A DNA stretch of 64,000 bases from a bacterium (lineage in GTDB: Bacteria; Electryoneota; Electryoneia; Electryoneales; Electryoneaceae). The translations under genes were made by a program, and so were the position numbers. How positions within the stretch are numbered: the first letter of the stretch is position 1; each line of letters begins with the position of its first letter. Under the pieces are notes generated by a model, which had not been told where the DNA came from, did not search any database, and saw only the letters and a list, made by a program, of their open reading frames with translations. The stretch is from contig OY769902.1 in NCBI GenBank assembly GCA_963669175.1, positions 5,152,001-5,216,000 of the forward strand. Direction: 5' to 3'. Shown one piece after another: positions 1 to 64,000 of this stretch.

Positions 1-2
1 TT

Positions 3-3000
3 GCATCATCTCAGCAAATTGATATTGAACGAATTGAGGAGATGCCCAATTACCCGAACACGTACGGCATGCGTGACTGGCATACTGTTTCCCTGTCCTA
101 TGACACGCTGGTGTTCGACTGGGATCGTACCGGTGAATACCTGCCGTTGATCTGGTGGTATTCAAGCGCGATCAATTACCCCGAACATGACGCTTTCGGT
201 TTGGAAACGGTTGTGGGAACGCCACGCTATCATTCCGGGGAAGCGATCAACGTACTGGCAGCAGTAATCGGAGCTACACTGAACGGTGTGGACAAGAGCA
301 GTCAGCATGGCAATGATTACGTGTTGATGTGTGAAGAATTTTTCAACCGTCGCCCGGAAGAAAACATATACCTGAACAACCCTGTCGGCCAGAGTGGGAC
401 AGACTTCTGGTATGACACCATGCCAAACATCTTCTTCTATCAACTGTACGACCAGTATCCCGGGTTCGGTGATTCGGACAGCCAATTTCTCACTGTCGCC
501 GATCAGTGGCTGGCGGCTGTAGAAACCATGGGTGGCAGCGCAGCTCCCTGGGATGACGCCTATATGAATTACCGCGGATTCTCCTTCTCAACCATGACGC
601 CCAATGCCAGCGGGGTGCGTGAACCGGAAGCTGCCGGTGCGGTGGGCTGGATTCTCTACCATGCCTACAAAGAGACCGGCGATGAACGCTACCGCATGGG
701 CGCCGAATGGGCTGTGGAGTTCCTGGACAGCCGTACCACAAACCCTTCCTACGAACTTCAGATGCCGTACGGCGCTTACATAGCGGCCAAGATGAACGCT
801 GAACTGGGCGCAGGGTACGACATGGGAACCCTGGTCGACTGGTGTTTCAGTTACCAGCCGCTCCGTGCCTGGGGGGTCATGGTGGGAACATGGGGCGATT
901 ACGATGTCCACGGACTGGTCGGTGAATTGTCCGGCAATGATTACCCATTTATGATGAATGGATTCGAACAGGCAGGCGCGTTGGTTCCCATGGTACGCTA
1001 TGACGACCGTTTTGCCCGTGCTATCGGCAAATGGATGCTGCATCTCGCCAGCGCCAGCCGTCTCTACTACCCTGCATTCCTGCCAGCCGAGAACCAGGAC
1101 AGCGAAGAATGGTCTTTTGAATACGACCCACAATCCGTAATCGGTCATGAAGCCATTCGTGAGACCGTCAACGGTCATTCACCGTTTGCCACCGGCGATG
1201 CCATTTCCGGCGGTTGGGGTGAGACCAACCTGACCCTGTACAGCTCTTCGCACGTGGGCATCCTTGGTGCAATCGTAGACACGACAGATGTTTCCATGAT
1301 CCTGCAACTGGATATGCTGGCCACAGATTATTACCGTGATGACGCCTATCCCAGTTACCTGCTGTACAACCCGTACGATACTGAACAAACTGTTACCCTC
1401 AATGTGGGTAACGATGCTGTGGACATTTACGATGCCGTAGCGAATGATTTTATCGCGACCAATGTATCAGGTGAAACGGAAGTCCAGTTGGCTGCCGATG
1501 ACGCACGTGTGCTGGTCTACTGCCCGGCCGGGGGTACAGTAACGTATGACCTGGCGAAAATGTTGGTTGATGGAGTGTTCGTCGATTATATGAGTGATAA
1601 TACCGTCGCCAACTGGCCGCCACGTATCAAGGGACTTGCTGCAGATCCGGCCTCCCCGGTTCGTAATGAAGAGGTGACATTATATGCCACCGTTGAAGAT
1701 CGTGATGAGGATGAACTCAGTTATACCTGGTTTGCCGGAGCAGGAGAAATTTCCGGGACTGGCGCAACCGTAACATGGACCACACCGGACCAGGCAGGAG
1801 AACAGACCATAAGTGTGATAGCAAATGATGGTACGGATTCAGACACGACCGTCATCATGGTTGAAGTCCTTGCTTCTCACCCACCGGTGATTTCCAACCT
1901 GTATGCCGAGCCCAATGTTGTGGAACTGGGCGGAGTCGCCACTCTTTTCTGCGTGGCAACAGACGCTGATGATGACAGCCTGAGCTATTCCTGGTCTGCT
2001 GATGGGGGCACGATCACCGGCGAAGGCGCTGAAGTTACCTGGCACGCGCCCGACGCAGAGGGCACATTCACCATTTCCTGCGAAGTATCCGATCCCTATG
2101 GCATGTCAGCCTCGGATGAGCTTTCCCTGCCGGTTGGCGACCTGGTTGGGATGTACTGGCTGATGAACGGGCAGGCGCTCGATACGGGAGCATTTGACAA
2201 CGACGGCACCGTGAACGGCGCTACGGCGACTGATGGGCGTGATGGCACCCCCAATGGCGCCCTTCTTTTCGATGGCGAGGATAATGTCATCGTTCCCATG
2301 TCGCCATCGCTGAACTTCAATCGTGCCGTTTCGCTATCCTTCTGGATGAAACCGACGGAACTGCCGGACCGTGAGATTTTCCTGATCTCACACGGTAGCT
2401 GGCAGAACCGTTACAAGGTCTCACTAATTCCGGACGACCGTATCCGTTGGACCTTGAAGACAGACACAACGACCAATAATGGCATCTTTGACCTTGATTC
2501 TGAGACTCATGTGGTGACAGACCAGTGGTACCATGTCGTCGTCACCTATGGAGAAGGACAAGCCTCTGTTTACGTAAACGGTGAACAGGAGGGTTCTATC
2601 ACCTGGAATGGATCCATACTCCAGACCGATGTAGATCTTTGCTTCGCCCAGATGCTGCCCAGTGATGAAGCTTACAATTTCATTGGTGTAATGGATGATA
2701 TTCGCATCTACAATCGTGTGCTGGATGGGACAGAAGTGGATGAACTGTACCACGAAACTGATGTCGCCAACAACAATACAGCGCTTTTACCACGACACTT
2801 TGCCCTTGAAAGTGTGTACCCGAACCCGTTCAATCAGGAAACTTCAATCCGTTTCTCGCTTCCCCTGTCCGGTCCGGTAGAATTGCGTGTATACAATATC
2901 CAGGGCCAGCTTGTCACGACATTGGTCAATTCACGGATGGATGCCGGGTATCACAACCTGCACTGGGATGCGGCCGGAATCAGCTCGGGCGTATACTTCC

Positions 3001-3056
3001 TGCAATTCCACGCCGGAACAGTGAAGCAGGTACAACGGTGTGTGCTTCTCAAGTGA
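3..3056 (+). CDS. Secreted multidomain protein: N-terminal catalytic-like domain, Ig/PKD-like repeats, LamG domain, C-terminal T9SS/FlgD sorting domain; 5'-truncated by window
   Basis: Frame is open from position 3 (ASSQQIDIERIEEMPNY...), so the true start lies upstream of the window. Two Ig-like 'LSYTW/LSYSW...G..VTW..P' repeats, LamG motif 'WYHVVVTY...YVNG...MDDIRIYNRVL', C-terminal 'YPNPFNQET...SSGVYF'. Confidence 0.8.
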   Translation, partial: ASSQQIDIERIEEMPNYPNTYGMRDWHTVSLSYDTLVFDWDRTGEYLPLIWWYSSAINYPEHDAFGLETVVGTPRYHSGEAINVLAAVIGATLNGVDKSSQHGNDYVLMCEEFFNRRPEENIYLNNPVGQSGTDFWYDTMPNIFFYQLYDQYPGFGDSDSQFLTVADQWLAAVETMGGSAAPWDDAYMNYRGFSFSTMTPNASGVREPEAAGAVGWILYHAYKETGDERYRMGAEWAVEFLDSRTTNPSYELQMPYGAYIAAKMNAELGAGYDMGTLVDWCFSYQPLRAWGVMVGTWGDYDVHGLVGELSGNDYPFMMNGFEQAGALVPMVRYDDRFARAIGKWMLHLASASRLYYPAFLPAENQDSEEWSFEYDPQSVIGHEAIRETVNGHSPFATGDAISGGWGETNLTLYSSSHVGILGAIVDTTDVSMILQLDMLATDYYRDDAYPSYLLYNPYDTEQTVTLNVGNDAVDIYDAVANDFIATNVSGETEVQLAADDARVLVYCPAGGTVTYDLAKMLVDGVFVDYMSDNTVANWPPRIKGLAADPASPVRNEEVTLYATVEDRDEDELSYTWFAGAGEISGTGATVTWTTPDQAGEQTISVIANDGTDSDTTVIMVEVLASHPPVISNLYAEPNVVELGGVATLFCVATDADDDSLSYSWSADGGTITGEGAEVTWHAPDAEGTFTISCEVSDPYGMSASDELSLPVGDLVGMYWLMNGQALDTGAFDNDGTVNGATATDGRDGTPNGALLFDGEDNVIVPMSPSLNFNRAVSLSFWMKPTELPDREIFLISHGSWQNRYKVSLIPDDRIRWTLKTDTTTNNGIFDLDSETHVVTDQWYHVVVTYGEGQASVYVNGEQEGSITWNGSILQTDVDLCFAQMLPSDEAYNFIGVMDDIRIYNRVLDGTEVDELYHETDVANNNTALLPRHFALESVYPNPFNQETSIRFSLPLSGPVELRVYNIQGQLVTTLVNSRMDAGYHNLHWDAAGISSGVYFLQFHAGTVKQVQRCVLLK

Positions 3057-3187
3057 AAAAAGTGGACAGTGAAAAAGGTGAAAAAGGAAATGAGGAATCA
3101 GCGAATGGCTCTTCGTGTATCTCAACAACAATAATTTAGCATAGTTATTCTGCTATGTAAACAGTCAAGGGTGTAAAGAGCCTTTGT

Positions 3188-3328
3188 ATCGTCCCATGTG
3201 CCGTTCTGCTATTCGTGCTCGTGGCACAAGTTTTTTGTTCGCACGGAACAGCGGCGCCCTAAACTCGAATCGTTGTCAAGCAACAGAATAACTACCAGGG
3301 TCGCGTGTTCCCAATGGCATCGGACGAT
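3188..3328 (-). ncRNA. Predicted IS110 bridge/seek RNA with target-binding and donor-binding loops
   Basis: Outer stem 3188-3202/3316-3328. Target loop 3254-3304 holds AGAATAACTA (3285-3294, reverse complement of left flank+core 3142-3151) and CTCGA (3264-3268, core+right flank), around hairpin GTTG-TCAAG-CAAC. Donor loop 3201-3246 holds CTGCTAT (3206-3212, core+IS end) and AGTT, around hairpin GTGC-TCGTG-GCAC. Confidence 0.85.
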
Positions 3329-3372
3329 TCAATCACAATCTATGCTTTACCTACCTGCCAGCAGTGCTGGGG

Positions 3373-4434
3373 TTATACGCAGGCAGGATTGTAGTCTTGT
3401 TCTTTGACCAGCATGGCCCACAGTATCACGGCTAGTTTTCGTGCCATGGCGACGATCGCCACTTTCCGTGTTTTCCCGGCATGGATCGCATCGTATTTCT
3501 TCTTTGCATACGGATCTTTTTGCACCCAACGCCACGCAGCTTCGACCAATAGTTTTCGTAGATGGGACGGTCCCCAGTGGGTAATGTGTCCCATATGGCG
3601 TGTGTTGGCGCTTGACCATTCACACGGCGTCAAGCCAAGATGTGCGCCGACTTGCTTACCGGATGCGAAGCGTTCGGGACGATACATCTCGGTCACGAAG
3701 GCGTTCACGGTCAACTCGCCCACTCCCTTCACCTGGCGCAGGCGCTGGGTACGGTCCCGATACGTTGCGGACGCATTCATCGCCTTGATCGCTTTGGTGA
3801 TCACCTTGAGTTGCTGTTCAATGGCCTCCAGCTCATCGAGAGCAACATCAATGGCTATCCGTGTCGCGGCCAGACAATCACACGTTCGCAACCAGCGCCG
3901 GTATTCCTTTGTCCAATAGCGTTGCGGCGGAAACGGTGACTGTAAACCGTGAAACAATAGCAGACTCTTGATTCGGTTTTTGACCCGAACGCGATCATTC
4001 ATCACCTGGTCACGGGTGCGAGACAACTGACGATCCGCCTCTTCCTGTTCTGTAGGGACATGTACCCAGGTACGGGGCGGTGTCCAGAACATGTGGGCCA
4101 AGGTCAGGGCATCCAGATGATCGGTCTTCTGCTGCTTCGCTTGCGCCCCTTTGGGAACTTGGCTGGGCGGCGCGATCTGGCAGTCAACACCTTGGCCGAT
4201 CAGGTAACGACAGAGGCCAAAGCCGGTGAGGCCCGCTTCATAACACGCCCACATGCGGCAGTTGGGAAAACGGGCAAAGAAGCGTTCCCAGGCGGCTGAG
4301 TCATGCTTGATCCGATTCTCAAAGAGCACTTCACCAGTCTGGGTGTCGAGCACAACGGCGAAAGAAGTCTGCGAATCAACATCCAGACCTATAGACAATG
4401 AACGGTCCGCTGCAATAACTTGGTTCTTCGACAT
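3373..4434 (-). CDS. IS110-family DEDD transposase/recombinase
   Basis: 353 aa. RuvC-like DEDD motifs IGLD, CYEAG, KTDHLDA. C-terminal Tnp20 region with GVG, 'LGLTPCEWSSA' (catalytic Ser) and 'AIVAMARKLA'. Confidence 0.95.
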   Translation of the reverse strand: MSKNQVIAADRSLSIGLDVDSQTSFAVVLDTQTGEVLFENRIKHDSAAWERFFARFPNCRMWACYEAGLTGFGLCRYLIGQGVDCQIAPPSQVPKGAQAKQQKTDHLDALTLAHMFWTPPRTWVHVPTEQEEADRQLSRTRDQVMNDRVRVKNRIKSLLLFHGLQSPFPPQRYWTKEYRRWLRTCDCLAATRIAIDVALDELEAIEQQLKVITKAIKAMNASATYRDRTQRLRQVKGVGELTVNAFVTEMYRPERFASGKQVGAHLGLTPCEWSSANTRHMGHITHWGPSHLRKLLVEAAWRWVQKDPYAKKKYDAIHAGKTRKVAIVAMARKLAVILWAMLVKEQDYNPACV

Positions 4435-4523
4435 GGCGCTTCTCCTTGTGTTGGAAAAATGGAATACTGCTAAGATAGCAGTTCCAACACGACTTGATGC
4501 GCCTGTCGTTTAACATAGGAACT

Positions 4524-5420
4524 CGATTTTATTCCGTCATCATGGAGATTGCCGGGAAAAGGGGACAGGATCCTTTTCCTCACCCTCAAACAGAATACTC
4601 TTGCTGAATCTGTGGAACAGGAAACTAACCCGAATATTTCATGAACGGAACATGGATATTCATCTTAACACAGTTCATATCAACACAATACAACTGATTC
4701 ATACAGCATTTTTCAGGGGACAGTTTGCTCCGGTATCCCTTTGCGTGTCTATTCCCTGTTTCGCTGGCAAAATAGGCTGAGAATCGGCAACCGCCCCGGC
4801 AGGGGCAACCTGTATTAGCCCCGGGCAGCCGCCGTCAGTTTGGCGGCTACCCGGGGAGATAATGCGCACCATATATTTACTCCGGAAGGAGTAACCTGAT
4901 AATTATCAAAAGTATACAGTGGAAATATTCAGGCAACCCGCTGCCGGGGTTGGCAAGTAGCGTACATCCTATTCCCACCGTGAGCGCCAAACAGACGGCG
5001 CTGGACGGTGGGCTAATACAGAGAACCACTGCCGTGGTTCTTGTACTGGCCATTCCATCAAATACCAAATTTGAAATTGCATTGGTGAAATATTCGGGCT
5101 AACCCCTTTTCCATGTAATTCCTGCCTACTCGCAAGAAAAAGGGGAATTACTGAGGGAAAATGGGGACTGCTACTCTTTTTCGCCTACGGAGGTTCGGAA
5201 AGGTGTGAACAATTTACGACATGAACGTGAAATTATTGATTTTATGATAAGATATTGCGAAAAAGGTAGCTGTCCCAGCATTTTCCCTGGTCAAGGCATT
5301 CTTCTGTATCGTTCGCATATACGAGCAGGCGAAAAATCCGGTACAGTTACCTTTTCATCAATCCTGATTTGCTTGTCTTGCATTTGAGAAAATGAAAAGG
5401 CAACAGTCCCATTTTTCGCT
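4524..5420. repeat. Cluster of 'GGGACAG/CTGTCCC-TTTT' palindromic intergenic repeats, interrupted by the MITE
   Basis: 4524-4625 plus 5102-5145 align with 29721-29868. 5155-5420 aligns with 14697-14941. Confidence 0.8.
4626..5101. mobile_element. Non-autonomous MITE copy 1 (476 bp, ~16-bp TIRs, TA at both ends)
   Basis: Ends TAACCCGAATATTTCA ... TGAAATATTCGGGCTA. Near-identical to 13973-14449. Comparison with the empty paralogue (GGAAACTGTCCCCTTTTT, ~29817) fits a TA duplication. Confidence 0.85.
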
Positions 5421-5453
5421 TGTTTATCCCTCTTCACGATGCTGTATGGGCGA

Positions 5454-8315
5454 TTACTGTTTCTGCGCCAGTAGTTTCGCCCGCATTTCCTTTGCCAGGG
5501 ATATGCGATCATCCAGGTGGTCATATTCGGCCACAGCAACGCAGGAGTCCAAAGCTGTTTCCGCTTCGAGTGGGCGTCCCATGTCCATCAAAGCCTGCGC
5601 CAGGATCAGGTATCCATCGGCCATATAGCCATATTCTTCCAGTTCTTTCAACTCCTGAAGAACTTTATTCATCTTCACCAAGCCGGACTCAGCCTGCCCC
5701 TGGCCAACATCACAAGCGCCCAGAAGTAAACGAGCAAAGGGTCGGACCCCTTCATCTACCTTGGGTTGCAAAAGGATAGTCAACGTATCCCTGGCCGCAT
5801 CATATTCGCCAAGCTGATAACGGCATTCGGCGATATTCAGCAGTACACGGTGAATCTCATCCGGCTGCTCAAGTTCTTTCCATATCGTCAAAGCCTGGTA
5901 ATATTCATCCAAGGCCCAGGGATAGGTTTGCAACTGCATATAAACATCGCCAACCCAACCGCGTGTCAGCGCGGTGTTCCGCTTATCGCCGATTTCTTGC
6001 CGAATGGTCAGCGATTCACGGTAAAAACTCACTGCCGGTTGGAACCTCCCCATACGACGATAGGTGGATGCGATAGCAGCGAGGGCATATCCCTGCTGAC
6101 GTTTCAGTCCCAACTCACGGTCAATTTCCAGGCTACGTTGAAAATTCTCCAGCGCGTCTTCAAAACGGCCCATGTTGCGATAGATGTACCCCATATTCTC
6201 AAGCGCATACCCTTCACCACGGGGATCTCGAGCTTCTCGTGCGATCTCCAGCGCCTTCTGTTGATACACCAGGGCGCTGTCGGGCAGCCCCATACTATTG
6301 AAGGTCGCGCCAATGTTATTATATGCCGGACGCAGGTAAGCGCCTATACGTTTTCGAATATCCAGCGCCTGCTTGTAATAATCCAGCGCGTCCTCATAGT
6401 GGCCCTGTGTATACTGGTAGCTGCCAATACTGTTCAGGGTGACACTTTGTCCGGCAAGGTCATTGATTTCACGTTGCAGCGTGAGTGCTTTCTCATACGC
6501 TTGAATTGCCCGGGTATAATCACCCAGCCATTTGTACACCACACCCAGACGGTTTAAGGTCGTGGCTTCCATATCCTGCGATCCGGTCTCACGCGCCAGC
6601 ACAACCGCTTTACCCAGGTACTCCAGCGCTTCCGGATAGTCTCCACGCGAAGCGTGAATGTGTCCGATAAAATGATTCGCAAACCATTTTCCCTGCAAGT
6701 CCCCCAGTTCATTGCTGACAGTCAACGCGCGTTCAAATAAGGAAATCGCTTCCGGGTAGCGTCCCTGTCGCAGGAATAGACTGCCCAGGCCGTTGAAAGC
6801 GGATCGATAATAAGAACGATAGGATAATGCTTCCAGGTAGGCTTGTTCGGCAGCATCAAGCTTATTCTCTTTTACCAGCACAATCGCATCCGCGAAATGC
6901 GCTTCAGGAAGGTCGGAGGCCAGCGCCAACGCCCTATCCGCACGGCGACGTCCCAGCGAAATCCAACGCGCATCGTTATCCCAGCGTCCATAGACCTTCG
7001 CATAGGCCGCCGCCAGCTCAGCATGAGCCAGGGCAAACTGGGAATCAGCCTGCACTGCGGATTCATACAAACGGATCACATTCTGATAGTCTTCCCAACT
7101 GTAGGCATTGCGTTCCGCATGGCGTGCCTGCAGGAAGAAGTCCGCAGCTACCGGATTGGAAGGAGCATGCAGCGCCAGCGACGCTTCCGTTTCGCCGGAG
7201 ATTCGCCCCACAATGGGAAACAGCATGTCACGTGCAATTTTATCCTGCAATTGCATCCGGTTTTCACGCGCGTCAGCATAACCAACCGAGAAAACCCGTT
7301 TCGATGTTTCCGTGTCGATGATTTCCAGTTTGACTGACAGACTGTCATCGGCTCGGAACAAGGTTCCCTGGACCAGAAATTTCGCCCCAAGGTTACGTTT
7401 GATCCCGCGCGTAGTACGGTTCGACTGGTTCAATGCCATGATGTCACCGAGGGGATACACATGCAACCCGGGTACCTTCATCAGCTTGAAGATGAGGTCT
7501 TCCGCCACACCTTCACAGATGTAATTGTTCATGGAATCGCCGGTGACATTACGCAAAGGCATCACAGCTATTCGGTTCGAGGCTATTAACGCAGAATCAC
7601 CCGGCGCTCGTTCGTAGCCGAACATCTCGGGTTTCTGGAAAAATACCAAGGTTAAAATCAGCATCACTATCGCGATGCCGACAGAAGTCATAAATCGGTT
7701 ACGGTACTTGCGTTCGGATTCCTTACGGTGGGTAAGTTCACGCTGGATCGCTTCCTTTGAAACCTGCGGCGTAACCAGATGCAGAACCTCAACCTTCTCA
7801 ATGACATTCTTCAACGATGTCGGACCGAAGGATTCAAAAGCGATGTCAAGGGCCGGTGAAGCTTCTTCCAGGAGGAAACGTGAGATCGTAATGCCATCGG
7901 TCAGCGCCAATGGTTGCAGACGTGCAGCGATGTTGATCACGCTCCCGAACAACTCATGGTCACGTTCCACCAACTCGCCGCAATGAATCCCAATACGGAT
8001 ATGTACTTCTTCCTGGGGCAGCACCTTTTGGTTGTACGCGGCCAGGTCAGCCTGTATGGCCATGGCACAAGCGACTGCCTGTGCAGCCAGGTCAAAGCGG
8101 ATCATGAACGCATCGCCGATACGTTCCAGCACCTTCCCGTTGTGCTCCGTAACCCGTCCGGCAACCATCCCGGCATGCATCTTCAACAACCGTATAGTGC
8201 GAGGTTCATTCTCAGCCATCATTCGGGTATACCCGACGATGTCCGTGAACATGATCGCGGCTCGTTGTTGACGGTCCTGTTCCGGTCCGGTCATCATGTA
8301 CGACCATCCCTGCAT
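5454..8315 (-). CDS. Class III nucleotidyl cyclase domain + TM helix + TolB-N/CsgG-like domain + TPR repeats
   Basis: 'AAIMFTDIVGYT', 'ERIGDAFM', 'IRIGIHCGE...ELFGSVINIAARLQ'; hydrophobic TM 'VGIAIVMLILTLVFF'; 'IAVMPLRN'; many TPR repeats. Confidence 0.9.
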   Translation of the reverse strand: MQGWSYMMTGPEQDRQQRAAIMFTDIVGYTRMMAENEPRTIRLLKMHAGMVAGRVTEHNGKVLERIGDAFMIRFDLAAQAVACAMAIQADLAAYNQKVLPQEEVHIRIGIHCGELVERDHELFGSVINIAARLQPLALTDGITISRFLLEEASPALDIAFESFGPTSLKNVIEKVEVLHLVTPQVSKEAIQRELTHRKESERKYRNRFMTSVGIAIVMLILTLVFFQKPEMFGYERAPGDSALIASNRIAVMPLRNVTGDSMNNYICEGVAEDLIFKLMKVPGLHVYPLGDIMALNQSNRTTRGIKRNLGAKFLVQGTLFRADDSLSVKLEIIDTETSKRVFSVGYADARENRMQLQDKIARDMLFPIVGRISGETEASLALHAPSNPVAADFFLQARHAERNAYSWEDYQNVIRLYESAVQADSQFALAHAELAAAYAKVYGRWDNDARWISLGRRRADRALALASDLPEAHFADAIVLVKENKLDAAEQAYLEALSYRSYYRSAFNGLGSLFLRQGRYPEAISLFERALTVSNELGDLQGKWFANHFIGHIHASRGDYPEALEYLGKAVVLARETGSQDMEATTLNRLGVVYKWLGDYTRAIQAYEKALTLQREINDLAGQSVTLNSIGSYQYTQGHYEDALDYYKQALDIRKRIGAYLRPAYNNIGATFNSMGLPDSALVYQQKALEIAREARDPRGEGYALENMGYIYRNMGRFEDALENFQRSLEIDRELGLKRQQGYALAAIASTYRRMGRFQPAVSFYRESLTIRQEIGDKRNTALTRGWVGDVYMQLQTYPWALDEYYQALTIWKELEQPDEIHRVLLNIAECRYQLGEYDAARDTLTILLQPKVDEGVRPFARLLLGACDVGQGQAESGLVKMNKVLQELKELEEYGYMADGYLILAQALMDMGRPLEAETALDSCVAVAEYDHLDDRISLAKEMRAKLLAQKQ

Positions 8316-8813
8316 GAATGAGGTTGCACGCCGAAAAATTCAGGAAGAATAGCTACCACCCTACAGTTACTTAGAATATGTACACAGCGCGGGTAAAGCA
8401 ACGGTGACAGGCGTCAAAATGACAATGGAGACGTGAAAAAAACAAAGAATAAGGGTGGCCCGATTCACACGTGATGAATTGCCCGCTCTCGTTTCGAGAT
8501 GGATACTGTGATGCAGCAATAGCCCCCACCGCAAGCAGGAGTGAGTCGGGACTGAACCCCAGGCTGATCGCATTCCCGACTTTGCCCATCAATTTCTGAT
8601 ACCAGGGGAAAGTCCTGATCTTTAATTGAAAACGACAAGCGAATCAATATCAAAACAGGGCAAAATCGGGCCAACCAGGCTTGTATGCACATGCCAAGAC
8701 GGATGCCAAAATGAAGAAAAGTGTGCAGCCTCAAAACCAACACAGGGCACACGCTAACCTGCCACGTGTACCCTGTTGTTCCCCCATAGAATCCAATCAA
8801 GGATTCCCACGAA

Positions 8814-11513
8814 TCACTTTATCAATGTCAATTTCCGTGTATCGGTCAATCCCTGTCCTGACAACTGCAGGAAATACACCCCACTTGACAGGGTTTCTCC
8901 GTCAAAGGAAAGCGTATGCTGTCCGCTGTTTGCTGATCCATTCAACAATGTTGCCACCCGGCGTCCGGTGACATCGTACAGATGCAGCTCCACATGCCCA
9001 GCCTGCGGCAGAGTAAAACCAACGGTAGCCCGGCTGTTGAACGGATTCGGGTAAACATCCGTCAGCGCAAACTCTGTTGGCGTCTCCACCTGCAGATCCT
9101 GTTCCGGAGCATCGGCGATATTGAACCACTCCATGATGTTAAACAGGACTTCCAGCCGTGATGTGGTATTGCTGGCGCCACTGACAGCCTCAAAGGCAAA
9201 CGGGAAATAGACCAGGTTGTAGTCACCGCTATACCAGAGTGCGCCTACGTTTGAACCACCCAGGTAATAGTATGCGGCATGGGCTCCGCCAATCGCCTCA
9301 ATCACATCCGGGTCTGTGCTGTTGGATGCCCCGCCCGGACCGACCAGTACAAGCTGGCTGTTCTCAACCACAGGACCGCCCGCATCTTCAATTGCGGTCA
9401 GGGCCATCTGTGTATTGCCATCCGCATGCTGTGCGTGCAGGTAATTGCTGTAGAAGGTGGTTCCCGCCAGTTGATCATCAATCTTCTGACCAAACAGGAA
9501 CACGTTTACCCCATTGTCCATAGCATTTTGCAAAGAAGCAATTTCCACATCGGAGAAAGGATCAGAAGCGTTTCCGGTCATCCAGACAATGGCGTTGTAC
9601 TCATCCAGCTCGCTATTGTCGGGCAAGGAGGTCAACACGTTGGTATCATGATGGAAGTAGGCGTAGTCGTAATCGTCCAGATCCTGAATAATCCAGTTCT
9701 CCAGCTCTTCCCCACCATCATCGTCCACCAGCAGGATGGGTGGTGTGCCAAGCATGATACGTTCCTGCACGGCGATCTCGTAGTCATTCGGGCCACATGT
9801 AATGGCGAGGCGAAGCATGACAAACCTTCCATTCACAGCATCCTGCCCGGCGGTGAAGCTGAGCGGCAGGTTGGTATTCAGAATTTCATTCCCGGCAGCC
9901 AATCCACCCAGGTTCACCTCCTGTTGACCATACTCAATCCCATCGGTCAGCACTTCAATCCGTGCGGTGACATCGGTCGCATCCTGCCATCCTTCCGCGT
10001 TGGAGAGACGGAAAGTAACGGAGATTTCCTCGTTGATATCCGGGTGACCGTTACCATCAGGATCGCTGATAGTCCACTCTTCGATTTCCAGTTCCGGCCA
10101 CAGGTTTTGCGTAACGGCTTTGTAGGCATTCACACGTCCTGTTCCGATGGGATGATCAGCATTGGGACAGGGATCAGTGGAATCGATAACACGTTGCCGC
10201 CAGAATTCGTTGTCCTCATCCGGGTTCATGGCAATCACCAGCGCGCCAACTCCTGCTGCAATCGGTCCTGCAACGGAAGTTCCGTCCCATGATGAGTAGC
10301 TGTCATTAAACCAGCAGGTATAGCACCCTTCACCCGGCGCAGCCACTTCGACCCAGTCGCCCCAGTTGGAGAAACTGGCTCGTTCATCCTGCGAGGTTGT
10401 TGCAGCTACCGAGATCACATGATCATAGTTGGAAGGATAATGAACTGTTCCGACTCCGTCGTTCCCGGTAGCGCCGAACAGTAATGCCCCATGGTTCCAG
10501 GCATACTGAATGGAGTTTCTCAGTGAAGTATTCTGCGTATCACCACCGAAAGACAAGTTAATAACCATCACGCCTTTGTCGGTGGCATAATAGATTGCCT
10601 GTGCGGCTGCCGACAGGATGACGCTGCCGATTCCTTCCAGTGGCGTATAGCCCGAACGGCTCGCCATGATCTTGCAATTATAGGCAACACCCAGGCCGCC
10701 GACACCATTATCTCCAATCGCTGCCATTGCCGAAGCGCACCCGGTGCCATGACCATCGAAGTCCATCGGGTTGTTATCCGGAGTCGGGCCATCTTCTCCC
10801 GGCGCGACAGCCCCGGTATGATGTACCCAGTCCCACCCGATAAAATCGTCTACCAGGCCGTTCATATCATCATCTGCATTGTTCCAGTCACCAACTGTTC
10901 CCGGTTGATCGGGAAAGCCCATGGCTCTGTCATAGGGATAGTGATCATCATCAATGTCTTCACCCGGATTTATCCAGATGTGCTCTATCATGTCCGGATG
11001 ATTCCAGTCGGTTCCGGAATCAATCGCCACCACGATAATTTCTTCATCACCGGAAGTAACATCCCAGGCCGCATCCGCGCTGATCTTGGTCAACCACCAC
11101 TGAAGACCAAACGAGGGATCATCCGGGGTATAATATAACGGCAACAACCAATCGGGCGTGGCAAACTCTACCATGTCGAGCTGTTCACATTCCGCCCCGA
11201 TCAGCTCCATGTCGCTGGATGACGGGAAGAAGAGCTTGTAATCATTGGCCAGCCTGTCCCGCCATTCCACATCCTGCAGGATATAGTCACCCAGGAAGGG
11301 CTGTACTTCGGACGCTTTGAAACGGCTAAGAATCCGGTTGACTTCGGGGCTGCTTGAGACCATCTCGCCTGTTGAAGTCGTGGCAAATTCCACAGGTTCG
11401 GTAAACCTGATCAGGAGAACACCGGGAACGTAATCGGAAGAAGAATTCCCCGCCAGGGAAATGGATGCAGCGATCAGCAAGACGAATAACACGACCACCG
11501 GGCAGCGTTTCAT
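8814..11513 (-). CDS. S8 (subtilase) serine peptidase with C-terminal T9SS/FlgD domain
   Basis: Triad motifs VAIDSG, DGHGT, DGTSVAGP. Signal peptide begins MKRCPVV at 11513 with GAGGAG RBS. C-terminal YPNPFN...SSGVYF. Confidence 0.92.
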   Translation of the reverse strand: MKRCPVVVLFVLLIAASISLAGNSSSDYVPGVLLIRFTEPVEFATTSTGEMVSSSPEVNRILSRFKASEVQPFLGDYILQDVEWRDRLANDYKLFFPSSSDMELIGAECEQLDMVEFATPDWLLPLYYTPDDPSFGLQWWLTKISADAAWDVTSGDEEIIVVAIDSGTDWNHPDMIEHIWINPGEDIDDDHYPYDRAMGFPDQPGTVGDWNNADDDMNGLVDDFIGWDWVHHTGAVAPGEDGPTPDNNPMDFDGHGTGCASAMAAIGDNGVGGLGVAYNCKIMASRSGYTPLEGIGSVILSAAAQAIYYATDKGVMVINLSFGGDTQNTSLRNSIQYAWNHGALLFGATGNDGVGTVHYPSNYDHVISVAATTSQDERASFSNWGDWVEVAAPGEGCYTCWFNDSYSSWDGTSVAGPIAAGVGALVIAMNPDEDNEFWRQRVIDSTDPCPNADHPIGTGRVNAYKAVTQNLWPELEIEEWTISDPDGNGHPDINEEISVTFRLSNAEGWQDATDVTARIEVLTDGIEYGQQEVNLGGLAAGNEILNTNLPLSFTAGQDAVNGRFVMLRLAITCGPNDYEIAVQERIMLGTPPILLVDDDGGEELENWIIQDLDDYDYAYFHHDTNVLTSLPDNSELDEYNAIVWMTGNASDPFSDVEIASLQNAMDNGVNVFLFGQKIDDQLAGTTFYSNYLHAQHADGNTQMALTAIEDAGGPVVENSQLVLVGPGGASNSTDPDVIEAIGGAHAAYYYLGGSNVGALWYSGDYNLVYFPFAFEAVSGASNTTSRLEVLFNIMEWFNIADAPEQDLQVETPTEFALTDVYPNPFNSRATVGFTLPQAGHVELHLYDVTGRRVATLLNGSANSGQHTLSFDGETLSSGVYFLQLSGQGLTDTRKLTLIK

Positions 11514-11963
11514 GGGACACTCCTCGTGTTGTCTCTTCCCTGGGCAGCAGGAAAGAACGCATGTGTGCCAATGGGGTATAAGGATCGGCTGCCTCCGCAA
11601 GCAGGGAGGTTTTGGTCAGCAAGCAACACTCCTGTACCATTTCCGGTCGATGGTACCCCGTAAGAAAAACGGGCTCATGAATCTTGCCGCATGCTCAACC
11701 GTAGTCAAAAACATGCGAAAAGATCACAAACATGGCTCCGGCAGCAGTGGATAAATCCACTAACCCCCGTGAAAAAATCGCAAAAACTGTTCCGGTGGCA
11801 ATAAAGAAGAGGGTAGAATCATTTTTTCATATAAATCATACTGTTATCAGCCATTCCTTGAGAGAAGAGTACAGGACAAAGTTCAATACGCGCCTTATCC
11901 TGTAGCGAAACAATACTCAAGATGTAGCATGTAGATCACAGGGCTGTGCAGATTACGCCTGAT

Positions 11964-12419
11964 TTAAGGCTGCCTGCGAACCAGGATAATCGTGCCTGCA
12001 AGGGCAATAATGATGCAGAGCGGTGAGTACAACTGGCGATTCAGTGTCATAAAAGGATCGAGTGAGCCGGCAAAAACCGGCAGGTAGCCAGCCAGTCCAC
12101 GAAGGGCGAAAATGCTGACAATGGCGATCATGAGGATCTGCCAGAGCTTGCGTGGCCCCGGCAGCTCCTTCTCCCACGCCCAGAGACTGAACATGACTCC
12201 CATTGCCATGAAAATCAGCCCGAAGAGCAAAGATAGCAACTGTGGCGGCACAGGACCGGGATCACCGACAAACGTGGACATGAACTGCTCGGCGTCATTG
12301 GCAGGCCAGAAGCTACCAAATCCCCAGACCACATGAAGCAATCCGATCATCACCAGCAGCATGGTGACAACGATGGCAATATTCCTGGATAACAACGGAA
12401 CCTCCATTTTAGACGGCAC
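11964..12419 (-). CDS. Small membrane protein (DUF3995-like)
   Basis: 'GLLHVVWGFGSFWP', 'IFALRGLAG', 'LYSPLC' pattern; about four hydrophobic segments. Confidence 0.7.
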   Translation of the reverse strand: MPSKMEVPLLSRNIAIVVTMLLVMIGLLHVVWGFGSFWPANDAEQFMSTFVGDPGPVPPQLLSLLFGLIFMAMGVMFSLWAWEKELPGPRKLWQILMIAIVSIFALRGLAGYLPVFAGSLDPFMTLNRQLYSPLCIIIALAGTIILVRRQP

Positions 12420-12519
12420 AAAGTACCTGATCCAGTATGAGAATAGTATTTATTCAAATACCGGTTTTCTGTGAGATTTCTCACACAGAGGAGGTTTCAA
12501 GGGTCAGCCTGAATAAGCT

Positions 12520-13845
12520 TCAGGCAATATGCTCCACAGCGTCTGCCAGATACTCATATCGTGGCGTCAGTTTCCCCTGGTGTGCGATGACAGCGCTCCG
12601 GAACTCAAGCGGAAGTTCCGGCTCCAGTTCCTCGAACGGCTTGCTGAAATCTGCCGCAAGCAATGCCGGGATATAGGGCGAAAGCATATCGCCGAATGCT
12701 ATCGTTGATTCCCTCGGAATTTCAGCGGGTAGAATATCAACCGTCATCATCTGCATTCCCGGCGCTTCAAACCCATCCGTATCTTCACGCGTTTCCGGAT
12801 TGATGACATAAACCGGATTCTCGGGCAATGTCGGCCTTACGGTGCATTCAATGGACCCGAGCGGATCGCAGGTGATGTCGCCAATAACAGTAAGCTTAGG
12901 CAGAGCCTCCTGCAAAAACAACGCAGACAGGTCATCCCAGGTGATCAGGCGCGGGTATTTGTCCAGCCAATATATCGCATTGACCAGCATGGTCAGATGT
13001 GGCAGATATTGGGTGAAGACAGAACGATAGTTGCCGGGATTGTCATAATAGTCCTGAAGTTCAAAAGTTGCGCCATCTTCCACTGGCTCAACCATGTCTT
13101 CTTCCTTGAATACGACAAGGTAAATGGTGTCGGCATCGAGAGTGCCCTGCGCCGAACGCTCCCTCAACTGTGCAGCCGTGATCTCTTCCGGCTCCAGCAG
13201 GTTGAAGATTTCCTGCGCGCCCTTGGACACACTTCCGTAACCTGCTATACCGCATACCATCGGCCCCAGTCCTGACGGCAGGCCAGTCTTTTTAATCTCA
13301 GCGCCAATCTGTTTGATGGATGTTTTGGCGTCTTCCAGCGAATCATAGGTAATCGCCTGCTGCAGGGATGCCAGTGCAGTGTCGTGCCCCTGTGCTTTCC
13401 AACGCTGTCCCAGGCTCCACAACGTGTTCACCATCCCGGCCAATCCCGCCTGCACACCGAAGAAAATGGTTCTGCGGCCTCGTTCGTCCGCGACGACTTC
13501 GTAGTCCAGCAAGGTGATCTTTTCATCCAGCACACGCTTCAGCAGGGGCATGTTGTACGGCTGCGCCTTGATCGTATGTGAGAAAAACAGATGCGGACGT
13601 CCGCTTTGAAAACGCTCCAACGGAATCTCTTTTACCCCTGCCATGAAATCAACCGGCGGCAACTCTTCCACCACCGTCGCACCGGCATCGAGATACTCCC
13701 GGTCCTTAAAAATCCGGTGGGTGGATTTTTCCACCAGAAACTGGAGATCGTGTTTTGCTGCAAGCTCTTTGACGTGCTGTGGCGCTAACGGTGCACGCCG
13801 TTCCTGTTCGGTTTTATCTTCTCGCCGGATTCCGATGGTGCGCAT
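12520..13845 (-). CDS. Lysine-ketoglutarate reductase / saccharopine dehydrogenase-like enzyme (AlaDh/PNT fold)
   Basis: 'IRREDK..ERRAPLAPQHV', 'FFSHTIKAQPYNMPLL', 'LLDYE', 'GDITCDPLGSIE', 'VDILPAEIPRES', all typical of LKR domains. Confidence 0.85.
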   Translation of the reverse strand: MRTIGIRREDKTEQERRAPLAPQHVKELAAKHDLQFLVEKSTHRIFKDREYLDAGATVVEELPPVDFMAGVKEIPLERFQSGRPHLFFSHTIKAQPYNMPLLKRVLDEKITLLDYEVVADERGRRTIFFGVQAGLAGMVNTLWSLGQRWKAQGHDTALASLQQAITYDSLEDAKTSIKQIGAEIKKTGLPSGLGPMVCGIAGYGSVSKGAQEIFNLLEPEEITAAQLRERSAQGTLDADTIYLVVFKEEDMVEPVEDGATFELQDYYDNPGNYRSVFTQYLPHLTMLVNAIYWLDKYPRLITWDDLSALFLQEALPKLTVIGDITCDPLGSIECTVRPTLPENPVYVINPETREDTDGFEAPGMQMMTVDILPAEIPRESTIAFGDMLSPYIPALLAADFSKPFEELEPELPLEFRSAVIAHQGKLTPRYEYLADAVEHIA

Positions 13846-13972
13846 GAGGCCAATTCCTTACTCTATCAGGTTGTTTCTTCACACTCTTTGTGCCGTGAGC
13901 ATGGTAGCAAATTGGACCTGCAAGAGCAAATCATTTTGCCCTGGAGCATTCTGAGAGCGCCCTGGAAGAAAA

Positions 13973-14449
13973 TAGCCCGAACATTTCATGAACGAAACAT
14001 GGACAACCATCTTAACACATTTCATATCAACACATTACAACTGATTCATACAGCATTTTTCAGGGGACAGTTTACGCCGGTATCCCTTTGCGTGTCTATT
14101 TCCCGTTTCGCTGGCAAGATGAGGCTGAGTATCGGCAACCGCCCCGGCAGGGGCAACCTGTATTAGCCCCGGGCAGCCGCCGTCAGTTTGGCGGCTACCC
14201 TGGGAGATAATGCGCACCATATATTTACTCCGGAAGGAGTAAACTAATAATAACCATGAGTATACAGTGGTAGTATTTAGGCAACCCGCTGCCGGGGTTG
14301 GCAAGTAGCGTACATCCTATTCCCACCGTGAGCGCCAAACAGACGGCGCTGGACGGTGGGCTAATTCAGGGAACCACTGCCGTGGTTCTTGTACTGGCCG
14401 TTCCATCAAGTATCACATTGAAATTGCCATTGGTGAAATCTTCGGGATA
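13973..14449. mobile_element. Non-autonomous MITE copy 2 (477 bp)
   Basis: Ends TAGCCCGAACATTTCA ... TGAAATCTTCGGGATA; colinear and highly similar to 4626-5101. Confidence 0.85.
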
Positions 14450-14696
14450 GCGCCTCCTCGTTGAGTTTCAGCAAGCGTAGCCGTGATCAAACTGAAAACA
14501 ACAACAGGCTGAAAGTAATGACAGTTCAGGTTGCTCAGCAGTTCCGATTAAGAACAACGACAGGATTGATCAGGGTTCTTGCAGGTATACTTGCAAACAG
14601 CAACAGGATAGATCAGGGGTCTTTGCAGGTCCACCGAAGGTGGGCCACTTGAATAGCGCGGCTTGTAAGCGCCGGGAATACGATCTTACACCACAA

Positions 14697-14941
14697 GGGA
14701 AATCGGGACTGCTACTCCATTTCGCCAGATGGAATGCTACTACCAGTTGACGCAGTTCGATAAATCTCCATGATTATCTATTTCCGTGATAACGTATAGC
14801 GAAATAGGTAGCTGTCCCAGGATTTTCCGGATAATCTCTCGCAAAAGCAGGCGAAAAATCCGGTACAGTCACCTTTTCACATACCCTGGCTTGACTGTCT
14901 TGCATTTGTGGAAATGAAAAGGTGACAGTCCCATTTTTCGC
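14697..14941. repeat. 'GGGACTG/CAGTCCC' palindromic repeat doublets
   Basis: Similar to 5155-5420, e.g. GCAGGCGAAAAATCCGGTACAG...GAAAAGG(T/C)(G/A)ACAGTCCCATTTTTCGC. Confidence 0.8.
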
Positions 14942-15096
14942 CCTCACTGTAGCACACATGAACATTATCCGGGATTTACTCCGATTTTGCTTCAATAAAC
15001 CTTTTCATAACAAAGCTCCCTCCTCAGTATCCTTTCGAGAGGAATTCACCCTGCCTATATTCCCTTACAACTTTTGCCAAGACAAAGGATTTCACC

Positions 15097-15669
15097 ATGT
15101 CCGACAAGTTTATCTATATCGTATCCGGGTTACCTCGCAGTGGCACCTCCATGATGATGCGCATGATGGAAGCGGGTGGCGTTCCAATCATGTCTGACGG
15201 CGAACGTGTGGCGGACATCGACAACCCACGTGGCTACTACGAGCTGGAGAAGGTCAAGCAGATCAAGGAAGATGCGTCCTGGCTGCCTGAATCACAAGGC
15301 AAAGTCTTCAAAATGATCTCCATGCTGTTACTGGACCTGCCCTCGACCTTCCAGTACAAGATTCTCTTCATGAAACGTGAGATCAGTGAAGTGCTGGCCT
15401 CGGAACGGAAAATGCTGGAACGCCGTGGCAAGGAGCGTGATGTGGATGACGCGACCATGGCGGCCATGTTCGGTAAACATTTGACCCATGTGAAAAGCTG
15501 GATGGATCAACAGCCGAACGTCGACTGGCTGGAAATGGACTACAACGCCATGCTGCAAGACCCGCAACCTTGGCTTGATAAACTGCCTGGCTTCCTGCAA
15601 ATGGATGTGGATGTCGCCGCCATGGCGAAAATCGTAGAACCCGCACTGTATCGGAATCGGGGGAAGTAG
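15097..15669 (+). CDS. Sulfotransferase-domain protein
   Basis: 5'-PSB-like motif 'IVSGLPRSGTSMMM', 'DNPRGYYE', 'R...EVLASE'. Confidence 0.85.
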   Translation: MSDKFIYIVSGLPRSGTSMMMRMMEAGGVPIMSDGERVADIDNPRGYYELEKVKQIKEDASWLPESQGKVFKMISMLLLDLPSTFQYKILFMKREISEVLASERKMLERRGKERDVDDATMAAMFGKHLTHVKSWMDQQPNVDWLEMDYNAMLQDPQPWLDKLPGFLQMDVDVAAMAKIVEPALYRNRGK

Positions 15670-15673
15670 ATTA

Positions 15674-16072
15674 CTATTGTTTGCCAGCAATTTTTAAACA
15701 ATATTCCCTTATTTCATCCTCAAGGTTTCCTCTAAACACTGTTCTTACATTATCAAAATCTTTTACTAATTTACTAAGATCTTTACTTGTGTCCTGAGAG
15801 TAAAAATAGATCGGTATTGTACTTAAATGATCCTCATCACGTATTTTCTCTATATAATAATCTCCATTCTTTGGCTCCATATGATAATCCATAATTATTG
15901 CTGCATATGTAAAATACATTAGCTTTTGTTTAATATCGTCTAATTCTCCATTTTCTACATGATGCACTTGTAATTCTATATCATAATCCTTTAATATTAT
16001 TTCTAAATTTTCTTTTGCGCCATTTACCCATGCTGCCATATCGTCTATCCACAGCAATATTATCGTCTTCAT
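15674..16072 (-). CDS. Stand-alone response regulator receiver
   Basis: 'LLWIDD', phosphoacceptor 'IIMDYHM...NG', 'PIYFYS'; ATGA overlap with the upstream kinase gene; AT-rich. Confidence 0.85.
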   Translation of the reverse strand: MKTIILLWIDDMAAWVNGAKENLEIILKDYDIELQVHHVENGELDDIKQKLMYFTYAAIIMDYHMEPKNGDYYIEKIRDEDHLSTIPIYFYSQDTSKDLSKLVKDFDNVRTVFRGNLEDEIREYCLKIAGKQ

Positions 16073-18333
16073 GTTTTCTCCTTAATTAATATTTTAAATG
16101 TTACGCCTTCTGTTTCGTTTTTCTTCACCGCAATTGATGCCGCCATACTCTCTACTATTCTCTTCACATGATACAAACCAACTCCTGACCCGTCTGTTGT
16201 TGTATAACCCATGTTATAAATATTTTTAATTTCCTCTTCTTTTATTCCCACTCCATCATCCTTAAATGATATTTCTATATCACCTTTTTCTGTTTTTTGT
16301 GTCTTTATTACCATCACCTTTGCTTTTGCTTTTCTAGCATTTGACACCATATTGTCAATTATAATGTTTATTTCTATTGGTTTTACTTCTATTTCGTACT
16401 TATCCTTATTGTCATCCACATACTTTATCCGCATTTTTTTATCATTTATTGTTGGTATTATATTTTGGACATATTCCTTAATATAATTATTAATATCGAT
16501 TATTGTTGCTTCTGTTTTCAAATTAAACCTTGCTTTTGTTGCAAATATGGCTATGTTTGATATTTTTTTTACCTCTAATCCTATGATGTCTATTATATTC
16601 CATAGTTCTTCATTACTTATTGGTATTTTTCTTTGTGTACGTAGTGATATTCCTTTTAATTTATTTTCTATTGTTCCTGCATAAATACCTACATGATGTA
16701 ACAGGCTAATCATTTCTTTGTAATCTGATGTATTTATTGATTTTAAAAATAAATTTTCAGATATTGTTGTTTTTAATTCTCTTGTCGCCTCTTGTGCTTT
16801 TTTCTCGGCTTCTTTTGCTAATCTGTCAGCCTCTTCCTTCGCCTTCCTCAAATATTCTACTTTTTCTATTGCTTTCTCAGTCACACCGAGTAAATTTTCA
16901 TCACCTATTTCTTTTGCTATTGCCTTTAAATTCTTTACTACACTATTAGCGCTATTTATTTGGCTTGCCTCAATAATATCGATAAAATTTTCAGGCACCT
17001 GAAAATCCACGATATTTTCTGAGTTTGTCAATGTCGCTAACAAATCTATTACTCTTGATGATAATGGTGTATTATTATCATCTTCTATACTGAAGCCCCA
17101 TTGTTGAACATCAACAACATACTTTTCAAGCATTTCTATTGCTTGGAATACAAATTTCGTAAGTTCATCATAATATTCATTCTTAATTAAGCCATCTCCC
17201 CTACTAGACGTTTCAACAAAATGATTATTGCCTGCTTCTGTTATCTCTACCCTACCTATTATTTCTCCTGTTCCAAGTCGGCTTCTTTGCTTTCTGCTTT
17301 TTCTTTTATCTATACCCATTGGATCACTATTGGGCTCACCATACGGATAGACCCTAAAACCGTTTTTGTAAAGAAATAAATTCCCATATAGTCTTGATGC
17401 CATACCCATCTGTTTTGTAAAAGTATATTTTGCCTTTCGACTAAGATAATAAAGAGTTATTTTAATATTATGCAATAATTCATATTCACTATGTTGCTTT
17501 ATTTTATATATTAATGTTCCCCCATCAACTAGAGTTGTCACAATAATATCATTATTGTTTTTTATTCTTGAACATATTTTCGTTGTTTTTAATCCTAATT
17601 GTTCAAATATGAAATTTTTTACCTTTCCGTTTACTTTATCCTTATAATCATCAAATTCATTATCTTTATCCAATTCATCTGAAACCCTTATTATTATGAT
17701 AAAATTCTCATCGTTATCATTTATTGGATTTATTAATTTAGAAAGCGAATCTTTGAGTTTTAATAATTTATCCCTAGACCATTTACTCCTTAATTCTGAT
17801 ATTTCCAGTACAGTACCATATGGCCGAGGATATTTTCTTGCTCCGTTTTCCATATACTCCACTGGAATATCCACAAATTCCTTTTGTGCATCCACTTCAA
17901 AGTTTTCCCAATTAGTACGTAATATTTGAGTTTTTGACGTACCTCTTTTTGTTGTTTCTAGATATAACTTCTTTCCTAATCGGTCACAAGAAAATCTACC
18001 AATACCTTTTGCTCCTGCAAAAGGTCTATTTGCAAATATATTATCTCGATAATCATAATTATTATCTTCTGTCCCATCTTTTTTTGCCGAATAAGCAACA
18101 AATAACCACTTCTTAGAAATATCTTCCCGACTCATTCCTTTACCATTATCACTTATAATAATTCTCGCTTTATTTGTATTTAAATATTTGAATTCTATAA
18201 TAACTTCGGAGGCATGAGCATCAAAGGAGTTTTTTACAAGCTCAAATATTGCAACATAATCATCTGTAATAAGATCACGCCCAATTATATCTTTTAAGGC
18301 TGAACTAATTCTATATTGAAGATTTTCACTCAC
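16069..18333 (-). CDS. Hsp90/MORC-like GHKL ATPase fused to a C-terminal histidine kinase
   Basis: N-terminal 'ELVKNSFDA', 'DNGKGMS', 'GAKGIGRFS'; coiled coil; H-box-like 'LLHHVG'; 'DNMVSNA', 'DDGVGI', 'GYTT..GSGVGLY'. GTG start at 18333 with GAGGAG RBS, overlapping the dcm stop. Confidence 0.85.
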   Translation of the reverse strand: MSENLQYRISSALKDIIGRDLITDDYVAIFELVKNSFDAHASEVIIEFKYLNTNKARIIISDNGKGMSREDISKKWLFVAYSAKKDGTEDNNYDYRDNIFANRPFAGAKGIGRFSCDRLGKKLYLETTKRGTSKTQILRTNWENFEVDAQKEFVDIPVEYMENGARKYPRPYGTVLEISELRSKWSRDKLLKLKDSLSKLINPINDNDENFIIIIRVSDELDKDNEFDDYKDKVNGKVKNFIFEQLGLKTTKICSRIKNNNDIIVTTLVDGGTLIYKIKQHSEYELLHNIKITLYYLSRKAKYTFTKQMGMASRLYGNLFLYKNGFRVYPYGEPNSDPMGIDKRKSRKQRSRLGTGEIIGRVEITEAGNNHFVETSSRGDGLIKNEYYDELTKFVFQAIEMLEKYVVDVQQWGFSIEDDNNTPLSSRVIDLLATLTNSENIVDFQVPENFIDIIEASQINSANSVVKNLKAIAKEIGDENLLGVTEKAIEKVEYLRKAKEEADRLAKEAEKKAQEATRELKTTISENLFLKSINTSDYKEMISLLHHVGIYAGTIENKLKGISLRTQRKIPISNEELWNIIDIIGLEVKKISNIAIFATKARFNLKTEATIIDINNYIKEYVQNIIPTINDKKMRIKYVDDNKDKYEIEVKPIEINIIIDNMVSNARKAKAKVMVIKTQKTEKGDIEISFKDDGVGIKEEEIKNIYNMGYTTTDGSGVGLYHVKRIVESMAASIAVKKNETEGVTFKILIKEKT

Positions 18334-19561
18334 AGAAACACTCCTCAAATATTATGCCACTTTGTTCAGCAAATAAAGGCGGAATTGCATTCCCTACTTG
18401 AGAATACCTTGGAACTGACATTTTCCTATTTTCTCCGCCAGTAGTGTATGTGCCCTTAAATTCATACCAATCGTTAAAAGATTGAATACGTGCATGCTCA
18501 CGAACTGTTAATATCCGCGGCTCTGAATAATGTATATAATCATCCGGCAATGTCGTTATCGTTGGCGCTTGACAATTTCTTGCAAGCGGAATGATTGTAT
18601 GTTTCTTAATATTGAGTTTTTCTTTTAATCTCCTTGATACAGTTCTATTTTTTTCAGCCTCAAGAAGGATGAGTTTAAGTTTTCTTACGGTATTAGGTCT
18701 ATGCTGCGCAAAACGATGACTATCAGGAATGATATTATCATAATCATGCCGTAATAATTTCTGATAATTACTAGAAGGTAAATTATATAATCCAGCATAA
18801 AAAGATTTTGAATCTGGACAACTTACAATATTTTGTTTCACTAGATCCGATATTGCATCTTGAAGTGTGTTTCTGACACCAATATTCTTACCTTCTAAGA
18901 AAGAATATTTGTTCTCCTCCAATAGCTCAAAAAATGAGGCTGGCGAGTAGTTAATTTTCCTATCCTTTCTAACGCCAACTAAAATAAATCTTGTCCTTTT
19001 CTGTGGGATTCCAAATTCCGAAAAGTTTACTAATTTTCCATATACTTCATAACCAAAATAACCATGCTTTGGGGAACTACGTGCAAGCAACTTTTGGACA
19101 TATTCGGAATATATCCGACCTTTTAATTTGTTTTTATCAAATTTTAACGTAAATCCTCTTACATTCTCAAAGAATATTACTTTTGGCTGAACAAGTCTAA
19201 TAAATTTAATGTAAGAGTGAATCAATTGATTTCTTTTATCACTTTCATCGCGCCGTCCTGCTGTGGAAAATCCTTGGCAAGGTGGGCCTCCAGCAACTAA
19301 ATCAATTTTCCCACGCAATTCCCGTAACTCACTAGAAAAATGTGATATAACATAGTTAATGTCAAGCGATGTTTGTGGCAGCCAATCTGGCCAAATGAAA
19401 TGATTTCGTCGTTCTATTAAATTGAACCTGAGGGTTTCAAATGCTTCAGCATTTTTTTCAAGCGCAAAAACACCATCCCATCGACCTGTGTTATACAGCC
19501 CTAAGGATAATCCCCCACAACCTGCAAAAAGGTCTATGTACTTTGGTTTGAATTTTGTCAT
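18326..19561 (-). CDS. dcm: DNA (cytosine-5)-methyltransferase
   Basis: Motifs 'DLFAGCGG', 'GGPPCQGFS', 'FENV', 'PQKRTR', 'R.LTVREHARIQSF', 'QVGNAIPP'. Confidence 0.95.
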   Translation of the reverse strand: MTKFKPKYIDLFAGCGGLSLGLYNTGRWDGVFALEKNAEAFETLRFNLIERRNHFIWPDWLPQTSLDINYVISHFSSELRELRGKIDLVAGGPPCQGFSTAGRRDESDKRNQLIHSYIKFIRLVQPKVIFFENVRGFTLKFDKNKLKGRIYSEYVQKLLARSSPKHGYFGYEVYGKLVNFSEFGIPQKRTRFILVGVRKDRKINYSPASFFELLEENKYSFLEGKNIGVRNTLQDAISDLVKQNIVSCPDSKSFYAGLYNLPSSNYQKLLRHDYDNIIPDSHRFAQHRPNTVRKLKLILLEAEKNRTVSRRLKEKLNIKKHTIIPLARNCQAPTITTLPDDYIHYSEPRILTVREHARIQSFNDWYEFKGTYTTGGENRKMSVPRYSQVGNAIPPLFAEQSGIIFEECFCE

Positions 19562-19914
19562 CGCGAAGGCACTATGTTAAGCTTCTTTGTTGATCATCCC
19601 CTTAAACTATTAATAATACAGACAATAAGCACACCATACAATTCTTCAAATTTGAAGAATTGTTAAAACATGAAGGTTTCGCTGATCAAATTATGACATT
19701 TTCAAGATTCCTGTATTTTCCTTCCGCGAAGCAATATACAGGTTACTGCTATATTATACAATATGGATAAGTAAAAAATACTTTGAAACACCTTCTGTAG
19801 CTCCTAAACTGAATATTTTGTCCGAGTCATTACAATACTTCTACCCTTGCCTTGGTGATAATTCCAAGATAATCCTGCCTCAGAATTAGCAATTCTAAAT
19901 GTGTGTTATAAACG

Positions 19915-19952
19915 AAAACCGGGACAGCCCCAAAGGGACAGTCCCGTTTTCT
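19915..19952. terminator. Hairpin of the GGGACAG repeat family, probable terminator of the DUF3078 gene
   Basis: AAAACCGGGACAGCCCC-AAA-GGGACAGTCCCGTTTT, imperfect inverted repeat just past the stop at 19975. Confidence 0.45.
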
Positions 19953-19974
19953 TTGTCAAATACAACCCGCCAAA

Positions 19975-20862
19975 TCAGAAACTATAGGTAAACCCGAGCG
20001 AAACGGTTTCCTTGAAGCGTCCGGCCAGGTCGATTTCCTTGTCGTACAGCCACTTGGCGTACAGGTTCACCATAATGTATTTGGTCACGTTCATGGTGAA
20101 GGTCGACTCCAGGCTCATGTCCACTTCTTTCCAGTAGCTGTTCGCGGCGTCGTCTTCCTCGGAATAGTAGAAGGCTTTGTACACGATCAGCTTGCTGTCC
20201 ATTTTGATTTTTTCCGGGACAATCGGCGTGGTCATTTCGGACACGTATTCAAGGCCGGAATCGTTGCCGGTCCACCTGCCACGTTTGCCGGTAGTTTCAT
20301 CCATCAGGAAATTATGGTCCACGTGCTGACGGAAGCCCAGGCCAAGACGATGAATCCAGGTACGGCCTTCCTTGTTCAGCCAAACATCACGCGCAATACC
20401 AACCGCTTCCGAGTAAGTCACCGGGTTGACATAAATGTCTTCTTCACCACGCGAGTCCACAAACTGCGTCAGGATACGTCCACTGACAAACGGATCGACT
20501 ACCCAACCGTGGGTCAAGCGTAAAACCGACTCAAAGTCGATCAGGTCATCCGACTTGATCGGTTCGGACCAGTTGCGTTCTTCGATCGTCTGGTTCTGGG
20601 TCTGTCCGAATTTCAGCTTTAAAGTGTTGCGTGAATTGAACAGCTCGCTGAGTTGCTTCTCGGCAATGCTGTTCAGGGTGAAGGTCCAGGCAAATGACCC
20701 GGCCTCGTCGGTGTCCCAGTTGTCTGAATAGGCGTTCTGGGTCTGTGTCAGGTTAATGTCCGTAGCGAGCTGCCAGCCACCGGGATTGGTGTCCTGGGCG
20801 CTGCTGATAATCGGGAATACAAATGCAAACAAAAGAACGAAAAAGAGTACCGTGCGCTTCAT
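19975..20862 (-). CDS. Outer-membrane beta-barrel protein (DUF3078-like)
   Basis: Signal peptide from MKRTVL (20862, AGGGGGAG RBS); 'TQNAYSDNW', 'DLIDFES'; C-terminal 'LGFTYSF'. Confidence 0.75.
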   Translation of the reverse strand: MKRTVLFFVLLFAFVFPIISSAQDTNPGGWQLATDINLTQTQNAYSDNWDTDEAGSFAWTFTLNSIAEKQLSELFNSRNTLKLKFGQTQNQTIEERNWSEPIKSDDLIDFESVLRLTHGWVVDPFVSGRILTQFVDSRGEEDIYVNPVTYSEAVGIARDVWLNKEGRTWIHRLGLGFRQHVDHNFLMDETTGKRGRWTGNDSGLEYVSEMTTPIVPEKIKMDSKLIVYKAFYYSEEDDAANSYWKEVDMSLESTFTMNVTKYIMVNLYAKWLYDKEIDLAGRFKETVSLGFTYSF

Positions 20863-20978
20863 GTCTCCCCCTGAATTGGAAATGTTCGATGCGCCAATAT
20901 AGGCTTGTAATACTGACAGGTCAGGTGACAAATCGCAAAGGTGGGGGTTCCGGGAGGTTGAATACCGACTGCACGCAG

Positions 20979-21199
20979 TTGGCCCCGCCGGCTTGAAGCA
21001 CGCTGAAGCGAAGCGGAAGCGGCTGCCCGGCGGGGTTTATTGTACTTCAAGAGTGCAGTCCTTCGGTTTTGTAGCCCGGACCGCCCTCGGTCCGGGTAGC
21101 AAGATCCCCGACAGCAAGCAGTCGGGCCAAACGGCCTTGGCCCCGCCGGCTTGAAGCATGCTGTAGCGAAGCGGAAGCGGCTGCCCGGCGGGGTTTATT
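20979..21199. repeat. Two copies of a ~63-bp palindromic repeat flanking a GTAG-type REP and a CCCGAC...GTCGGG hairpin
   Basis: TTGGCCCCGCCGGCTTGAAGCA..CTG.AGCGAAGCGGAAGCGGCTGCCCGGCGGGGTTTATT at 20979-21041 and 21137-21199; GTAG-CCCGGACCG-CCCT-CGGTCCGGG at 21071-21096. Confidence 0.85.
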
Positions 21200-21434
21200 C
21201 TTAATGAATAAGCGAGTTCAGTCCTTCTGTTTTATACCCCACTGATGATCCCAGCCCCTGACAACTGCATTCAGGAACAGGCTCTTCGTGAGCAGTCGGG
21301 CCAAGCGGATACTGGTCAAGAGCGCATACAGGCCATGCAAGGCAAGTATTGTCTGTGTACATGCGAAACCCGGGTGCAAGCACCCGGGCCACCCATCAAA
21401 GCTACACGGTTCGAAACAGTATTACTTGAATCCG

Positions 21435-22349
21435 CTATTTACTTTTCTCCAGCGGAATCTGGATTTCAACCACCATCTGATCCGGGGGTGTTTCATCAGG
21501 CTTGGTGTGATAGATTTCGAGACTTGGCGCATCTTTGGTCTCGTACCCACTTGTCGGCAACCAATCACGCATCAGGGCGATATAGGTATCATTCAATCCC
21601 TCCAGGCTGCCACGATGCAGGTAGCTGGCATAGATCCCCGCGGGTATGGTCTGGATATCCACACCCGGTCCCGGTTCGACATCCGCATCTCCCAGGGTGA
21701 TACAGGCATCATAGCGCAGGTTCTCCGCAGGGGTCACTTCGGGGTCGTCATAGCTCAACCCGAAAAACTGCGGTCCTTTGGCCAGCAATCCTGCCGGACC
21801 TGCCCACCCGCAGAGTGTTTCCCATGCCGCATGACAATTCTCGTAGGGACCGATATGCCTGACCGATGCGATCTTTGTTTCTGTACGTTCGATGATTTTC
21901 ACATCCATGATCCTGCCCTCCTTTTGCGGCGTGAATACCTCGATCCAGCCGTTTTCACTGTAATGAATGTCGGAGGGAGCGTAAGCTTTCGGGACAAACC
22001 GATGTTCTTTGCGGTACGCGCTGGGCGTCTGCTGAAAGGCTGCCCTGAAGGCTCGTGAAAACGCTTCATGGGTCTCGTACCCGGCATCGAACGCGATATG
22101 GCTGATCGGCTTCTCAGTGGATTTCAACTGGTAAGCGGCACGTTCCAGCCGTAACCGACGCACGTGCTCCAGAACCGGTTCCCCGACCATCCCCTTGAAC
22201 AGGCGATGGAAATAAAACGGGGATACATTCGCCACTTCCGCAAGCGTTTCCAGCGACAAAGCTTCGTCCAGGTGCTGCTGGATGTACAGCAACACGCGCA
22301 TCACTCTTCGGTTGTAGTCGTAGCCTTGCATGGGTTGTCCGTTGCTCAT
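21435..22349 (-). CDS. AraC-family transcriptional regulator with GyrI-like effector domain
   Basis: 'LSLETLAEVANVSPFYFHRLF', 'IAFDAGYETHEAFSRAF', C-terminal 'DDPEVTP..LRYDAC'; GAGGAG RBS before 22349. Confidence 0.92.
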   Translation of the reverse strand: MSNGQPMQGYDYNRRVMRVLLYIQQHLDEALSLETLAEVANVSPFYFHRLFKGMVGEPVLEHVRRLRLERAAYQLKSTEKPISHIAFDAGYETHEAFSRAFRAAFQQTPSAYRKEHRFVPKAYAPSDIHYSENGWIEVFTPQKEGRIMDVKIIERTETKIASVRHIGPYENCHAAWETLCGWAGPAGLLAKGPQFFGLSYDDPEVTPAENLRYDACITLGDADVEPGPGVDIQTIPAGIYASYLHRGSLEGLNDTYIALMRDWLPTSGYETKDAPSLEIYHTKPDETPPDQMVVEIQIPLEKSK

Positions 22350-22559
22350 CACTCCTCCTCTTGCCTGCACCAAGGTCAGGAATCAGGGATGATAGTGCTT
22401 GACATGTTTTGCGGAAAACTTATCCGATCTTGCTATTTTGGGAAGATAACGAATTCGACTGTCTTTCCAATTCCATTTCTTCACTTTTATCGTAATGGCA
22501 ATCTCAGTATCTTGCTTTCCGCCAGCGAACGATTATCGGTAATCAATTTTGGATCACTC

Positions 22560-23777
22560 ATGCGGAAGCGGAACATTCTTTTTGTACTGAACGACACCCA
22601 GGGTGGCGCAACATTAAGCGCACGTGATGTGATAAGAGCGCTTCGGAGCACTGGACGCTATCGAGTATTTGTCGTAGTTTCGGATACTCGTACCGACGCG
22701 AAGCGGGAACAGTGGGACCATATTCTACAGGAGGTGGATGGCGGGAAACGTCTGTTCTTGCCATGGTGGTCATTGGAGTATCGTTTATCAGCCACGCGTT
22801 GCACCTTGCGCTACATCAACACCTTGCGGTCCACCCGTTTCCACTGGATTCCGATCCATAATATTGTTCACCTGATCGAGAAATGGAAGATTGACATTGT
22901 TCATACCAATACTTCCCTGAATATACAGGGCGCAATTGCCGCCAGGATAACCGGCAAGCCTCATCTCTGGCACATTCGTGAGGTCATCGGCCCTGACCGT
23001 CTGTTCCGATTCCCGCCCCCATTCTCATTGATCAAGAAGATATTTTATGGCCTGTCAACCCGGGTTGTTTTCAATTCGAAGGAAAGCGCTTCAGCGTTAG
23101 ACGGTCCTTCTCATAAGAAAGCTATTGTATTACCCAATGCGATCCCGCTCGAATCATTTGTTGATCCTGACGCACGGAAACGCGGGCTGGCGTTCCGCCG
23201 AAAACTGGGCTTGAATGATGACAATATCATGGTTGGCATGATCGCGAACCTGACCTCGCCCAAGCACCAGGATTTGTTCATCCAGGCAGCGGAAACACTG
23301 GCCGCTCAAAACAGCAACACCCGATTTGTCATCATCGGTGCGATACCGGAGCCGACGACAGCACATGCCCAGGAAATCCTGAACCTGGTCGCGAAATCAC
23401 AGGTCCGGGATCAGATTATCCTGGCAGGATTTCAGGAAGATGTTCCGGCAGTGGTGCATGCCATGGACATTATGCTGCATACATCCATTGATGAGAGTTT
23501 CGGACGAGTGATCATTGAAGCAATGGCGGCAGGTAAACCTGTTGTCTGTTTCCGTTCCGGCGGTCCTCAGCACATCGTGCAACATGGGATAACAGGCTAC
23601 ATGGCAGAGACCGGGAAGGTTGAGCAGTTGGTATCCTTCACTGAAGAACTGATCCAATCAGCCCCAAAGCGTAAAGAGATGGGGCAGGCCGGGTTCCGTC
23701 TGGCACAGCAGGAATATTCTATGACAACCTTTATGGAGAAACTTGAAACGCTCTATAATGACGTGATCGAAGGCTGA
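22560..23777 (+). CDS. Glycosyltransferase family 4
   Basis: 'DIVHTNT', 'HLWHIRE', 'KHQDLFI', 'ESFGRVIIEAMAAGKPVV'. Start taken at MRKRNIL; the longer ORF overlaps the AraC gene. Confidence 0.9.
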   Translation: MRKRNILFVLNDTQGGATLSARDVIRALRSTGRYRVFVVVSDTRTDAKREQWDHILQEVDGGKRLFLPWWSLEYRLSATRCTLRYINTLRSTRFHWIPIHNIVHLIEKWKIDIVHTNTSLNIQGAIAARITGKPHLWHIREVIGPDRLFRFPPPFSLIKKIFYGLSTRVVFNSKESASALDGPSHKKAIVLPNAIPLESFVDPDARKRGLAFRRKLGLNDDNIMVGMIANLTSPKHQDLFIQAAETLAAQNSNTRFVIIGAIPEPTTAHAQEILNLVAKSQVRDQIILAGFQEDVPAVVHAMDIMLHTSIDESFGRVIIEAMAAGKPVVCFRSGGPQHIVQHGITGYMAETGKVEQLVSFTEELIQSAPKRKEMGQAGFRLAQQEYSMTTFMEKLETLYNDVIEG

Positions 23778-26204
23778 TTATCTTTTGATGACCGTAACCC
23801 CATCTCCCCCTTCACCGGGTTCACCGTCACGGAATGCCCATACACTGCCACTGCGACGCAAGTGTTGACGAACCAGGCTTCTCAGAGCGCCGGTTCCTTT
23901 CCCGTGAACGATACGTGCGAACGACATTCCGGCCAGTTCCAACGCTTCGAGATAACGTCCCAGCTCTTCTTCCGCTTCTTCGTAGCGTTTGCCTCGTAAA
24001 TCCAGTTCCATTGAGACCGGCTCATCATCCGCAGGCTGAAGCACGACTTGTACGCCGCCGCCCTTTGGCTTCTCTCCCTGTATCGGCGTCATTTGCTCAA
24101 GCGGCATCCACAACTTTATAGAACCGACAGCGACTTGTGCACGATTCCCCTGCAAGGCCAGCACTTCACCCTTCTCGCCATTTTCCAGCTTTACCCGGCT
24201 TCCCACTTTCACCGGCTCTGGCAGATCTGGCTTTACCGGCTTTTTCGCAACCGGTTTTTGTGCCTTCTCTTTCTTAGGCTTCATTTTCGGTTGAACCGGC
24301 CGTTTTTTCGGGGCCATTCCAGCACGAATGGACTCAACAACTTCCTTCTGAGTATCTACCAGCTCATGCGCCTTTTTGATCGCTTCTTTGGAGGCCTGGT
24401 TCTCACGGATTTCTTTCACCGCCTTTTCGATCGTGCGGTTCGCCTCTTTCAGGATGATATCCGCTTCACGAGCCGCTTCACCCGCGAGCTGCTTTTTGTC
24501 CCTGTCAAGAACATCCAGGCGTTCCCGTAGCAACCGTTCCAATCCGGCCGTGCGTGTCGATTTAATTTCCAGCGAACGCTGTAATTCTTCCGTCTTCTCA
24601 AGACGACCGGAAAGCTCCTCAATCAGGTCTTCCATCTTCAAGCGTTCCTGGCCTAACAGGTCACGCGAACGCCGGATAATCTTTGCCGGAAGGCCGACCC
24701 GGTCAGCGATCTCAAGCGCATAGGAGGAACCGGGTGTGTCCGCCTGAAAACGGTAGGTCGGACATAACTTCTCACGGTCGAACTGCATGGAACCGTTTCG
24801 AACACCTTTGTTCTTATGCGCGAACAGCTTCAGCTCACCCATATGAGTGGTTACTACCGCCCACCAGCGTTTACGGACGATTTCCTCCAGGTACGCCATA
24901 GCCAGTACGGAGCCTTCTGTTGGGTCCGTGCCGGCGGCAATCTCATCGATCAGGATCAGCTTCGATTCGCCGGTGTCGGCGAATACTTCGTTCAAGCGGG
25001 TGAGGTGCCCGGAAAAAGACGAGAGGTCGCTTTCCAGCGATTGATCATCACCGATGATCACATGCCATGCATCAATCGGCGGTATGGATGTATCAGCCCC
25101 CACTGGTGGAATGATTCCCGCATGCGCCATCATGGTGATCAGGCCGAGTGTCTTTAAGGCTACCGTCTTGCCGCCTGCGTTCGGCCCCGTTATAATCAGG
25201 GTTCGGCTGTTCGATTCGAGCTGCATGTTCAACGGGATGGTGGCCTTCAGCCCTTTCCGGTTCAGCAGCAGTGGATGTCGCGCCTCCACCAGCTTCAGGT
25301 CGCCTCCCCCCAGAACGGGCTTGAAGGCGCCGCATTTCTCAGCATAGACAGCACGCGCCTGCAAGCTGTCCAATTCCGCCACGGTAGCCATCGTGGTCCG
25401 GATGTCCGCCAAGCGTTCACGGACCTGATCGGTGAGTTCAGTCAGAATCCGTCGCTCTTCCTGTAATTCTTCTTCCATCAGGCGGCGAATCTCATTGGCT
25501 ACTTCAACCAATTCATCGGGCTCGATATATACTGTACCACCGCTGGCCGAATGGCTGTAGACAATTCCCCGGATCTTGGACCGATAACTGGATTTCACCG
25601 CAAGCACAAAACGGTCATCTTCTACCGTATACCCGATATCCAACAAGTAGCCCAGACCGCTGAACTTTTTCAGCAAGTCGTCCAGTTTTCTCCGGTTCTT
25701 CTGATGAGACGACCGTAGAGAATGCCGGATCTCACGCAGTTTGGTGGAAGCATTATCCTTTACTATCGCTGAATCGGAATCAATCTTTGCATGTATTTCG
25801 GACACCAGTTCAGGCGCATCGATAAGCCGTTCAGCCAGGTGAGTCAAAGAAGCGAGCAGTTCATCTTCTTCCAGGATATGCCTTCTCAGCTTTATCGCCC
25901 CGCGAATCACACCGGCAATATCAAGCAGCTCACCCGGTTGCAGAAACGAGCCGGGAATGCGACACTGTTTGACTGGTTTGGTCACGTCCCGGATGCCTTC
26001 GAAAACGAGTCCCTTGTCGCGCTGTAACGCGATCATCAAGTCCTGGATGCGCTGGAATTCACGTTCCTGCAAGTCTTGAAGGGGGCGTGGTTCGAGAGCG
26101 AGGATGTCCTGACGGCCATAATCTGTAAAGGCATGGCTGCTGATTATCTCGAGAACGGACTGAAAATTCAGTGCCTGAAGCGGTTGGTGGTGACGTGTAT
26201 CCAT
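23778..26204 (-). CDS. mutS2: Endonuclease MutS2
   Basis: 'ITGPNAGGKT', 'IGDDQSLESDLSSFSGH', 'LIDEIAAGTDPTEG', C-terminal Smr domain 'LDLRG...IVHGKGTG'. Confidence 0.95.
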   Translation of the reverse strand: MDTRHHQPLQALNFQSVLEIISSHAFTDYGRQDILALEPRPLQDLQEREFQRIQDLMIALQRDKGLVFEGIRDVTKPVKQCRIPGSFLQPGELLDIAGVIRGAIKLRRHILEEDELLASLTHLAERLIDAPELVSEIHAKIDSDSAIVKDNASTKLREIRHSLRSSHQKNRRKLDDLLKKFSGLGYLLDIGYTVEDDRFVLAVKSSYRSKIRGIVYSHSASGGTVYIEPDELVEVANEIRRLMEEELQEERRILTELTDQVRERLADIRTTMATVAELDSLQARAVYAEKCGAFKPVLGGGDLKLVEARHPLLLNRKGLKATIPLNMQLESNSRTLIITGPNAGGKTVALKTLGLITMMAHAGIIPPVGADTSIPPIDAWHVIIGDDQSLESDLSSFSGHLTRLNEVFADTGESKLILIDEIAAGTDPTEGSVLAMAYLEEIVRKRWWAVVTTHMGELKLFAHKNKGVRNGSMQFDREKLCPTYRFQADTPGSSYALEIADRVGLPAKIIRRSRDLLGQERLKMEDLIEELSGRLEKTEELQRSLEIKSTRTAGLERLLRERLDVLDRDKKQLAGEAAREADIILKEANRTIEKAVKEIRENQASKEAIKKAHELVDTQKEVVESIRAGMAPKKRPVQPKMKPKKEKAQKPVAKKPVKPDLPEPVKVGSRVKLENGEKGEVLALQGNRAQVAVGSIKLWMPLEQMTPIQGEKPKGGGVQVVLQPADDEPVSMELDLRGKRYEEAEEELGRYLEALELAGMSFARIVHGKGTGALRSLVRQHLRRSGSVWAFRDGEPGEGGDGVTVIKR

Positions 26205-26257
26205 ATCGGTAACATCGAAAAACGACTGTTTTCTACCTCAACTTTACTGGTTTGCTG

Positions 26258-26962
26258 TTATTTATCCTTCTGGACCACAGCCATCAGGTTCACGGCCAGG
26301 AAAGGTATTCGGGTCATATCCTGCGAGAACAGGGTTTTCTGGAGAAAGGTTCGCAACAAGGCGGGTCTGGCCCGGTCCATCGGTGCCATGATATACCAGA
26401 TACGCACCTTGGAGAACCCCCCATCCCGTAGCAGGTTGTACAGTCTTCTACGTGTGTATATGCGTGCTTTGGCCCAGCGTTCATGAAGCGGTGTCGGCAA
26501 CCAGGAAAAAAACGGCACCCGATTCCAGGGCAGCAGAGGCAGATAAGCGCCATGAGTTTCAAAAACCCACCACTTATTCGGCACTGAGATTACTGCCTGC
26601 CCGCCCGGTTTTAATACTCGGTAAAATTCCCTCACAGCTTCATGCGGGTCGTTGACATGCTCCAGAACCTCAAAGCTGGTGATGGCATCCATACTTTCGC
26701 TTTTAAACGGGAGATATTCACCGGCAGCGGCGACCCAACCAGCATCAACCGTAGATTGCGCCATGGGGTGAACCTGTACATCCACGCCGATGACCTGCTT
26801 GAAATCCTGTACAAACAAGGCCGTCTGAGCGCCATTGCCGCATCCGGCGTCCAACAGCCTGCCACCACGTTTCAGGATACGAGAAAGCCGACCGGCTAAC
26901 GTGTACCGGCGGGAAAGGATCTTTTCGCCTGTCTCAGCAGGTTTACCCAGTGCAACATTCAT
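26258..26962 (-). CDS. Class I SAM-dependent methyltransferase
   Basis: 'LLDAGCGNG', 'FEVLEHV', 'RVLKPGG'. Confidence 0.9.
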   Translation of the reverse strand: MNVALGKPAETGEKILSRRYTLAGRLSRILKRGGRLLDAGCGNGAQTALFVQDFKQVIGVDVQVHPMAQSTVDAGWVAAAGEYLPFKSESMDAITSFEVLEHVNDPHEAVREFYRVLKPGGQAVISVPNKWWVFETHGAYLPLLPWNRVPFFSWLPTPLHERWAKARIYTRRRLYNLLRDGGFSKVRIWYIMAPMDRARPALLRTFLQKTLFSQDMTRIPFLAVNLMAVVQKDK

Positions 26963-27028
26963 GAATTCACTTTACCCCTGTTAAATCCAGCATAAAACTA
27001 CTGCCGGCAAACGATCCTCACAAGCATT

Positions 27029-27059
27029 AAAAGAGCCCGGTCAGTTTCTAACCGGGCCC
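27029..27059 (-). terminator. Rho-independent terminator
   Basis: Minus strand GGCCCGGTTAG-AAA-CTGACCGGGCTC-TTTT after the stop at 27085. Confidence 0.7.
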
Positions 27060-27084
27060 GGAATATCGATTCTGGATGAAAGGG

Positions 27085-29400
27085 CTACTTCATCAGGATC
27101 AGCGCTTTCATCTGGGTTTCGTTGCCGATGGAAACGCGCAGGAAATACGTGCCCGAAGCGTTGTTCACGGCATTCCACTGAAGCTGGCTGACACCGGCAG
27201 GCAGATAACCATTGGTCAGGGTAACAACTTCACGTCCCAGCGCATCAAACACAACCGCGTGGACACGATCACTGTGCTGCAGGCTGATGGACACGTTGGA
27301 CACCGGGTTAAACGGGTTGGGATACGCATCAACCAGGCCGTGGGTCAGCGGCAGGTTCTGATCATCGACATCGGTATATGGGAACACGTCAATGGTCAAC
27401 ACCTCGTCGGTGGTGCCGTATTCGTTCAATGTCACATTGTTGCAAAGAATCTGAGCTGACTCTTCCACATTGCGAAGACGGAAGGAGAGTTCCAACAAGG
27501 TACCGTTCTCGCCAACCGGTGCAGTGCGTGCGACATAAATACGCGCCCCATCTTCCCGCATGGTGTAGGATGCAGAGGCGCCGGGTTCCACCGCGCTGAT
27601 CATCGCCAGGTTGATTTGAGTCGGATCGAATTGCAGGTCGACAGTTGCCGCCAGAACATCTTCAGCATATTCAATCTGGATCGGAACCGTAAAGGTGCCT
27701 GTAACCGATGCATTCACTTCTTCTGGCGCAATTGGCGTACCTTCTCCGGTAGCCCAGAACTGGCCGTTTTGTGCCGGGAATTCATCAATGTTGCCCACAG
27801 TGTATGCCAGAATCAGGGCAGCATCCAATGGCGACAAGGTGCCATCACCGGACACATCGGCAGCAAATATCTCTTGTTCTGTCAGTTCATCACCCTGGGC
27901 AAGATGCGACAGGATCATCGCTGCATCAAACGCCTGCACTTCACCGTTATCGCTGACATCGCCACGCATCCGGTCAATAAAGAGCAGCGAACCATCACGC
28001 GTAATGACTTCCGGATCACCCTCGTTCAGGATGGCAGATTCAAACTCCAGATCAAAGCACTCGCCCTGCGGTGCAGAAGGCGACACCATCGCAACAATCG
28101 CGACAATCGGCCCGGAATCTTCCAGCGGGGAAGGCCCGGCAACTGAAATCTCGACACCGTCTTCTGTCTCATTCCAGTCAAACATCCAGCCATCACCCGG
28201 TAAAATTGGGCTGCCAGGCGCCGGGAATACCGACAGACTATCCAGGTATTCCATGGGCAAACTAATCTCTACTTCAAACGCAGTAATATCATCTTCTACA
28301 TCAACACCACGAATCAGCAAGGGGATACCTACACGGTGTCCCGGAATAGCCATCATATCAGGCATTGCCAGAACGACATAGTCACCCACAACCGTTTCGT
28401 ACCAGTAGGCGCCCAAGTCAGTAATCGTACCATCCGGATCGATTGGGCTCCCCGGATTACCTGCATCAATACAGGGCGAATCTTCTTCCAAATGGAAATC
28501 CAGGTTATTCGGGTCAACCAGCATCGGATCTTCGTAAATCTGATTTGTGCCTGCAATGCTTGAGTCAGACGTCAGGCAATAATTGGCCACATTCGAAACC
28601 TGTCCGTAAAGCGCTGTTCCCAGCGGGAATTGAGAAACATCATTGTAAAGGATGCTGTTTTCAATGGTTCCGCCACCGTACACCTCAACAAATTCAGAGG
28701 CATGCTGATCACCGGTGTTGTTATAGAATGTGATGTGGTCCAGTTCATGTTCGCCATCGTAGTACAGAATCGCACCACCGGCCATGGCATGGTTGAAAGC
28801 AAGCACATTGTGGCTGAATACGCCACCATCGCCGCCGGCAAAGTCAACAGCCGAGCCCAACCGGCCACAGATGTTATGATGGAAAAGTGTGCCGCTGATA
28901 TCAAAATCAACATGATACAGGTAAATGCCGCCACCATCCTGGTTGGCCTGGTTGAAACGGATCTCGCAATTGTACATGGTCAGCTTGCAATAGCGTGCGT
29001 TCATCGCGCCGCCATGTATCGCATATCCCTCAGTGGAAAAACCATACTCAATGATGGTGTTAGCGAAAACAATGGCGTTTTCGTTTTCAGGGATGATAAA
29101 TCCGCCCCAACCCTGGTTGGGATCCTGAGCCGTAAACAGGACCGGATTGCCATCTACACCTTCAGACCAGAACTCGCCTTCGATGTAAAATGCACAATAC
29201 GGCGCAGCCAATACTTCTACACCATCTTCAATGGAAAGAATAGACCCATCCTCAAGCGTCACGTCCGAATCCAGGTAGTACGGTCCATCGTCAACCGTCC
29301 AGGCATAGTCCGTGATCGTTCCTGTGATGTGTGTCTCTGCGAATGCGGCAGGCAGGAGCAAAAACAGGCAGAGAAACGAACTCAAAATAATCGAACGCAT
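27085..29400 (-). CDS. Secreted beta-helix protein with cohesin-dockerin-cohesin modules and T9SS/FlgD domain
   Basis: Signal peptide; 'GGGIY' beta-helix repeats; 'SPCIDAG.P...DPDG...DLGA'; duplicated dockerin 'GDVSDNGEV.AFDA..IL / ADVSGDGTL..LDA..IL' between two cohesin-like segments; YPNPFN. Confidence 0.8.
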   Translation of the reverse strand: MRSIILSSFLCLFLLLPAAFAETHITGTITDYAWTVDDGPYYLDSDVTLEDGSILSIEDGVEVLAAPYCAFYIEGEFWSEGVDGNPVLFTAQDPNQGWGGFIIPENENAIVFANTIIEYGFSTEGYAIHGGAMNARYCKLTMYNCEIRFNQANQDGGGIYLYHVDFDISGTLFHHNICGRLGSAVDFAGGDGGVFSHNVLAFNHAMAGGAILYYDGEHELDHITFYNNTGDQHASEFVEVYGGGTIENSILYNDVSQFPLGTALYGQVSNVANYCLTSDSSIAGTNQIYEDPMLVDPNNLDFHLEEDSPCIDAGNPGSPIDPDGTITDLGAYWYETVVGDYVVLAMPDMMAIPGHRVGIPLLIRGVDVEDDITAFEVEISLPMEYLDSLSVFPAPGSPILPGDGWMFDWNETEDGVEISVAGPSPLEDSGPIVAIVAMVSPSAPQGECFDLEFESAILNEGDPEVITRDGSLLFIDRMRGDVSDNGEVQAFDAAMILSHLAQGDELTEQEIFAADVSGDGTLSPLDAALILAYTVGNIDEFPAQNGQFWATGEGTPIAPEEVNASVTGTFTVPIQIEYAEDVLAATVDLQFDPTQINLAMISAVEPGASASYTMREDGARIYVARTAPVGENGTLLELSFRLRNVEESAQILCNNVTLNEYGTTDEVLTIDVFPYTDVDDQNLPLTHGLVDAYPNPFNPVSNVSISLQHSDRVHAVVFDALGREVVTLTNGYLPAGVSQLQWNAVNNASGTYFLRVSIGNETQMKALILMK

Positions 29401-29679
29401 AATAACCTCCCGTGCTGGAACAACTCGATATACGCAATTTCCGTCTCGTCGTTACTAAACTAGGAACGTCATCTTCCGCGGTGCAATAGACCTTCAGCAA
29501 AAAGGGAAAAGAAAATGTCTCCTGGAGCAGAAACAAATACAACCATTTCACGGGTTACAGCGATGAAACAATCCTTATTGTTAAGAAATTGTTAACTGAA
29601 CATTCATCCCTGCTCAGACAAACAGATAACACCAAAACAGACTGCTATTTCAGCTTTTACAGATAGCACAACAAGCATT

Positions 29680-29945
29680 CTCAACAAAATCTCTCTTTGC
29701 ATTGATATTCTTGCTGTTCTCGATTTTATTCCGACATAATAAAGATTGCCGGGAAAAGGGGACGGGATCCTTTTCCTCGCGCTTATGCAGAATATTCCTG
29801 AAGTATTCATGGAAAAGGAAACTGTCCCCTTTTTGCGTGTAATTCATGCCTGCTCTCAGGAAAAAGGGTACAGCCACCTTTCCCGGTCCATGTTCACAAC
29901 GGGAAGGCTTTACCCCAGGGAAAGGAGGCAGTCCCCTTTTTCATC
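29680..29945. repeat. Uninterrupted paralogue of the repeat that hosts the IS110 and the MITE at 3.1-5.1 kb
   Basis: TTCTCGATTTTATTCCG...GATTGCCGGGAAAAGGGGAC.GGATCCTTTTCCTC...GGAAACT.. CCCCTTTTT..TGTAATTC.TGCCT.CTC, colinear with 3148-3151/4524-4625/5102-5145. Confidence 0.85.
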
Positions 29946-30242
29946 ACTTTTTTCCAACTATATAGTTGATCCTTCACCGATATAGAACCTGACCATATGA
30001 CGGATTAATAATGGGAATCGCTATTCTTGCTGCACCAGGATCAGAGTAATCAATCTGTTTTCCCAGCTCAATTGTATACGATTTGGCGCCTCGCCATTTC
30101 GTGTGGGTAAGTATATCCATATAACGACAACAAGATAGACCAGATCACTTTTCATGTCCACTAAAGGTGGAGTATACCGCAAAAGAGATAAACAGTAACC
30201 GACCATCAACCTTCGCTAAGCTTCAGTATTATAGACGGGCGC

Positions 30243-31076
30243 TTACTTCTTCAGGCTTTTGAGTACCCGTAAATCTTCTGCGTATTTCGCTTCACCTTCG
30301 GGTGTCTCAAGGATGGCGGGTACTTTGGCGAATCGTTCATCATTCATTAACCGCCGGAAAGGTTCCAGTCCCAGTAATCCCTCGCCGATCTGGTCATGAC
30401 GATCTACACGGCTTCCCAATGGCTTTTTCGTATCGTTGATATGAAATACCTGCAACCGGTCCAATCCAATGATCCGGTCGAATTCGCTAAAAACATCATC
30501 ATATTTTTGAAGAATATCATACCCCGCAGAATAGGCATGGCAGGTATCGAAACAAACTGCCAACCGTTCCGGCTCAGACGACAATTCGATCATCTGCGCG
30601 ATCTGTTCAAACGTATAGCCGAGGTTTGTGCCCTGCCCCGCTGTGATCTCAAGCGCGATCTTTGCCTTGTAGCCGGGCAAACGTGCGTGGATCTCGTTGA
30701 TGCTTTCCGCGATTTTCCTGATCCCCCACTCCTCGCCTTCCTTCAAGTGACTGCCCGGATGGGCCACCACATGGCTCAGCCCCAACTGCTCGGCACGCTC
30801 CAGCTCGTCAGTCAGGCCGTCAATCGATTTCTGCAACTTCTCCGGGTCCGGTGCGCAAAGATTGATCAGGTAGGAATCGTGAGAAACGGCATGCGTGATC
30901 CCGCAACGCTTGATCTCCTCATGCCAGCGCGTGATCTCCTTCTCCTCCAACGGCTTCGCTACCCATTGCCGCTGGTTCTTGGTGAAGACCGCGATAGCCG
31001 CTATCCCCAAGGCTTCCGCATTGGCCGGGGCGTTGGATACACCACCAACAGTTGAAACATGTGCGCCTAGAATCAT
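30243..31076 (-). CDS. nfo: Endonuclease IV
   Basis: 'GAHVS..GG', 'HDSYLINL', 'HPGS', 'EITAGQG', 'DTCH', 'DRH', 'ILETP'. Confidence 0.95.
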   Translation of the reverse strand: MILGAHVSTVGGVSNAPANAEALGIAAIAVFTKNQRQWVAKPLEEKEITRWHEEIKRCGITHAVSHDSYLINLCAPDPEKLQKSIDGLTDELERAEQLGLSHVVAHPGSHLKEGEEWGIRKIAESINEIHARLPGYKAKIALEITAGQGTNLGYTFEQIAQMIELSSEPERLAVCFDTCHAYSAGYDILQKYDDVFSEFDRIIGLDRLQVFHINDTKKPLGSRVDRHDQIGEGLLGLEPFRRLMNDERFAKVPAILETPEGEAKYAEDLRVLKSLKK

Positions 31077-31189
31077 GTGACTTCCTTACCAGCAAAACCG
31101 GGGACTGACCCTTTTGGGAAATCAGCCAATCCCTCAATATCATATCAATACAATGAAAATGAGGGTCTGTCCCCGGTTTCTGCTCTTTT

Positions 31190-31948
31190 TTACACCTCTA
31201 TCCCCAGGGGGCAATGATCCGAACCCATCACATCCGGCTCGATCCAGGCGTTCTTTACCTGGTCGACAAGGTTGTTGGATACGAAGAAATAATCGATACG
31301 CCAGCCGATGTTCCGGTCACGTGCGCGGGTACGCATGTCCCACCAGGTGTACTGTTCCGGCTGATCGTTGAAGTTACGGAATACATCGATGAAACCGGCC
31401 TCGATCCAACGGTCGATCCATTCACGTTCTTCCGGGAGGAAACCGCTGGTTTTCTCGTTGGCTTTCGGATGAGTCAGGTCGATGGGCTTGTGAGCCGTGT
31501 TGTAATCGCCAACCACGATCAGCTTTTTGCCATCGGCCAGCATCTCACTGAAATGCTTCAGGGTCGCTTCATAGAAATCCATTTTGTATTTCAGACGGGT
31601 GGCGTTCTGCCTGCCGTTGGGGTAATAAATATTGGCGATGATGAAATCCTCGAAATCGCTGATCAGGACTCGTCCTTCACGATCGAACTCTTCAATGCCA
31701 TAGCCCAACCAACTTATCACCGGCGGCTTTTTTGAGAAGGTGGCGACACCGCTGTAGCCCTTACGTTCCGGCTGGCTGAAGTCCACGTGATAACCATGCG
31801 GGGCAAGCTGATCTTTCGTGAGCTGCTCAGCCCACGCCTTGGTTTCCTGGATGCACAACACATCCGGTGACGCCTCCTTTAGCCAGTCCGCAAAACCCTT
31901 TTTCCATCCTGCACGATAGCCGTTCACGTTCCACGACAGCAGTTTCAT
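31190..31948 (-). CDS. xth: Exodeoxyribonuclease III
   Basis: 'SWNVNG', 'IQETK', 'GYSGVA', 'YYPNG', 'GDYNTAH', 'GWRIDY', 'GSDHCP'. Confidence 0.95.
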   Translation of the reverse strand: MKLLSWNVNGYRAGWKKGFADWLKEASPDVLCIQETKAWAEQLTKDQLAPHGYHVDFSQPERKGYSGVATFSKKPPVISWLGYGIEEFDREGRVLISDFEDFIIANIYYPNGRQNATRLKYKMDFYEATLKHFSEMLADGKKLIVVGDYNTAHKPIDLTHPKANEKTSGFLPEEREWIDRWIEAGFIDVFRNFNDQPEQYTWWDMRTRARDRNIGWRIDYFFVSNNLVDQVKNAWIEPDVMGSDHCPLGIEV

Positions 31949-31990
31949 CGTATATATCCTCTCAATGTTGTTCTGGACTTACTTCCTCTC

Positions 31991-32378
31991 CCAATTACAC
32001 CGGGCGCCAGCGCCCGGGCCACGCGAATTGTCGTCTCTTTTTTCATTTTTTCACTGTCTACTTTTTTTTACTTCGATATGTCATCCCCTCCCCGAATGCT
32101 GTTGTCGGGGATCAAACGGGGATATCGAGGATCAGTGTGCCGGCACTCCCGACTTGCTCACATGCCTTTCCGGTAATCCAGATTGTGTCAACATAGCCAC
32201 ATTTTCGAAAACGAATAAAGCAAACCCTGCAAGTCGGGCCAAACGGGACTGGCGTTTATTCAAGCATCCCCGGCCAGGCATGGCCGGGCTACGAGATTCC
32301 AATTACACCGGGCGCCAGCGCCCGGGCCACGCGACTTGTCGTCTCTTTTTTCATTTTTTCACTGTCTGCTTTTTTCAC
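31991..32378. repeat. ~78-bp direct repeats flanking a hairpin/REP cluster
   Basis: CCAATTACACCGGGCGCCAGCGCCCGGGCCACGCGA.TTGTCGTCTCTTTTTTCATTTTTTCACTGTCT at 31991 and 32299; inverted GTAG REP at 32269-32292. Confidence 0.85.
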
Positions 32379-32564
32379 TTCTTTCGAGAAATGTTAGCCC
32401 TGCTTTACTCCCCTTGAGAATACGACGCTATAAAGCTCAATGCAACGTCAGGCAGGCATTTCACGACTTCTCTTGTGCCATGAAATGAAGTATTTGAGCA
32501 GGGTGCAACCAACTGCGATCTCATTCATCTAAAAATTCAAACAACCAACATGAAGGTGATAAAG

Positions 32565-32825
32565 ATGGCAGTTCAAACCAGGCAAAGCAGTCGTGTGGTG
32601 GTGTTCAGCACACCGACCTGTTCATGGTGCCGGAAGCTGAAAACCTACCTGAAACAGAACCAGGTACGTTTCAAGGACGTGGATGTATCACGTGATGCCA
32701 ATGCCGCTCGTGACATCGCACGCCGTACCGGGCAGATGGGTGTCCCGGTCACCCTGATCAACAACCACCCCATCGTGGGCTTCGATAAGGCGCAAATCGA
32801 CCGGATGCTCGGTTTACGCGGGTAA
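32565..32825 (+). CDS. Glutaredoxin-like (NrdH/YruB) protein
   Basis: CSWC active site, 'TGQMGVPV', 'IVGFD'. Confidence 0.9.
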   Translation: MAVQTRQSSRVVVFSTPTCSWCRKLKTYLKQNQVRFKDVDVSRDANAARDIARRTGQMGVPVTLINNHPIVGFDKAQIDRMLGLRG

Positions 32826-32827
32826 AG

Positions 32828-33038
32828 AGCGAAGCAGTGAAGATTGGCCCCGCCGGCTTGAAGCATGCTGAAGCGAAACAGTGAAGATTGGCCCCGCCGG
32901 CTTGAAGCATGCTGAAGCGAAACAGTGAAGATTGGCCCCGCCGGCTTGAAGCATGCTGATGCGAAGCAGTGAAGATTGGCCCCGCCGGCTTGAAGCATGC
33001 TGAAGCGAAGCGGAAGCGGCTGCCCGGCGGGGTTTATT
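32828..33038 (+). repeat. Four tandem 44-bp units ending in a complete 63-bp palindromic repeat
   Basis: Unit AGCGAA(G/A)CAGTGAAGATTGGCCCCGCCGGCTTGAAGCATGCTGA; TTGGCCCC recurs at 32844, 32888, 32932, 32976. Confidence 0.92.
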
Positions 33039-33072
33039 CTTATTCAAGTAAGGAAGTCAGTCCTTAAGCAGT

Positions 33073-33135
33073 CAGCATTCAGCATTCAGCATTCAGCATT
33101 CAGCATTCAGCATTCCTCATTCCTAATTCCTAATT
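33073..33135 (+). repeat. Heptamer tandem repeat
   Basis: (CAGCATT)x6 followed by CCTCATT CCTAATT CCTAATT. Confidence 0.9.
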
Positions 33136-33388
33136 GCCGTACCAGGGTAGCCTTCTCCGGGGGCCCCAGGAGAACTTGCTCCTGCTTTCAGCTCCCAACC
33201 GTTGTTATATTTGCACTTTCATCGTGTAAAGGCCGGGTGCGCCCGGCCTTTTTGTAGAACAGCGGTGCAAGGCCGGGAAACAGTCGCCAGCGTATTCGGC
33301 GCAGGGTGATGGCGCATGAAGCAAACGTATCCCGGCATACGTAAACACAAACAACGACAACGCATACAAGCAATTTTGGGAGACAACC

Positions 33389-34507
33389 ATGGCCAAGTAC
33401 AAGATCGCCTGGCTGCCCGGAGATGGCGTAGGCAACGAAGTGATGGATTGCGCGAGGATGGTCCTCGACGCGATGAAGTTTGACGCGGAATACATTCACG
33501 GCGATATCGGCTGGGAATTCTGGAAAGCGGAGGGCGATCCTCTTCCCCAGCGTACGCTCGACATGATGAAGGATACCGACTGCGCGCTGTTCGGCGCTAT
33601 CACCAGCAAACCACGTGATGAAGCGGCCGAAGAGCTGGCCCCGGAACTGCGCGACAAGGGCTATGTCTACTTCAGCCCGATCGTCCGTCTGCGCCAGGAA
33701 CTGAACCTGCACACAAACATCCGTCCCTGCAAGGCTTATCCCGGCAACCCCCTGAACTACAAGGAAGGGATTGACCTGGTCGTGTTCCGCGAGAACACGG
33801 AGGGTCTTTACGGCGGCGTGGAATTCCACCCGATCCCGGAAGAAGTCATGGACGTGCTGGTCAAGCATCACCCGAAAGCGAAAACCTTTGCGGTGCATCC
33901 CCTTGATGATATCGCCATCAGCACACGCATCATGACCCGCAAGGGCTGCTCGAGTATCGTACGTGGCGCCTTCGAATTTGCGAAGAAGATGAACCGTAAA
34001 TCGGTGACAGTCGTTGACAAGCCGAACGTCCTTCGTGAGACCGGCGGCCTGATGGTCCGTACCGCTCGTGAGATCGCGAAAGACTATCCCGGCATCGACC
34101 TGTGGGAAACCAACATCGACGCGCAGGCCATGTGGCTGGTCAAGAACCCGTTCGACTACGATGTCCTGGTCGCAGAAAACATGTTCGGTGACATCCTGTC
34201 CGACCTGGCCGCACAGTTGGTCGGTGGCCTCGGTTTCGCCGCTGCGGGTAACATTGGCGACAACTACGCCGTGTTCGAACCTACCCACGGCAGCGCTCCG
34301 AAATACTTCGGCATGAACAAGGTCAACCCGATCGCCATGCTGATCAGCACCCGCATGATGATCGAATGGCTGGGCGAGCTGGAAGAAGCCGACCGTCTCG
34401 AGAAAGCCATCGCGAAGACCATCGCCGACGGCAAGGTCCGTACCTACGACATGGGCGGCAGCAACACCAATATTGAAGTCGCTGAAGAAGTGGCGAAGAA
34501 TTTGTAA
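33389..34507 (+). CDS. Isocitrate/isopropylmalate/homoisocitrate dehydrogenase family protein
   Basis: 'PGDGVGNEV', 'RENTEGLY', 'DKPNVL', '[10 protein letters not shown]', '[10 protein letters not shown]', 'TYDMGG'. Substrate not assignable by eye. Confidence 0.92.
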
Positions 34508-34535
34508 AAATAGTAACGCAGAAGCAAGATATTTC

Positions 34536-34570
34536 ATGAGGCGGCCAGCAGGTCGCCTCATTTGTTTTCT
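34536..34570 (+). terminator. Probable terminator
   Basis: ATGAGGCGGCC-AGCA-GGTCGCCTCAT-TTGTTTT after the stop at 34507. Confidence 0.65.
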
Positions 34571-34795
34571 TCTTCGCACTACAAATCAGAGTTCTTTGGT
34601 TTACGACCAAAATATCAATGAGGTAGACAGGCTCCTTACATTCCGTTGCTTCAAACTCTGGAAAACGAAATCATATCGTATTAGCTTGTTTTGCCGATTG
34701 CGGTATGCTAGTTTTCCAATAAATGAGAAGTAGAATCATCCTACAGGCTTATTTATTGTTTTTTTAACATTTCCCTGACCACTTGGGACATTACG

Positions 34796-36202
34796 ATGAT
34801 TTGGCAACACCTTGGCTTCTCGAAGAACATTTTCTTTATCGAACCACTCATGCCCATTGAGGATGAGATTGGCTTGTTTGCCGGTCGTGAGAATGATATA
34901 AAGAAGTTTATCTTTGATGTTTTCAACGACACCCGCGCTTTGAAAATAGTATCTGGCGAACTTGGGGTCGGAAAAACAACATTTGTAAATGCTTGTCAAT
35001 ATTATTCCTATTCACAGAATTATCCTATAAAAATGGACTTTCCGACACCAAGACTCCTCCCATGCTACGAGAAAATCCAGGTCCGTGACGCCGACACCCT
35101 CGATGATATTGTGCAGAAAGCAATCGTCGCTGTAAGCAGAAGTATCGTCATTCATTGTGACAATGTGGGTATCAAAGCTCCGAAGAAGGCCAAGGAGATA
35201 TTATCTTATTTTCTGGATTTGACTATCAGCACAGGCGGGGCTTCTATTGGAGGTAGTTTTACAGTATTGGGGACAGGTGGTGGTGTTTCCGGAGCAACCG
35301 GAACATCGTCAGCAAATGTTCTCAGGGATGCGAAATATTACCTGAATGAGCTTTCGCAAATCGTACGAGACCAGCTAGAATTGGATGGCTTGTTCATCCT
35401 GATCAACAACCTTGATATTCTGAGTAATAAAAAACTTGTGATGTTCCTAAATGAAGCCAGGGATGAGATTTTTGACATTGATCATATCTATTGGATTTTA
35501 ATCGGAAGAAAAGGGATTGGCAGCATTATCGCGAGTGAATCGGATAGAGTCACTGACTATTTGTCCGGGACCGAAAGCTATCTGGCTCCACTTGATTTTG
35601 ATACTTTGAAGCGAATTATCCACTTGCGGTCCGAAAGACATTCCATTTCAAAGGACAGCAAAATACCATTATCAGATAAAATCATCAGAACATTTCACTA
35701 TCTGTCCTTGAAAGAGACCAGAGAAACTCTGAAAATTTGCGGAGAAATAACCAAAAGAGTTATTCAAATTGATCCATCAATAAAAATAATTCCGGACGAG
35801 ATTGCATTACAAGCATTCGTCCGGTACGCTTATGATTGCACAAAAGACCTTGATTTGAATGAACCGCAGCAAAATGTATTGAAAGCTGTTTATGCAAAAC
35901 GTAGCTGTCGCCCTAAAGACTTCGCTCAGTATGGCTACGGCTCCAGCCAGGGATTCATTGGGGCGCTGAAAGGTTTGGTCCACAAACGACTGCTCACAGT
36001 GGAAGAACGTGGACGCGCACGCATCTATAAACTAACCGGTATGACCGTACTGTCGGCCATTACTGGCGCACTGGGGACAGATATCCAGAAAGAAGCAGAA
36101 GATACTCTTACCAGGGATTTCAGAGAAGGTCACATGCCTGGTGCAGATAACTTCTTTGATGCACAACTTAGCTTGGATTTTGAAGAAGATACAGAAGTAT
36201 AG
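34796..36202 (+). CDS. P-loop NTPase (AAA+/Cdc6-like) with C-terminal winged helix
   Basis: 'FAGRE', Walker A GELGVGKT, atypical Walker B 'FILINNLD', C-terminal 'LKGLVHKRLL...GRARIYKLT'; lower GC than its neighbours. Confidence 0.7.
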   Translation: MIWQHLGFSKNIFFIEPLMPIEDEIGLFAGRENDIKKFIFDVFNDTRALKIVSGELGVGKTTFVNACQYYSYSQNYPIKMDFPTPRLLPCYEKIQVRDADTLDDIVQKAIVAVSRSIVIHCDNVGIKAPKKAKEILSYFLDLTISTGGASIGGSFTVLGTGGGVSGATGTSSANVLRDAKYYLNELSQIVRDQLELDGLFILINNLDILSNKKLVMFLNEARDEIFDIDHIYWILIGRKGIGSIIASESDRVTDYLSGTESYLAPLDFDTLKRIIHLRSERHSISKDSKIPLSDKIIRTFHYLSLKETRETLKICGEITKRVIQIDPSIKIIPDEIALQAFVRYAYDCTKDLDLNEPQQNVLKAVYAKRSCRPKDFAQYGYGSSQGFIGALKGLVHKRLLTVEERGRARIYKLTGMTVLSAITGALGTDIQKEAEDTLTRDFREGHMPGADNFFDAQLSLDFEEDTEV

Positions 36203-36209
36203 CACATTG

Positions 36210-39200
36210 TCAACTTAACAATACAACTTTTTGTGTATTATGATATGCTTTATTACCCTTTCTGCTGATATCAATAGACACAAAATACACTCCACTGCTG
36301 ACAGGCCTGTCGCTTTGTGTTGCGCTATTCCACGTCACCACCTGCCGTCCCGCGCCAAGTTGCCCTAGCGAACGCCGGGCAACCTGTTGCCCAAGGATGT
36401 TGAACACGGTCAGGGTGACTTCACTGGGCTGTTTCAGTTCCAACGGGATCATGATGGTTGAGTTGAACGGGTTGGGATAACCGGGTAGCATGGCGTCTTC
36501 TGTGGGTAGAGCCGCCTCTTCCAATCCAGGTGCAGGCCAGCTCGGGTCAAATGGCAACGCGCCACGATCCGACCGTGATCCATCCGGATCCGGAGGAAAC
36601 TCCGGATCACCGGTGTCTATACAGGGCGACTCCGGTTGAAGTCGATAGTCCCCGTTTTCCGCATCGACAAACAGTGGATCACCACACTGATTCTCTGTAC
36701 TATCCAGTGTCGCTCTATCCACATTATGAATTATATCACTATCAACAAATTGGTTGTAGCTGATCCTGACATTTCGTACCCCTTCCATAAAACTAGAGTA
36801 AAACACATATTGATCGACATCAATTATATTGTTTGTTATCTTATATGTTACATTATCCTCATTTTCATTAGTGTCATTAACAAAATATCTACCATTTATA
36901 CAGGTATTATTTATCAATATACTATTACAATGTGATTCTAGCGCTTCATCATACGCATAAAACATATATACATCCCTGCTGATATTATTGTTTATGTGTA
37001 TGTATGAATATTGCATAAAATCATTATCGATATGTACTCCAAACAATAAATTATTCATTGTATTATTACTGTAATATACTCTATTATTACTATACATGGT
37101 CACACTTAGCGCTGTTTTGCAATCTGTAAAATCACACGAATCTACAACAGTGTTTACCATGATTCCACGTATTGCACAATCCGCTATATCATAAAATGAA
37201 CAATTCCGGATTATGCAATTTCTTTTCATTGCCACACCTATTGCTAACCCAATATTTCCGCAGTGGTTGAACCGGCTGTCAAGCAGTGTGGCCTGGTCAC
37301 TGGGATCCAGCACACAATAGCGCCAATAATAGGATACCCGGCAATGCGACAGGTTGATATCCCGGTACTGTTCCAGCCACAATGGTTGAAGAGCATGTTC
37401 GATCACAAGATAATCCAGGTTGAGGATGCCATCACCTTCAGCGTAGATCCCCTGCCAGGCATCCACGGCCGAAGAGGTCGCGCTACGGAAGTAAATGGAA
37501 TCCTCCGCTGTTCCCGCCAAGGTTACCGTCCCATAGATGTCAAATCCGACCAGAGCCCCAAGATCGTGGGTATCACGGAACAACAGCTCTACGCCGGGAT
37601 CGATGGTCAACTGGTCCCGTTCATTGACATAAATCGTATTGCTGATATAGACAGGTGATTCCGCAATGGATAGCCTGCCTGACACCGGCCCTTCCAGTTG
37701 ACTGCGGCAGACACGGACGTGTACGGTTGCCCGTTCTGCGCTATCTGCGGGGGTGTCGTACTGAAGCACGAACAGGAAATCTTCCGCGTCTTCCGGAACC
37801 ATTCCTGTCAGCACCAGGGAGTCTTCCACAGCGTCCAGCTCATCTTCTTCATGTTCCACATGCAACCAGACCGGGTAGTTCAGGTAGGAGATGTTGATAG
37901 CATCGCCATCGTCTGTAGCGCGTGCCGCATAACGGAACATATGACCGGTCACGGCTATGCCTTTACGAGGAGCATCATACACCGGGCTGTGATTGATCCG
38001 GTGATCAAAATAGAAAGCACCGATATCGGGCGGGCTGCCATCCGGATCATAGTTAAAATTGGCGTGCCCGGCATCAATCAATGGCGATACCGCCTGAAGC
38101 GTCAGGTCACCGTTGGCAAGATCAGTGACACGAGGATCGCCTGTGTAATTGTCGAAACCAGGATCAGGGCCGCCGATCATTTCGCCGACGCTGAAAAACC
38201 AGTTGTTACGGAGAATAACCGGGGTGGTCTCATCAAAATACATCCCATAATTCGTAGCATGGTCGCCATACCCGATAACCAGGTTATTGTAGATCGAGGG
38301 AGAACCACCTTCGGCAAAAGTAATGACGGCCTGTTCCGGCCATGCTAAGTAAGGTCTAAAGTCGGTGGAATTGTTTACATAATCGCCGTCAAATCCATAA
38401 AATTGTTGCCCACCCCTAATCAGATTATGAGAAATCAATGAAGAAGAAAGATACCAGCAATTTAATTCGCCATCAACGATATTGTTTTGAAATGTTGCCT
38501 GGCCACCTTGTATGTTCACTGATGTTGGATCATACCTGTTATTTTCCAAAGGATCTCCCAAATATTCAAACGTATTATTCATTATAGTAACTTCGGTATT
38601 GCCTTCAGATCGACTACTAAATGTGCAGATCCTGGAATTCTCTACTAGCGTTGATTGTGTGTTATATACATATATATCCTTTATACAACTGTTTATAACT
38701 ACAATATTACCTGAATCAAAAATGCTAATACGTCCGTTATCCATCACAAGACTATCTACAGATAGAGCAGCAGCATGAGAAACAAAAAAAGAAGAATTCA
38801 CACAAGCACTTCCAATTGTCACATTTGTGATGTCAGCGACACTGCCATAATTCACAAGGGTTTCAAAAATGTTAGAATTTATGCTCAGGTCTTCTAAAAG
38901 CAGGTAGCCACCCGTTTGAGCAATAAAACAGGCCTGATCCCATGGCCATATGTGCGGAAATGAACATTGGCGAATTTCGATTTCGGTACTGGTATCATCA
39001 GCAAAGAAATAGACTGTACCTTCCATCCGGCAGTAGCGAAACAGGCTGGGATTGCTGGTTCCATATTGCCTGAATTCAAAATAACTCATCTCCTCATCTG
39101 CGACATGGAAATAAATCGAATCACCCTCCTGCCCATTGGCGGTTATCTGGCCTTGAATGGCGATGAAGACGGTTGACGTCTCACTATCAAGGATGACTTC

Positions 39201-39458
39201 CACCCCAGGATTGATCACCAGGTTCGATACCGAAAGATCACCCGTCACGATATAGGGACTGCCCTCAACCGTCCAAGTGCCGGATACTGCACCGGATACG
39301 TAGGTCTCGGCATTCAGAATGAAAGGAATAAGAAAAGAAAACACAACGAGATGGAAGAATCGAAGACGAAAAAAATAAAATAAACGAAAGAGGACTTCAG
39401 GCGTGAATGTGCGTTGTGCAGGCAACAAATCACGTTTTCTGAATAGCATGTAAGTCAT
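36210..39458 (-). CDS. Secreted right-handed beta-helix repeat protein (two repeats of the module) with T9SS/FlgD domain
   Basis: 'VSGTWT..GSPYIV.GD', two 'SP.IDxG...DPDGS..D.GA' modules, 'YPNPFNS', 'SSGVYF'. Start codon uncertain. Confidence 0.8.
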   Translation of the reverse strand: MTYMLFRKRDLLPAQRTFTPEVLFRLFYFFRLRFFHLVVFSFLIPFILNAETYVSGAVSGTWTVEGSPYIVTGDLSVSNLVINPGVEVILDSETSTVFIAIQGQITANGQEGDSIYFHVADEEMSYFEFRQYGTSNPSLFRYCRMEGTVYFFADDTSTEIEIRQCSFPHIWPWDQACFIAQTGGYLLLEDLSINSNIFETLVNYGSVADITNVTIGSACVNSSFFVSHAAALSVDSLVMDNGRISIFDSGNIVVINSCIKDIYVYNTQSTLVENSRICTFSSRSEGNTEVTIMNNTFEYLGDPLENNRYDPTSVNIQGGQATFQNNIVDGELNCWYLSSSLISHNLIRGGQQFYGFDGDYVNNSTDFRPYLAWPEQAVITFAEGGSPSIYNNLVIGYGDHATNYGMYFDETTPVILRNNWFFSVGEMIGGPDPGFDNYTGDPRVTDLANGDLTLQAVSPLIDAGHANFNYDPDGSPPDIGAFYFDHRINHSPVYDAPRKGIAVTGHMFRYAARATDDGDAINISYLNYPVWLHVEHEEDELDAVEDSLVLTGMVPEDAEDFLFVLQYDTPADSAERATVHVRVCRSQLEGPVSGRLSIAESPVYISNTIYVNERDQLTIDPGVELLFRDTHDLGALVGFDIYGTVTLAGTAEDSIYFRSATSSAVDAWQGIYAEGDGILNLDYLVIEHALQPLWLEQYRDINLSHCRVSYYWRYCVLDPSDQATLLDSRFNHCGNIGLAIGVAMKRNCIIRNCSFYDIADCAIRGIMVNTVVDSCDFTDCKTALSVTMYSNNRVYYSNNTMNNLLFGVHIDNDFMQYSYIHINNNISRDVYMFYAYDEALESHCNSILINNTCINGRYFVNDTNENEDNVTYKITNNIIDVDQYVFYSSFMEGVRNVRISYNQFVDSDIIHNVDRATLDSTENQCGDPLFVDAENGDYRLQPESPCIDTGDPEFPPDPDGSRSDRGALPFDPSWPAPGLEEAALPTEDAMLPGYPNPFNSTIMIPLELKQPSEVTLTVFNILGQQVARRSLGQLGAGRQVVTWNSATQSDRPVSSGVYFVSIDISRKGNKAYHNTQKVVLLS

Positions 39459-40399
39459 TAAGCCTCCCTTTACACCGTGCTGGGAAAACGTATGCGTGCT
39501 TATAAACTATAATGCAAATATTTCAATAGTCAAGAGAATATCGAGTAAACTATAATAATTTTCAAATTACTCTGGCTCTTACAAAGACCTGATAGCTTAA
39601 ACTTAGAATTTATATATACTTTAGACATTATCGACATGGTTAAACAGCTAATAACAATACACTTATGTGATATAACAATAAGTAAACAATAAGAAAATTG
39701 GATATTGAGAGTTTTAATTAAAACTCATTGGATTCATATCATAGATAGAATAGTATAATTGTTATCAGTTAATAAGCTATTATATATAATATAAGTGTTA
39801 TTACAGAATAAATAAATCATATATAACAGATAATAGGATTTTAGGTGCTTCGCTGTTTCGTGTGGGGTAAAGAAATTCGGCTGCTCACAAGAATTTGTGC
39901 ATATTATCGAAGAGTACGTTTCGTCAGGTCTTGACGTGATGCCTTTTTCTTGTTCTTCTCCGCAATTTTAGACACATGTCCGACTTCACAGATGCTATTT
40001 TACATGATAGATCGTCATCAGGCATCACGTTGTGACCTGACGACAGCGAGAATGCAAATACCGGTGGCAGGTCACAACGCGACAATAACAGGACGAGCGG
40101 TGTTTCAGCATCATCGTGCATTCAGAAAAACATAGCGAAAGCCGAAAACAGAATGTCGCGTCAAGACCTGCCACAACATTGCCCGGATGCACAAATTCTT
40201 GTGAGGAACCAGAAATTCATACTGTAATGCGATTCGACAATAGTATTACGAGTCGTTGCATTGGGATCAGTCTCTGTGGTCTGGTTCCATTGCATGTCCA
40301 CCGAAGGTGGGCCACTTGAATAGCGTGGTGTAACGGTTGGATCAGCCCCATTTTTTCACTGGCAATGCGTACAATATGGCACCCATTTTCCGCTCCCTC

Positions 40400-40428
40400 T
40401 TGCCCCCCGCAACGGTTTGTGGTATACT
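40400..40428 (+). promoter_or_regulatory. Sigma70-type promoter of the proS operon
   Basis: TTGCCC-17 bp-TATACT with extended TG, ~65 bp upstream of proS. Confidence 0.6.
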
Positions 40429-40492
40429 TAAAAGTTTAGCGCCTTTGCGGCAGGTAGTCGGGAAACCACGAACTTAGCGATACGGAACCACC

Positions 40493-42223
40493 ATGCGTTT
40501 GTCCAAGGCATTCATGCCGACGTTGAAAGAGATCCCTTCGGATGCAGTAGTTACCAGTCACCGTTTGATGTTGCGCGCCGGGTTGGTGCGTCCTCTGCTG
40601 GCTGGGGTATACAATTACCTGCCGTTCGGCCAGAAGGCTTCGCTCAAGGCCATGACCATTATCCGCGAGGAGATGGACCGGATCGGCGGGCAGGAGTTGC
40701 TGCTGCCGGTACTCAATCCCGTGGAGATCTGGCAGGAGACCGGACGTGACAAGGATATGGGCTCGGAGATGTTCCATCTTCACGACCGTAAGGACCGTGA
40801 ACTGGTGCTCGCCCCGACCCACGAAGAGATCATCTGCAACCTGGCGCGCAATGAGATCCGCAGCTACAAGGAACTGCCCCAGATCTGGTACCAGATCCAG
40901 AGCAAGTTCCGTGATGAACCACGTCCCCGTAGCGGTGAATTGCGTACACGCCAGTTCTTCATGAAAGACGCCTATACGCTGACCGTGAACTATGAAGACC
41001 TGGACGAACTCTACCTGAAGCATCGTGAAGCGTATCAACGCATTTTCCGTCGCGCCGGGCTGGACTATTTCATCGTAGGTGCGTCTTCAGGTGTCATGGG
41101 CGGCACCGGCAGCGAAGAGTTCATGATCGAGTCGGATGCGGGCGAAGATACCTGCGTACTCTGCCGTGAATGTGGTTATGCGGCCAACCAGGAAGTGGCG
41201 ACTTCGAACCTGAAGGAAGATCACCCGCCGGAATCACCGGTCCAGTTCAAGAAGGTACCGACCCCGGGCAAACGGACGGTTGAGGAAGTGTCCGAGTTCC
41301 TGGGCCTGCCCAAGTCTCGCTTCATCAAGTCGCTGGTTTTCATGGGCGATGAGGGTGCGGCGATGGTGCTGGTGCGTGGGGATGACGAAGCCAACGAATC
41401 CAAACTGCAGCCGTTGCTGGGCGCCTCGATGCGTCCCGCGCAGCCCGAGGAAGTCCTTGAGCTGATCGGCGCGGAGATCGGATTCCTCGGACCGGTCGGA
41501 CTGGAGAAGAAGGTCCGCATCATCGCTGACAAGCGTCTGGAAGGGTTGCGGAACATGGCCACCGGCGCAAACGAGAACGAGCATCATGTGATTGGCGTAC
41601 AGGTCGGGGAAACCTTTGAGCCCACGGAATGGGCGGACGTACGCATGGTGCATGAAGGCGAGCCCTGTCCGAAATGCGGAAAGCCGTTGGGTGTCGTACG
41701 AGCTATCGAACTGGGCCACATCTTCAAGCTGGGCACCAAGTACAGCGCCGCGATGGGCGCGACAGTACTCGACCAGAACGGCAAGGAAGTCCCGATTGTC
41801 ATGGGCAGCTACGGTATTGGTGTGGGACGTCTGGTTGCAGCGGTCATCGAGAACGGCGCGGATGATGACGGCATCGTGTGGCCGGTTTCCATGGCGCCGT
41901 ATGAAGTCGTAATCATGCCGTTGAAGATAAAACATGAAGAAAGTGTCCAGATTGCAGATGAATTATATGAAGAAATTCGTACCTTGGGTTGGGATGTAGC
42001 GCTGGATGACCGTAACGCCCGTCCTGGCGTAAAATTCAAGGATGCGGACCTGATGGGCTTCCCCTTCCAGGTGATTATCGGGGAGAAGAACCTGGCCGAG
42101 GGCAAGATCGAGATGAAGCGGCGTTGTGACAGCGAAAAAGTGCTGGTTGCAAAAGACGAAGTACTGGCAAAACTGAAACAGTGGCGCGAGGAAGATCTCG
42201 CACGGACACTACCGGAGGCGTAG
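40493..42223 (+). CDS. proS: Proline--tRNA ligase
   Basis: 'SHRLMLRAG', 'LAPTHEE', 'KFRDEPRPR', 'FFMKDAY', INS editing domain, 'GHIFKLGTKYS', 'MGSYGIG'. Confidence 0.97.
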   Translation: MRLSKAFMPTLKEIPSDAVVTSHRLMLRAGLVRPLLAGVYNYLPFGQKASLKAMTIIREEMDRIGGQELLLPVLNPVEIWQETGRDKDMGSEMFHLHDRKDRELVLAPTHEEIICNLARNEIRSYKELPQIWYQIQSKFRDEPRPRSGELRTRQFFMKDAYTLTVNYEDLDELYLKHREAYQRIFRRAGLDYFIVGASSGVMGGTGSEEFMIESDAGEDTCVLCRECGYAANQEVATSNLKEDHPPESPVQFKKVPTPGKRTVEEVSEFLGLPKSRFIKSLVFMGDEGAAMVLVRGDDEANESKLQPLLGASMRPAQPEEVLELIGAEIGFLGPVGLEKKVRIIADKRLEGLRNMATGANENEHHVIGVQVGETFEPTEWADVRMVHEGEPCPKCGKPLGVVRAIELGHIFKLGTKYSAAMGATVLDQNGKEVPIVMGSYGIGVGRLVAAVIENGADDDGIVWPVSMAPYEVVIMPLKIKHEESVQIADELYEEIRTLGWDVALDDRNARPGVKFKDADLMGFPFQVIIGEKNLAEGKIEMKRRCDSEKVLVAKDEVLAKLKQWREEDLARTLPEA

Positions 42224-42274
42224 CTTCAGGTTTGTTCGATTGGTCGCGTGGCAACGGAGGGGCACTCGTACCAC

Positions 42275-43489
42275 ATGAAAAAAATTGCGGATAAGGTCAA
42301 AGAGTTCACCCGGGCCAGGGAAGTGCAGGCTTTGGGATTATACCCGTATTTCAGAGAAATCGAGAGTGAGCAGGGCACAACTGTCACAATGGACGGCAAG
42401 CCGGTGCTCATGATGGGCTCGAACAATTACCTCGGCCTGACCAACCATCCCGAGGTCAAGGAAGCGGCGAAAAAAGCCATCGACAATTACGGCACAGGCT
42501 GCGCCGGATCACGTTTCCTGAACGGCACTTTGTCGATTCACCGTGAATGTGAAGAAGTTCTCGCGGATTTCATGGGCGCCGAAGCCGCGCTGGTCTTCTC
42601 CACCGGGCTTATGTCCAACACCGGAAGCATTCCTCACCTGGTGCCACGTAACGGCTATCTCGTTACGGATAAAATGGACCACGCCAGTATCCTGGATGCG
42701 ACACGGCTGGCGTTCGGCAAAACGATCAAGTTCGCCCACAATGACATGGCTGATCTGGAAGCAAAACTGAGCAGGCTGGAACCCGACCGGAACAAGCTGA
42801 TCATCATTGACGGCGTTTTTTCCATGGAAGGCGATATTGCACCATTGCCGGATATGCTTGAAGTGGCGGACAAGTATGGCGCTGAGATTCTCGTGGATGA
42901 CGCTCACGCAATCGGTGTTCTGGGACCGGGCGGACGTGGCACCGCAGCTCATTTTGATGTCAGCGACCGTGTGCTGGGAACCGTCGGCACCTTCAGCAAG
43001 TCCCTGGCTTCCATCGGCGGTTTCCTCGCCAGCAGTGAAGATGTGATTCATTTCCTGAAGCATCATAGCCGTCACCTGATTTTCTCGGCCAGCCCGCCTC
43101 CGGCGTCCATGGCCTCCGTGATCAAAGCGGTGGAAATCATCAAACGTGAACCGGAACGAATCGAACGTCTCTGGCAGCTCACAGACTACCTGCGCACCAA
43201 CCTGGAAAATGCAGGCTTCAATATCGGCGTCTGCGAAACCCCGATTATCCCTGTATATGTCGGCGATGACATGAAGGTTTTCAACGCCTGCATGATGTTG
43301 CAGCAGGAGGGTGTGTTCGTGAATCCGGTGATCAGCCCGGCTGTTCCCCCGGAACACGCGCTTATCCGCTTGTCATTAATGTCAACCCTGACCGAAGAAC
43401 AACTTGATTTCGCAGTTGAAAAACTAATCAAGGTAGGCAAAGAGCTGGAGTTTATTCCCCAACCCGAACCAACGGCCACAGAGAAATGA
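42275..43489 (+). CDS. Alpha-oxoamine synthase, probable serine palmitoyltransferase
   Basis: 'LYPYFR', 'GSNNYLGL', 'GTGCAGSRFLNGT', 'DHASI', 'DGVFSMEGD', 'DDAH', PLP lysine motif 'GTFSKS'; followed by a GNAT gene. Confidence 0.8.
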   Translation: MKKIADKVKEFTRAREVQALGLYPYFREIESEQGTTVTMDGKPVLMMGSNNYLGLTNHPEVKEAAKKAIDNYGTGCAGSRFLNGTLSIHRECEEVLADFMGAEAALVFSTGLMSNTGSIPHLVPRNGYLVTDKMDHASILDATRLAFGKTIKFAHNDMADLEAKLSRLEPDRNKLIIIDGVFSMEGDIAPLPDMLEVADKYGAEILVDDAHAIGVLGPGGRGTAAHFDVSDRVLGTVGTFSKSLASIGGFLASSEDVIHFLKHHSRHLIFSASPPPASMASVIKAVEIIKREPERIERLWQLTDYLRTNLENAGFNIGVCETPIIPVYVGDDMKVFNACMMLQQEGVFVNPVISPAVPPEHALIRLSLMSTLTEEQLDFAVEKLIKVGKELEFIPQPEPTATEK

Positions 43490-43534
43490 GCATGCATTTT
43501 CCGGCATAACAGCTGGATTTTTTTGGAGAAAAGC

Positions 43535-44662
43535 ATGTCGAGCATCGAGGTCAAGCAGGCTGCCATTGGCAAGACCTACAAGGATTATATCGGTATCCCG
43601 TATAAAATTCAGGGGTCCAACCCAGTGTGGGTGCCGCCTTTACGCACGATGCAGCTTGAGATGCACGACCCGAAGAAGTATCCTTTCTGGGCCCAGGCAG
43701 AAGAACGCAGGTTTGTCGCCTATCAGAACGGTGAACCGGTGGGACGCATCAGCGCGATAAGAGACGACCGCCATAACCAGCTCCATCAGGAGACCACCAC
43801 TCATTTCGGTTTCTTTGAGTGTATCGACGATGTTGATGTCGCCAAGGCCATGCTGGAAAAGGTGGAAGAATGCGCGCATGAATGGCAGCATAACCTGATC
43901 CGTGGCCCGTTCAATCCCAACATCAACGAAGACATGGGCATCCAGATCGACGCGTTCGACAAAAGTCCCGTGATCATGATGCCGTACAATCCCCCTTATT
44001 ATCGTACCCTACTCGAAAAATGCGGTTATGAAAAAGCCATGGATGTGTTCTGCTATTATGTAGACCAGGAATCCATGTCCCCCAAGCTGAAACGTGGCGC
44101 GGAAAGTCTGCGCAAACGCACCAAGCTGAAATACCGTGCCTTCGACAAGAAAAACCTGATGCGTGACGCCCTGAAAATCTGGGATGTCCATTGCCAGGCG
44201 TGGGAAAAGAACTGGTGCGCGGTTCCTTTCACGGAAGATGAATTCAAGCATATTGTAAAGAACCTCAAGCAGATCGCCGATTTCGACATCATTTTCCTTG
44301 CCGAGGATGAGAACGACAAGCTGGTCGGCTTCTCGCTGGCGTTACCGAACATTCACGAAGCGTTCATCAAGATTCGTGACGGCCGCCTCTTCCCCTTCGG
44401 ACTGCCCAAACTGCTCTGGCATACCCGAAAAGGCGCTATTTCCAGTGTTCGGATTATCATTATGGGCGTACTGGAAGAATATCGCGGACGTGGGATTGAT
44501 GCTGTTTTTTACTATGACCACTTCATGGAAGGCATTAAACGCGGGTACTACTGGGGCGAGATGAGTTGGATCCTTGAGACCAACACCATGATGAACCGTG
44601 CTGCGGTGATGATGGGTGCGAAGAAGTACAAGACATACCGTATGTTCGCAAAGGCGTTGTAA
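43535..44662 (+). CDS. GNAT acyltransferase (YghO / bacterial ceramide synthase-like)
   Basis: 'WVPPL', 'GRISAI', 'FGFFEC', 'RGPFNP', 'MMPYNPPYY', 'GRLFPFG', 'SWILETN', 'KTYRMF'. Confidence 0.8.
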   Translation: MSSIEVKQAAIGKTYKDYIGIPYKIQGSNPVWVPPLRTMQLEMHDPKKYPFWAQAEERRFVAYQNGEPVGRISAIRDDRHNQLHQETTTHFGFFECIDDVDVAKAMLEKVEECAHEWQHNLIRGPFNPNINEDMGIQIDAFDKSPVIMMPYNPPYYRTLLEKCGYEKAMDVFCYYVDQESMSPKLKRGAESLRKRTKLKYRAFDKKNLMRDALKIWDVHCQAWEKNWCAVPFTEDEFKHIVKNLKQIADFDIIFLAEDENDKLVGFSLALPNIHEAFIKIRDGRLFPFGLPKLLWHTRKGAISSVRIIIMGVLEEYRGRGIDAVFYYDHFMEGIKRGYYWGEMSWILETNTMMNRAAVMMGAKKYKTYRMFAKAL

Positions 44663-44837
44663 GTGGTTTTCGTAGTTTGAAAGTTATTGATTCGCATAGT
44701 GAAAAAAGTAATCAGTGAAAAAAGTGAAAAAAGAATTAACACGTTTGAAAGCACAATGTTATTTGATACGTTCGTTTATCCTGAAGATTTGAAGTATATG
44801 GGTGACACACTTGGCCCCGTCGGCTTGAAGCACGCTG

Positions 44838-45119
44838 AAGACACACTTGGCCCCTCCGGCTTGAAACACGCTGTAGCGAAGCGAAAGCGGCTGCCCGATT
44901 CTACATAGAGAAGAAAGCCCTTCAGTAATAGGTCGCATACTCGAACAAAGCAGGCAGCAAAAGGGGACTGTTTCCTTTTCGTCGCGCGGAGGTGAGATAC
45001 TTCGTGATATTGGTTATCGAAAAGGTGACTGTACCCTTTTGCCAGTGATCCAACTTATTGCTTTGTTCTTCATTCTGAGATTGAGTTTCTTCGCAGCGAA
45101 AAGGGTACAGCTTCCTTTT
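44838..45119. repeat. ~280-bp composite repeat, left copy
   Basis: Near-identical to 47251-47537, e.g. GGAGGTGAGATACTTCGTGATATTGGTTATCGAAAAGGTGACTGTACCCTTTTGCCAGTGATCC... Confidence 0.9.
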
Positions 45120-45404
45120 CCGCAAGGTCATCGGGAGTGTCCTGTAATGGCGCGAGGACAAGGATTCCGTCCCCCTTTCATGTCAGTCCCCACCTCCACC
45201 TAAATACCTGTTGTTTATACAACATCAACATAAAAGAGTGGCTCGATCCGCAAGTGAACATATCTCCACAGAGACGGATTCTGAAATATTCTGATAGATC
45301 AACAAGTTGTGATGAAGCAACGAGCGAATCGGGACAGAGAGGAATCAGGAAAGAAGTGTTAAAAGCACCACACCTCACGTGCGGATCGGACCACCCGCGA
45401 TTTT

Positions 45405-47153
45405 TCACTTCAACAGAAACAGCGGTTGGGATTCTGACACTCCTTGTGGGCTATGAACCTGAAGGAAGTATACCCCACTTGCAAGTGATCCGGAAGGAGT
45501 CCAGTCCCAGGTTGAATACCCCGCAGGCAACCACCTTTCCTCAGAGAGAACTTGCCGCCCCAGGCGATCATAGACATGGAAGGAATACTCCCCCTGAACA
45601 GTTAACGCGATTTGTACGAGCGTCGAACTGTTGAACGGATTTGGCCAAGCGGAAAGAATGCGAAAATCTTCAGGTAGGCTGGCAGGAATGTCCTGTGCAA
45701 CAGCCACAGTATCCCGTCCGGCGACACGACCATCCCCGGTAACCTTGTAGAACCAGAGTTCACCGGCGCCACCACGTCCCTTGAATACAGAGACAATCGC
45801 TTCATGACGCTCAGGTATTGAGACACACTTTGTTCGCCCAATACTAGGGTGTCTGAGTAGATCATACACTACAAAGATTGAATCATTACCCCAATACAAC
45901 TCTCCGTCATTGTTGATGCGATGCACACGAATGCCTTCGGCGTCAAAATCATCATTATTCCAGCCGTAAAATCCGAATATTCCCCCAGCACCATCTGAGC
46001 AGCAAACCGAAGGTGAGTAAATTGCATAAGCATTTGGTCTGTAACTTTCTCGATTGACAATAATTGCAAGGCTGTCGTAGTAGGCTGAGCTATCCGGGTA
46101 CATGCGAACCAGGTAGGCATTATAGGGGGCGCCAACAGTTGTGACAGCCAGTGTGCTGTCAGGCATACGAAGGATTTCGCTGGAGGTGCTTTCTCCCCTG
46201 ATATTAGCGATGACACCACGATCCCCCCAGGGGATGGTTCTATCGGCAAGTACATGTTGAAAACAGACAACAGCGTCTTCTGATTGAAAGCTTAGAAAGA
46301 ATCCATTGAAGCCATCCGGAATGCATGAGTATCTTCCAGTATATAAACCGGGATGAAGTGAATAGATAATTGCCGATTCATCAAACATCTGTTCCCCACC
46401 AGCACTCACCCGCTGGCACCGGGTTTGATCATGATTATCCGGGTCTTCCCAGACAACCCAAACACCACCGGCTTCATCTTCACACAAACCTACTTGTTGG
46501 CTCTCAGAGAAGTAATTCTCATATAAAACAACACTATGTGCCACCTTGGGTGTACCATCAGCGTTCAAACCTGCTACCGCCAATCCCATGTCCAGGCTAA
46601 AATCGTACAAGCGGTACACATGCCAGAACCCACCAGCCCCGTCACTGCAAATCAGGGGATTAATGTTGTAGCTTTCACGTTGATCACTGCGCTCATTGAC
46701 CACCAGCACGCCAGTTGAATCAAAGGCGAAAGAACCGTCAAGGTTTACTTTCTGGGCATACACACTGTATCCGTTGTCCGGATCAGTTGTGTCGTTGATA
46801 TAGGTTACCCATACAGCGCCACTATCCGCAGGCAGCAATCCCAGGTAAACATTACGGTTTCCGGGGCCTATGGATATGCCATACTCATCGCCGAACTGCT
46901 TGACGCCATCATTGTCTATCCGTTGCAGGAAAGTACCTGATGTGTATACAGTATGCCGATCATAAGCGATCCAGGCCCCGCCTTCACCATCAGGAAGGAT
47001 GTGGTACAGGAGGTGTACCCCGGTGGAAATCAACACACCGCCGTCTTCCTCGGACCATTGAGCGTGAAGGGGTGTGAACAGGAACAAAAACAGGCATGTC
47101 CAAGCCAGACAGCCGAAAAGAACAGAGGGATGGTTCCGCAGTAACATGGTCAT
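45405..47153 (-). CDS. Secreted beta-propeller-like protein with T9SS/FlgD domain
   Basis: Signal peptide ending 'HAQW'; repeated 'DG.GG.W...W/Y...QR(I/V)...G' blades; 'WPNPFNS', 'ASGVYF'. Confidence 0.8.
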   Translation of the reverse strand: MTMLLRNHPSVLFGCLAWTCLFLFLFTPLHAQWSEEDGGVLISTGVHLLYHILPDGEGGAWIAYDRHTVYTSGTFLQRIDNDGVKQFGDEYGISIGPGNRNVYLGLLPADSGAVWVTYINDTTDPDNGYSVYAQKVNLDGSFAFDSTGVLVVNERSDQRESYNINPLICSDGAGGFWHVYRLYDFSLDMGLAVAGLNADGTPKVAHSVVLYENYFSESQQVGLCEDEAGGVWVVWEDPDNHDQTRCQRVSAGGEQMFDESAIIYSLHPGLYTGRYSCIPDGFNGFFLSFQSEDAVVCFQHVLADRTIPWGDRGVIANIRGESTSSEILRMPDSTLAVTTVGAPYNAYLVRMYPDSSAYYDSLAIIVNRESYRPNAYAIYSPSVCCSDGAGGIFGFYGWNNDDFDAEGIRVHRINNDGELYWGNDSIFVVYDLLRHPSIGRTKCVSIPERHEAIVSVFKGRGGAGELWFYKVTGDGRVAGRDTVAVAQDIPASLPEDFRILSAWPNPFNSSTLVQIALTVQGEYSFHVYDRLGRQVLSEERWLPAGYSTWDWTPSGSLASGVYFLQVHSPQGVSESQPLFLLK

Positions 47154-47250
47154 CTCACGTATTGTTATTTCATAGTAATAAACTGCTGAGCCGATCCGTG
47201 TTCAATCAAGGGGTGAGGAGACATTTTAGCCCGCCGATTTGATGTACAAA

Positions 47251-47537
47251 GAAGACACACTTGGCTCCTCAGGCTTGACGCACGATGAAACGGAAGCGGC
47301 TGCCCGGCGGGGGGTTATTCTACACAGAGGCGAGAGTCCTTCAGTAGTAGATTGCATACTCGAACAAAGCAGACAGCAAAAGGGGATTGTTTCCTTTTCG
47401 TCGCGTGGAGGTGAGATACTTCGTGATATTGGTTATCGAAAAGGTGACTGTACCCTTTTGCCAGTGATCCAACTTATTGCTTTGTTCTTCATTCTGAGAT
47501 TGAGTTTCCTCGCAGCGAAAAGGGTACAGCTTCCTTT
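47251..47537. repeat. ~280-bp composite repeat, right copy
   Basis: Direct repeat of 44838-45119. Confidence 0.9.
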
Positions 47538-47716
47538 TTTGAATCATAGTGAAAAAAGTAGTCAGTGAAAAAAGTGAAAAATGAAAAGAAAAGTCAGTAA
47601 ACTCAAAGTTGTCTTTTCACTCTTTTTCTATCCTGATCACCCTTCTTCGTTGTGTGTATCCTGTTAATTAATCAAATGTTTACAATTTTCTTTTCCATTC
47701 TGTAAATACAACCGAA

Positions 47717-48108
47717 CCTCATCCTTGATATCCTTCCATCCTATTATCCTGTGAGTCAAGGCAGTAACACCGAAAAGATCCCGACGCACTCGAAGAACGA
47801 CCGGTGAAAGCAGCGTTTGTGGGAGTATTCCAACCACATCAGGCAAGGAGAATTCATCACTTGTGCATCGGGCCACCCGTCTTGAAGTTAGAAAGTTGGA
47901 AATTTCCCAGGTTATCTGATTTGTCAGCGACCCGACAGCAAGCAGTCGGGCCAAGCAGTCCTCATCCTCCTTTCCAGGAAAGACACATCTTTTTCATTCA
48001 ATATCAATCTTTTATCCTTGGCACCCTTACCATCCTTTGCATCCTGTACATTCAACAACCCCTCATCCTTGATATCCTTCCATCCTATTATCCTGTGAGT
48101 CAAGGCAG
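47717..48108. repeat. Identical 48-bp direct repeats with ATCCT(T/G) ~9-bp periodicity
   Basis: CCTCATCCTTGATATCCTTCCATCCTATTATCCTGTGAGTCAAGGCAG at 47717-47764 and 48061-48108; CCCGACAGCAAGCAGTCGGG hairpin between them. Confidence 0.9.
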
Positions 48109-48212
48109 ATTTACTCCATGACATTTTCCTCGCCGTGCGCTTTTGTCATTTGGGATATCGCTCCGTACATTACCTCATCACGTGAGTTTTTTCACAAGAA
48201 TCGAGGACAACC

Positions 48213-49577
48213 ATGGCTGATAAAACGATCCTGCTGACCGGGGCGAACGGCTTCCTGGGCTCTCATATCACAGACTGCCTGCTTCGTAATGGGTATAACG
48301 TACGCGCCATGGTCCGTCCTACCTCCAACCTGCAATGGCTGGACAACAAACCGGTCGAACTGGCTTACGGCGCTTTGGATGAACCTGATACGCTACGTAG
48401 CGCTGTCGAAGGTGTTGATGCCGTCATCCACAACGCAGGGGTAACATCAGTTGAAAACCAATATTTCTATTATCATTACAATGCAGACGCCACACGCAAC
48501 CTGCTGGACATTCTGCTGGAAGTGAATCCCAAGATCTCGCGTTTCGTTTATGTTTCCAGCCAGGCAGCCGGCGGTCCGACCATCGCGCCAGGCCCGAAGA
48601 AAGAATCCGACTCCACCAACCCGGTGAGTCCGTATGGTCACAGCAAGCTGCTGGCTGAAAAGCATGTGCTGTCAGTAAAAGATAAACTTCCAGTAACCAT
48701 TATCCGCCCCCCGTCCATCTATGGTCCACGCGACACTGCGTTCCTACCCATGTTCAAAATGGTCGCTCGTGGATGGATGCCAAAGATTGGCAACGTGGAA
48801 GAGCTGACCATCACGCATGCTATGGATGTGGCCCGTCAGATTCGTGTCCAGTTGGAAAACCCGGCCGCCATTGGGGAGATTTTCAATGCCGCACCGTTTG
48901 AAGCGACCAACATGGATGAATTCGGCGGCACTATCGGGAAGGTGCTCAGCGTAACACCGAAGGTGCTCACAGTTCCCGCGGCAGCCATCAAGTATGGTCT
49001 ACCCGCGGCGCACGGTGTAGCACGTATGTTTGGCAAAGGTGCGTTCTTTAATCCGAACAAGCGGGACGAGCTGCTGCAAAAACGCTGGCATATCAGCGGC
49101 GAGAAAGCGCGTGACCTGCTCGGCTTCGAGGGGCACTTCCCCCTCCTGGCAGGTGTTGGACAGACGGTGGAATGGTATCGTTGGAAGCAGTGGATGCAAT
49201 CGCCACGCGACCGTATCAAGGAACGTGAGGGTTCATCGGTCAAGAAACGCTTCATGCATGACCGCGACAGGGATTACGATAAAACCTGCGACCTGTGCGC
49301 GTTAACATTCGATGGCGAAGTTAAAACTCACAAGCATTATGAAGATAATGACTTTATCATCGTCGACTGCATGATCTGCCGTGTGCCAATGGCTGTCTTG
49401 AAAGAACACCGTGCCTCATTTACGGAAGAAGAGAAGCAGAAACTGTTGAAAATATTTGAAGAGCTGTTTGGTGGCGCGCAGCATCCGGATTTCGAGCAGC
49501 GACGTATCCCTGAACATGCTCACGTCCATTACCGTAACACGCCTCACGCACCACCCTGGCAACGACGCCCGGAATAA
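48213..49577 (+). CDS. NAD-dependent epimerase/dehydratase (extended SDR) fused to a C-terminal Cys/His-rich HIT-like domain
   Basis: 'TGANGFLG', 'HNAG', 'YVSS', 'YGHSK', 'RPPSIYGP'; C-terminal 'CDLC...DCMIC..PM...H...HAHVH'. Confidence 0.85.
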   Translation: MADKTILLTGANGFLGSHITDCLLRNGYNVRAMVRPTSNLQWLDNKPVELAYGALDEPDTLRSAVEGVDAVIHNAGVTSVENQYFYYHYNADATRNLLDILLEVNPKISRFVYVSSQAAGGPTIAPGPKKESDSTNPVSPYGHSKLLAEKHVLSVKDKLPVTIIRPPSIYGPRDTAFLPMFKMVARGWMPKIGNVEELTITHAMDVARQIRVQLENPAAIGEIFNAAPFEATNMDEFGGTIGKVLSVTPKVLTVPAAAIKYGLPAAHGVARMFGKGAFFNPNKRDELLQKRWHISGEKARDLLGFEGHFPLLAGVGQTVEWYRWKQWMQSPRDRIKEREGSSVKKRFMHDRDRDYDKTCDLCALTFDGEVKTHKHYEDNDFIIVDCMICRVPMAVLKEHRASFTEEEKQKLLKIFEELFGGAQHPDFEQRRIPEHAHVHYRNTPHAPPWQRRPE

Positions 49578-49727
49578 CATGAAGCTCAAGCCGGTGAAGT
49601 AACGCAAAAGTGATCTGTTCTTTGATTGAACAAAGATGTCTCAATTTCCAGTAGCGTATTTTGATACATCGTCTTGTGAAACTGTTCAAATAGAACAGTT
49701 ACGCATCTTTACAGGGGGATTGATATC

Positions 49728-50966
49728 GTGTACAAAATCCTGTGGATTGTGCTTGGCTGTATTCTTTTTACGGGGATTGCTGCTGCCGAGATCCAGCTTC
49801 ACGAAAAGGTGTCCATTGATCTCGAAATCCGGTACCGGACGGAGGTCTTCAATCGAACCTTTGATCTGAACCAGGGCGCAATCGAGTATTCGCTGTTGCG
49901 TACTCGTTTGGGCATGACTTTCACTCCGGCAGAGAAAGTTACGATGCGGGTGAAAATCGGTGATTCACGTGACCTCGGAACTTCTTACCCTAACAAACCG
50001 CAATCCCATAAGAACGATTTCAATCTGCATGAGGGGTATATGCGGATTGATGATTTCCTGTTTTCGAATCTTTCCCTTCAACTCGGACGTTTCCAGATGC
50101 TGTATGGCCGGATGCGTTTTATGGGGCATGGAAACTGGAGTAATTACGGCTGGCGTGCCTATGACGGCGCTCGGTTCACGTATACGCTGCAATCCGGTTC
50201 AGTGGACATGTTCTATGTCAAGCTGGAAGATCGCGCCTTTGCCGACTATCCTTCGGTCGGCGATCCGGTGAATCCGAGCGAACATGCCCTGTATGGTGTT
50301 GTCGGAACCTTCATGGAGTCCAAACTTCAACCCTTCTGTATCGTTGACTGGGATCAGGCAGAATCCAATGCAGTTGATGCGACCATGATCTACACACCCG
50401 GCCTCTATTTCCATTTAACCCCGGGCAACTTTGATATCCAGGGCGACCTGATGTTCCAGGGCGGAAAGATTGACACCCTGGACCATAGCGCATACCTGGC
50501 TGCGGCGGATGTTCTATACAATGTGGGCGGCGCATGGAAAACAAAGGTTGGCATCGGTTTTGATCTGGTCTCCGGCGATGATGACGGTTCTGATGATATC
50601 GATCATGCTTTTTATGCCGACTTCTACTCCAAACATCGCTATCAGGGGTACTGCGACTTCTTCAAGGCACAATCCGCACGTGAAGCTGGCTTGATCGATA
50701 TGATCGCCCGGCTTGAAGTGCAACCTATCCCAAACTGGAAGTTCAATCTCGATCTCCACAACTTTGCCTATGAACGGGATCGGACAAATGATCTGGCAGA
50801 AATGTATAACCAACTCGGGCAGGAGGTTGATTTCCGCGTTCGTACATCAGTCCATAAGGCTGTTTCTGTCGATATGGCAATCTGTGGTTTCCAGCCAAGT
50901 GATGATTGGAAACCGGACTCTGACTTGGCTTACTTCACCTACGTGGCTCTCACGGCGACTTTTTAA
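49728..50966 (+). CDS. Outer-membrane beta-barrel (alginate export family-like)
   Basis: Signal peptide; 'EIRYRTE', 'LRTRLG', 'LHEGY', 'LGRF...G..R..G...W....RAYDG', 'GQEVD', terminal Phe. Confidence 0.8.
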   Translation: MYKILWIVLGCILFTGIAAAEIQLHEKVSIDLEIRYRTEVFNRTFDLNQGAIEYSLLRTRLGMTFTPAEKVTMRVKIGDSRDLGTSYPNKPQSHKNDFNLHEGYMRIDDFLFSNLSLQLGRFQMLYGRMRFMGHGNWSNYGWRAYDGARFTYTLQSGSVDMFYVKLEDRAFADYPSVGDPVNPSEHALYGVVGTFMESKLQPFCIVDWDQAESNAVDATMIYTPGLYFHLTPGNFDIQGDLMFQGGKIDTLDHSAYLAAADVLYNVGGAWKTKVGIGFDLVSGDDDGSDDIDHAFYADFYSKHRYQGYCDFFKAQSAREAGLIDMIARLEVQPIPNWKFNLDLHNFAYERDRTNDLAEMYNQLGQEVDFRVRTSVHKAVSVDMAICGFQPSDDWKPDSDLAYFTYVALTATF

Positions 50967-51001
50967 CCGTTTGATATTGTAAGCTTAAACAGATTTTTAG
51001 T

Positions 51002-51039
51002 GGGGATGATTCGTCTCTCGGTCAATCATCCCCTTATTT
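51002..51039 (+). terminator. Probable terminator
   Basis: GGGGATGATT-N12-AATCATCCCC-TTATTT after the stop at 50966. Confidence 0.6.
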
Positions 51040-51107
51040 GTTCTCCAGCTCGATGACTTATTTTTAAAGAAGATAGTAGTGGTATTCACAGATTGGTACG
51101 CGACAAC

Positions 51108-52079
51108 ATGCATGAACCCCCACAAATCCTGGTTGTGGAAGACGAACCCACCATTCGTGAGATTTTATCTTTCCAACTTGAACACCTGGGTTATGAAGTC
51201 CGGTCGGCGGAAGATGGCAAACAGGCGGTAGAGTTGCTTGAAAAAGAACTTCCGGACCTGGTCATCACAGATGTTGATATGCCCAGGATGGACGGATTCA
51301 AGCTCTGCAAGTATATCAAGCAGAATCCGGCCACACGTTTGATTCCCACTGTCATCGTTACCGCGTTGGATGGTCCGGAAGACTATATTACCGGCGTTGG
51401 ACTCGGCGCGGACGACTTTATCACAAAACCATTTCACGATTTCAAATTTCAAGCACGGGTACGATCCTTGATACGATTAAAAGAGTTTACTGATGAACTG
51501 GAAAGCGCGGAAGAAATCATCTTTTCACTGGCGTTGACAGTTGAAGCGAAAGACCCTTACACACGTGGTCATTCGTATCGAATCGCCAAACTCGCTGTTG
51601 AAGTTGGCGAACGGTTGGGACTGAACAACGATGAGCTTCTCACACTCAGACGTGGAGGTATCCTTCACGACATTGGCAAGATCGGCATGCCGGACGCCAT
51701 CCTGTTCAAAGATGGCAGGTTGACACCAGATGAAATCGCGAAAGTTCGTGAACACCCAATAAAAGGCGAAGAGATTTGCAAACCTCTGAAATCGCTGGAA
51801 GCCGCGTTACCATTGATTCGTCATCATCATGAACGTATGGATGGAAATGGCTATCCGGATGGTTTGGAAGGTAACGACATTCCCCTGGGCGCGCGAATTA
51901 TCTGCGCTGTGGATATGTTTGATGCCCTGAATACAAAACGCACCTATAAAGAAGCGCTACCCAAAGAGAAAACATGTCGTATCCTGAAAGACGCCGCTGT
52001 TGACGGTCAGCTTGACCCGGACATGGTCAAATATATGATCGAAGCCGTCAACGAACTGAACCTGTGGCATAAAGGATAA
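51108..52079 (+). CDS. Response regulator with HD-GYP c-di-GMP phosphodiesterase domain (RpfG-like)
   Basis: REC 'ILVVED', 'ITDVDMP'; 'KDPYTRGHS', 'LHDIGK', 'HHHERMDGNGYPDG'. Confidence 0.93.
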   Translation: MHEPPQILVVEDEPTIREILSFQLEHLGYEVRSAEDGKQAVELLEKELPDLVITDVDMPRMDGFKLCKYIKQNPATRLIPTVIVTALDGPEDYITGVGLGADDFITKPFHDFKFQARVRSLIRLKEFTDELESAEEIIFSLALTVEAKDPYTRGHSYRIAKLAVEVGERLGLNNDELLTLRRGGILHDIGKIGMPDAILFKDGRLTPDEIAKVREHPIKGEEICKPLKSLEAALPLIRHHHERMDGNGYPDGLEGNDIPLGARIICAVDMFDALNTKRTYKEALPKEKTCRILKDAAVDGQLDPDMVKYMIEAVNELNLWHKG

Positions 52080-52484
52080 CGTACGGTATCGGCGAGAAAC
52101 TCGGTGCAGTTCGATCTTCGTTAACAGTCTGGAAACCACCCCGCAGAGGTATACGATCACAGCACAGATTCGGTACAGTTTTCTTTGCACCTACAGTCTG
52201 TGAACCACCCCGCAGAGGTATACGATCACAGCACTGGGTCAGCGAAGCGCCACCCTGTGAATCAGAATTCTCCCCCGCTGCTTCACCCCGACAGGGGTAA
52301 CCAAAATTGTGGATTAACAAGCTTTATTGAATAGAATGGAGCCTCCCTGGGCAACCACTACGTGGTTGGAAAAAGGTGCCCGCTTCTCTCACCGGGGCGT
52401 GCCAAACAGACAGCACGACCCGGTGCTGTGATCGATGATCCCTGCGGGATTTTTACTGAATCCCGAAAAAAACTGCCGCTTGCA

Positions 52485-53546
52485 TCAAACGTCCTCTTTC
52501 AATTCCCCCTTGATCACCCCCAGGCTCGGGATGGGCGTCGGAAAATGATGGCCTGTTTTCGGGTCAAATGTTAACCGGTAAGAATGCCCTGTGTTTCCCT
52601 GCTTGTGCATGACTCCCCACCCACGTACCAGGTATGGACAGGAGTCATTGATGCAAATGTAAAAATCACGATCGTATGTTGTCATCGGATTTTCCGTAAT
52701 CGCCCAATACCGGAGCCGTTCACCGCAGTAGGGGCATTCCAGTGTTTCAGCCGTTGTCAGCTTACGTTTCTCAACGTCCGGCAAATCCCGCTTGGCATAG
52801 GTTGGCGGTTGCGGCACAGGACGAATCATCGTGTGATTCCCGCCACGCACTTTTTCAGCCATGACCGCGTAAATCGGATCGGATGGGACACCGAGATAAG
52901 CGTGTTTGTCGTCAGCAGGACGTGGCAATCCTATCGAAACGAAGTCTGCCGTGTCTGTATACGCGCCAGCTTCCTGGAAATAGTGACTCACCAGGTGCAG
53001 ACGTTCTTCTTCTGAAAGCAATCCCCAAATCCGTACCGCCTTGGGGGTAAACATCCGGTTGGAGAAGATGACAAGGTGTAAGCCGCCAGGCTTCAACACA
53101 CGATTCACCTCACGGAAAACCTCTACAGGATGCACCAGGTACTGGATGGATACGGTATTCAACACGACATCAAAATGATTATCCTTATAGGGCAATTGTG
53201 TTGTCTGGTTCAAATCATGAACAACACGGCTGGTCAGACGTGGATTTGCCTCCAGCTCATGCAGGTTCAACCCCAATCCGACGACCTCATCCGGGTGAAT
53301 ACTCTCCGCCAGGTGCGAATCAAAACTGGCCATCAGGTCTAGAATGCGTGGATGCTTCTCCAATATGGCATCGTCTATCAAGCGTTCAATCGTATCCAGA
53401 GCGGTCTGGTCCAGATGCTGCACCATACGGTCTACAACATAGAAATTACTGTCCGCGCTTTCGTCCACACGTTCAAACGCATCCCTTCTCTCTAACAGCT
53501 CTGACCATAATTGATCAGCATGAATGACATGTTCAGGTACATTCAT
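52485..53546 (-). CDS. Class I SAM methyltransferase with C-terminal zinc-ribbon domain
   Basis: 'DESADSNFY...RMVQHLD', 'ILDLMAS', 'GLGLN..EL..NPRL', 'FSNRMF..KA'; C-terminal CPYC...CINDSC. Confidence 0.82.
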   Translation of the reverse strand: MNVPEHVIHADQLWSELLERRDAFERVDESADSNFYVVDRMVQHLDQTALDTIERLIDDAILEKHPRILDLMASFDSHLAESIHPDEVVGLGLNLHELEANPRLTSRVVHDLNQTTQLPYKDNHFDVVLNTVSIQYLVHPVEVFREVNRVLKPGGLHLVIFSNRMFTPKAVRIWGLLSEEERLHLVSHYFQEAGAYTDTADFVSIGLPRPADDKHAYLGVPSDPIYAVMAEKVRGGNHTMIRPVPQPPTYAKRDLPDVEKRKLTTAETLECPYCGERLRYWAITENPMTTYDRDFYICINDSCPYLVRGWGVMHKQGNTGHSYRLTFDPKTGHHFPTPIPSLGVIKGELKEDV

Positions 53547-54396
53547 GTTTCACTCCATGTTACGACTTCTATCTTCACCCACTACTTTTAAACATAGGGA
53601 CATGCAATCCCGACAAAGGAATGCTAGTGGACCGATCCATAAGGATCGAGGTGTTCTGCGCCATAGTCGGGTTGGCTGCAAGGCGATTTCATGCAGGTGC
53701 AGCCGGGGCGTATTGCTACGCAGCAGGAAGCCGCCTGATGCCCTAACCCTGTTCTGAACTTGTTGCCGTATTAGCACGTCTGAAGCTGGCGACGGTTTCC
53801 AACATACTGACCCGATTTTCGTCTATTGGAGCCATCTTTCCCGGCACCGTTCCGGTAGATTTTTGAAAGAGCTACCAGGCGAATTCTGCCTTATAAACGT
53901 AGACTACGTTAGCGCTGAATTACACAACAAAACAGCGAAGCACCTATGATTTTCAGTGATCAGGTAGATGACGCCAGCAGGTTGATTTCATCCGAAAGAT
54001 TTGAATTTACAGTACTCTCCCCGGTCCACCAGATCGCTTTCCTGCGTGAAGTCGCATTGGAGCCTACGCGCTCGTGACAAACAGAATACCTCACTTTATG
54101 TGATTCGTTCCACTCACAGTATCGTAAACATTGGATGATACGATCTCGCGTAAAGACGTCCCCCTCTCCGGCTTCAGGTTTACACCTGTACGGTATGACG
54201 AGCTGAACTATAAGATCATGAAAACCGATATAGCAGTTCACAACCCGGAGAAATACAGATTTATCTCCCTTCTATATCGCCCTGTAAAGGTTCTCTCATC
54301 ACCTATCCTGTACCAAGTTGCTCCACCGTAAGTCAGGCATTGTGAAACTGGCCTCTATTGTAAATCACCTCTGGGAGTGTTCAGCTCTGAAAAGAC

Positions 54397-54425
54397 TTGA
54401 CTTAGCCTCTGGAACCGCTTATTAT
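54397..54425 (+). promoter_or_regulatory. Sigma70 promoter of tRNA-Lys
   Basis: TTGACT-17 bp-TATTAT immediately upstream of the tRNA. Confidence 0.75.
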
Positions 54426-54439
54426 CGGTGTCCAAACGA

Positions 54440-54515
54440 GCGCCATTAGCTCAATTGGTAGAGCAGCGGACTCTTAATCCGTTGGTTCGGGGTTCGAGTC
54501 CCTGATGGCGCACCA
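54440..54515 (+). tRNA. tRNA-Lys (CTT)
   Basis: Acceptor stem GCGCCAT/ATGGCGC, D arm AGCTCAATTGGTAGAGC, anticodon arm GCGGA-CTCTTAA-TCCGT, T loop GGTTCGAGTCC, encoded CCA; 76 nt. Confidence 0.97.
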
Positions 54516-54518
54516 TAG

Positions 54519-54559
54519 AAAACAAAGGCTTGCGAGAATATCGCAGGCCTTTTTGTTTT
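54519..54559 (+). terminator. Terminator after tRNA-Lys
   Basis: AAAACAAAGGCTTGCGA-GAATA-TCGCAGGCCTTTTTGTTTT. Confidence 0.8.
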
Positions 54560-54908
54560 CTATGGGGCAGCGTTGGGGCAATAGTCTCCATTCGGGAGTT
54601 TTCTTTGTCAAAATTGTGATTCCATTTGTGAGCGCTACAAAGGAGTTGTTACATTTTCAACCGATTACCATTTAGTTATTTCAGAACATCATTTCATGTT
54701 GCTAATTAGGAAAGAATGACAATAACCCTGTTAGTCCTCATTGAGCTATCCACATAAAGCATAAGTTGTTTTGATACTGGCTAACGTCTAACTTATTACT
54801 ATACGTGAAAGTATAGTAATACTTTTAGGACAATATCCATACGACAATCCGGTAATGAAAGTTTATTTCTACAGGGGGATTAAGCTTCCATAAGGGAGAT
54901 CAAAAATC

Positions 54909-57900
54909 ATGGGTCAAAGTTTCTTCGAAGTACCTATTCTGAACTCACCTTACGACTACCCATCCCAACACTGGCAGTTGGATGATACAGGACAACCGAC
55001 TGGACTTATCATAGATGCACGACGTCCCGTTGACCTGATTACACCTATCCCTAAACCTCGAAAACAGAAGAAGAAAACCGGGCAAGAATTACTTGGGCTC
55101 AGTTACGAAGAAACAATGGACCTGGCAACAAAAGACCAGGAATACGATCCAACCCCAATTATTAACGCCCTGCGCCGAAACGTCGACCAGTGGCGCAGAA
55201 TACCTAATCCTGCTGACTGGAAGGTTACGCCAGAAACACAGAGATTATTACTACATTGGAGAAGACCTAGAGCGGACTGGTCCTACATCTGCCCTTTCTT
55301 TTGCCAGGTTGAAGCGGTGGAGACCGCTATCTGGCTAACTGAAGTTGCCCCGAACGCTGGAAAAAGTGGCATTCAGTTCCTGGAACATCTGCAGAACGCC
55401 AACAACGATGCAAATCCTGATCTAAACCGCCTGGCTTTAAAGCTGGCGACTGGAGCCGGCAAGACCATGGTGATGGCGATGATCATCGCCTGGCAAACGA
55501 TCAATGCAGTACGTCACCCGCAGAGCACACGCTTCACACGTGGCTTCCTTGTTGTAACTCCAGGTCTGACAATCAAGGATCGCCTCCGTGTTCTACAGCC
55601 TAACGACCCGGACAGCTACTATAAGACCCGCGAGATCGTACCACCGGACCTTCTGCCAGAGATTCGCCGCGCCAAGATTGTCATTACCAACTACCATTCT
55701 TTCAAACAACGCGAGCGTTTGGAGATATCCAAAGGCAATCGTGCACTATTGCAGGGACGTCATGGTGAAGAGCTTGACACTGTCGAATCCGAAGGACAGA
55801 TGGTGCACCGTGTACTGCCCAGCTTGATGGGTATGAAGAATGTCCTGGTTCTGAATGACGAAGCACATCACTGTTACCGGGAGCGAGTAGGGTCAGATGA
55901 TGTTGGCGAACTGAAAGGTGACGAAAAAGACGAAGCGAAGAAGAATAACGATGCTGCACGTCTATGGATATCCGGAATAGAGGCGGTGAACCGCGTACTT
56001 GGTGTAAGAAGGGTATTCGATCTGTCAGCAACCCCGTTTTTCCTGCGGGGGTCTGGTTATGCTGAAGGCACTCTTTTCCCTTGGACCATGTCTGACTTTT
56101 CGCTAATGGACGCGATTGAGTGCGGTATTGTCAAGCTGCCTCGTGTTCCTGTGGCTGATAATCTTCCTGGTAGTGAAATGCCAAAGTTCCGCAACCTGTG
56201 GGACCATATCGGCAAGAAAATGCCTAAGAAGGGACGTGGTAAAGCCAAGAACCTGGACCCACTCAGTATCCCTGTCGAGCTGCAAACGGCGCTTGAAGCG
56301 CTATACGGCCACTACACAAAAACATTCGATCTATGGAAGAAAGAGGGCATCTCGGTCCCACCCTGCTTCATCGTTGTTTGCAACAACACCTCTACATCAA
56401 AGCTGGTTTACGATTACATCTCAGGTTTCGAGCCACTCGACGAAAACGGTGATCCGAAGCAGCCGAACAATGGCCGCCTCCCGCTGTTCCGCAACTACAA
56501 TGAGGATCTGGTCCGTCTACCCCTTCCGCGCACCTTACTGATTGACAGTGAACAACTTGAGTCCGGTGATGCTCTTGATGATAAGTTCCGAAAGATGGCA
56601 GAACCTCAAATTGAGCGTTTCAGGCGAGAGATAATCGAACGCACTGGCGACCGAAAACAGGCGGAAAACATCTCCGACGCTGACTTGCTGCGTGAAGTAA
56701 TGAACACAGTAGGGCAGGCTGGGCGACTTGGTGAATCCATCCGTTGCGTGGTGTCGGTATCCATGTTGAGTGAAGGGTGGGACGCTAACACAGTCACTCA
56801 CATTCTGGGCGTCCGGGCTTTCGGAACTCAGCTTCTGTGTGAACAGGTTATCGGACGAGCCCTCCGTCGCCAGTCATACGAGCTGAACGAAGAAGACAAA
56901 TTCAACGTCGAGTATGCCGATGTCCTGGGCATACCCTTTGACTTTACCGCCAAACCTGTCGTTGCCCCTGTGCAATCACCTCGGGAAACCATTACAGTCA
57001 AAGCAATGCGTCCTGAACGGGATCATCTGGAGATTCGCTTCCCACATGTCCAGGGATATCGTGTGGAAATGCCCACGGAAAAGCTGACAGCAAAATTCAA
57101 TGAGGATTCTGTTCTAGTCCTGACCCCCGAACTGGTTGGTCCGTCTCAGACCAAAGATGCAGGAATCTTGGGCGAAGAGATCGAGCTGAACCTTGTACAT
57201 ACGGGCGACCTGCGCAGGTCCACCCTGATCTACCACCTGACCACACGGCTGCTGAACACCAAGTGGCGAGACCATGGTGACGAGCCCAAATACCACCTGT
57301 TCGGGCAGCTCAAGCGCATTACTAAAGAGTGGTTGGACACGTACCTGGTCTGCAAGGGTGGCACCTTTCCTGCACAGTTGATGTATCAGGAACTGGCTGA
57401 TATGGCATGCGAACGGATCACAGCGGGGATTACGCTGGCCATGCAAGGAGAGTACCCGATAAAGGCAGTCCTCGATCCCTACAATCCGGTTGGCTCCACC
57501 AGCCATGTCCTATTCAACACGTCCAAACGGGATCGTTGGCAAACATCGCCCAGGAAGTGCCATATCAACTGGGTGATTCTGGACAGCGACTGGGAAGCGG
57601 AGTTCTGTCGTGTGGCGGAGGATCACCCCAAAGTGCTGGCCTACGTGAAGAACCACAACCTGGGGCTCAACGTCCCGTATGTGATGGGAGCAATCAATCG
57701 CACGTACATCCCAGACTTCATCGTGCTTGTGGATGACGGTCATGGCCCGGAAGACCCCTTGCACCTGATTGTCGAGATCAAGGGCTATCGTCGTGAAGAC
57801 GCCAAGGTAAAAAAGCAGACCGTGGAGACCTACTGGGTACCAGGTGTGAATAACCTGAAGACATTTGGAAGGTGGGCATTTGCTGAGTTTACTGATGTGT

Positions 57901-58019
57901 TCGAGATGCAGGCTGACTTTGCAGAAAAGATTGAGGAAGAGTTTGACACGATCATGGCGAAGGCGTTAGATCAACAGTCCCCAGCTTCTGGCAGATCAAT
58001 TTCAGGATTGGAGGCATAA
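54909..58019 (+). CDS. res: Type III-like restriction enzyme Res subunit (SF2 helicase + PD-(D/E)xK nuclease; BPTD_3080-like)
   Basis: 'PILNSPY', 'FFCQVEA', 'KLATGAGKT', 'NDEAHH', 'DLSATP', 'MLSEGWD', 'EQVIGRALR', nuclease 'YIPDF...VEIKG'. Confidence 0.92.
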   Translation: MGQSFFEVPILNSPYDYPSQHWQLDDTGQPTGLIIDARRPVDLITPIPKPRKQKKKTGQELLGLSYEETMDLATKDQEYDPTPIINALRRNVDQWRRIPNPADWKVTPETQRLLLHWRRPRADWSYICPFFCQVEAVETAIWLTEVAPNAGKSGIQFLEHLQNANNDANPDLNRLALKLATGAGKTMVMAMIIAWQTINAVRHPQSTRFTRGFLVVTPGLTIKDRLRVLQPNDPDSYYKTREIVPPDLLPEIRRAKIVITNYHSFKQRERLEISKGNRALLQGRHGEELDTVESEGQMVHRVLPSLMGMKNVLVLNDEAHHCYRERVGSDDVGELKGDEKDEAKKNNDAARLWISGIEAVNRVLGVRRVFDLSATPFFLRGSGYAEGTLFPWTMSDFSLMDAIECGIVKLPRVPVADNLPGSEMPKFRNLWDHIGKKMPKKGRGKAKNLDPLSIPVELQTALEALYGHYTKTFDLWKKEGISVPPCFIVVCNNTSTSKLVYDYISGFEPLDENGDPKQPNNGRLPLFRNYNEDLVRLPLPRTLLIDSEQLESGDALDDKFRKMAEPQIERFRREIIERTGDRKQAENISDADLLREVMNTVGQAGRLGESIRCVVSVSMLSEGWDANTVTHILGVRAFGTQLLCEQVIGRALRRQSYELNEEDKFNVEYADVLGIPFDFTAKPVVAPVQSPRETITVKAMRPERDHLEIRFPHVQGYRVEMPTEKLTAKFNEDSVLVLTPELVGPSQTKDAGILGEEIELNLVHTGDLRRSTLIYHLTTRLLNTKWRDHGDEPKYHLFGQLKRITKEWLDTYLVCKGGTFPAQLMYQELADMACERITAGITLAMQGEYPIKAVLDPYNPVGSTSHVLFNTSKRDRWQTSPRKCHINWVILDSDWEAEFCRVAEDHPKVLAYVKNHNLGLNVPYVMGAINRTYIPDFIVLVDDGHGPEDPLHLIVEIKGYRREDAKVKKQTVETYWVPGVNNLKTFGRWAFAEFTDVFEMQADFAEKIEEEFDTIMAKALDQQSPASGRSISGLEA

Positions 58020-58801
58020 TGAATCCAGATGTGGGAGGATTTGGCAAAAATGCCATAAACTTGTCTCGTAATCCTCTAGGGATAATAGCTCTATTCATAG
58101 TGTTAGTGTATGGTATGGCTACATTGGTAATTATTTTTGCAGATACACTGACAGAAATAGAACGCACATTGTTAATAATATTTCTAATTGGTTTTCCATT
58201 GATTGTATTTATTGTTTTCGTTTGGCTTGTAGTAAAACATGGTCCAAAACTATATAGTCCAGGAGATTATAGGAAGGATGAAAACTATCTCAAAGCCGTA
58301 AGGACGGCCACACTATTGTCAGCAGCATCATATAAGCAAGGGATTGAGGATAAACCGTTAGAAATAGATACGATATTACAGTCATTTGAGAGAAGAGACT
58401 TAATCACTCATAATAACACATTTGACTGGACAAATGAAATATTATGGGTCGATGATAGACCAGAAAATAATATCTACGAAAGAAAAGCCTTTGAATCTAT
58501 AGGCTTACAAATAACTTTAGCATTAAACACCGAGCAGGCTTTGCAATTTCTTTCGCGAAACAAGTATGCAGTAGTCATATCTGATATGGGAAGAAAGGAA
58601 GGACCAAGAGAAGGATATGTGTTGCTAGATACTATGAGGCAAAAATCCGACAATACGCCGCTAGTTTTCTACGCAGCATCAAATCTTCCGGAACATAAAC
58701 AAGAAACAATGGAGCACGGAGGGCAGGGGTGCACAAATAACCCAACCGAGTTGTTTAACATCGTGACTGATTTAGTACGTAAAAGAAAGCAGGAATTATA
58801 A
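58019..58801 (+). CDS. Two-TM membrane protein with C-terminal receiver domain
   Basis: 'RNPLGIIALFIVLVY' plus a second TM; REC 'ILWVDD.PENN', 'VISDMGR', 'PLVFYA'; coupled to the res stop; AT-rich. Confidence 0.8.
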   Translation: MNPDVGGFGKNAINLSRNPLGIIALFIVLVYGMATLVIIFADTLTEIERTLLIIFLIGFPLIVFIVFVWLVVKHGPKLYSPGDYRKDENYLKAVRTATLLSAASYKQGIEDKPLEIDTILQSFERRDLITHNNTFDWTNEILWVDDRPENNIYERKAFESIGLQITLALNTEQALQFLSRNKYAVVISDMGRKEGPREGYVLLDTMRQKSDNTPLVFYAASNLPEHKQETMEHGGQGCTNNPTELFNIVTDLVRKRKQEL

Positions 58802-58940
58802 TGGCCAAGGCGAAGAACCCGATGACCGAAGAGAAACTGACACACGAAGAGGCGAAGCGGACGAACATTCCGCTGGCAGAGTATTCCTGATTGCTAGTCC
58901 GTGCAGACATAGCGTTGATGCAAGTGGCATATGAACGACA
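58801..58940 (+). pseudogene. Degenerate 5' fragment of mod
   Basis: Translates MAKAKNPMTEEKLTHEEAKRTNIPLAEYS*LLVRADIALMQVAYER versus MAKNPKSIETLTHEEAKRKNIPPAEYSSLLEDKDQASVRVAYER at 60390. Confidence 0.88.
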
Positions 58941-58958
58941 AGGGCAGTCTAAGCTGTC

Positions 58959-59249
58959 GACTTCATCAGGCTTGTGAAGCACGGGCTAGGAAGATCCGCT
59001 CCATCTAGTCGTCGAGATCAAGGGGTATCGACGTGAGGACGCCAAGGTGAAAAGCAGACCATGGAAACCTACTGGGTTCCCGGTGTGAACAACCTGAAGA
59101 CATTTGGACGGTGGGCATTTGCCGAGTTTATCGACGTGTTCAAGATGCAGAGTGGGTTTGAAGAACTTATTGAGGAAAAATTCAAGGACATAATTAGTGA
59201 ACACTTCAAGGGTGATGGTGTAACTGATAATAGGGAACCACCAGACTAA
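58959..59249 (+). pseudogene. Degenerate 3' fragment of res
   Basis: EDPLHLVVEIKGYRREDAKVK (frameshift) QTMETYWVPGVNNLKTFGRWAFAEF matches the res C-terminus (~57714-57950). Confidence 0.9.
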
Positions 59250-59261
59250 GGGAGGTTTAAG

Positions 59262-59612
59262 ATGGATTTGCTAAGACAACTACTTAGTAGAGAAGTAATC
59301 CCTGACAAAATCAAGTTCATTGATAGTTTACCAACTAATGATTGGGATATGGAAATGAATGGTATTGGGGATGGTGATCCAGATAAGGATAAAATATTTA
59401 TTAAATATGTTAAACGTAATGGAGAAGGAAATCTTGAATATTTCGGAGAGTGTCACGGGCCAGTAGATTCAATCAATTGCAGTAAACTATCAATAAAACA
59501 ATGGATAGAATCTGTCAGTAGTGATGCAATCGCTTTTAGCTGGGATAATGATTCAAGCGAACACTATAACGATTTCGAAGCTAGAATATGGCGCGAATAT
59601 AACGATAATTAA
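59262..59612 (+). CDS. Hypothetical acidic protein
   Basis: 116-aa ORF with GGGAGG RBS, AT-rich, no recognised motif. Confidence 0.65.
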   Translation: MDLLRQLLSREVIPDKIKFIDSLPTNDWDMEMNGIGDGDPDKDKIFIKYVKRNGEGNLEYFGECHGPVDSINCSKLSIKQWIESVSSDAIAFSWDNDSSEHYNDFEARIWREYNDN

Positions 59613-59627
59613 GCTGTAGGTGTTATT

Positions 59628-60284
59628 ATGGCTGTTCCAACACATCGTGAAGATTGTCAGACTCAATTGTTCCCATGGCGCTGTCCAGATTGTGGCGATA
59701 GGGTTTACTTCTTTGGCTGCACATGTGGAAGCCGAGTATTCTTTGATACTCCCGGTCCACCATGGGATCTGCATAGCGATCACTGCATACACTTTTTGAT
59801 TCGTGAGTTGAGAGAAATTAGAGGTTTAAATGACAATGAAATCGTAAGAATGGTGCGAGAGCATGCTCGTGAGACAAACGTGACTCCCAGCAAAGATATT
59901 CACGACTACATTGACAATCAGCATGGTCCAAAGAAGCTTTCTGTCCTTGAAGTATTGCCAGGCGAAGATGACCAGATGACACTTGGAGTTGTGCGCGAAG
60001 TAAACAAAGTGAATTTCGAGAAACGCTTTGGAATTGAAGGAACACCGTTAGGAAGACAATTCCTAGGAGCGTTCAAGCATGGTGTATGGAAAGAGATCAT
60101 TATTCGTGAACCTGATAAAGGCAAAGGGAAAGAGCCGCGCTACCAGTTCACTTTTTATGTAAAAGACAACGTATTTGATTCTTCAATACTGCGTCGTGGT
60201 AATATAGTAATTGTCCATTTAAAGATTATTAGAGTAATGGGAAATAAGCGTTTCTGGGTATCAGAGGACTTCAGGGAAGCATAG
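59628..60284 (+). CDS. Hypothetical protein with N-terminal Cys/His zinc-binding motif
   Basis: 'CPDCGDRVYFFGCTCGSRVFFD..GPPW..H..HC'; beta-rich C-terminus; AGGTG RBS. Confidence 0.7.
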   Translation: MAVPTHREDCQTQLFPWRCPDCGDRVYFFGCTCGSRVFFDTPGPPWDLHSDHCIHFLIRELREIRGLNDNEIVRMVREHARETNVTPSKDIHDYIDNQHGPKKLSVLEVLPGEDDQMTLGVVREVNKVNFEKRFGIEGTPLGRQFLGAFKHGVWKEIIIREPDKGKGKEPRYQFTFYVKDNVFDSSILRRGNIVIVHLKIIRVMGNKRFWVSEDFREA

Positions 60285-60389
60285 CTGAGGCAAGTTTGAA
60301 AGAAATTTCCAACCGTAGAGGTTGTTGCACTGAATGGTACTAATCAACTGTTAAAACCAAACCACTGATAACTCCCGAAGAGGATCAGG

Positions 60390-63287
60390 ATGGCGAAGAA
60401 CCCGAAGAGCATTGAGACACTGACACACGAAGAGGCCAAGCGGAAGAACATACCGCCGGCGGAGTACTCGTCGCTGCTGGAGGATAAAGACCAGGCATCG
60501 GTGAGGGTGGCGTATGAGCGTCGGAACCGGGATCTGGACCCGCAGCTTGTGTGGAGGGGCAAGGACGAGCAGGACTGGTCCGACCTAGTTGTGCAAGCTC
60601 CACCATTGTTCATCCAGGAGAAGATTCACCCCAAGGTGTTGATCGACGACCTGAAGGCGGTGGACAGTGACGGCAACAGGGTACGTCTGCCGGACGAGGA
60701 TGATCAGATCGACCTGTTCGGGGATTTCAACGGCATCGCGGACGAGAACGCCAAGACCGAGTTCTACCAGCATGACGCGCACTGGTCCAACAGGATGATC
60801 CTGGGTGATAGCCTGCAGGTGATGGCGTCGCTGGCGGAACGGGAAGGCCTACGCGGCCAAGTTCAGTGCATTTATATCGACCCGCCTTATGGCATCAAGT
60901 TCAATTCGAATTTCCAATGGTCCACCACCACCCGGGACGTAAAAGACGGCAAGGCGGACCATATCACTCGTGAACCTGAACAGGTGAAGGCCTTCCGGGA
61001 TACTTGGCGCGACGGCATTCACTCCTACCTCACCTACCTGCGTGACCGGCTTACCGTTGCACGGGATTTGCTGACGGAATCAGGCTCGGTTTTTGTGCAG
61101 ATTGGAGATGAAAATGTTCATCGAGTACGGGCGATGATGGATGAAATATTTGGAGACAGCAACTTTGTAACATTAATATCAGTTGCAAAAACCAAAGGCG
61201 CTACTTCATTGTTATTACCAAACACATTAGATTATATAATATGGTATTCTAAAAATTATGAACAGTGTAAATATAGAAAATTAGTAACTGTTAAATCGCT
61301 TGGACAAGAAGGAACAAGTAAATACTCTCATGTTGAGTTTCAGGATTTAAAAAAACGCACTATAGAAAAATCTGAGCTTTTTGGCGTTACTAGTTTACCA
61401 AACTCATCAAAATCGTTCTTATACGAAGATTTGACCTCGCAAACTGGTGGGGATACTACCAGATTTTCCATACATTTTGATGGGAGAAAGTTTATACCAT
61501 CTAAAAGAAGGGGTTGGCGAACACACGTTGATGGCATAGAGCGTTTAAGAAAATCATCACGTCTTTTATCGCACACAAATGTATTGATGTTTAAACGTTA
61601 TCTTGAAGACTTTTCAGCTAACTATATGAATAATATTTGGACAGATACATCATCTGGATCAAGTGTCTCAGATCCCAAAGTCTACGTAGTTCAAACTAGA
61701 ACAAAAATTATTGAACGGTGTGTCCTGATGACCACTGATCCCGGCGACTTAGTTCTCGACCCGACTTGTGGGTCAGGTACAACAGCTTACGTTGCCGAGC
61801 AGTGGGGACGCCGGTGGATCACCATTGACACGTCGCGCGTGGCCCTGGCGTTGGCGCGGGCGCGGATCATGGGAGCACGGTATCCCTACTACACACTTGC
61901 CGACAGCCGTGAGGGGCAGCTCAAGGAAGCAGAACTGTCGCGTGCGGAACCGACCACAGCGCCCACGCATGGGGATATCCGGCAGGGTTTTGTGTACGAG
62001 CGTGTTCCCCACATCACCCTTAAATCCATCGCGAATAATGCGGAAATTGATGTGATTTGGGATAAATGGCAGCAGCACATCCAGCCACTCCTCGAGCAGT
62101 TGGGAAAAGTGAGCAGTGGACAGTGGATAGTGGACAGTGGAACGACAGTAGATAGTGACCAGGAGGCAGTGGTCAGTAACACTGACCACAAGCCACTAAC
62201 CACTAACCACTTGGAGGAGTGGGAGGTGCCGCGTGACTTCCCCGAGGAGTGGCCCGAGGACGCCAAGCCGTTGCATGCTGAATTCTGGAAGCTGCGGATT
62301 GCCCGGCAGAAGGAGATCGACGCCTCCATTGCCGCCAAGGCGGACTACGAGTACCTCTACGACAAACCCTACGAGGACAAAAAGAAAGTCCGTGTCGCCG
62401 GGCCGTTCACCGTGGACAGCCTCTCCCCGCACCGCACGTTGACCATGGGACCCGATGACGAACTGATCGACCCCAGCAAGCCCACCAAACAGGCTGAAGG
62501 CGACGATGACGGTTTCGTGGCCATGATCCTGGAAAACCTGCGCACCTCCGGCGTCCAGCAGGTCCACAAGGGCGACAAGATCGAGTTCACGTCACTGACA
62601 CCCTGGCCGGGCAGCTACATCTGCGCAGAAGGCGTATTCCACGAGGGCAACGCGGAAGACGGCACCAAACGGAGGGCTGGAATCTTCATCGGGCCGGAGT
62701 TCGGGACCGTGGATCGGCAACACCTGGTACGCGCCGCGAAAGAGGCTGCCGACGCTGGCTACGATGTCGTGATCGCCTGTGCCTTTAACTTCGACGCCCA
62801 CGCCACCGAGTTCGACAAACTGGGCCGTATCCCCGTGCTGAAGGCCCGCATGAACGCCGACCTGCACATGGCCGAAGACCTGAAGAACACAGGCAAGGGT
62901 AACCTGTTTGTCATCTTCGGTGAACCCGATATCGTGATCAAGGATGCTGAAGGCGGGATGATCCTGGTGCAGGTGAAAGGTGTAGACGTCTTCGATCCGA
63001 GTACAGGCGAGATCCGGAGTGACGATACTGACGGCATCGCCTGCTGGTTCATAGACACGAACTACAATGACGAGAGCTTCTTCGTCCGTCACGCTTACTT
63101 CCTCGGCCAGAACGATCCCTACAAAGCCCTGAAAACGACCCTGAAAGCCGAGATCAACCAGGACGCCTGGGACACGCTGAACAGCGACACCTCCCGGCCG
63201 TTCCCCAAACCCGATACCGGCCGCATAGCTGTCAAGGTCATTAACCACCTCGGGGACGAGGTAATGAAGGTATATCAGGTAAACTAG
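60390..63287 (+). CDS. mod: Type III-like adenine DNA methyltransferase (Mod)
   Basis: 'NRMILGDSL', 'IYIDPPYGI', AT-rich TRD (~61140-61710), 'GDLVLDPTCGSGTT', C-terminal 'RIAVKVINHLGDE'. Confidence 0.93.
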   Translation: MAKNPKSIETLTHEEAKRKNIPPAEYSSLLEDKDQASVRVAYERRNRDLDPQLVWRGKDEQDWSDLVVQAPPLFIQEKIHPKVLIDDLKAVDSDGNRVRLPDEDDQIDLFGDFNGIADENAKTEFYQHDAHWSNRMILGDSLQVMASLAEREGLRGQVQCIYIDPPYGIKFNSNFQWSTTTRDVKDGKADHITREPEQVKAFRDTWRDGIHSYLTYLRDRLTVARDLLTESGSVFVQIGDENVHRVRAMMDEIFGDSNFVTLISVAKTKGATSLLLPNTLDYIIWYSKNYEQCKYRKLVTVKSLGQEGTSKYSHVEFQDLKKRTIEKSELFGVTSLPNSSKSFLYEDLTSQTGGDTTRFSIHFDGRKFIPSKRRGWRTHVDGIERLRKSSRLLSHTNVLMFKRYLEDFSANYMNNIWTDTSSGSSVSDPKVYVVQTRTKIIERCVLMTTDPGDLVLDPTCGSGTTAYVAEQWGRRWITIDTSRVALALARARIMGARYPYYTLADSREGQLKEAELSRAEPTTAPTHGDIRQGFVYERVPHITLKSIANNAEIDVIWDKWQQHIQPLLEQLGKVSSGQWIVDSGTTVDSDQEAVVSNTDHKPLTTNHLEEWEVPRDFPEEWPEDAKPLHAEFWKLRIARQKEIDASIAAKADYEYLYDKPYEDKKKVRVAGPFTVDSLSPHRTLTMGPDDELIDPSKPTKQAEGDDDGFVAMILENLRTSGVQQVHKGDKIEFTSLTPWPGSYICAEGVFHEGNAEDGTKRRAGIFIGPEFGTVDRQHLVRAAKEAADAGYDVVIACAFNFDAHATEFDKLGRIPVLKARMNADLHMAEDLKNTGKGNLFVIFGEPDIVIKDAEGGMILVQVKGVDVFDPSTGEIRSDDTDGIACWFIDTNYNDESFFVRHAYFLGQNDPYKALKTTLKAEINQDAWDTLNSDTSRPFPKPDTGRIAVKVINHLGDEVMKVYQVN
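62108..62211. repeat. In-frame inverted heptamer-repeat insertion in mod
   Basis: AGTGAGC AGTGGAC AGTGGAT AGTGGAC AGTGG ... GTGGTCAGT-AAC-ACTGACCAC ... CCACTAA CCACTAA CCACT. Confidence 0.8.
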
Positions 63288-63308
63288 ACCGAACAAAGGA
63301 AACGGATT

Positions 63309-64000
63309 ATGGCTAAGGAAATCAAGGCTAGAAAGGTGTTTTTAAAGAATGTATTCAAGATGTGGTTTAGAATCCCAAGCTACCAGCGGCCATATGTATG
63401 GGAAAAAGACCAGATCAGTGATTTGCTTGATGATATCACATATGCCCAGAGTAATAGTCCAAACGCTGAGTATTTTCTTGGTTCCTTTGTCTTTCAGTCA
63501 ATTACCGATATCAATGACGACAATCTGCAGGTTGTAGAGAACGATCTTCTAGATGGCCAACAGCGAATCACTACTTTGATTCTCATTTTTGCCGTTATGA
63601 GGGATTTATTTGAAGATAACGAGCGAAAAAAGAAGTGTCAGAACCTACTGTATCAGCAAGCTGACATTGATGAGGGCATTCCAGAGCGTCCCCGGCTGTT
63701 ATACGATATCGATTCGACGACTCCGAAGTTCATTGACCAATATATAACGAATCCTGGGCATACATGTCCAAAAGAGGAATCATATGAATTTGACGCAGAT
63801 GTTTCTAAGTATAAGAATATCACGGTTAAGAATCTTGCTAATGCAATAAAAGTGATTTATGGACTCCTGTGCAAATACGCTCAAGAGGAAATCGTCGAAT
63901 TATTCCAGTACATGCTTAACAAGGTGCTAGTGATATATGTATATACAGAAGATTTGGAAGATGCTTTCCGTCTGTTTACTATCTTGAATGATCGAGGTGT
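63309..64000 (+). CDS. DUF262 (GmrSD/ParB-Srx-like) domain protein, 3'-truncated by window; absent from the ORF track
   Basis: Hand translation: MAKEIKARKVFLKNVFKMWFRIPSYQRPYVW...YFLGSFVF...LLDGQQRITTL...DAFRLFTILNDRG, i.e. the (QR)/DGQQR/F..LN.RG motifs; AAAGGA RBS. Confidence 0.9.
   Translation, partial: MAKEIKARKVFLKNVFKMWFRIPSYQRPYVWEKDQISDLLDDITYAQSNSPNAEYFLGSFVFQSITDINDDNLQVVENDLLDGQQRITTLILIFAVMRDLFEDNERKKKCQNLLYQQADIDEGIPERPRLLYDIDSTTPKFIDQYITNPGHTCPKEESYEFDADVSKYKNITVKNLANAIKVIYGLLCKYAQEEIVELFQYMLNKVLVIYVYTEDLEDAFRLFTILNDRG

Follow-up and report, generated by a model that had tools for sequence, protein, structure and literature searches.

Does the insertion sequence at this locus carry, beside its transposase, an RNA in which its own insertion site is written? 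The window, by which we mean the whole 64,000-nucleotide stretch of DNA that was analysed, holds on its minus strand a 1370-bp element body between two CT cores (3152-4521). Based on our findings, this element is very probably a member of the IS110 family with IS1111-type organisation, intact and recently active, and its RNA loops spell the site at which it inserted. It adds a member to a described family whose mechanism is already known. The parts of the element that define its boundaries and its protein are as follows:

3152-4521, minus strand: insertion sequence body, one of 12 copies of exactly 1370 bp each
3142-3149, plus strand: left target flank, 8 nt, TAGTTATT, adjoining the transposase-distal element end
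3150-3151, plus strand: left CT core, a single CT in unoccupied sites
4522-4523, plus strand: right CT core, CT in 12 of 12 copies
4524-4570, plus strand: right target flank, the start of a ~250-bp genomic repeat with 81 copies
3153-3162, plus strand: subterminal inverted repeat, 3' end arm, CTATGTAAAC, with one extra outer base (3152)
4508-4518, plus strand: subterminal inverted repeat, 5' end arm, with three extra outer bases (4519-4521)
3373-4434, minus strand: transposase (bridge recombinase) gene, 353 aa, DEDD

A preliminary description had proposed an apparently intact IS110/IS1111 recombinase with its RNA placed 3' of the ORF, and our analysis agrees with it on these points. The protein matches PF01548 at residues 15-160 (5.3e-18) and PF02371 at residues 230-314 (8e-20), it reaches 247.8 bits against the NCBIfam model NF033542, “IS110 family RNA-guided transposase” (cut-off 140), and it combines the N-terminal DEDD RuvC-like domain with the C-terminal Transposase_20 domain of the IS110 family. 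In a four-sequence alignment, D18, D20, E66, D105, D108 and S274/S275 are invariant, and GLTPCEWSSA aligns with GLTPRRYESG of ISCro4, with S275 on the serine of the G--P----S(G) motif. The IS110 D-E-D-D residues and the motif serine are present, and by analogy with IS621 they would have the catalytic roles described there (PMC11208158). The catalytic motif reads S-A, not the usual S-G, which counts against our preferred explanation. No protein outside this genome comes closer than 85% identity, and the element is therefore a new member only; a further relative stands at 64%. A search of the phylum gave relatives in 6 other genomes (best 48% identity), and tblastn against plasmids gave alignments of 95% coverage with 28-31% identity to the ISEc45, IS5708 and IS1618 families, which we take to belong to the IS1111 group. 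IS621 and ISCro4 align only with the C-terminal part of the transposase. A scan of the genome contigs with this single protein returned only 3 loci.

The layout of the element is likewise of the IS1111 type. The non-coding end downstream of the transposase, previously put at 220 bp, measures 221 nt (3152-3372) against 87 nt upstream (4435-4521), in keeping with the longer downstream non-coding region of IS1111 elements. The two repeat arms, read directly from the sequence, pair at 10 of 11 positions with one indel (3153-3162 and 4508-4518); a gapless repeat search did not have this indel-bearing pair in its list. With extensions of 1 and 3 nt, the arms fit what is given for IS1111, whose subterminal inverted repeats span 7-17 bp and leave short stretches outside them at the termini (PMC11208160), and relatives carry an equivalent inverted repeat, GGCCTCAT / ATGAAGGCC. 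Together with the order of the guides described below, this arrangement matches the placement of the RNA 3' of the ORF in IS1111 elements (PMC11187229).

The downstream end contains the predicted RNA and, within it, the target loop:

3188-3328, minus strand: predicted bridge/seek RNA, 141 nt from outer stem to outer stem
3285-3294, minus strand: target loop 5' guide, UAGUUAUUCU, with the letters of left flank plus core, which would pair with the opposite strand
3272-3284, minus strand: hairpin P3 inside the target loop, with compensatory changes in 4 of 5 pairs
3262-3268, minus strand: target loop 3' guide, in which UCG faces right flank CGA, AG faces the core and UU faces donor AA (4520-4521)

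The outer stem, in which 3188-3202 pairs with 3316-3328, was found where the preliminary description had placed it, and the correspondence that it had reported between loop 1 and the insertion site also stands and can be extended. The 5' guide equals left flank plus core at 10 of 10 positions: within 64 kb, TAGTTATTCT occurs at 3142-3151 (plus strand) and 3285-3294 (minus strand) only, against a chance expectation of 0.06 and with two matches in 0 of 100 shuffles, and in a repeat search the pair extends to 11 nt at 100%. On the other side of the hairpin, UCGAG (3264-3268, minus strand) is the reverse complement of CTCGA at 4522-4526, and the match reaches 7 nt, AACTCGA (3262-3268 and 4520-4526), a 7-mer that by itself is not unusual in the window (4 matches, 7.6 expected). 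In the orientation of the transposase, the sense strand is the complement of 3285-3294 and shares its letters with 3262-3268; the top-strand guide lies 5' of the bottom-strand guide, as the IS1111 rule has it for the segments complementary to each strand (PMC11187229).

The same relation recurs in relatives. At the homologous position, the 5' guide matches the relative's own flank over at least 7 nt in 18 of 26 cases, compared with 1 of 572 mismatched pairings, and the remaining 8 of 26 have fewer than 7 matching nucleotides, which counts against our preferred explanation. The 3' guide does so in register over at least 7 nt in 14 of 27 relatives, compared with 3 of 500 controls, and in 26 of 27 the target loop's first handshake base is identical to the base with which the element's 5' end begins. 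Over a set of about 26 non-redundant relatives, then, each element's target-loop guides change together with the flanks of that element.

The second half of the RNA would address the element itself and has the following parts:

3204-3212, minus strand: donor 3' guide, in which AUAGC faces the element's first bases GCTAT, AG faces the core and AA faces target TT (3148-3149)
3214-3228, minus strand: hairpin P4 (GUGC/GCAC) of the donor site, near invariant in relatives
3229-3244, minus strand: single-stranded donor 5' side, of which only AACU (3229-3232) is contiguous with donor end plus core

AUAGCAG (3206-3212, minus strand) reads core plus the element's first bases, 7 of 7 as first described, and extends to 9 nt, TTCTGCTAT (3148-3156 and 3204-3212), for which the window gives 3 matches against an expected 0.45, so that right donor guide, core and handshake agree at 9 of 9 positions. 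Both GAAUAGCAG and the element end CATAGC|AG are conserved in about 45 loci, and in 24 of 29 relatives the donor site's first handshake base is identical to the first base of the flank. Each of the 4 pairs of P4 keeps its most frequent type in 40-43 of the 47 distinct rows, and where both sides have letters, 98.9% of cells are paired. The opposite side is much shorter: the left donor guide has 4 contiguous nucleotides here and 4-6, including the core, in relatives. The bridge RNA had been called “fully decodable”, with two internal loops; this overstates the left donor guide, and the family fold gives loop 2 another shape. The helix that closes this loop, GCUGUUC/GAACGGC, is seen only in the minimum-energy fold. 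The family model instead joins UGUUCC to GGAACA further upstream, which makes a three-way junction of the donor site; the two folds are isoenergetic in this element (-47.0 and -46.8 kcal/mol). As a side observation, a discontiguous left donor pairing (AACA plus AACU) would be possible in the letters; we do not claim it.

The short left donor guide raises the strongest alternative, namely that the target loop works as described and the left donor end is read by discontiguous pairing in the three-way junction or by protein on the subterminal repeat. We regard this as possible and lean somewhat against it. Besides the 4 contiguous nucleotides (4-6 in relatives), the core-adjacent base is mismatched in many, the family model draws the donor site as a multiloop, and the core position 3229 is polymorphic among active-looking copies, the RNA having U in 9 copies and C in 3 of the 12. 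Moreover, the inverted repeats are longer than the IS110 type, and many IS1111 orthologues with multiloop donor sites are reported by Durrant et al. (PMC11208160). However, the CU core and 2-4 adjoining bases match in most relatives, and in two loci, L064 and L065, the segment and the element end differ in a compensatory way, GUAUCU going with an ATAC... end and GUAACU with a TTAC... end. If this alternative were true, the clade would be a mechanistic variant of the IS621 scheme. Going further, the clade might read its donor asymmetrically, by a strong 3' guide with handshake, a near-vestigial 5' guide and a three-way-junction donor site, with the missing specificity coming from the long subterminal repeat, which would be a binding site for protein or would pair discontiguously. 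This proposal is speculative and, in our judgement, rather unlikely; were it true, the rules for programming the donor would differ from those of IS621, and the 12 insertions with about 1,385 candidate sites would amount to a natural specificity map.

Returning to our preferred reading, in which the RNA loops spell the insertion site, we propose the following mechanism. The DEDD/serine recombinase (3373-4434, minus strand) would, by homology, excise the element as a circle, and the abutted ends would create a promoter with a -35 from the 3' end and a -10 from the 5' end:

3163-3168, minus strand: -35 hexamer TTGACT of the predicted circle-junction promoter, 17 nt from TATGTT
4512-4517, minus strand: -10 hexamer TATGTT of the predicted circle-junction promoter, inside the 5' end repeat arm

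The 17-nt spacing arises when the ends are abutted through one core, and the same geometry is seen in 16 of 18 non-redundant relatives (17 nt in 15, 18 nt in 1); in both groups, promoters formed at the junction have been described (PMC11187229; PMC11208160). Our scan of 3100-4600 gave no sigma-70-like promoter directly upstream of the RNA, and the one promoter-like site, from 3161 to 3133 on the minus strand, spans the element end and the flank and is at chance level (1 found, 0.8 expected). The junction promoter would drive the transposase and the downstream non-coding end, from which a folded RNA some 140 nt long (3188-3328) would come. The target loop of this RNA would pair with both strands of TAGTTATT-CT-CGA: its 5' guide would take flank plus core on one strand, and its 3' guide the core and the second flank on the opposite strand. 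The donor site would be a junction around the conserved GUGC/GCAC hairpin, in which AUAGCAG pairs with the core and the element's first bases. Two 2-nt handshakes, of the kind that PMC11208158 defines and that IS621 also has, would link each loop to the DNA that is not its own, the UU of the target loop to the donor's AA and the AA of the donor site to the target's TT. Such contacts would promote exchange of strands at the CT core, and insertion would proceed without duplication. We infer the production of the RNA, its binding by the protein and its guidance of recombination. Among the sequencing runs X4, X1 and X3, which were compared as contigs, the RNA library X4 has contigs on 3911-4060 and 4101-4251 only, both in the ORF, and is uninformative on the RNA region.

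That the folded strand matters is argued by the relatives. A covariance model, R1, built from 19 distant relatives with this element left out, matches 3196-3319 on the minus strand over the full model length (40.2 bits, E = 1.9e-8 in 211 kb), and across the 5.4-Mb genome it gives 12 matches, all inside the 12 IS copies, with no solo RNA-gene copies elsewhere. The structure was written by hand on a 19-sequence seed and then carried through a model-based realignment, and the resulting model covers about 45 environmental relatives. In the seed alignment, A3, 94.1% of cells are paired, a level that 0 of 500 shuffles attained; in the realignment, A4, 92.7% are paired against 72.6% in shuffled and 32-45% in slid alignments, and compensatory changes, with both sides altered, are present in 26 of the 29 pairs, counts that come from related sequences and from an alignment itself fitted to the model. 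The compensatory changes span five helices and strongly support a conserved structure in the family. The model displays an IS1111-type architecture with a target internal loop, a donor three-way junction and handshake bases. An earlier attempt with RNAalifold on a MAFFT alignment of 44 RNA regions (A2) yielded 3 pairs only, because stems of variable length were misaligned, and it was replaced. Rfam 15 gave no match in 2900-4800 at E up to 1.

It could also be argued that there is no guide RNA at all: the flank matches would act at the DNA level or be a by-product, for example of a protein-binding scaffold together with insertion relics. Expression of the RNA is, after all, deduced, and fold energy alone is not significant, the single-sequence value being no different from that of shuffled sequences (z = -0.72), 52 of 200 of which have a fold as stable as this one or more so. 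The significance of the RNA rests on the other copies and the relatives, not on fold energy. Against a DNA-level explanation, the compensatory changes in five helices point to selection on the folded strand, the guides in the unpaired loops change with the target across relatives as the stems keep their pairing, and homologous RNAs co-purify with their transposases and are needed for transposition of ISEc11, ISPa11 and ISKpn4 (PMC11187229). We therefore consider an element with no guide RNA very improbable and retain the reading in which the loops specify the target.

This reading can be compared with the known systems. With the IS1111 seekRNA elements ISEc11, ISPa11 and ISKpn4 (Siddiquee et al. 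2024, PMC11187229), the element shares a DEDD transposase of about 340-350 aa, a long downstream non-coding end, subterminal inverted repeats, a top-strand segment 5' of the bottom-strand segment in the RNA, site-specific insertion without duplication and a circle-junction promoter, here predicted. A close sequence relationship to IS1111 seekRNA elements was not found, the best named plasmid-borne relatives being 28-31% identical; the target sequence differs from those of the three elements, and the motif is S-A, not S-G or T-G. With IS621 (Durrant et al. 2024, PMC11208160; Hiraizumi et al. 2024, PMC11208158) it shares the CT core and a target loop whose 5' side reads flank plus core and whose 3' side reads core plus the other flank on opposite strands, as well as 2-nt handshake guides 3' of the core that are complementary to non-cognate DNA (PMC11208158) and a promoter, predicted in the present element, restored on circularisation (PMC11208160). 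Unlike in IS621, as those papers describe it, the RNA lies 3' and not 5' of the gene, the family fold makes a three-way junction of the donor site in place of a simple internal loop, the left donor guide has very few nucleotides, and the inverted repeats are long; the proteins are distantly similar only, in the C-terminal part (E = 3.2e-9). The position of the RNA agrees with the bridge RNA predicted in the right end of 93% of IS1111 elements, where donor nucleotides are often in a multiloop (PMC11208160). ISPpu9 of Pseudomonas putida, with Ssr9 (PMC12288879), is likewise a multicopy IS110-family element in repetitive extragenic sequences with a small-RNA gene, here predicted, downstream of the transposase, but it has extra solo copies of the RNA gene, unlike the present element. 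The element would be a well-documented natural RNA-guided recombinase, with exact boundaries, 12 intact copies and dozens of unoccupied sites in one genome, of use for annotation and for choosing orthologues to test, and it leaves the known mechanism unchanged.

The copies themselves speak for recent activity. The 12 genomic copies are 99-100% identical, with 14 variable internal sites, and the transposase frame is open in all 12; a 1373-nt assembly unitig from run X1 covers 3152-4524 at about ten-fold depth, and as runs X1 and X2 may be the source sample it does not count as independent support. The left flank varies among the 12 copies at 3145-3147 and also occurs in unoccupied sites, and because of this it is target DNA outside the element; in the left core, 4 of the 12 copies have C at 3151. 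That the copies are inactive relics, or that misplaced boundaries make the “flank” part of the element, a view to which the constant ATAG..TTC in the left flanks of the copies might lend some colour, is scarcely credible and already contradicted, since 3145-3147 and 3151 differ among copies, the 74 unoccupied repeat copies are joined flanks with one CT, and the 12 open ORFs show only 14 internal differences.

Seven of the 12 copies share one position near the 5' edge of the ~250-bp repeat, 74 copies of which are unoccupied, and this 5' edge of the 81-copy repeat is the preferred landing site. Among the unoccupied copies, 49 of 74 hold TTCTCGA with its one CT and 0 of 74 hold a doubled CT, as in the site-specific insertion of IS110 elements at a core dinucleotide without target duplication. 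IS1111 seekRNA elements use repeats as targets too. ISPa11 targets REP. An “ISPa11 target” is named in PMC11187229. Rfam on one intact copy of the target repeat returned only sub-threshold miRNA-like hairpins (18-25 bits; gathering 60-99). For the second target context, CGAAAG.TATTGCTGATTCGA, the 3 occupied copies were found and no unoccupied ones. The target variant met most often, TAGCTGTTCT, forms an A-C mismatch with the guide, a point against the guide reading. All 12 of 12 copies lie at sites with at most 3 mismatches from TAGTTATTCTCGA. Counting sites in the IS-free genome by their mismatches to the 13-nt target that the guides predict, we find 2 of 1265 occupied at 3 mismatches, 6 of 108 at 2, 3 of 11 at 1 and 1 of 1 at 0; occupancy climbs steeply with guide complementarity, and the sole perfect-match site is the one occupied by the copy in this window.

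Our analysis confirms the preliminary observation that the non-coding end of the insertion sequence at 3152-4521 matches the element's own insertion site, and supports its reading as a predicted bridge (seek) RNA at 3188-3328 (minus strand), with reservations on two points, a short left donor guide and a donor site that is probably a junction. The word TAGTTATTCT occurs exactly twice in the window, against a chance expectation of 0.06: as left flank plus core at 3142-3151 (plus strand) and in the RNA region at 3285-3294 (minus strand). The ten-of-ten match first described for this, the 5', side of the target loop holds, and it extends to 11 nt. On the 3' side of the same loop, UCGAGUU (3262-3268) has as its reverse complement AACTCGA, the right junction at 4520-4526, so the UCGAG match to the right flank is borne out. 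At the donor site, the 3' side AUAGCAGAA (3204-3212) has the reverse complement TTCTGCTAT, which is the left junction at 3148-3156, as the predicted circle junction had implied; on the 5' side AACU (3229-3232) alone is contiguous with the donor end and core, the same four nucleotides noticed at the outset. The two bases past the core complement the other partner, UU the donor terminal AA and AA the target TT, and neither handshake pairs with cognate DNA in this element. Hiraizumi et al. (PMC11208158) gave this arrangement in IS621 the name of handshake guides: once strands have been exchanged, 2 bases on the 3' side of the right guides are paired with positions 6-7 of the non-cognate DNA, and handshake pairing with cognate DNA prevents exchange.

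The host genome holds its own record of where the element inserts. BLAST of 3100-4570 against the 5.45-Mb genome returned 12 full copies with 99-100% identity, and many matches to the right flank alone. Anchored on the inner ends, every copy has exactly 1370 bp between GCTATG... and ...ATAGGAA; the transposase frame is open in all 12, and of 14 internal positions that vary among them, only 3229 lies in the RNA region. On the left the copies adjoin ATAG, 3 variable bases and TTC followed by T or C; on the right comes CTCGA (10 of 12), otherwise CTCGG or CTCTG. Seven of the 12 sit at an identical position near the 5' edge of a genomic repeat of ~250 bp with 81 occurrences, with four GGAAAAGG...CCTTTTCC hairpin units in it. 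A single CT (TTCTCGA) is found in 49 of the 74 unoccupied repeat copies and a doubled CT in none of the 74. Taking this together with the flanks, insertion occurs at the CT core without duplication, and both flanks are target DNA rather than element.

The flanks of all the other copies agree with the guides as well, since all 12 insertions lie within 3 mismatches of the 13-nt guide-predicted target. For the scan below, the 12 copies were removed in silico and both strands were searched.

Occupancy of predicted target sites by mismatch class (a C at the 3151 position, present in 4 copies, counts as a mismatch because sites were rebuilt from the left junction)
0 mismatches: 1 of 1 site occupied (the window's own copy)
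1 mismatch: 3 of 11 sites occupied
2 mismatches: 6 of 108 sites occupied
3 mismatches: 2 of 1265 sites occupied

Several smaller features of the sites can be added. The target repeat begins at TATAGCTGTTCTCGATTTT and runs in the window from 4522 to ~4640; 7 of its 81 copies are occupied by the element. It matches no Rfam family above threshold, and may be a REP-like cluster, a MITE or an RNA gene. Three copies of the element (right flank CTCGAAAG.TATTGCTGATTCGA) adjoin another short tandem repeat with a unit of ~18 bp (...TATTGCTGATTCGA...), which but for one indel is similar to the main target; a genome search for the CTCGAAAG.TATTGCTGATTCGA context found the three occupied sites alone. The second core base of the left junction (3151) is C in 4 of 12 copies, the right core being CT in all 12, and at 3229, where the short left donor guide has its matching core base (RNA letter U), 3 of 12 copies have C. 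The two polymorphisms are not associated; they may record CC-core targets and tolerance at core position 2.

The RNA was then modelled from relatives in the same phylum (best 48% identity) and in metagenomes (57 loci, 29-55% identity). In about 45 loci the gene is followed by a GUGC/GCAC hairpin and next to it GAAUAGCAG; 50-120 nt on stands the element end ...CATAGC/AG (slash at the boundary), with CTTGAC before it. A five-helix structure was written by hand on a seed of 19 sequences, with this element and its nearest kin left out; in the seed, 94.1% of cells are paired, as against 31-51% with the partners slid, and none of 500 shuffles reached as high. The resulting covariance model, R1, gave 55 matches in the 70 sources searched. 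Built from homologues in this way, it finds the present RNA over its full length at 3196-3319 (minus strand; 40.2 bits, E = 1.9e-8), and its matches in the whole genome are exactly the 12 copies of the element, with no solo RNA genes. Realigned to the model, 47 distinct rows have 92.7% of cells paired (72.6% shuffled, 32-45% slid), and both partners change in 26 of 29 pairs; because the rows are kin and were aligned by the model itself, these figures are biased toward the structure. In two metagenome loci, L082 (2449-2518) and L103 (1064-1133), R1 matches a second time in part, scoring 23.2 bits over model positions 8-79. This second match follows the full RNA at a distance of ~200 nt and could be a solo target-loop module or the remnant of a neighbouring element.

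The family fold consists of an outer stem and a long stem that opens to an internal loop round a hairpin, the target loop; beyond the long stem, an unpaired stretch, a conserved hairpin and the GAAUAGCAG segment form a junction that the outer stem closes. On this element R1 pairs GGAACA (3306-3311) with UGUUCC (3245-3250); in the minimum-energy fold a GCUGUUC/GAACGGC helix takes the place of that pairing and makes the donor site an internal loop. The two folds are 0.2 kcal/mol apart (-47.0 and -46.8). Folded singly, a 239-nt sequence gains no stability over shuffles (z = -0.72), and no Rfam 15 family matches the RNA. According to Durrant et al. (PMC11208160), many IS1111 orthologues have their donor-binding nucleotides in a multiloop. 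Of the two internal loops originally described, the target loop is thus retained in the family fold, and the donor site is, on this modelling, probably a junction.

Covariation between guides and flanks was assessed by comparing loop segments at homologous model positions with the flanks of the same element, a register shift of one base being allowed, and guides set against the flanks of other elements served as control.

Agreement of guides and flanks among relatives (the counts are not independent trials, because the elements are kin)
Target 5' guide, at least 7 contiguous matches: 18 of 26 non-redundant elements; control 1 of 572
Target 3' guide, at least 7 contiguous matches: 14 of 27; control 3 of 500
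Target-loop handshake, first base the same as the one that opens the element's 5' end: 26 of 27 (22 A with A, 4 U with T)
Donor-site handshake, first base the same as the first base of the flank: 24 of 29 (19 G with G, 5 A with A)

The 5'-guide match is weaker in 8 of 26 elements, some of which show by eye G-U wobbles that were left uncounted. The left donor segment matches over 4-6 nt at most in any relative, core included, and its core-adjoining base is often mismatched; one compensatory pair is seen there, an ATAC... end going with GUAUCU and a TTAC... end with GUAACU. The claim of a fully decodable RNA goes too far for the left donor guide, which here is 4 nt long.

The 353-aa ORF at 3373-4434 (minus strand) matches PF01548 (5.3e-18) and PF02371 (8e-20) in Pfam and scores 247.8 bits with the NCBI model NF033542, 'IS110 family RNA-guided transposase' (cut-off 140 bits). 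Non-coding sequence comprises 221 bases 3' of the stop codon (3152-3372) and 87 upstream of the gene (4435-4521). Read in the direction of the transposase gene, the RNA region lies 3' of the gene and has the guide that pairs with the top strand 5' of the one that pairs with the bottom strand. Siddiquee et al. (PMC11187229, abstract and sections 6 and 9) list both features as typical of IS1111-type elements, the guide order being reversed in the IS110 type; the layout here is that of the IS1111 type. The C-terminal motif, GL.P....SA, has SA where section 6 of that paper gives SG or TG, occasionally TA. A subterminal inverted repeat joins 3153-3162 and 4508-4518 (10 of 11, one indel); outside it lie 1 base (3152) at one end of the element and 3 (4519-4521) at the other. 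The closest named plasmid relatives, of the ISEc45, IS5708 and IS1618 families, share 28-31% identity over 95% of the length, and PDB chains of IS621 and ISCro4 align with the C-terminal 140-150 residues only (E ~3e-9).

Among 5.8 billion protein clusters, the nearest protein outside the genome has 85% identity (on a 1385-bp contig), followed by 64%, 60% and 58%, and these relatives are named only 'transposase' or 'IS110 family transposase'. The element is new within a described family, and may already stand in ISfinder or in the supplementary catalogues of the bridge-RNA papers; the mechanism, RNA position, handshake bases, junction promoter and repeat targeting are all already published. Its value lies in being a clear natural case in which specificity is recorded internally; it is no new system.

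When the ends are abutted via one core, TTGACT (3163-3168, minus strand) comes to lie 17 nt from TATGTT (4512-4517, minus strand). A TTGAC-type hexamer at the 3' end and a TA..AT-type one at the 5' end are 17 nt apart in 15 of 18 non-redundant relatives and 18 nt apart in one; circle-junction promoters are known in both groups (PMC11187229, section 4, and PMC11208160). Since the promoter scan gave no promoter-like site directly upstream of the RNA, the predicted RNA would be made from the junction-promoter transcript or by read-through of the gene. Four sequencing runs contain part of the window, all as contigs; one is an RNA library, whose contigs cover only two 150-nt pieces of the ORF. A further promoter-like site at 3133-3161 (minus strand; TTTACA, 17 nt, TAAATT, with TG) spans the 3' end of the element and reads out into the flank, and is not above chance (1 found, 0.8 expected). 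In the 5' untranslated region of the transposase, 4435-4456 can pair with 4482-4503 (77% complementary); the predicted long stem covers the ribosome-binding site and encloses a terminator-like hairpin at 4466-4482 (minus strand), an arm of which repeats the element-end TAGCAG.

The element lies between two large genes, and no long ORF is present in 4522-5450. The gene at 42-3056 (plus strand, 1004 aa) ends in what we take to be a type IX secretion sorting domain, and that at 5454-8315 (minus strand, 953 aa) resembles by eye an adenylate or guanylate cyclase with tetratricopeptide repeats.

Follow-up and report, generated by a model that had tools for sequence, protein, structure and literature searches.

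In classical Type III restriction-modification (R-M) systems, mod typically precedes res, target recognition resides in Mod, and Res is active only when complexed with Mod; in the EcoP15I-like representatives of this type, cleavage requires two unmethylated, inversely oriented sites, and Mod hemimethylates. The operons of R-M systems may carry passenger genes, the rlo genes in the Type I loci of Campylobacter being one such case. The embedding of defence genes within multi-gene defence systems has been described by Payne, Hughes, Fineran and Jackson (bioRxiv 10.1101/2024.01.29.577857), under the heading of 'guilt-by-embedding'; the main text of that preprint covers Hma, BREX, DISARM and Type I R-M, mentions PrrC in EcoprrI and, along with the idea of a genomic sink, states that the origin of embedding 'remains to be explored'. 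In the same main text, the sole instances of 'Type III' are in 'DRT type III', and the words 'recombination', 'remnant' and 'hotspot' are absent; the supplements could list Type III cases. The available text of PMC12255303 reports DarTG2 in a Type I R-M system, located between its hsdS and hsdR genes, at what is termed 'a potential recombination hotspot', and that of PMC2568036 describes, in a cluster of tandem paralogues, an evolutionary unit that consists of the 3' region of one ORF, the intergenic region and the 5' region of the next ORF.

The locus that we describe here lies within the window, by which we mean the whole 64,000-nucleotide stretch of bacterial DNA that was analysed, and comprises, all on the plus strand, a full-length res gene (54909-58019), a passenger gene (cargo A, 58019-58801), a 5' fragment of a mod gene, a 3' fragment of a res gene, two further passengers (cargo B1, 59262-59612, and cargo B2, 59628-60284), a 105-nt spacer (60285-60389; GC content 0.42) and a full-length mod gene (60390-63287). 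The operon is a BPTD_3080-family, Type III-like R-M system inside a tRNA-Lys defence island, the left edge of which is marked by the tRNA-Lys (CTT) gene (54440-54515, plus strand; detected by ARAGORN and by Rfam RF00005 with 73 bits); at E values up to 1, Rfam matched nothing else within 54000-64000. Beyond mod, a GmrSD-type (Type IV) restriction gene begins (63309-64000, plus strand; PF03235, E 5.9e-30) and runs off the window, its complete form encoding 584 aa with both PF03235 and PF07510 (L115:310-2064), and a tyrosine integrase is found approximately 9 kb past the window end (L115:9122-10174; PF00589, E 8e-33). The 1036-aa res product is a BPTD_3080-family restriction endonuclease that matches NF046055 with 1347 bits (cut-off 800) over positions 2-970 of 970 and contains a superfamily 2 (SF2) helicase domain (PF04851, E 5.3e-9); its C-terminal nuclease region scores 22.1 bits with PF19778, slightly below the cut-off of 23.4, and the PADLOC REase_III models match it weakly (best E 4.9e-5). 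The 965-aa mod product is a Type III-class DNA methyltransferase (PADLOC MTase_III PDLC03632, 1370 bits; PF01555, E 1.9e-33), and the middle part of its gene is AT-rich (61000-61750, GC 0.38). Unlike the classical order, res precedes mod in the window and in 128 of the 128 external loci, among the best loci listed, that have both gene ends. A scan for terminators detected none on the plus strand between res and mod, and neither promoter-like sites (16 against a shuffled expectation of 13.5) nor terminator-like sites (10 against 9.0) are in excess. The locus has no close relative among the matches listed, the best genome locus showing 75% amino acid identity over res and the best metagenome locus 76% over the last 336 res residues; a genome of the same genus (G001) yielded only weak matches.

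As in the embedding presented in the main text of Payne et al., the three passengers of the window are enclosed by genes of a defence operon and share its orientation, and the contents vary between loci; the families found in the res-mod slot overlap with those named there (GmrSD-like, HEPN, NYN, ABC-ATPase partners and RelE-type toxin-antitoxin (TA) systems). The differences from that main text are that the host operon is of the res-then-mod, Type III-like variety and that scars made of gene ends trace the joining of two cargo blocks. Similarly, the available text of PMC12255303 depicts an R-M operon slot whose defence or TA modules change from genome to genome, but the R-M type and the slot are different, and remnants of flanking genes are undescribed there. 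The unit in the available text of PMC2568036 has the shape of a res3'-cargo-mod5' piece, although it comes from tandem paralogues of one gene family in one species whereas the ends in our case derive from two different R-M genes. A literature search of titles and abstracts, with subscription journals outside its scope, found no published account of such mod5'::res3' scars and did not find BPTD_3080 by name.

An earlier note on this DNA reported diverged, degenerate and nearly fused remnants of a mod 5' end and a res 3' end between two AT-rich cargo blocks, and alignments together with nhmmer profiles built from 68 loci confirm both remnants in place. The mod 5' remnant, a pseudogene (58801-58945, plus strand; nhmmer E 5.1e-10), corresponds to codons 2-48 of mod; its segment 58809-58937 aligns with 60392-60520 of the full gene over 129 nt with 73.6-74% identity, and tblastn gives 61.7% to mod residues 2-48. 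The ATG of this remnant at 58801 overlaps the stop of cargo A (TAATG), and an in-frame TGA follows at 58888-58890. The res 3' remnant, also a pseudogene (58959-59249, plus strand; nhmmer E 5.4e-53), covers approximately residues 936-1012 of res; its segment 58959-59182 aligns with 57714-57943 in three blocks over 224 nt, with 82.1% identity, and the alignment is broken by frame-breaking gaps of 5 nt and 1 nt. The remnant ends in its own C-terminal tail, with a stop at 59247-59249 and the last 62 codons open, and the 62-aa ORF 59061-59249 matches positions 936-969 of NF046055 (E 2.6e-7). Given these nhmmer E values, the remnants are not due to chance. The joint between them is placed only to within about 13 nt (58946-58958) that, at the limits of the alignment, are assignable to neither gene, so that any microhomology, masked by divergence, is unreadable. 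The cargo blocks are indeed AT-rich, with GC contents of 0.37 (A), 0.34 (B1) and 0.43 (B2) against 0.52 for res, 0.53 for mod and 0.49 for the whole window.

The differences between the remnants and the full genes are synonymous in 18 of 40 cases for res 3' and in 15 of 34 cases for mod 5', against a random expectation of 0.20-0.23 (p 3e-4 and 4e-3, respectively), and therefore at least one of the lineages diverged while it was a working gene. We rejected this enrichment as proof of a foreign donor: a synonymous share of approximately 45% fits an old, decaying in-situ duplicate with one copy constrained (roughly 38% would be expected) as well as an acquired relative.

Conceivably, the operons of two strains could have been misjoined during assembly at a common res 3' sequence, but we consider such an artefact extremely improbable. 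Logan contigs from two runs (X1 and X2) of one sample match 54484-59095 and 59066-62383 exactly, and although they do break at 59066-59095, within the res 3' remnant, the mod5'::res3' joint is well inside a single exact contig because the first of the two spans it. Furthermore, these adjoining contigs share a 30-nt overlap at equal depth (22.4/20.4 in X1 and 42.7/43.0 in X2), the genome is a single 5.45-Mb contig, and an external locus (L038, see below) has the same architecture. The Logan match does not constitute independent support because the runs may be the source data of the genome assembly. A contig joint between 57811 and 59112 (side of 36-39 nt, 80% likeness) that was examined as a candidate for looped-out cargo was rejected, its offset not matching the 1239-1240-nt spacing of the repeat, and most likely comes from res genes of other organisms.

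The BPTD_3080-like res-then-mod family is widely transferred: 582 of the 600 pattern matches listed for the genome collection encode a relative, from many phyla. We compared 160 loci, namely, the best 80 of at least 582 genome relatives and the best 80 of at least 522 metagenome relatives. Among these best loci, the res-mod slot is occupied in 77 of the 128 external loci with both gene ends, containing 0.15-3.8 kb of varied passenger genes (TA modules, GmrSD, Fic, ORF6N and others), so the suggestion that the cargo varies across homologues holds. Across the res tree, occupied and empty slots are distributed nearly at random, and 68 of the 98 slot ORFs of at least 50 aa are on the strand of the operon; some of the 30 on the opposite strand may be spurious, coming from GC-rich loci. 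By contrast, the proposal that the conserved R-M gene ends serve as homology arms is not supported: over the terminal 300 nt of res and the initial 300 nt of mod, mean pairwise nucleotide identities are 0.69 and 0.67, against 0.69 and 0.70 for the rest of these genes, and loci that have a cargo family in common are no closer to each other in these arms. In the closest pair of loci with and without cargo (L102 and L106), for which the res tails were compared by eye, there is neither a dip in identity at the slot nor the signature of an imported arm.

Scars comparable to the one in the window are present in 3 of the 77 occupied external slots among the best loci listed, so that scar-forming accretion is not the usual route of cargo acquisition; the 61 listed metagenome loci that have both gene ends contain no such scar. 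In L038, the layout is that of the window, res-cargo-mod5'::res-fragment-cargo-mod, with the res remnant in two separate pieces, around residues 741-784 and 988-1016. The other two scars are one-sided, a mod 5' remnant in the slot of L053 and a res 3' remnant in that of L111, where it directly precedes an MNT-HepT module; the MNT protein of L111 is 89.6% identical to that in the L053 slot, and the best match of the L111 remnant is the res tail of L053, not the res of its own host. The expectation of the earlier note that the scar would recur is thus upheld by L038 and, in part, by L053 and L111, but the expected common breakpoints were not found, the breakpoints differing among all four loci. 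As to the comparison of remnants with full genes, among the 68 loci, the full copy of the own host is the nearest for 5 of 7 remnants, with L111 among the exceptions. A lone res 3' match in another genome (G054:C200), tried as a further scar, was rejected as the contig end of a normal system. Genome G390 (L230) contains a full res-slot-mod operon followed, 1.35 kb on, by a decaying second copy, res3'-cargo-mod5'::mod3', that is 89-98% identical to the resident operon; it consists of a res 3' piece (95% identical to the own res over 221 nt), a fragment of an ORF6N cargo, the same gene being present with an internal deletion in the resident slot, and a mod 5' piece (95%, 123 nt) fused to a mod 3' piece (97.8%, 89 nt). 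This copy is a whole second operon that is undergoing piecemeal deletion.

The reading that we prefer, and to which we would give an even chance, is that a chimeric locus arose from two related operons of the BPTD_3080 family, arranged head to tail, by deletion of the middle part. The first operon would have been res1-cargo A-mod1 and the second res2-cargo B1-B2-mod2, most likely adjacent in the island; the second could have arisen by an old duplication or have been acquired as a related system. Both the sequence of these events and the origin of the second operon are inferred. A deletion of roughly 5.5 kb, beginning near codon 48 of mod1 and ending near codon 936 of res2, would have left behind a working res1, a working mod2, both passenger blocks and the dead mod5'::res3' joint. 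Native-looking junctions flank each cargo block, that is, the TAATG overlaps on both sides of A, the remnant res tail with its stop before B1, and the full mod after B2. The loss of mod1 and res2 would be tolerable because, in the textbook scheme, Mod holds target recognition and Res acts only with Mod; by this Type III logic, the pair of res1 and mod2 is self-consistent, and losing mod1 also ends mod1-directed cutting. Simple duplication in situ would require later replacement of the cargo, because cargo A and cargo B are unrelated. The decaying copy in G390, the two-piece res remnant of L038, which several deletions in a longer copy would produce, the closeness of 5 of 7 remnants to the full copy of their own host and the synonymous enrichment favour what the earlier note had offered as its alternative, a whole second system followed by deletion, and the differing breakpoints are such as random deletions would give. 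Against this stand the absence of an intact tandem from all 161 loci (the best 160 listed plus the window), in none of which do the flanks of 8-10 kb contain a pair of long res matches or a pair of long mod matches, the separation of the G390 copies by 1.35 kb of other DNA and, among the matches listed, the lack of a relative close enough to reveal an intermediate.

In homology-facilitated illegitimate recombination, one homologous crossover is combined with one illegitimate joint at a short microhomology. A one-step insertion of this kind, in which linear res2 3'-cargo B-mod2 DNA would recombine homologously within mod and join illegitimately to the resident mod at about nt 145, with no complete second operon involved, is unlikely but credible, since it yields the identical final sequence with just these two joins. 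It dispenses with the tandem that was never seen, the scars of L053 and L111 are one-sided, and donors would be at hand, given that the same metagenome runs also contain related systems of approximately 80-85% identity, as contig pieces that differ by 19-35 letters over 120-158 nt. However, it needs further deletions for the two-piece remnant of L038 and does not account for the mod 3' piece of G390; in addition, no microhomology is readable at the joint, and no breakpoint is locatable within the full mod.

The original proposal of the earlier note, that a circularised res3'-cargo-mod5' piece was integrated by a single homologous crossover, with the gene ends acting as the arms of an integrase-free, integron-like array, is very unlikely to be correct. 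The slot is highly variable, the scars recur, L111 with its L053-like remnant and MNT looks like a case of slot-to-slot movement, and a stand-alone piece of the required shape is present in G390. However, the G390 piece carries a mod 3' end, and for this reason is a deleted whole operon rather than the product of a circle; the arms are not specially conserved and are not shared by loci with the same cargo family, the L102/L106 pair lacks an imported arm, the breakpoints differ, and scarred slots are few. Moreover, a RecA crossover would be very inefficient at about 20% sequence divergence, and no circular or looped-out form was seen in the Logan contigs of X1, X2 and X3, the last of which contains next to nothing of this stretch, although contigs cannot reveal rare variants. 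The locus does resemble an integron in its one-directional stack of unrelated passenger genes within one operon, but the slot has no integrase, attC-like repeats or attI, and scarred stacks are rare; specifically, no integrase domain was detected in A, B1, B2 or elsewhere between res and mod, and no family of inverted repeats of the attC type flanks the cargo blocks. A broader idea, that the slot is a true exchange site at which modules move from slot to slot with the adjoining res tail and mod head as recombination arms, so that the family spreads defence and TA modules from phylum to phylum as an integrase-free carrier, with the scars as rare imprecise products, appears quite unlikely, and little evidence favours exchange over deletion.

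Under the merger of two operons, the stacking of cargo would follow incidentally from the merging and decay of operons, with no dedicated cassette mechanism at work. The window, L038, L053, L111 and G390 would then indicate that at least some multi-cargo operons arise when two versions merge and the redundant part between them is lost, which Type III systems should tolerate because specificity travels with Mod. The nesting of defence genes in defence operons is already known and has been used to find new anti-phage systems, with its origin left open in the main text of Payne et al.; the physical scars are traces of that origin and offer a modest clue. Their value is moderate given that the principle is known and the scars are rare.

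The res-then-mod family provides a further operon in which to seek embedded defence candidates, in this case a membrane-anchored receiver-domain protein and a pair consisting of an orphan and a Zn-finger/OB-fold protein. That A, B1 and B2 are defence genes is a guess from their position only, and no PADLOC model matched them. The start of cargo A overlaps the res stop (TAATG), and its 260-aa product combines a hydrophobic N-terminal part with a C-terminal receiver (REC) domain (residues 141-242; PF00072, E 2.8e-9), falling into Atlas clusters named 'response regulator family protein' (score 0.99). Cargo B1, an orphan ORF of 116 aa preceded by GGGAGG, begins 12 nt past the remnant stop; it belongs to no family in Pfam, PADLOC, NCBIfam or PHROGs, and a search of 5.8 billion proteins returned only B1 itself. 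The 218-aa product of cargo B2 has a Cys/His-rich N-terminal part, in which H6, C10, C19, C22, C31, C33, H49 and C53 are invariant among it and four homologues (31-38% identity), and an OB-fold-like C-terminal part; in Foldseek searches with its AlphaFold model (pLDDT 77.9), the top matches were SSB/PriB OB folds (best E 9.6e-4; target TM-score 0.46-0.65 for this predicted model). No homologues of A, B1 or B2 were found in other res-mod slots among the 160 best loci listed, the sole exception in these loci being a 32-residue match to the B2 zinc finger downstream of the mod gene of L098. Within the phylum, a single relative of B2 is encoded, with 27-30% identity, on a 2.2-kb contig without res or mod nearby (G056:C458).

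The slot between the full-length res gene (54909-58019) and the mod gene (60390-63287, preceded by a 105-nt spacer) contains, all on the + strand like the two genes themselves, the 260-aa ORF of cargo A (58019-58801), a fragment of a mod start (58801-58945), a fragment of a res end (58959-59249) and the ORFs of cargo B1 (59262-59612) and B2 (59628-60284). The res product belongs, over its full length, to the BPTD_3080 family of restriction endonucleases (NF046055, 1347 bits against a cut-off of 800) and has a ResIII helicase domain; the host genome encodes this single full copy plus the remnant. Mod matches the PADLOC MTase_III model PDLC03632 with 1370 bits. A repeat finder linked the res end to its remnant in three segments (57811-57943/59050-59182, 84%; 57744-57813/58984-59053, 80%; 57714-57739/58959-58984, 81%) and the mod start to its remnant in one (58809-58937/60392-60520, 74%). 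Pairwise alignment gave 82.1% over 224 nt, with one 5-nt and one 1-nt gap, for res and 73.6% over 129 nt for mod, and nucleotide profiles built from 68 loci detected the two remnants with E-values of 5.4e-53 and 5.1e-10, respectively. Thus, two diverged and degenerate remnants lie between res and mod, as the earlier note had claimed from the sequence: the mod remnant reaches a TGA after 29 codons, and the res remnant is frame-broken, with the final 62 codons open and still matching the NF046055 family model. The AT-richness of the cargo blocks was confirmed as well (GC of 0.34-0.43 vs 0.52-0.53 in res and mod), and the scar formed by the joined remnants is real and was correctly described. A terminator scan found no terminator-like site on the + strand between res and mod.

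The stretch is matched exactly only by Logan contigs from two sequencing runs of one sample, spanning 54484-59095 and 59066-62383. This exact coverage, at the same depth in both parts, speaks against an erroneous join. The contigs of both runs end within the 30-nt overlap (59066-59095), inside the res 3' remnant, a break likely caused by words shared with other BPTD_3080 operons of the same metagenome. The middle of mod (61000-61750) is AT-rich (GC of 0.38 vs 0.53 for the whole gene), and a contig of a relative from the same runs carries 1270 different letters in place of 60922-62301; this part looks like a swapped target-recognition region.

Homologous loci were collected from genomes with a profile of six res proteins (the best 80 of at least 582 matches, many phyla, 62-75% amino acid identity) and from metagenomes with the last 336 res residues as the query (the best 80 of at least 522 matches); the operon belongs to a widely transferred R-M family. 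Of the 80 genome loci, 67 contained both flanks of the slot (the end of res and the start of mod), the gap being 150 nt or less in 22 and 0.28-3.8 kb in 45; of the 80 metagenome loci, 61 did, the gap being 150 nt or less in 29 and larger in 32. In total, 77 of the 128 slots in these best-80 sets are occupied. The 45 occupied genome slots contain 98 ORFs of at least 50 aa, of which 39 have a Pfam family (E 1e-4 or better), including PIN, MNT with HepT/HEPN, HicA/HicB, BrnT, YhcG/DUF1016, RhuM, Uma2, Fic (3 loci), GmrSD (5), Bro-N, ORF6N, NYN and DUF1828 (2 each), AAA_21 with DUF4276, AlbA_2/HATPase_c_4 and others. The variation of cargo across homologs on which the earlier note had staked its reading is therefore borne out, and the families are many and unlike one another. 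Frequently, the cargo ORF starts 3 nt ahead of the res stop. On the res tree of 68 loci, the slot switches between empty and occupied 16 times, compared to a mean of 18.7 (sd 1.7) for shuffled labels (16 or fewer in 43 of 500 shuffles), so occupancy changes at nearly the highest rate that the tree could resolve.

Screening the slots of the best-80 sets with nucleotide profiles revealed extra copies of the gene ends at 3 of 67 genome loci and at 0 of 61 metagenome loci. Locus L038 has the same architecture as the window: res is followed by two small overlapping ORFs of 72 and 106 aa without an assigned family, a remnant of the mod 5' end (11919-12149), two fragments of res (approximately residues 741-784 and 988-1016), a gene with a PIN domain and mod. 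In locus L053, a mod 5' remnant (14617-14746), followed by at most 32 nt of res, lies between an MNT module and ORFs of 99 and 77 aa, and in locus L111, an MNT-HepT pair is immediately preceded by a weakly matching remnant of the res tail (16121-16191, E 2.8e-4). Scars thus extend beyond one genome, L038 sharing the whole layout and the other two loci carrying one-sided remnants in the slot. The breakpoints, however, which the earlier note expected to be shared, differ: mod is retained to profile nucleotide ~132 in the window, 202 in L038 and 139 in L053, and in the 347-nt res profile, the match restarts at 87 in the window and at 243 in L038. Multi-module slots are mostly scar-free (e.g., L043, L062 and L072), which implies either other arrival routes for most cargo or fast erosion of scars.

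Remnants also occur outside the slot. In locus L081, a res 3' remnant (10001-10243) that shares 84% identity with the end of the full res of its host lies ~100-150 nt upstream of that gene, and it seems that the system there replaced, or inserted beside, an older one; by eye, this remnant adjoins an apparent ribosomal protein S14 gene. In locus L036, the stretch 10001-10551 upstream of the full res contains a res 5' remnant (residues 11-48) and a 96-aa ORF; this truncated, ORF6N-like ORF shows 44-49% identity (E ~1e-19) to the C-terminal part of slot ORF6N proteins.

The proposal that conserved gene ends serve as homology arms for an integron-like array is not supported by the comparisons that could be made. 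Across 2080 locus pairs, the final 300 nt of res have a mean nucleotide identity of 0.69 and the initial 300 nt of mod one of 0.67, compared to 0.69 for the rest of res and 0.70 for mod nucleotides 300-900, and the lowest values near the slot are those of the terminal res window (0.64) and the first mod window (0.60). The 23 pairs with a common cargo family are no closer in their res and mod ends than all pairs, the shift being -0.03 to +0.04 per window. In the closest pair of unlike slot state, L102 (ORF6N) and L106 (empty), with res genes 88.8% identical, identity is 0.82-0.92 in res as far as its end and 0.85-0.93 onward from the start of mod, and no imported arm is visible in this comparison. 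Accordingly, arm identity, cargo sharing and breakpoints all fail to support the integron-like array. Running counter to the other arm tests, the MNT proteins of L111 and L053 are 89.6% identical, with res genes 76% identical in DNA, and the best match of the L111 res-tail remnant is the L053 tail (70% of 71 nt), which fits slot-to-slot movement within that clade. The final 20-25 res codons of the full gene (57944-58019) and of the remnant (59183-59249) are wholly different, and so, read by eye, are the res tails of the close relatives L102 and L106 with their unlike slot contents; the variable unit thus appears to have its left boundary within the res tail and not at the stop codon.

Among the 68 loci, the closest match is the own host's full copy for 5 of 7 remnants; for the window, the values are 70.4% vs 67.8% for the next best (res 3') and 70.5% vs 59.0% (mod 5'). 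Synonymous changes account for 18 of 40 differences from the host copy in the window res 3' remnant (expected fraction 0.20, p 3e-4), 15 of 34 in its mod 5' remnant (0.23, p 4e-3), 17 of 26 in the L053 mod 5' remnant and 19 of 28 in the L081 res 3' remnant, and such enrichment shows protein-constrained divergence in at least one lineage. By our rough expectation, ~38% synonymous differences would mark an old in situ duplicate with one copy constrained and one decaying, and ~77% two copies that diverged as working genes. The comparison of remnants with full genes suggested by the earlier note thus places most of them nearest their own host, but the ~45% of the window fits a duplicate and an acquired relative alike; the L053 and L081 remnants look more like diverged working genes.

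A search of 401 genomes from the family of the L102 host with the last 761 nt of the L102 res matched 17 of them and yielded two further res 3' pieces. Genome G358 has a single such piece alone. In genome G390, a full res-slot-mod is followed 1.35 kb downstream by four pieces: 221 nt from the 3' end of res, 95% identical to the genome's full copy; ~91 codons from the start of an ORF6N gene; 123 nt from the 5' end of mod (95%); and, fused directly to these, the final 89 nt of mod that can be aligned (97.8%). This ORF6N gene is also present in the resident slot, where its central part is deleted. These pieces are a second whole-operon copy undergoing removal by several deletions, and one intermediate product has the exact res3'-cargo-mod5' shape. 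By eye, Bro/KilA-like and methylase-like fragments lie near the second copy on the opposite strand (L230, the G390 locus, contig C8, 8400-13200), along with a Type I R-M remnant made up of hsdS-like, RhuM-like and hsdM-like sequences; the region looks like a graveyard of defense genes.

We favor, with moderate confidence, a merge-and-delete route for the window scar, in which two related operons would have stood adjacent and the middle, from codon ~48 of mod1 through codon ~936 of res2, would have been lost. In Type III systems, Res has no specificity of its own, so such a loss should be tolerated and Res1 with Mod2 would be coherent; the loss of mod1 would abolish mod1-directed cutting. The scar itself shows a merger of two versions of the operon, with their passengers stacked. 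Insertion, in a single step, of a partial fragment joined illegitimately at one end would yield the identical final sequence, and we regard it as unlikely. The identical sequence would also arise from a circularized res3'-cargo-mod5' piece inserting by single crossover, as originally proposed, which, given the arm and breakpoint comparisons, appears quite improbable. The decaying copy in G390 lends more support to the alternative named in the earlier note, a whole second system followed by deletion, than the integron-like reading has, and we judge its chances to be about even; two long res or two long mod matches were found in none of the 161 loci examined (160 fetched and the window, with 8-10 kb flanks), so intact tandems must be rare or short-lived.

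Cargo A, B1 and B2 were found in none of the 160 other loci of the best-80 genome and metagenome sets. Cargo A consists of a hydrophobic N-terminal part and a receiver domain; a homolog of 256 aa with 47.7% identity is present in the E. coli record NZ_CP134663.1 (L206, 7884-10673), where it neighbors an AAA_15/AAA_21 ATPase and part of a transposase, with a gene for GMP synthase adjacent, a context that weakly ties cargo A to variable, defense-like islands. No relatives of B1 were found in a search of 5.8 billion proteins. B2 has four relatives, with eight invariant Cys/His residues, and its C-terminal part is predicted to adopt an OB-like fold. PADLOC models did not match A, B1 or B2, and a defense role for them would be a guess from position.

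A literature search found no paper on 'BPTD_3080' by name and, at the level of titles and abstract openings, no account of such gene-end scars. Defense genes nested in Hma, BREX, DISARM and Type I R-M operons, the families of which overlap with the cargo of this slot, have been described, their origin being left open in that report (bioRxiv 10.1101/2024.01.29.577857). DarTG2 between hsdS and hsdR has been called a possible recombination hotspot (PMC12255303), and for a paralog cluster, the evolutionary unit is given as 3'-ORF/intergenic/5'-ORF (PMC2568036).

The operon starts 394 nt downstream of a tRNA-Lys gene and is the first module of an integrative defense island of ~19 kb (window 54440-64000 and positions 1-10174 of L115, the sequence beyond the window's end). 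Downstream of it are a GmrSD gene (584 aa), HamA with a DEAD/ResIII-domain helicase, a pair that we read as Hachiman-like, a UvrD-like helicase (689 aa), a 210-aa ORF and a tyrosine integrase. The mobilizable Pseudomonas amygdali plasmid NZ_CP123223.1 (L207, 5639-13064) carries an annotated BPTD_3080 operon in the order res, a 68-aa hypothetical gene, methyltransferase and a UvrD-helicase gene with its start abutting the mod stop; the UvrD-like helicase, found there and in the window island, may be a recurrent partner of the BPTD_3080 family.
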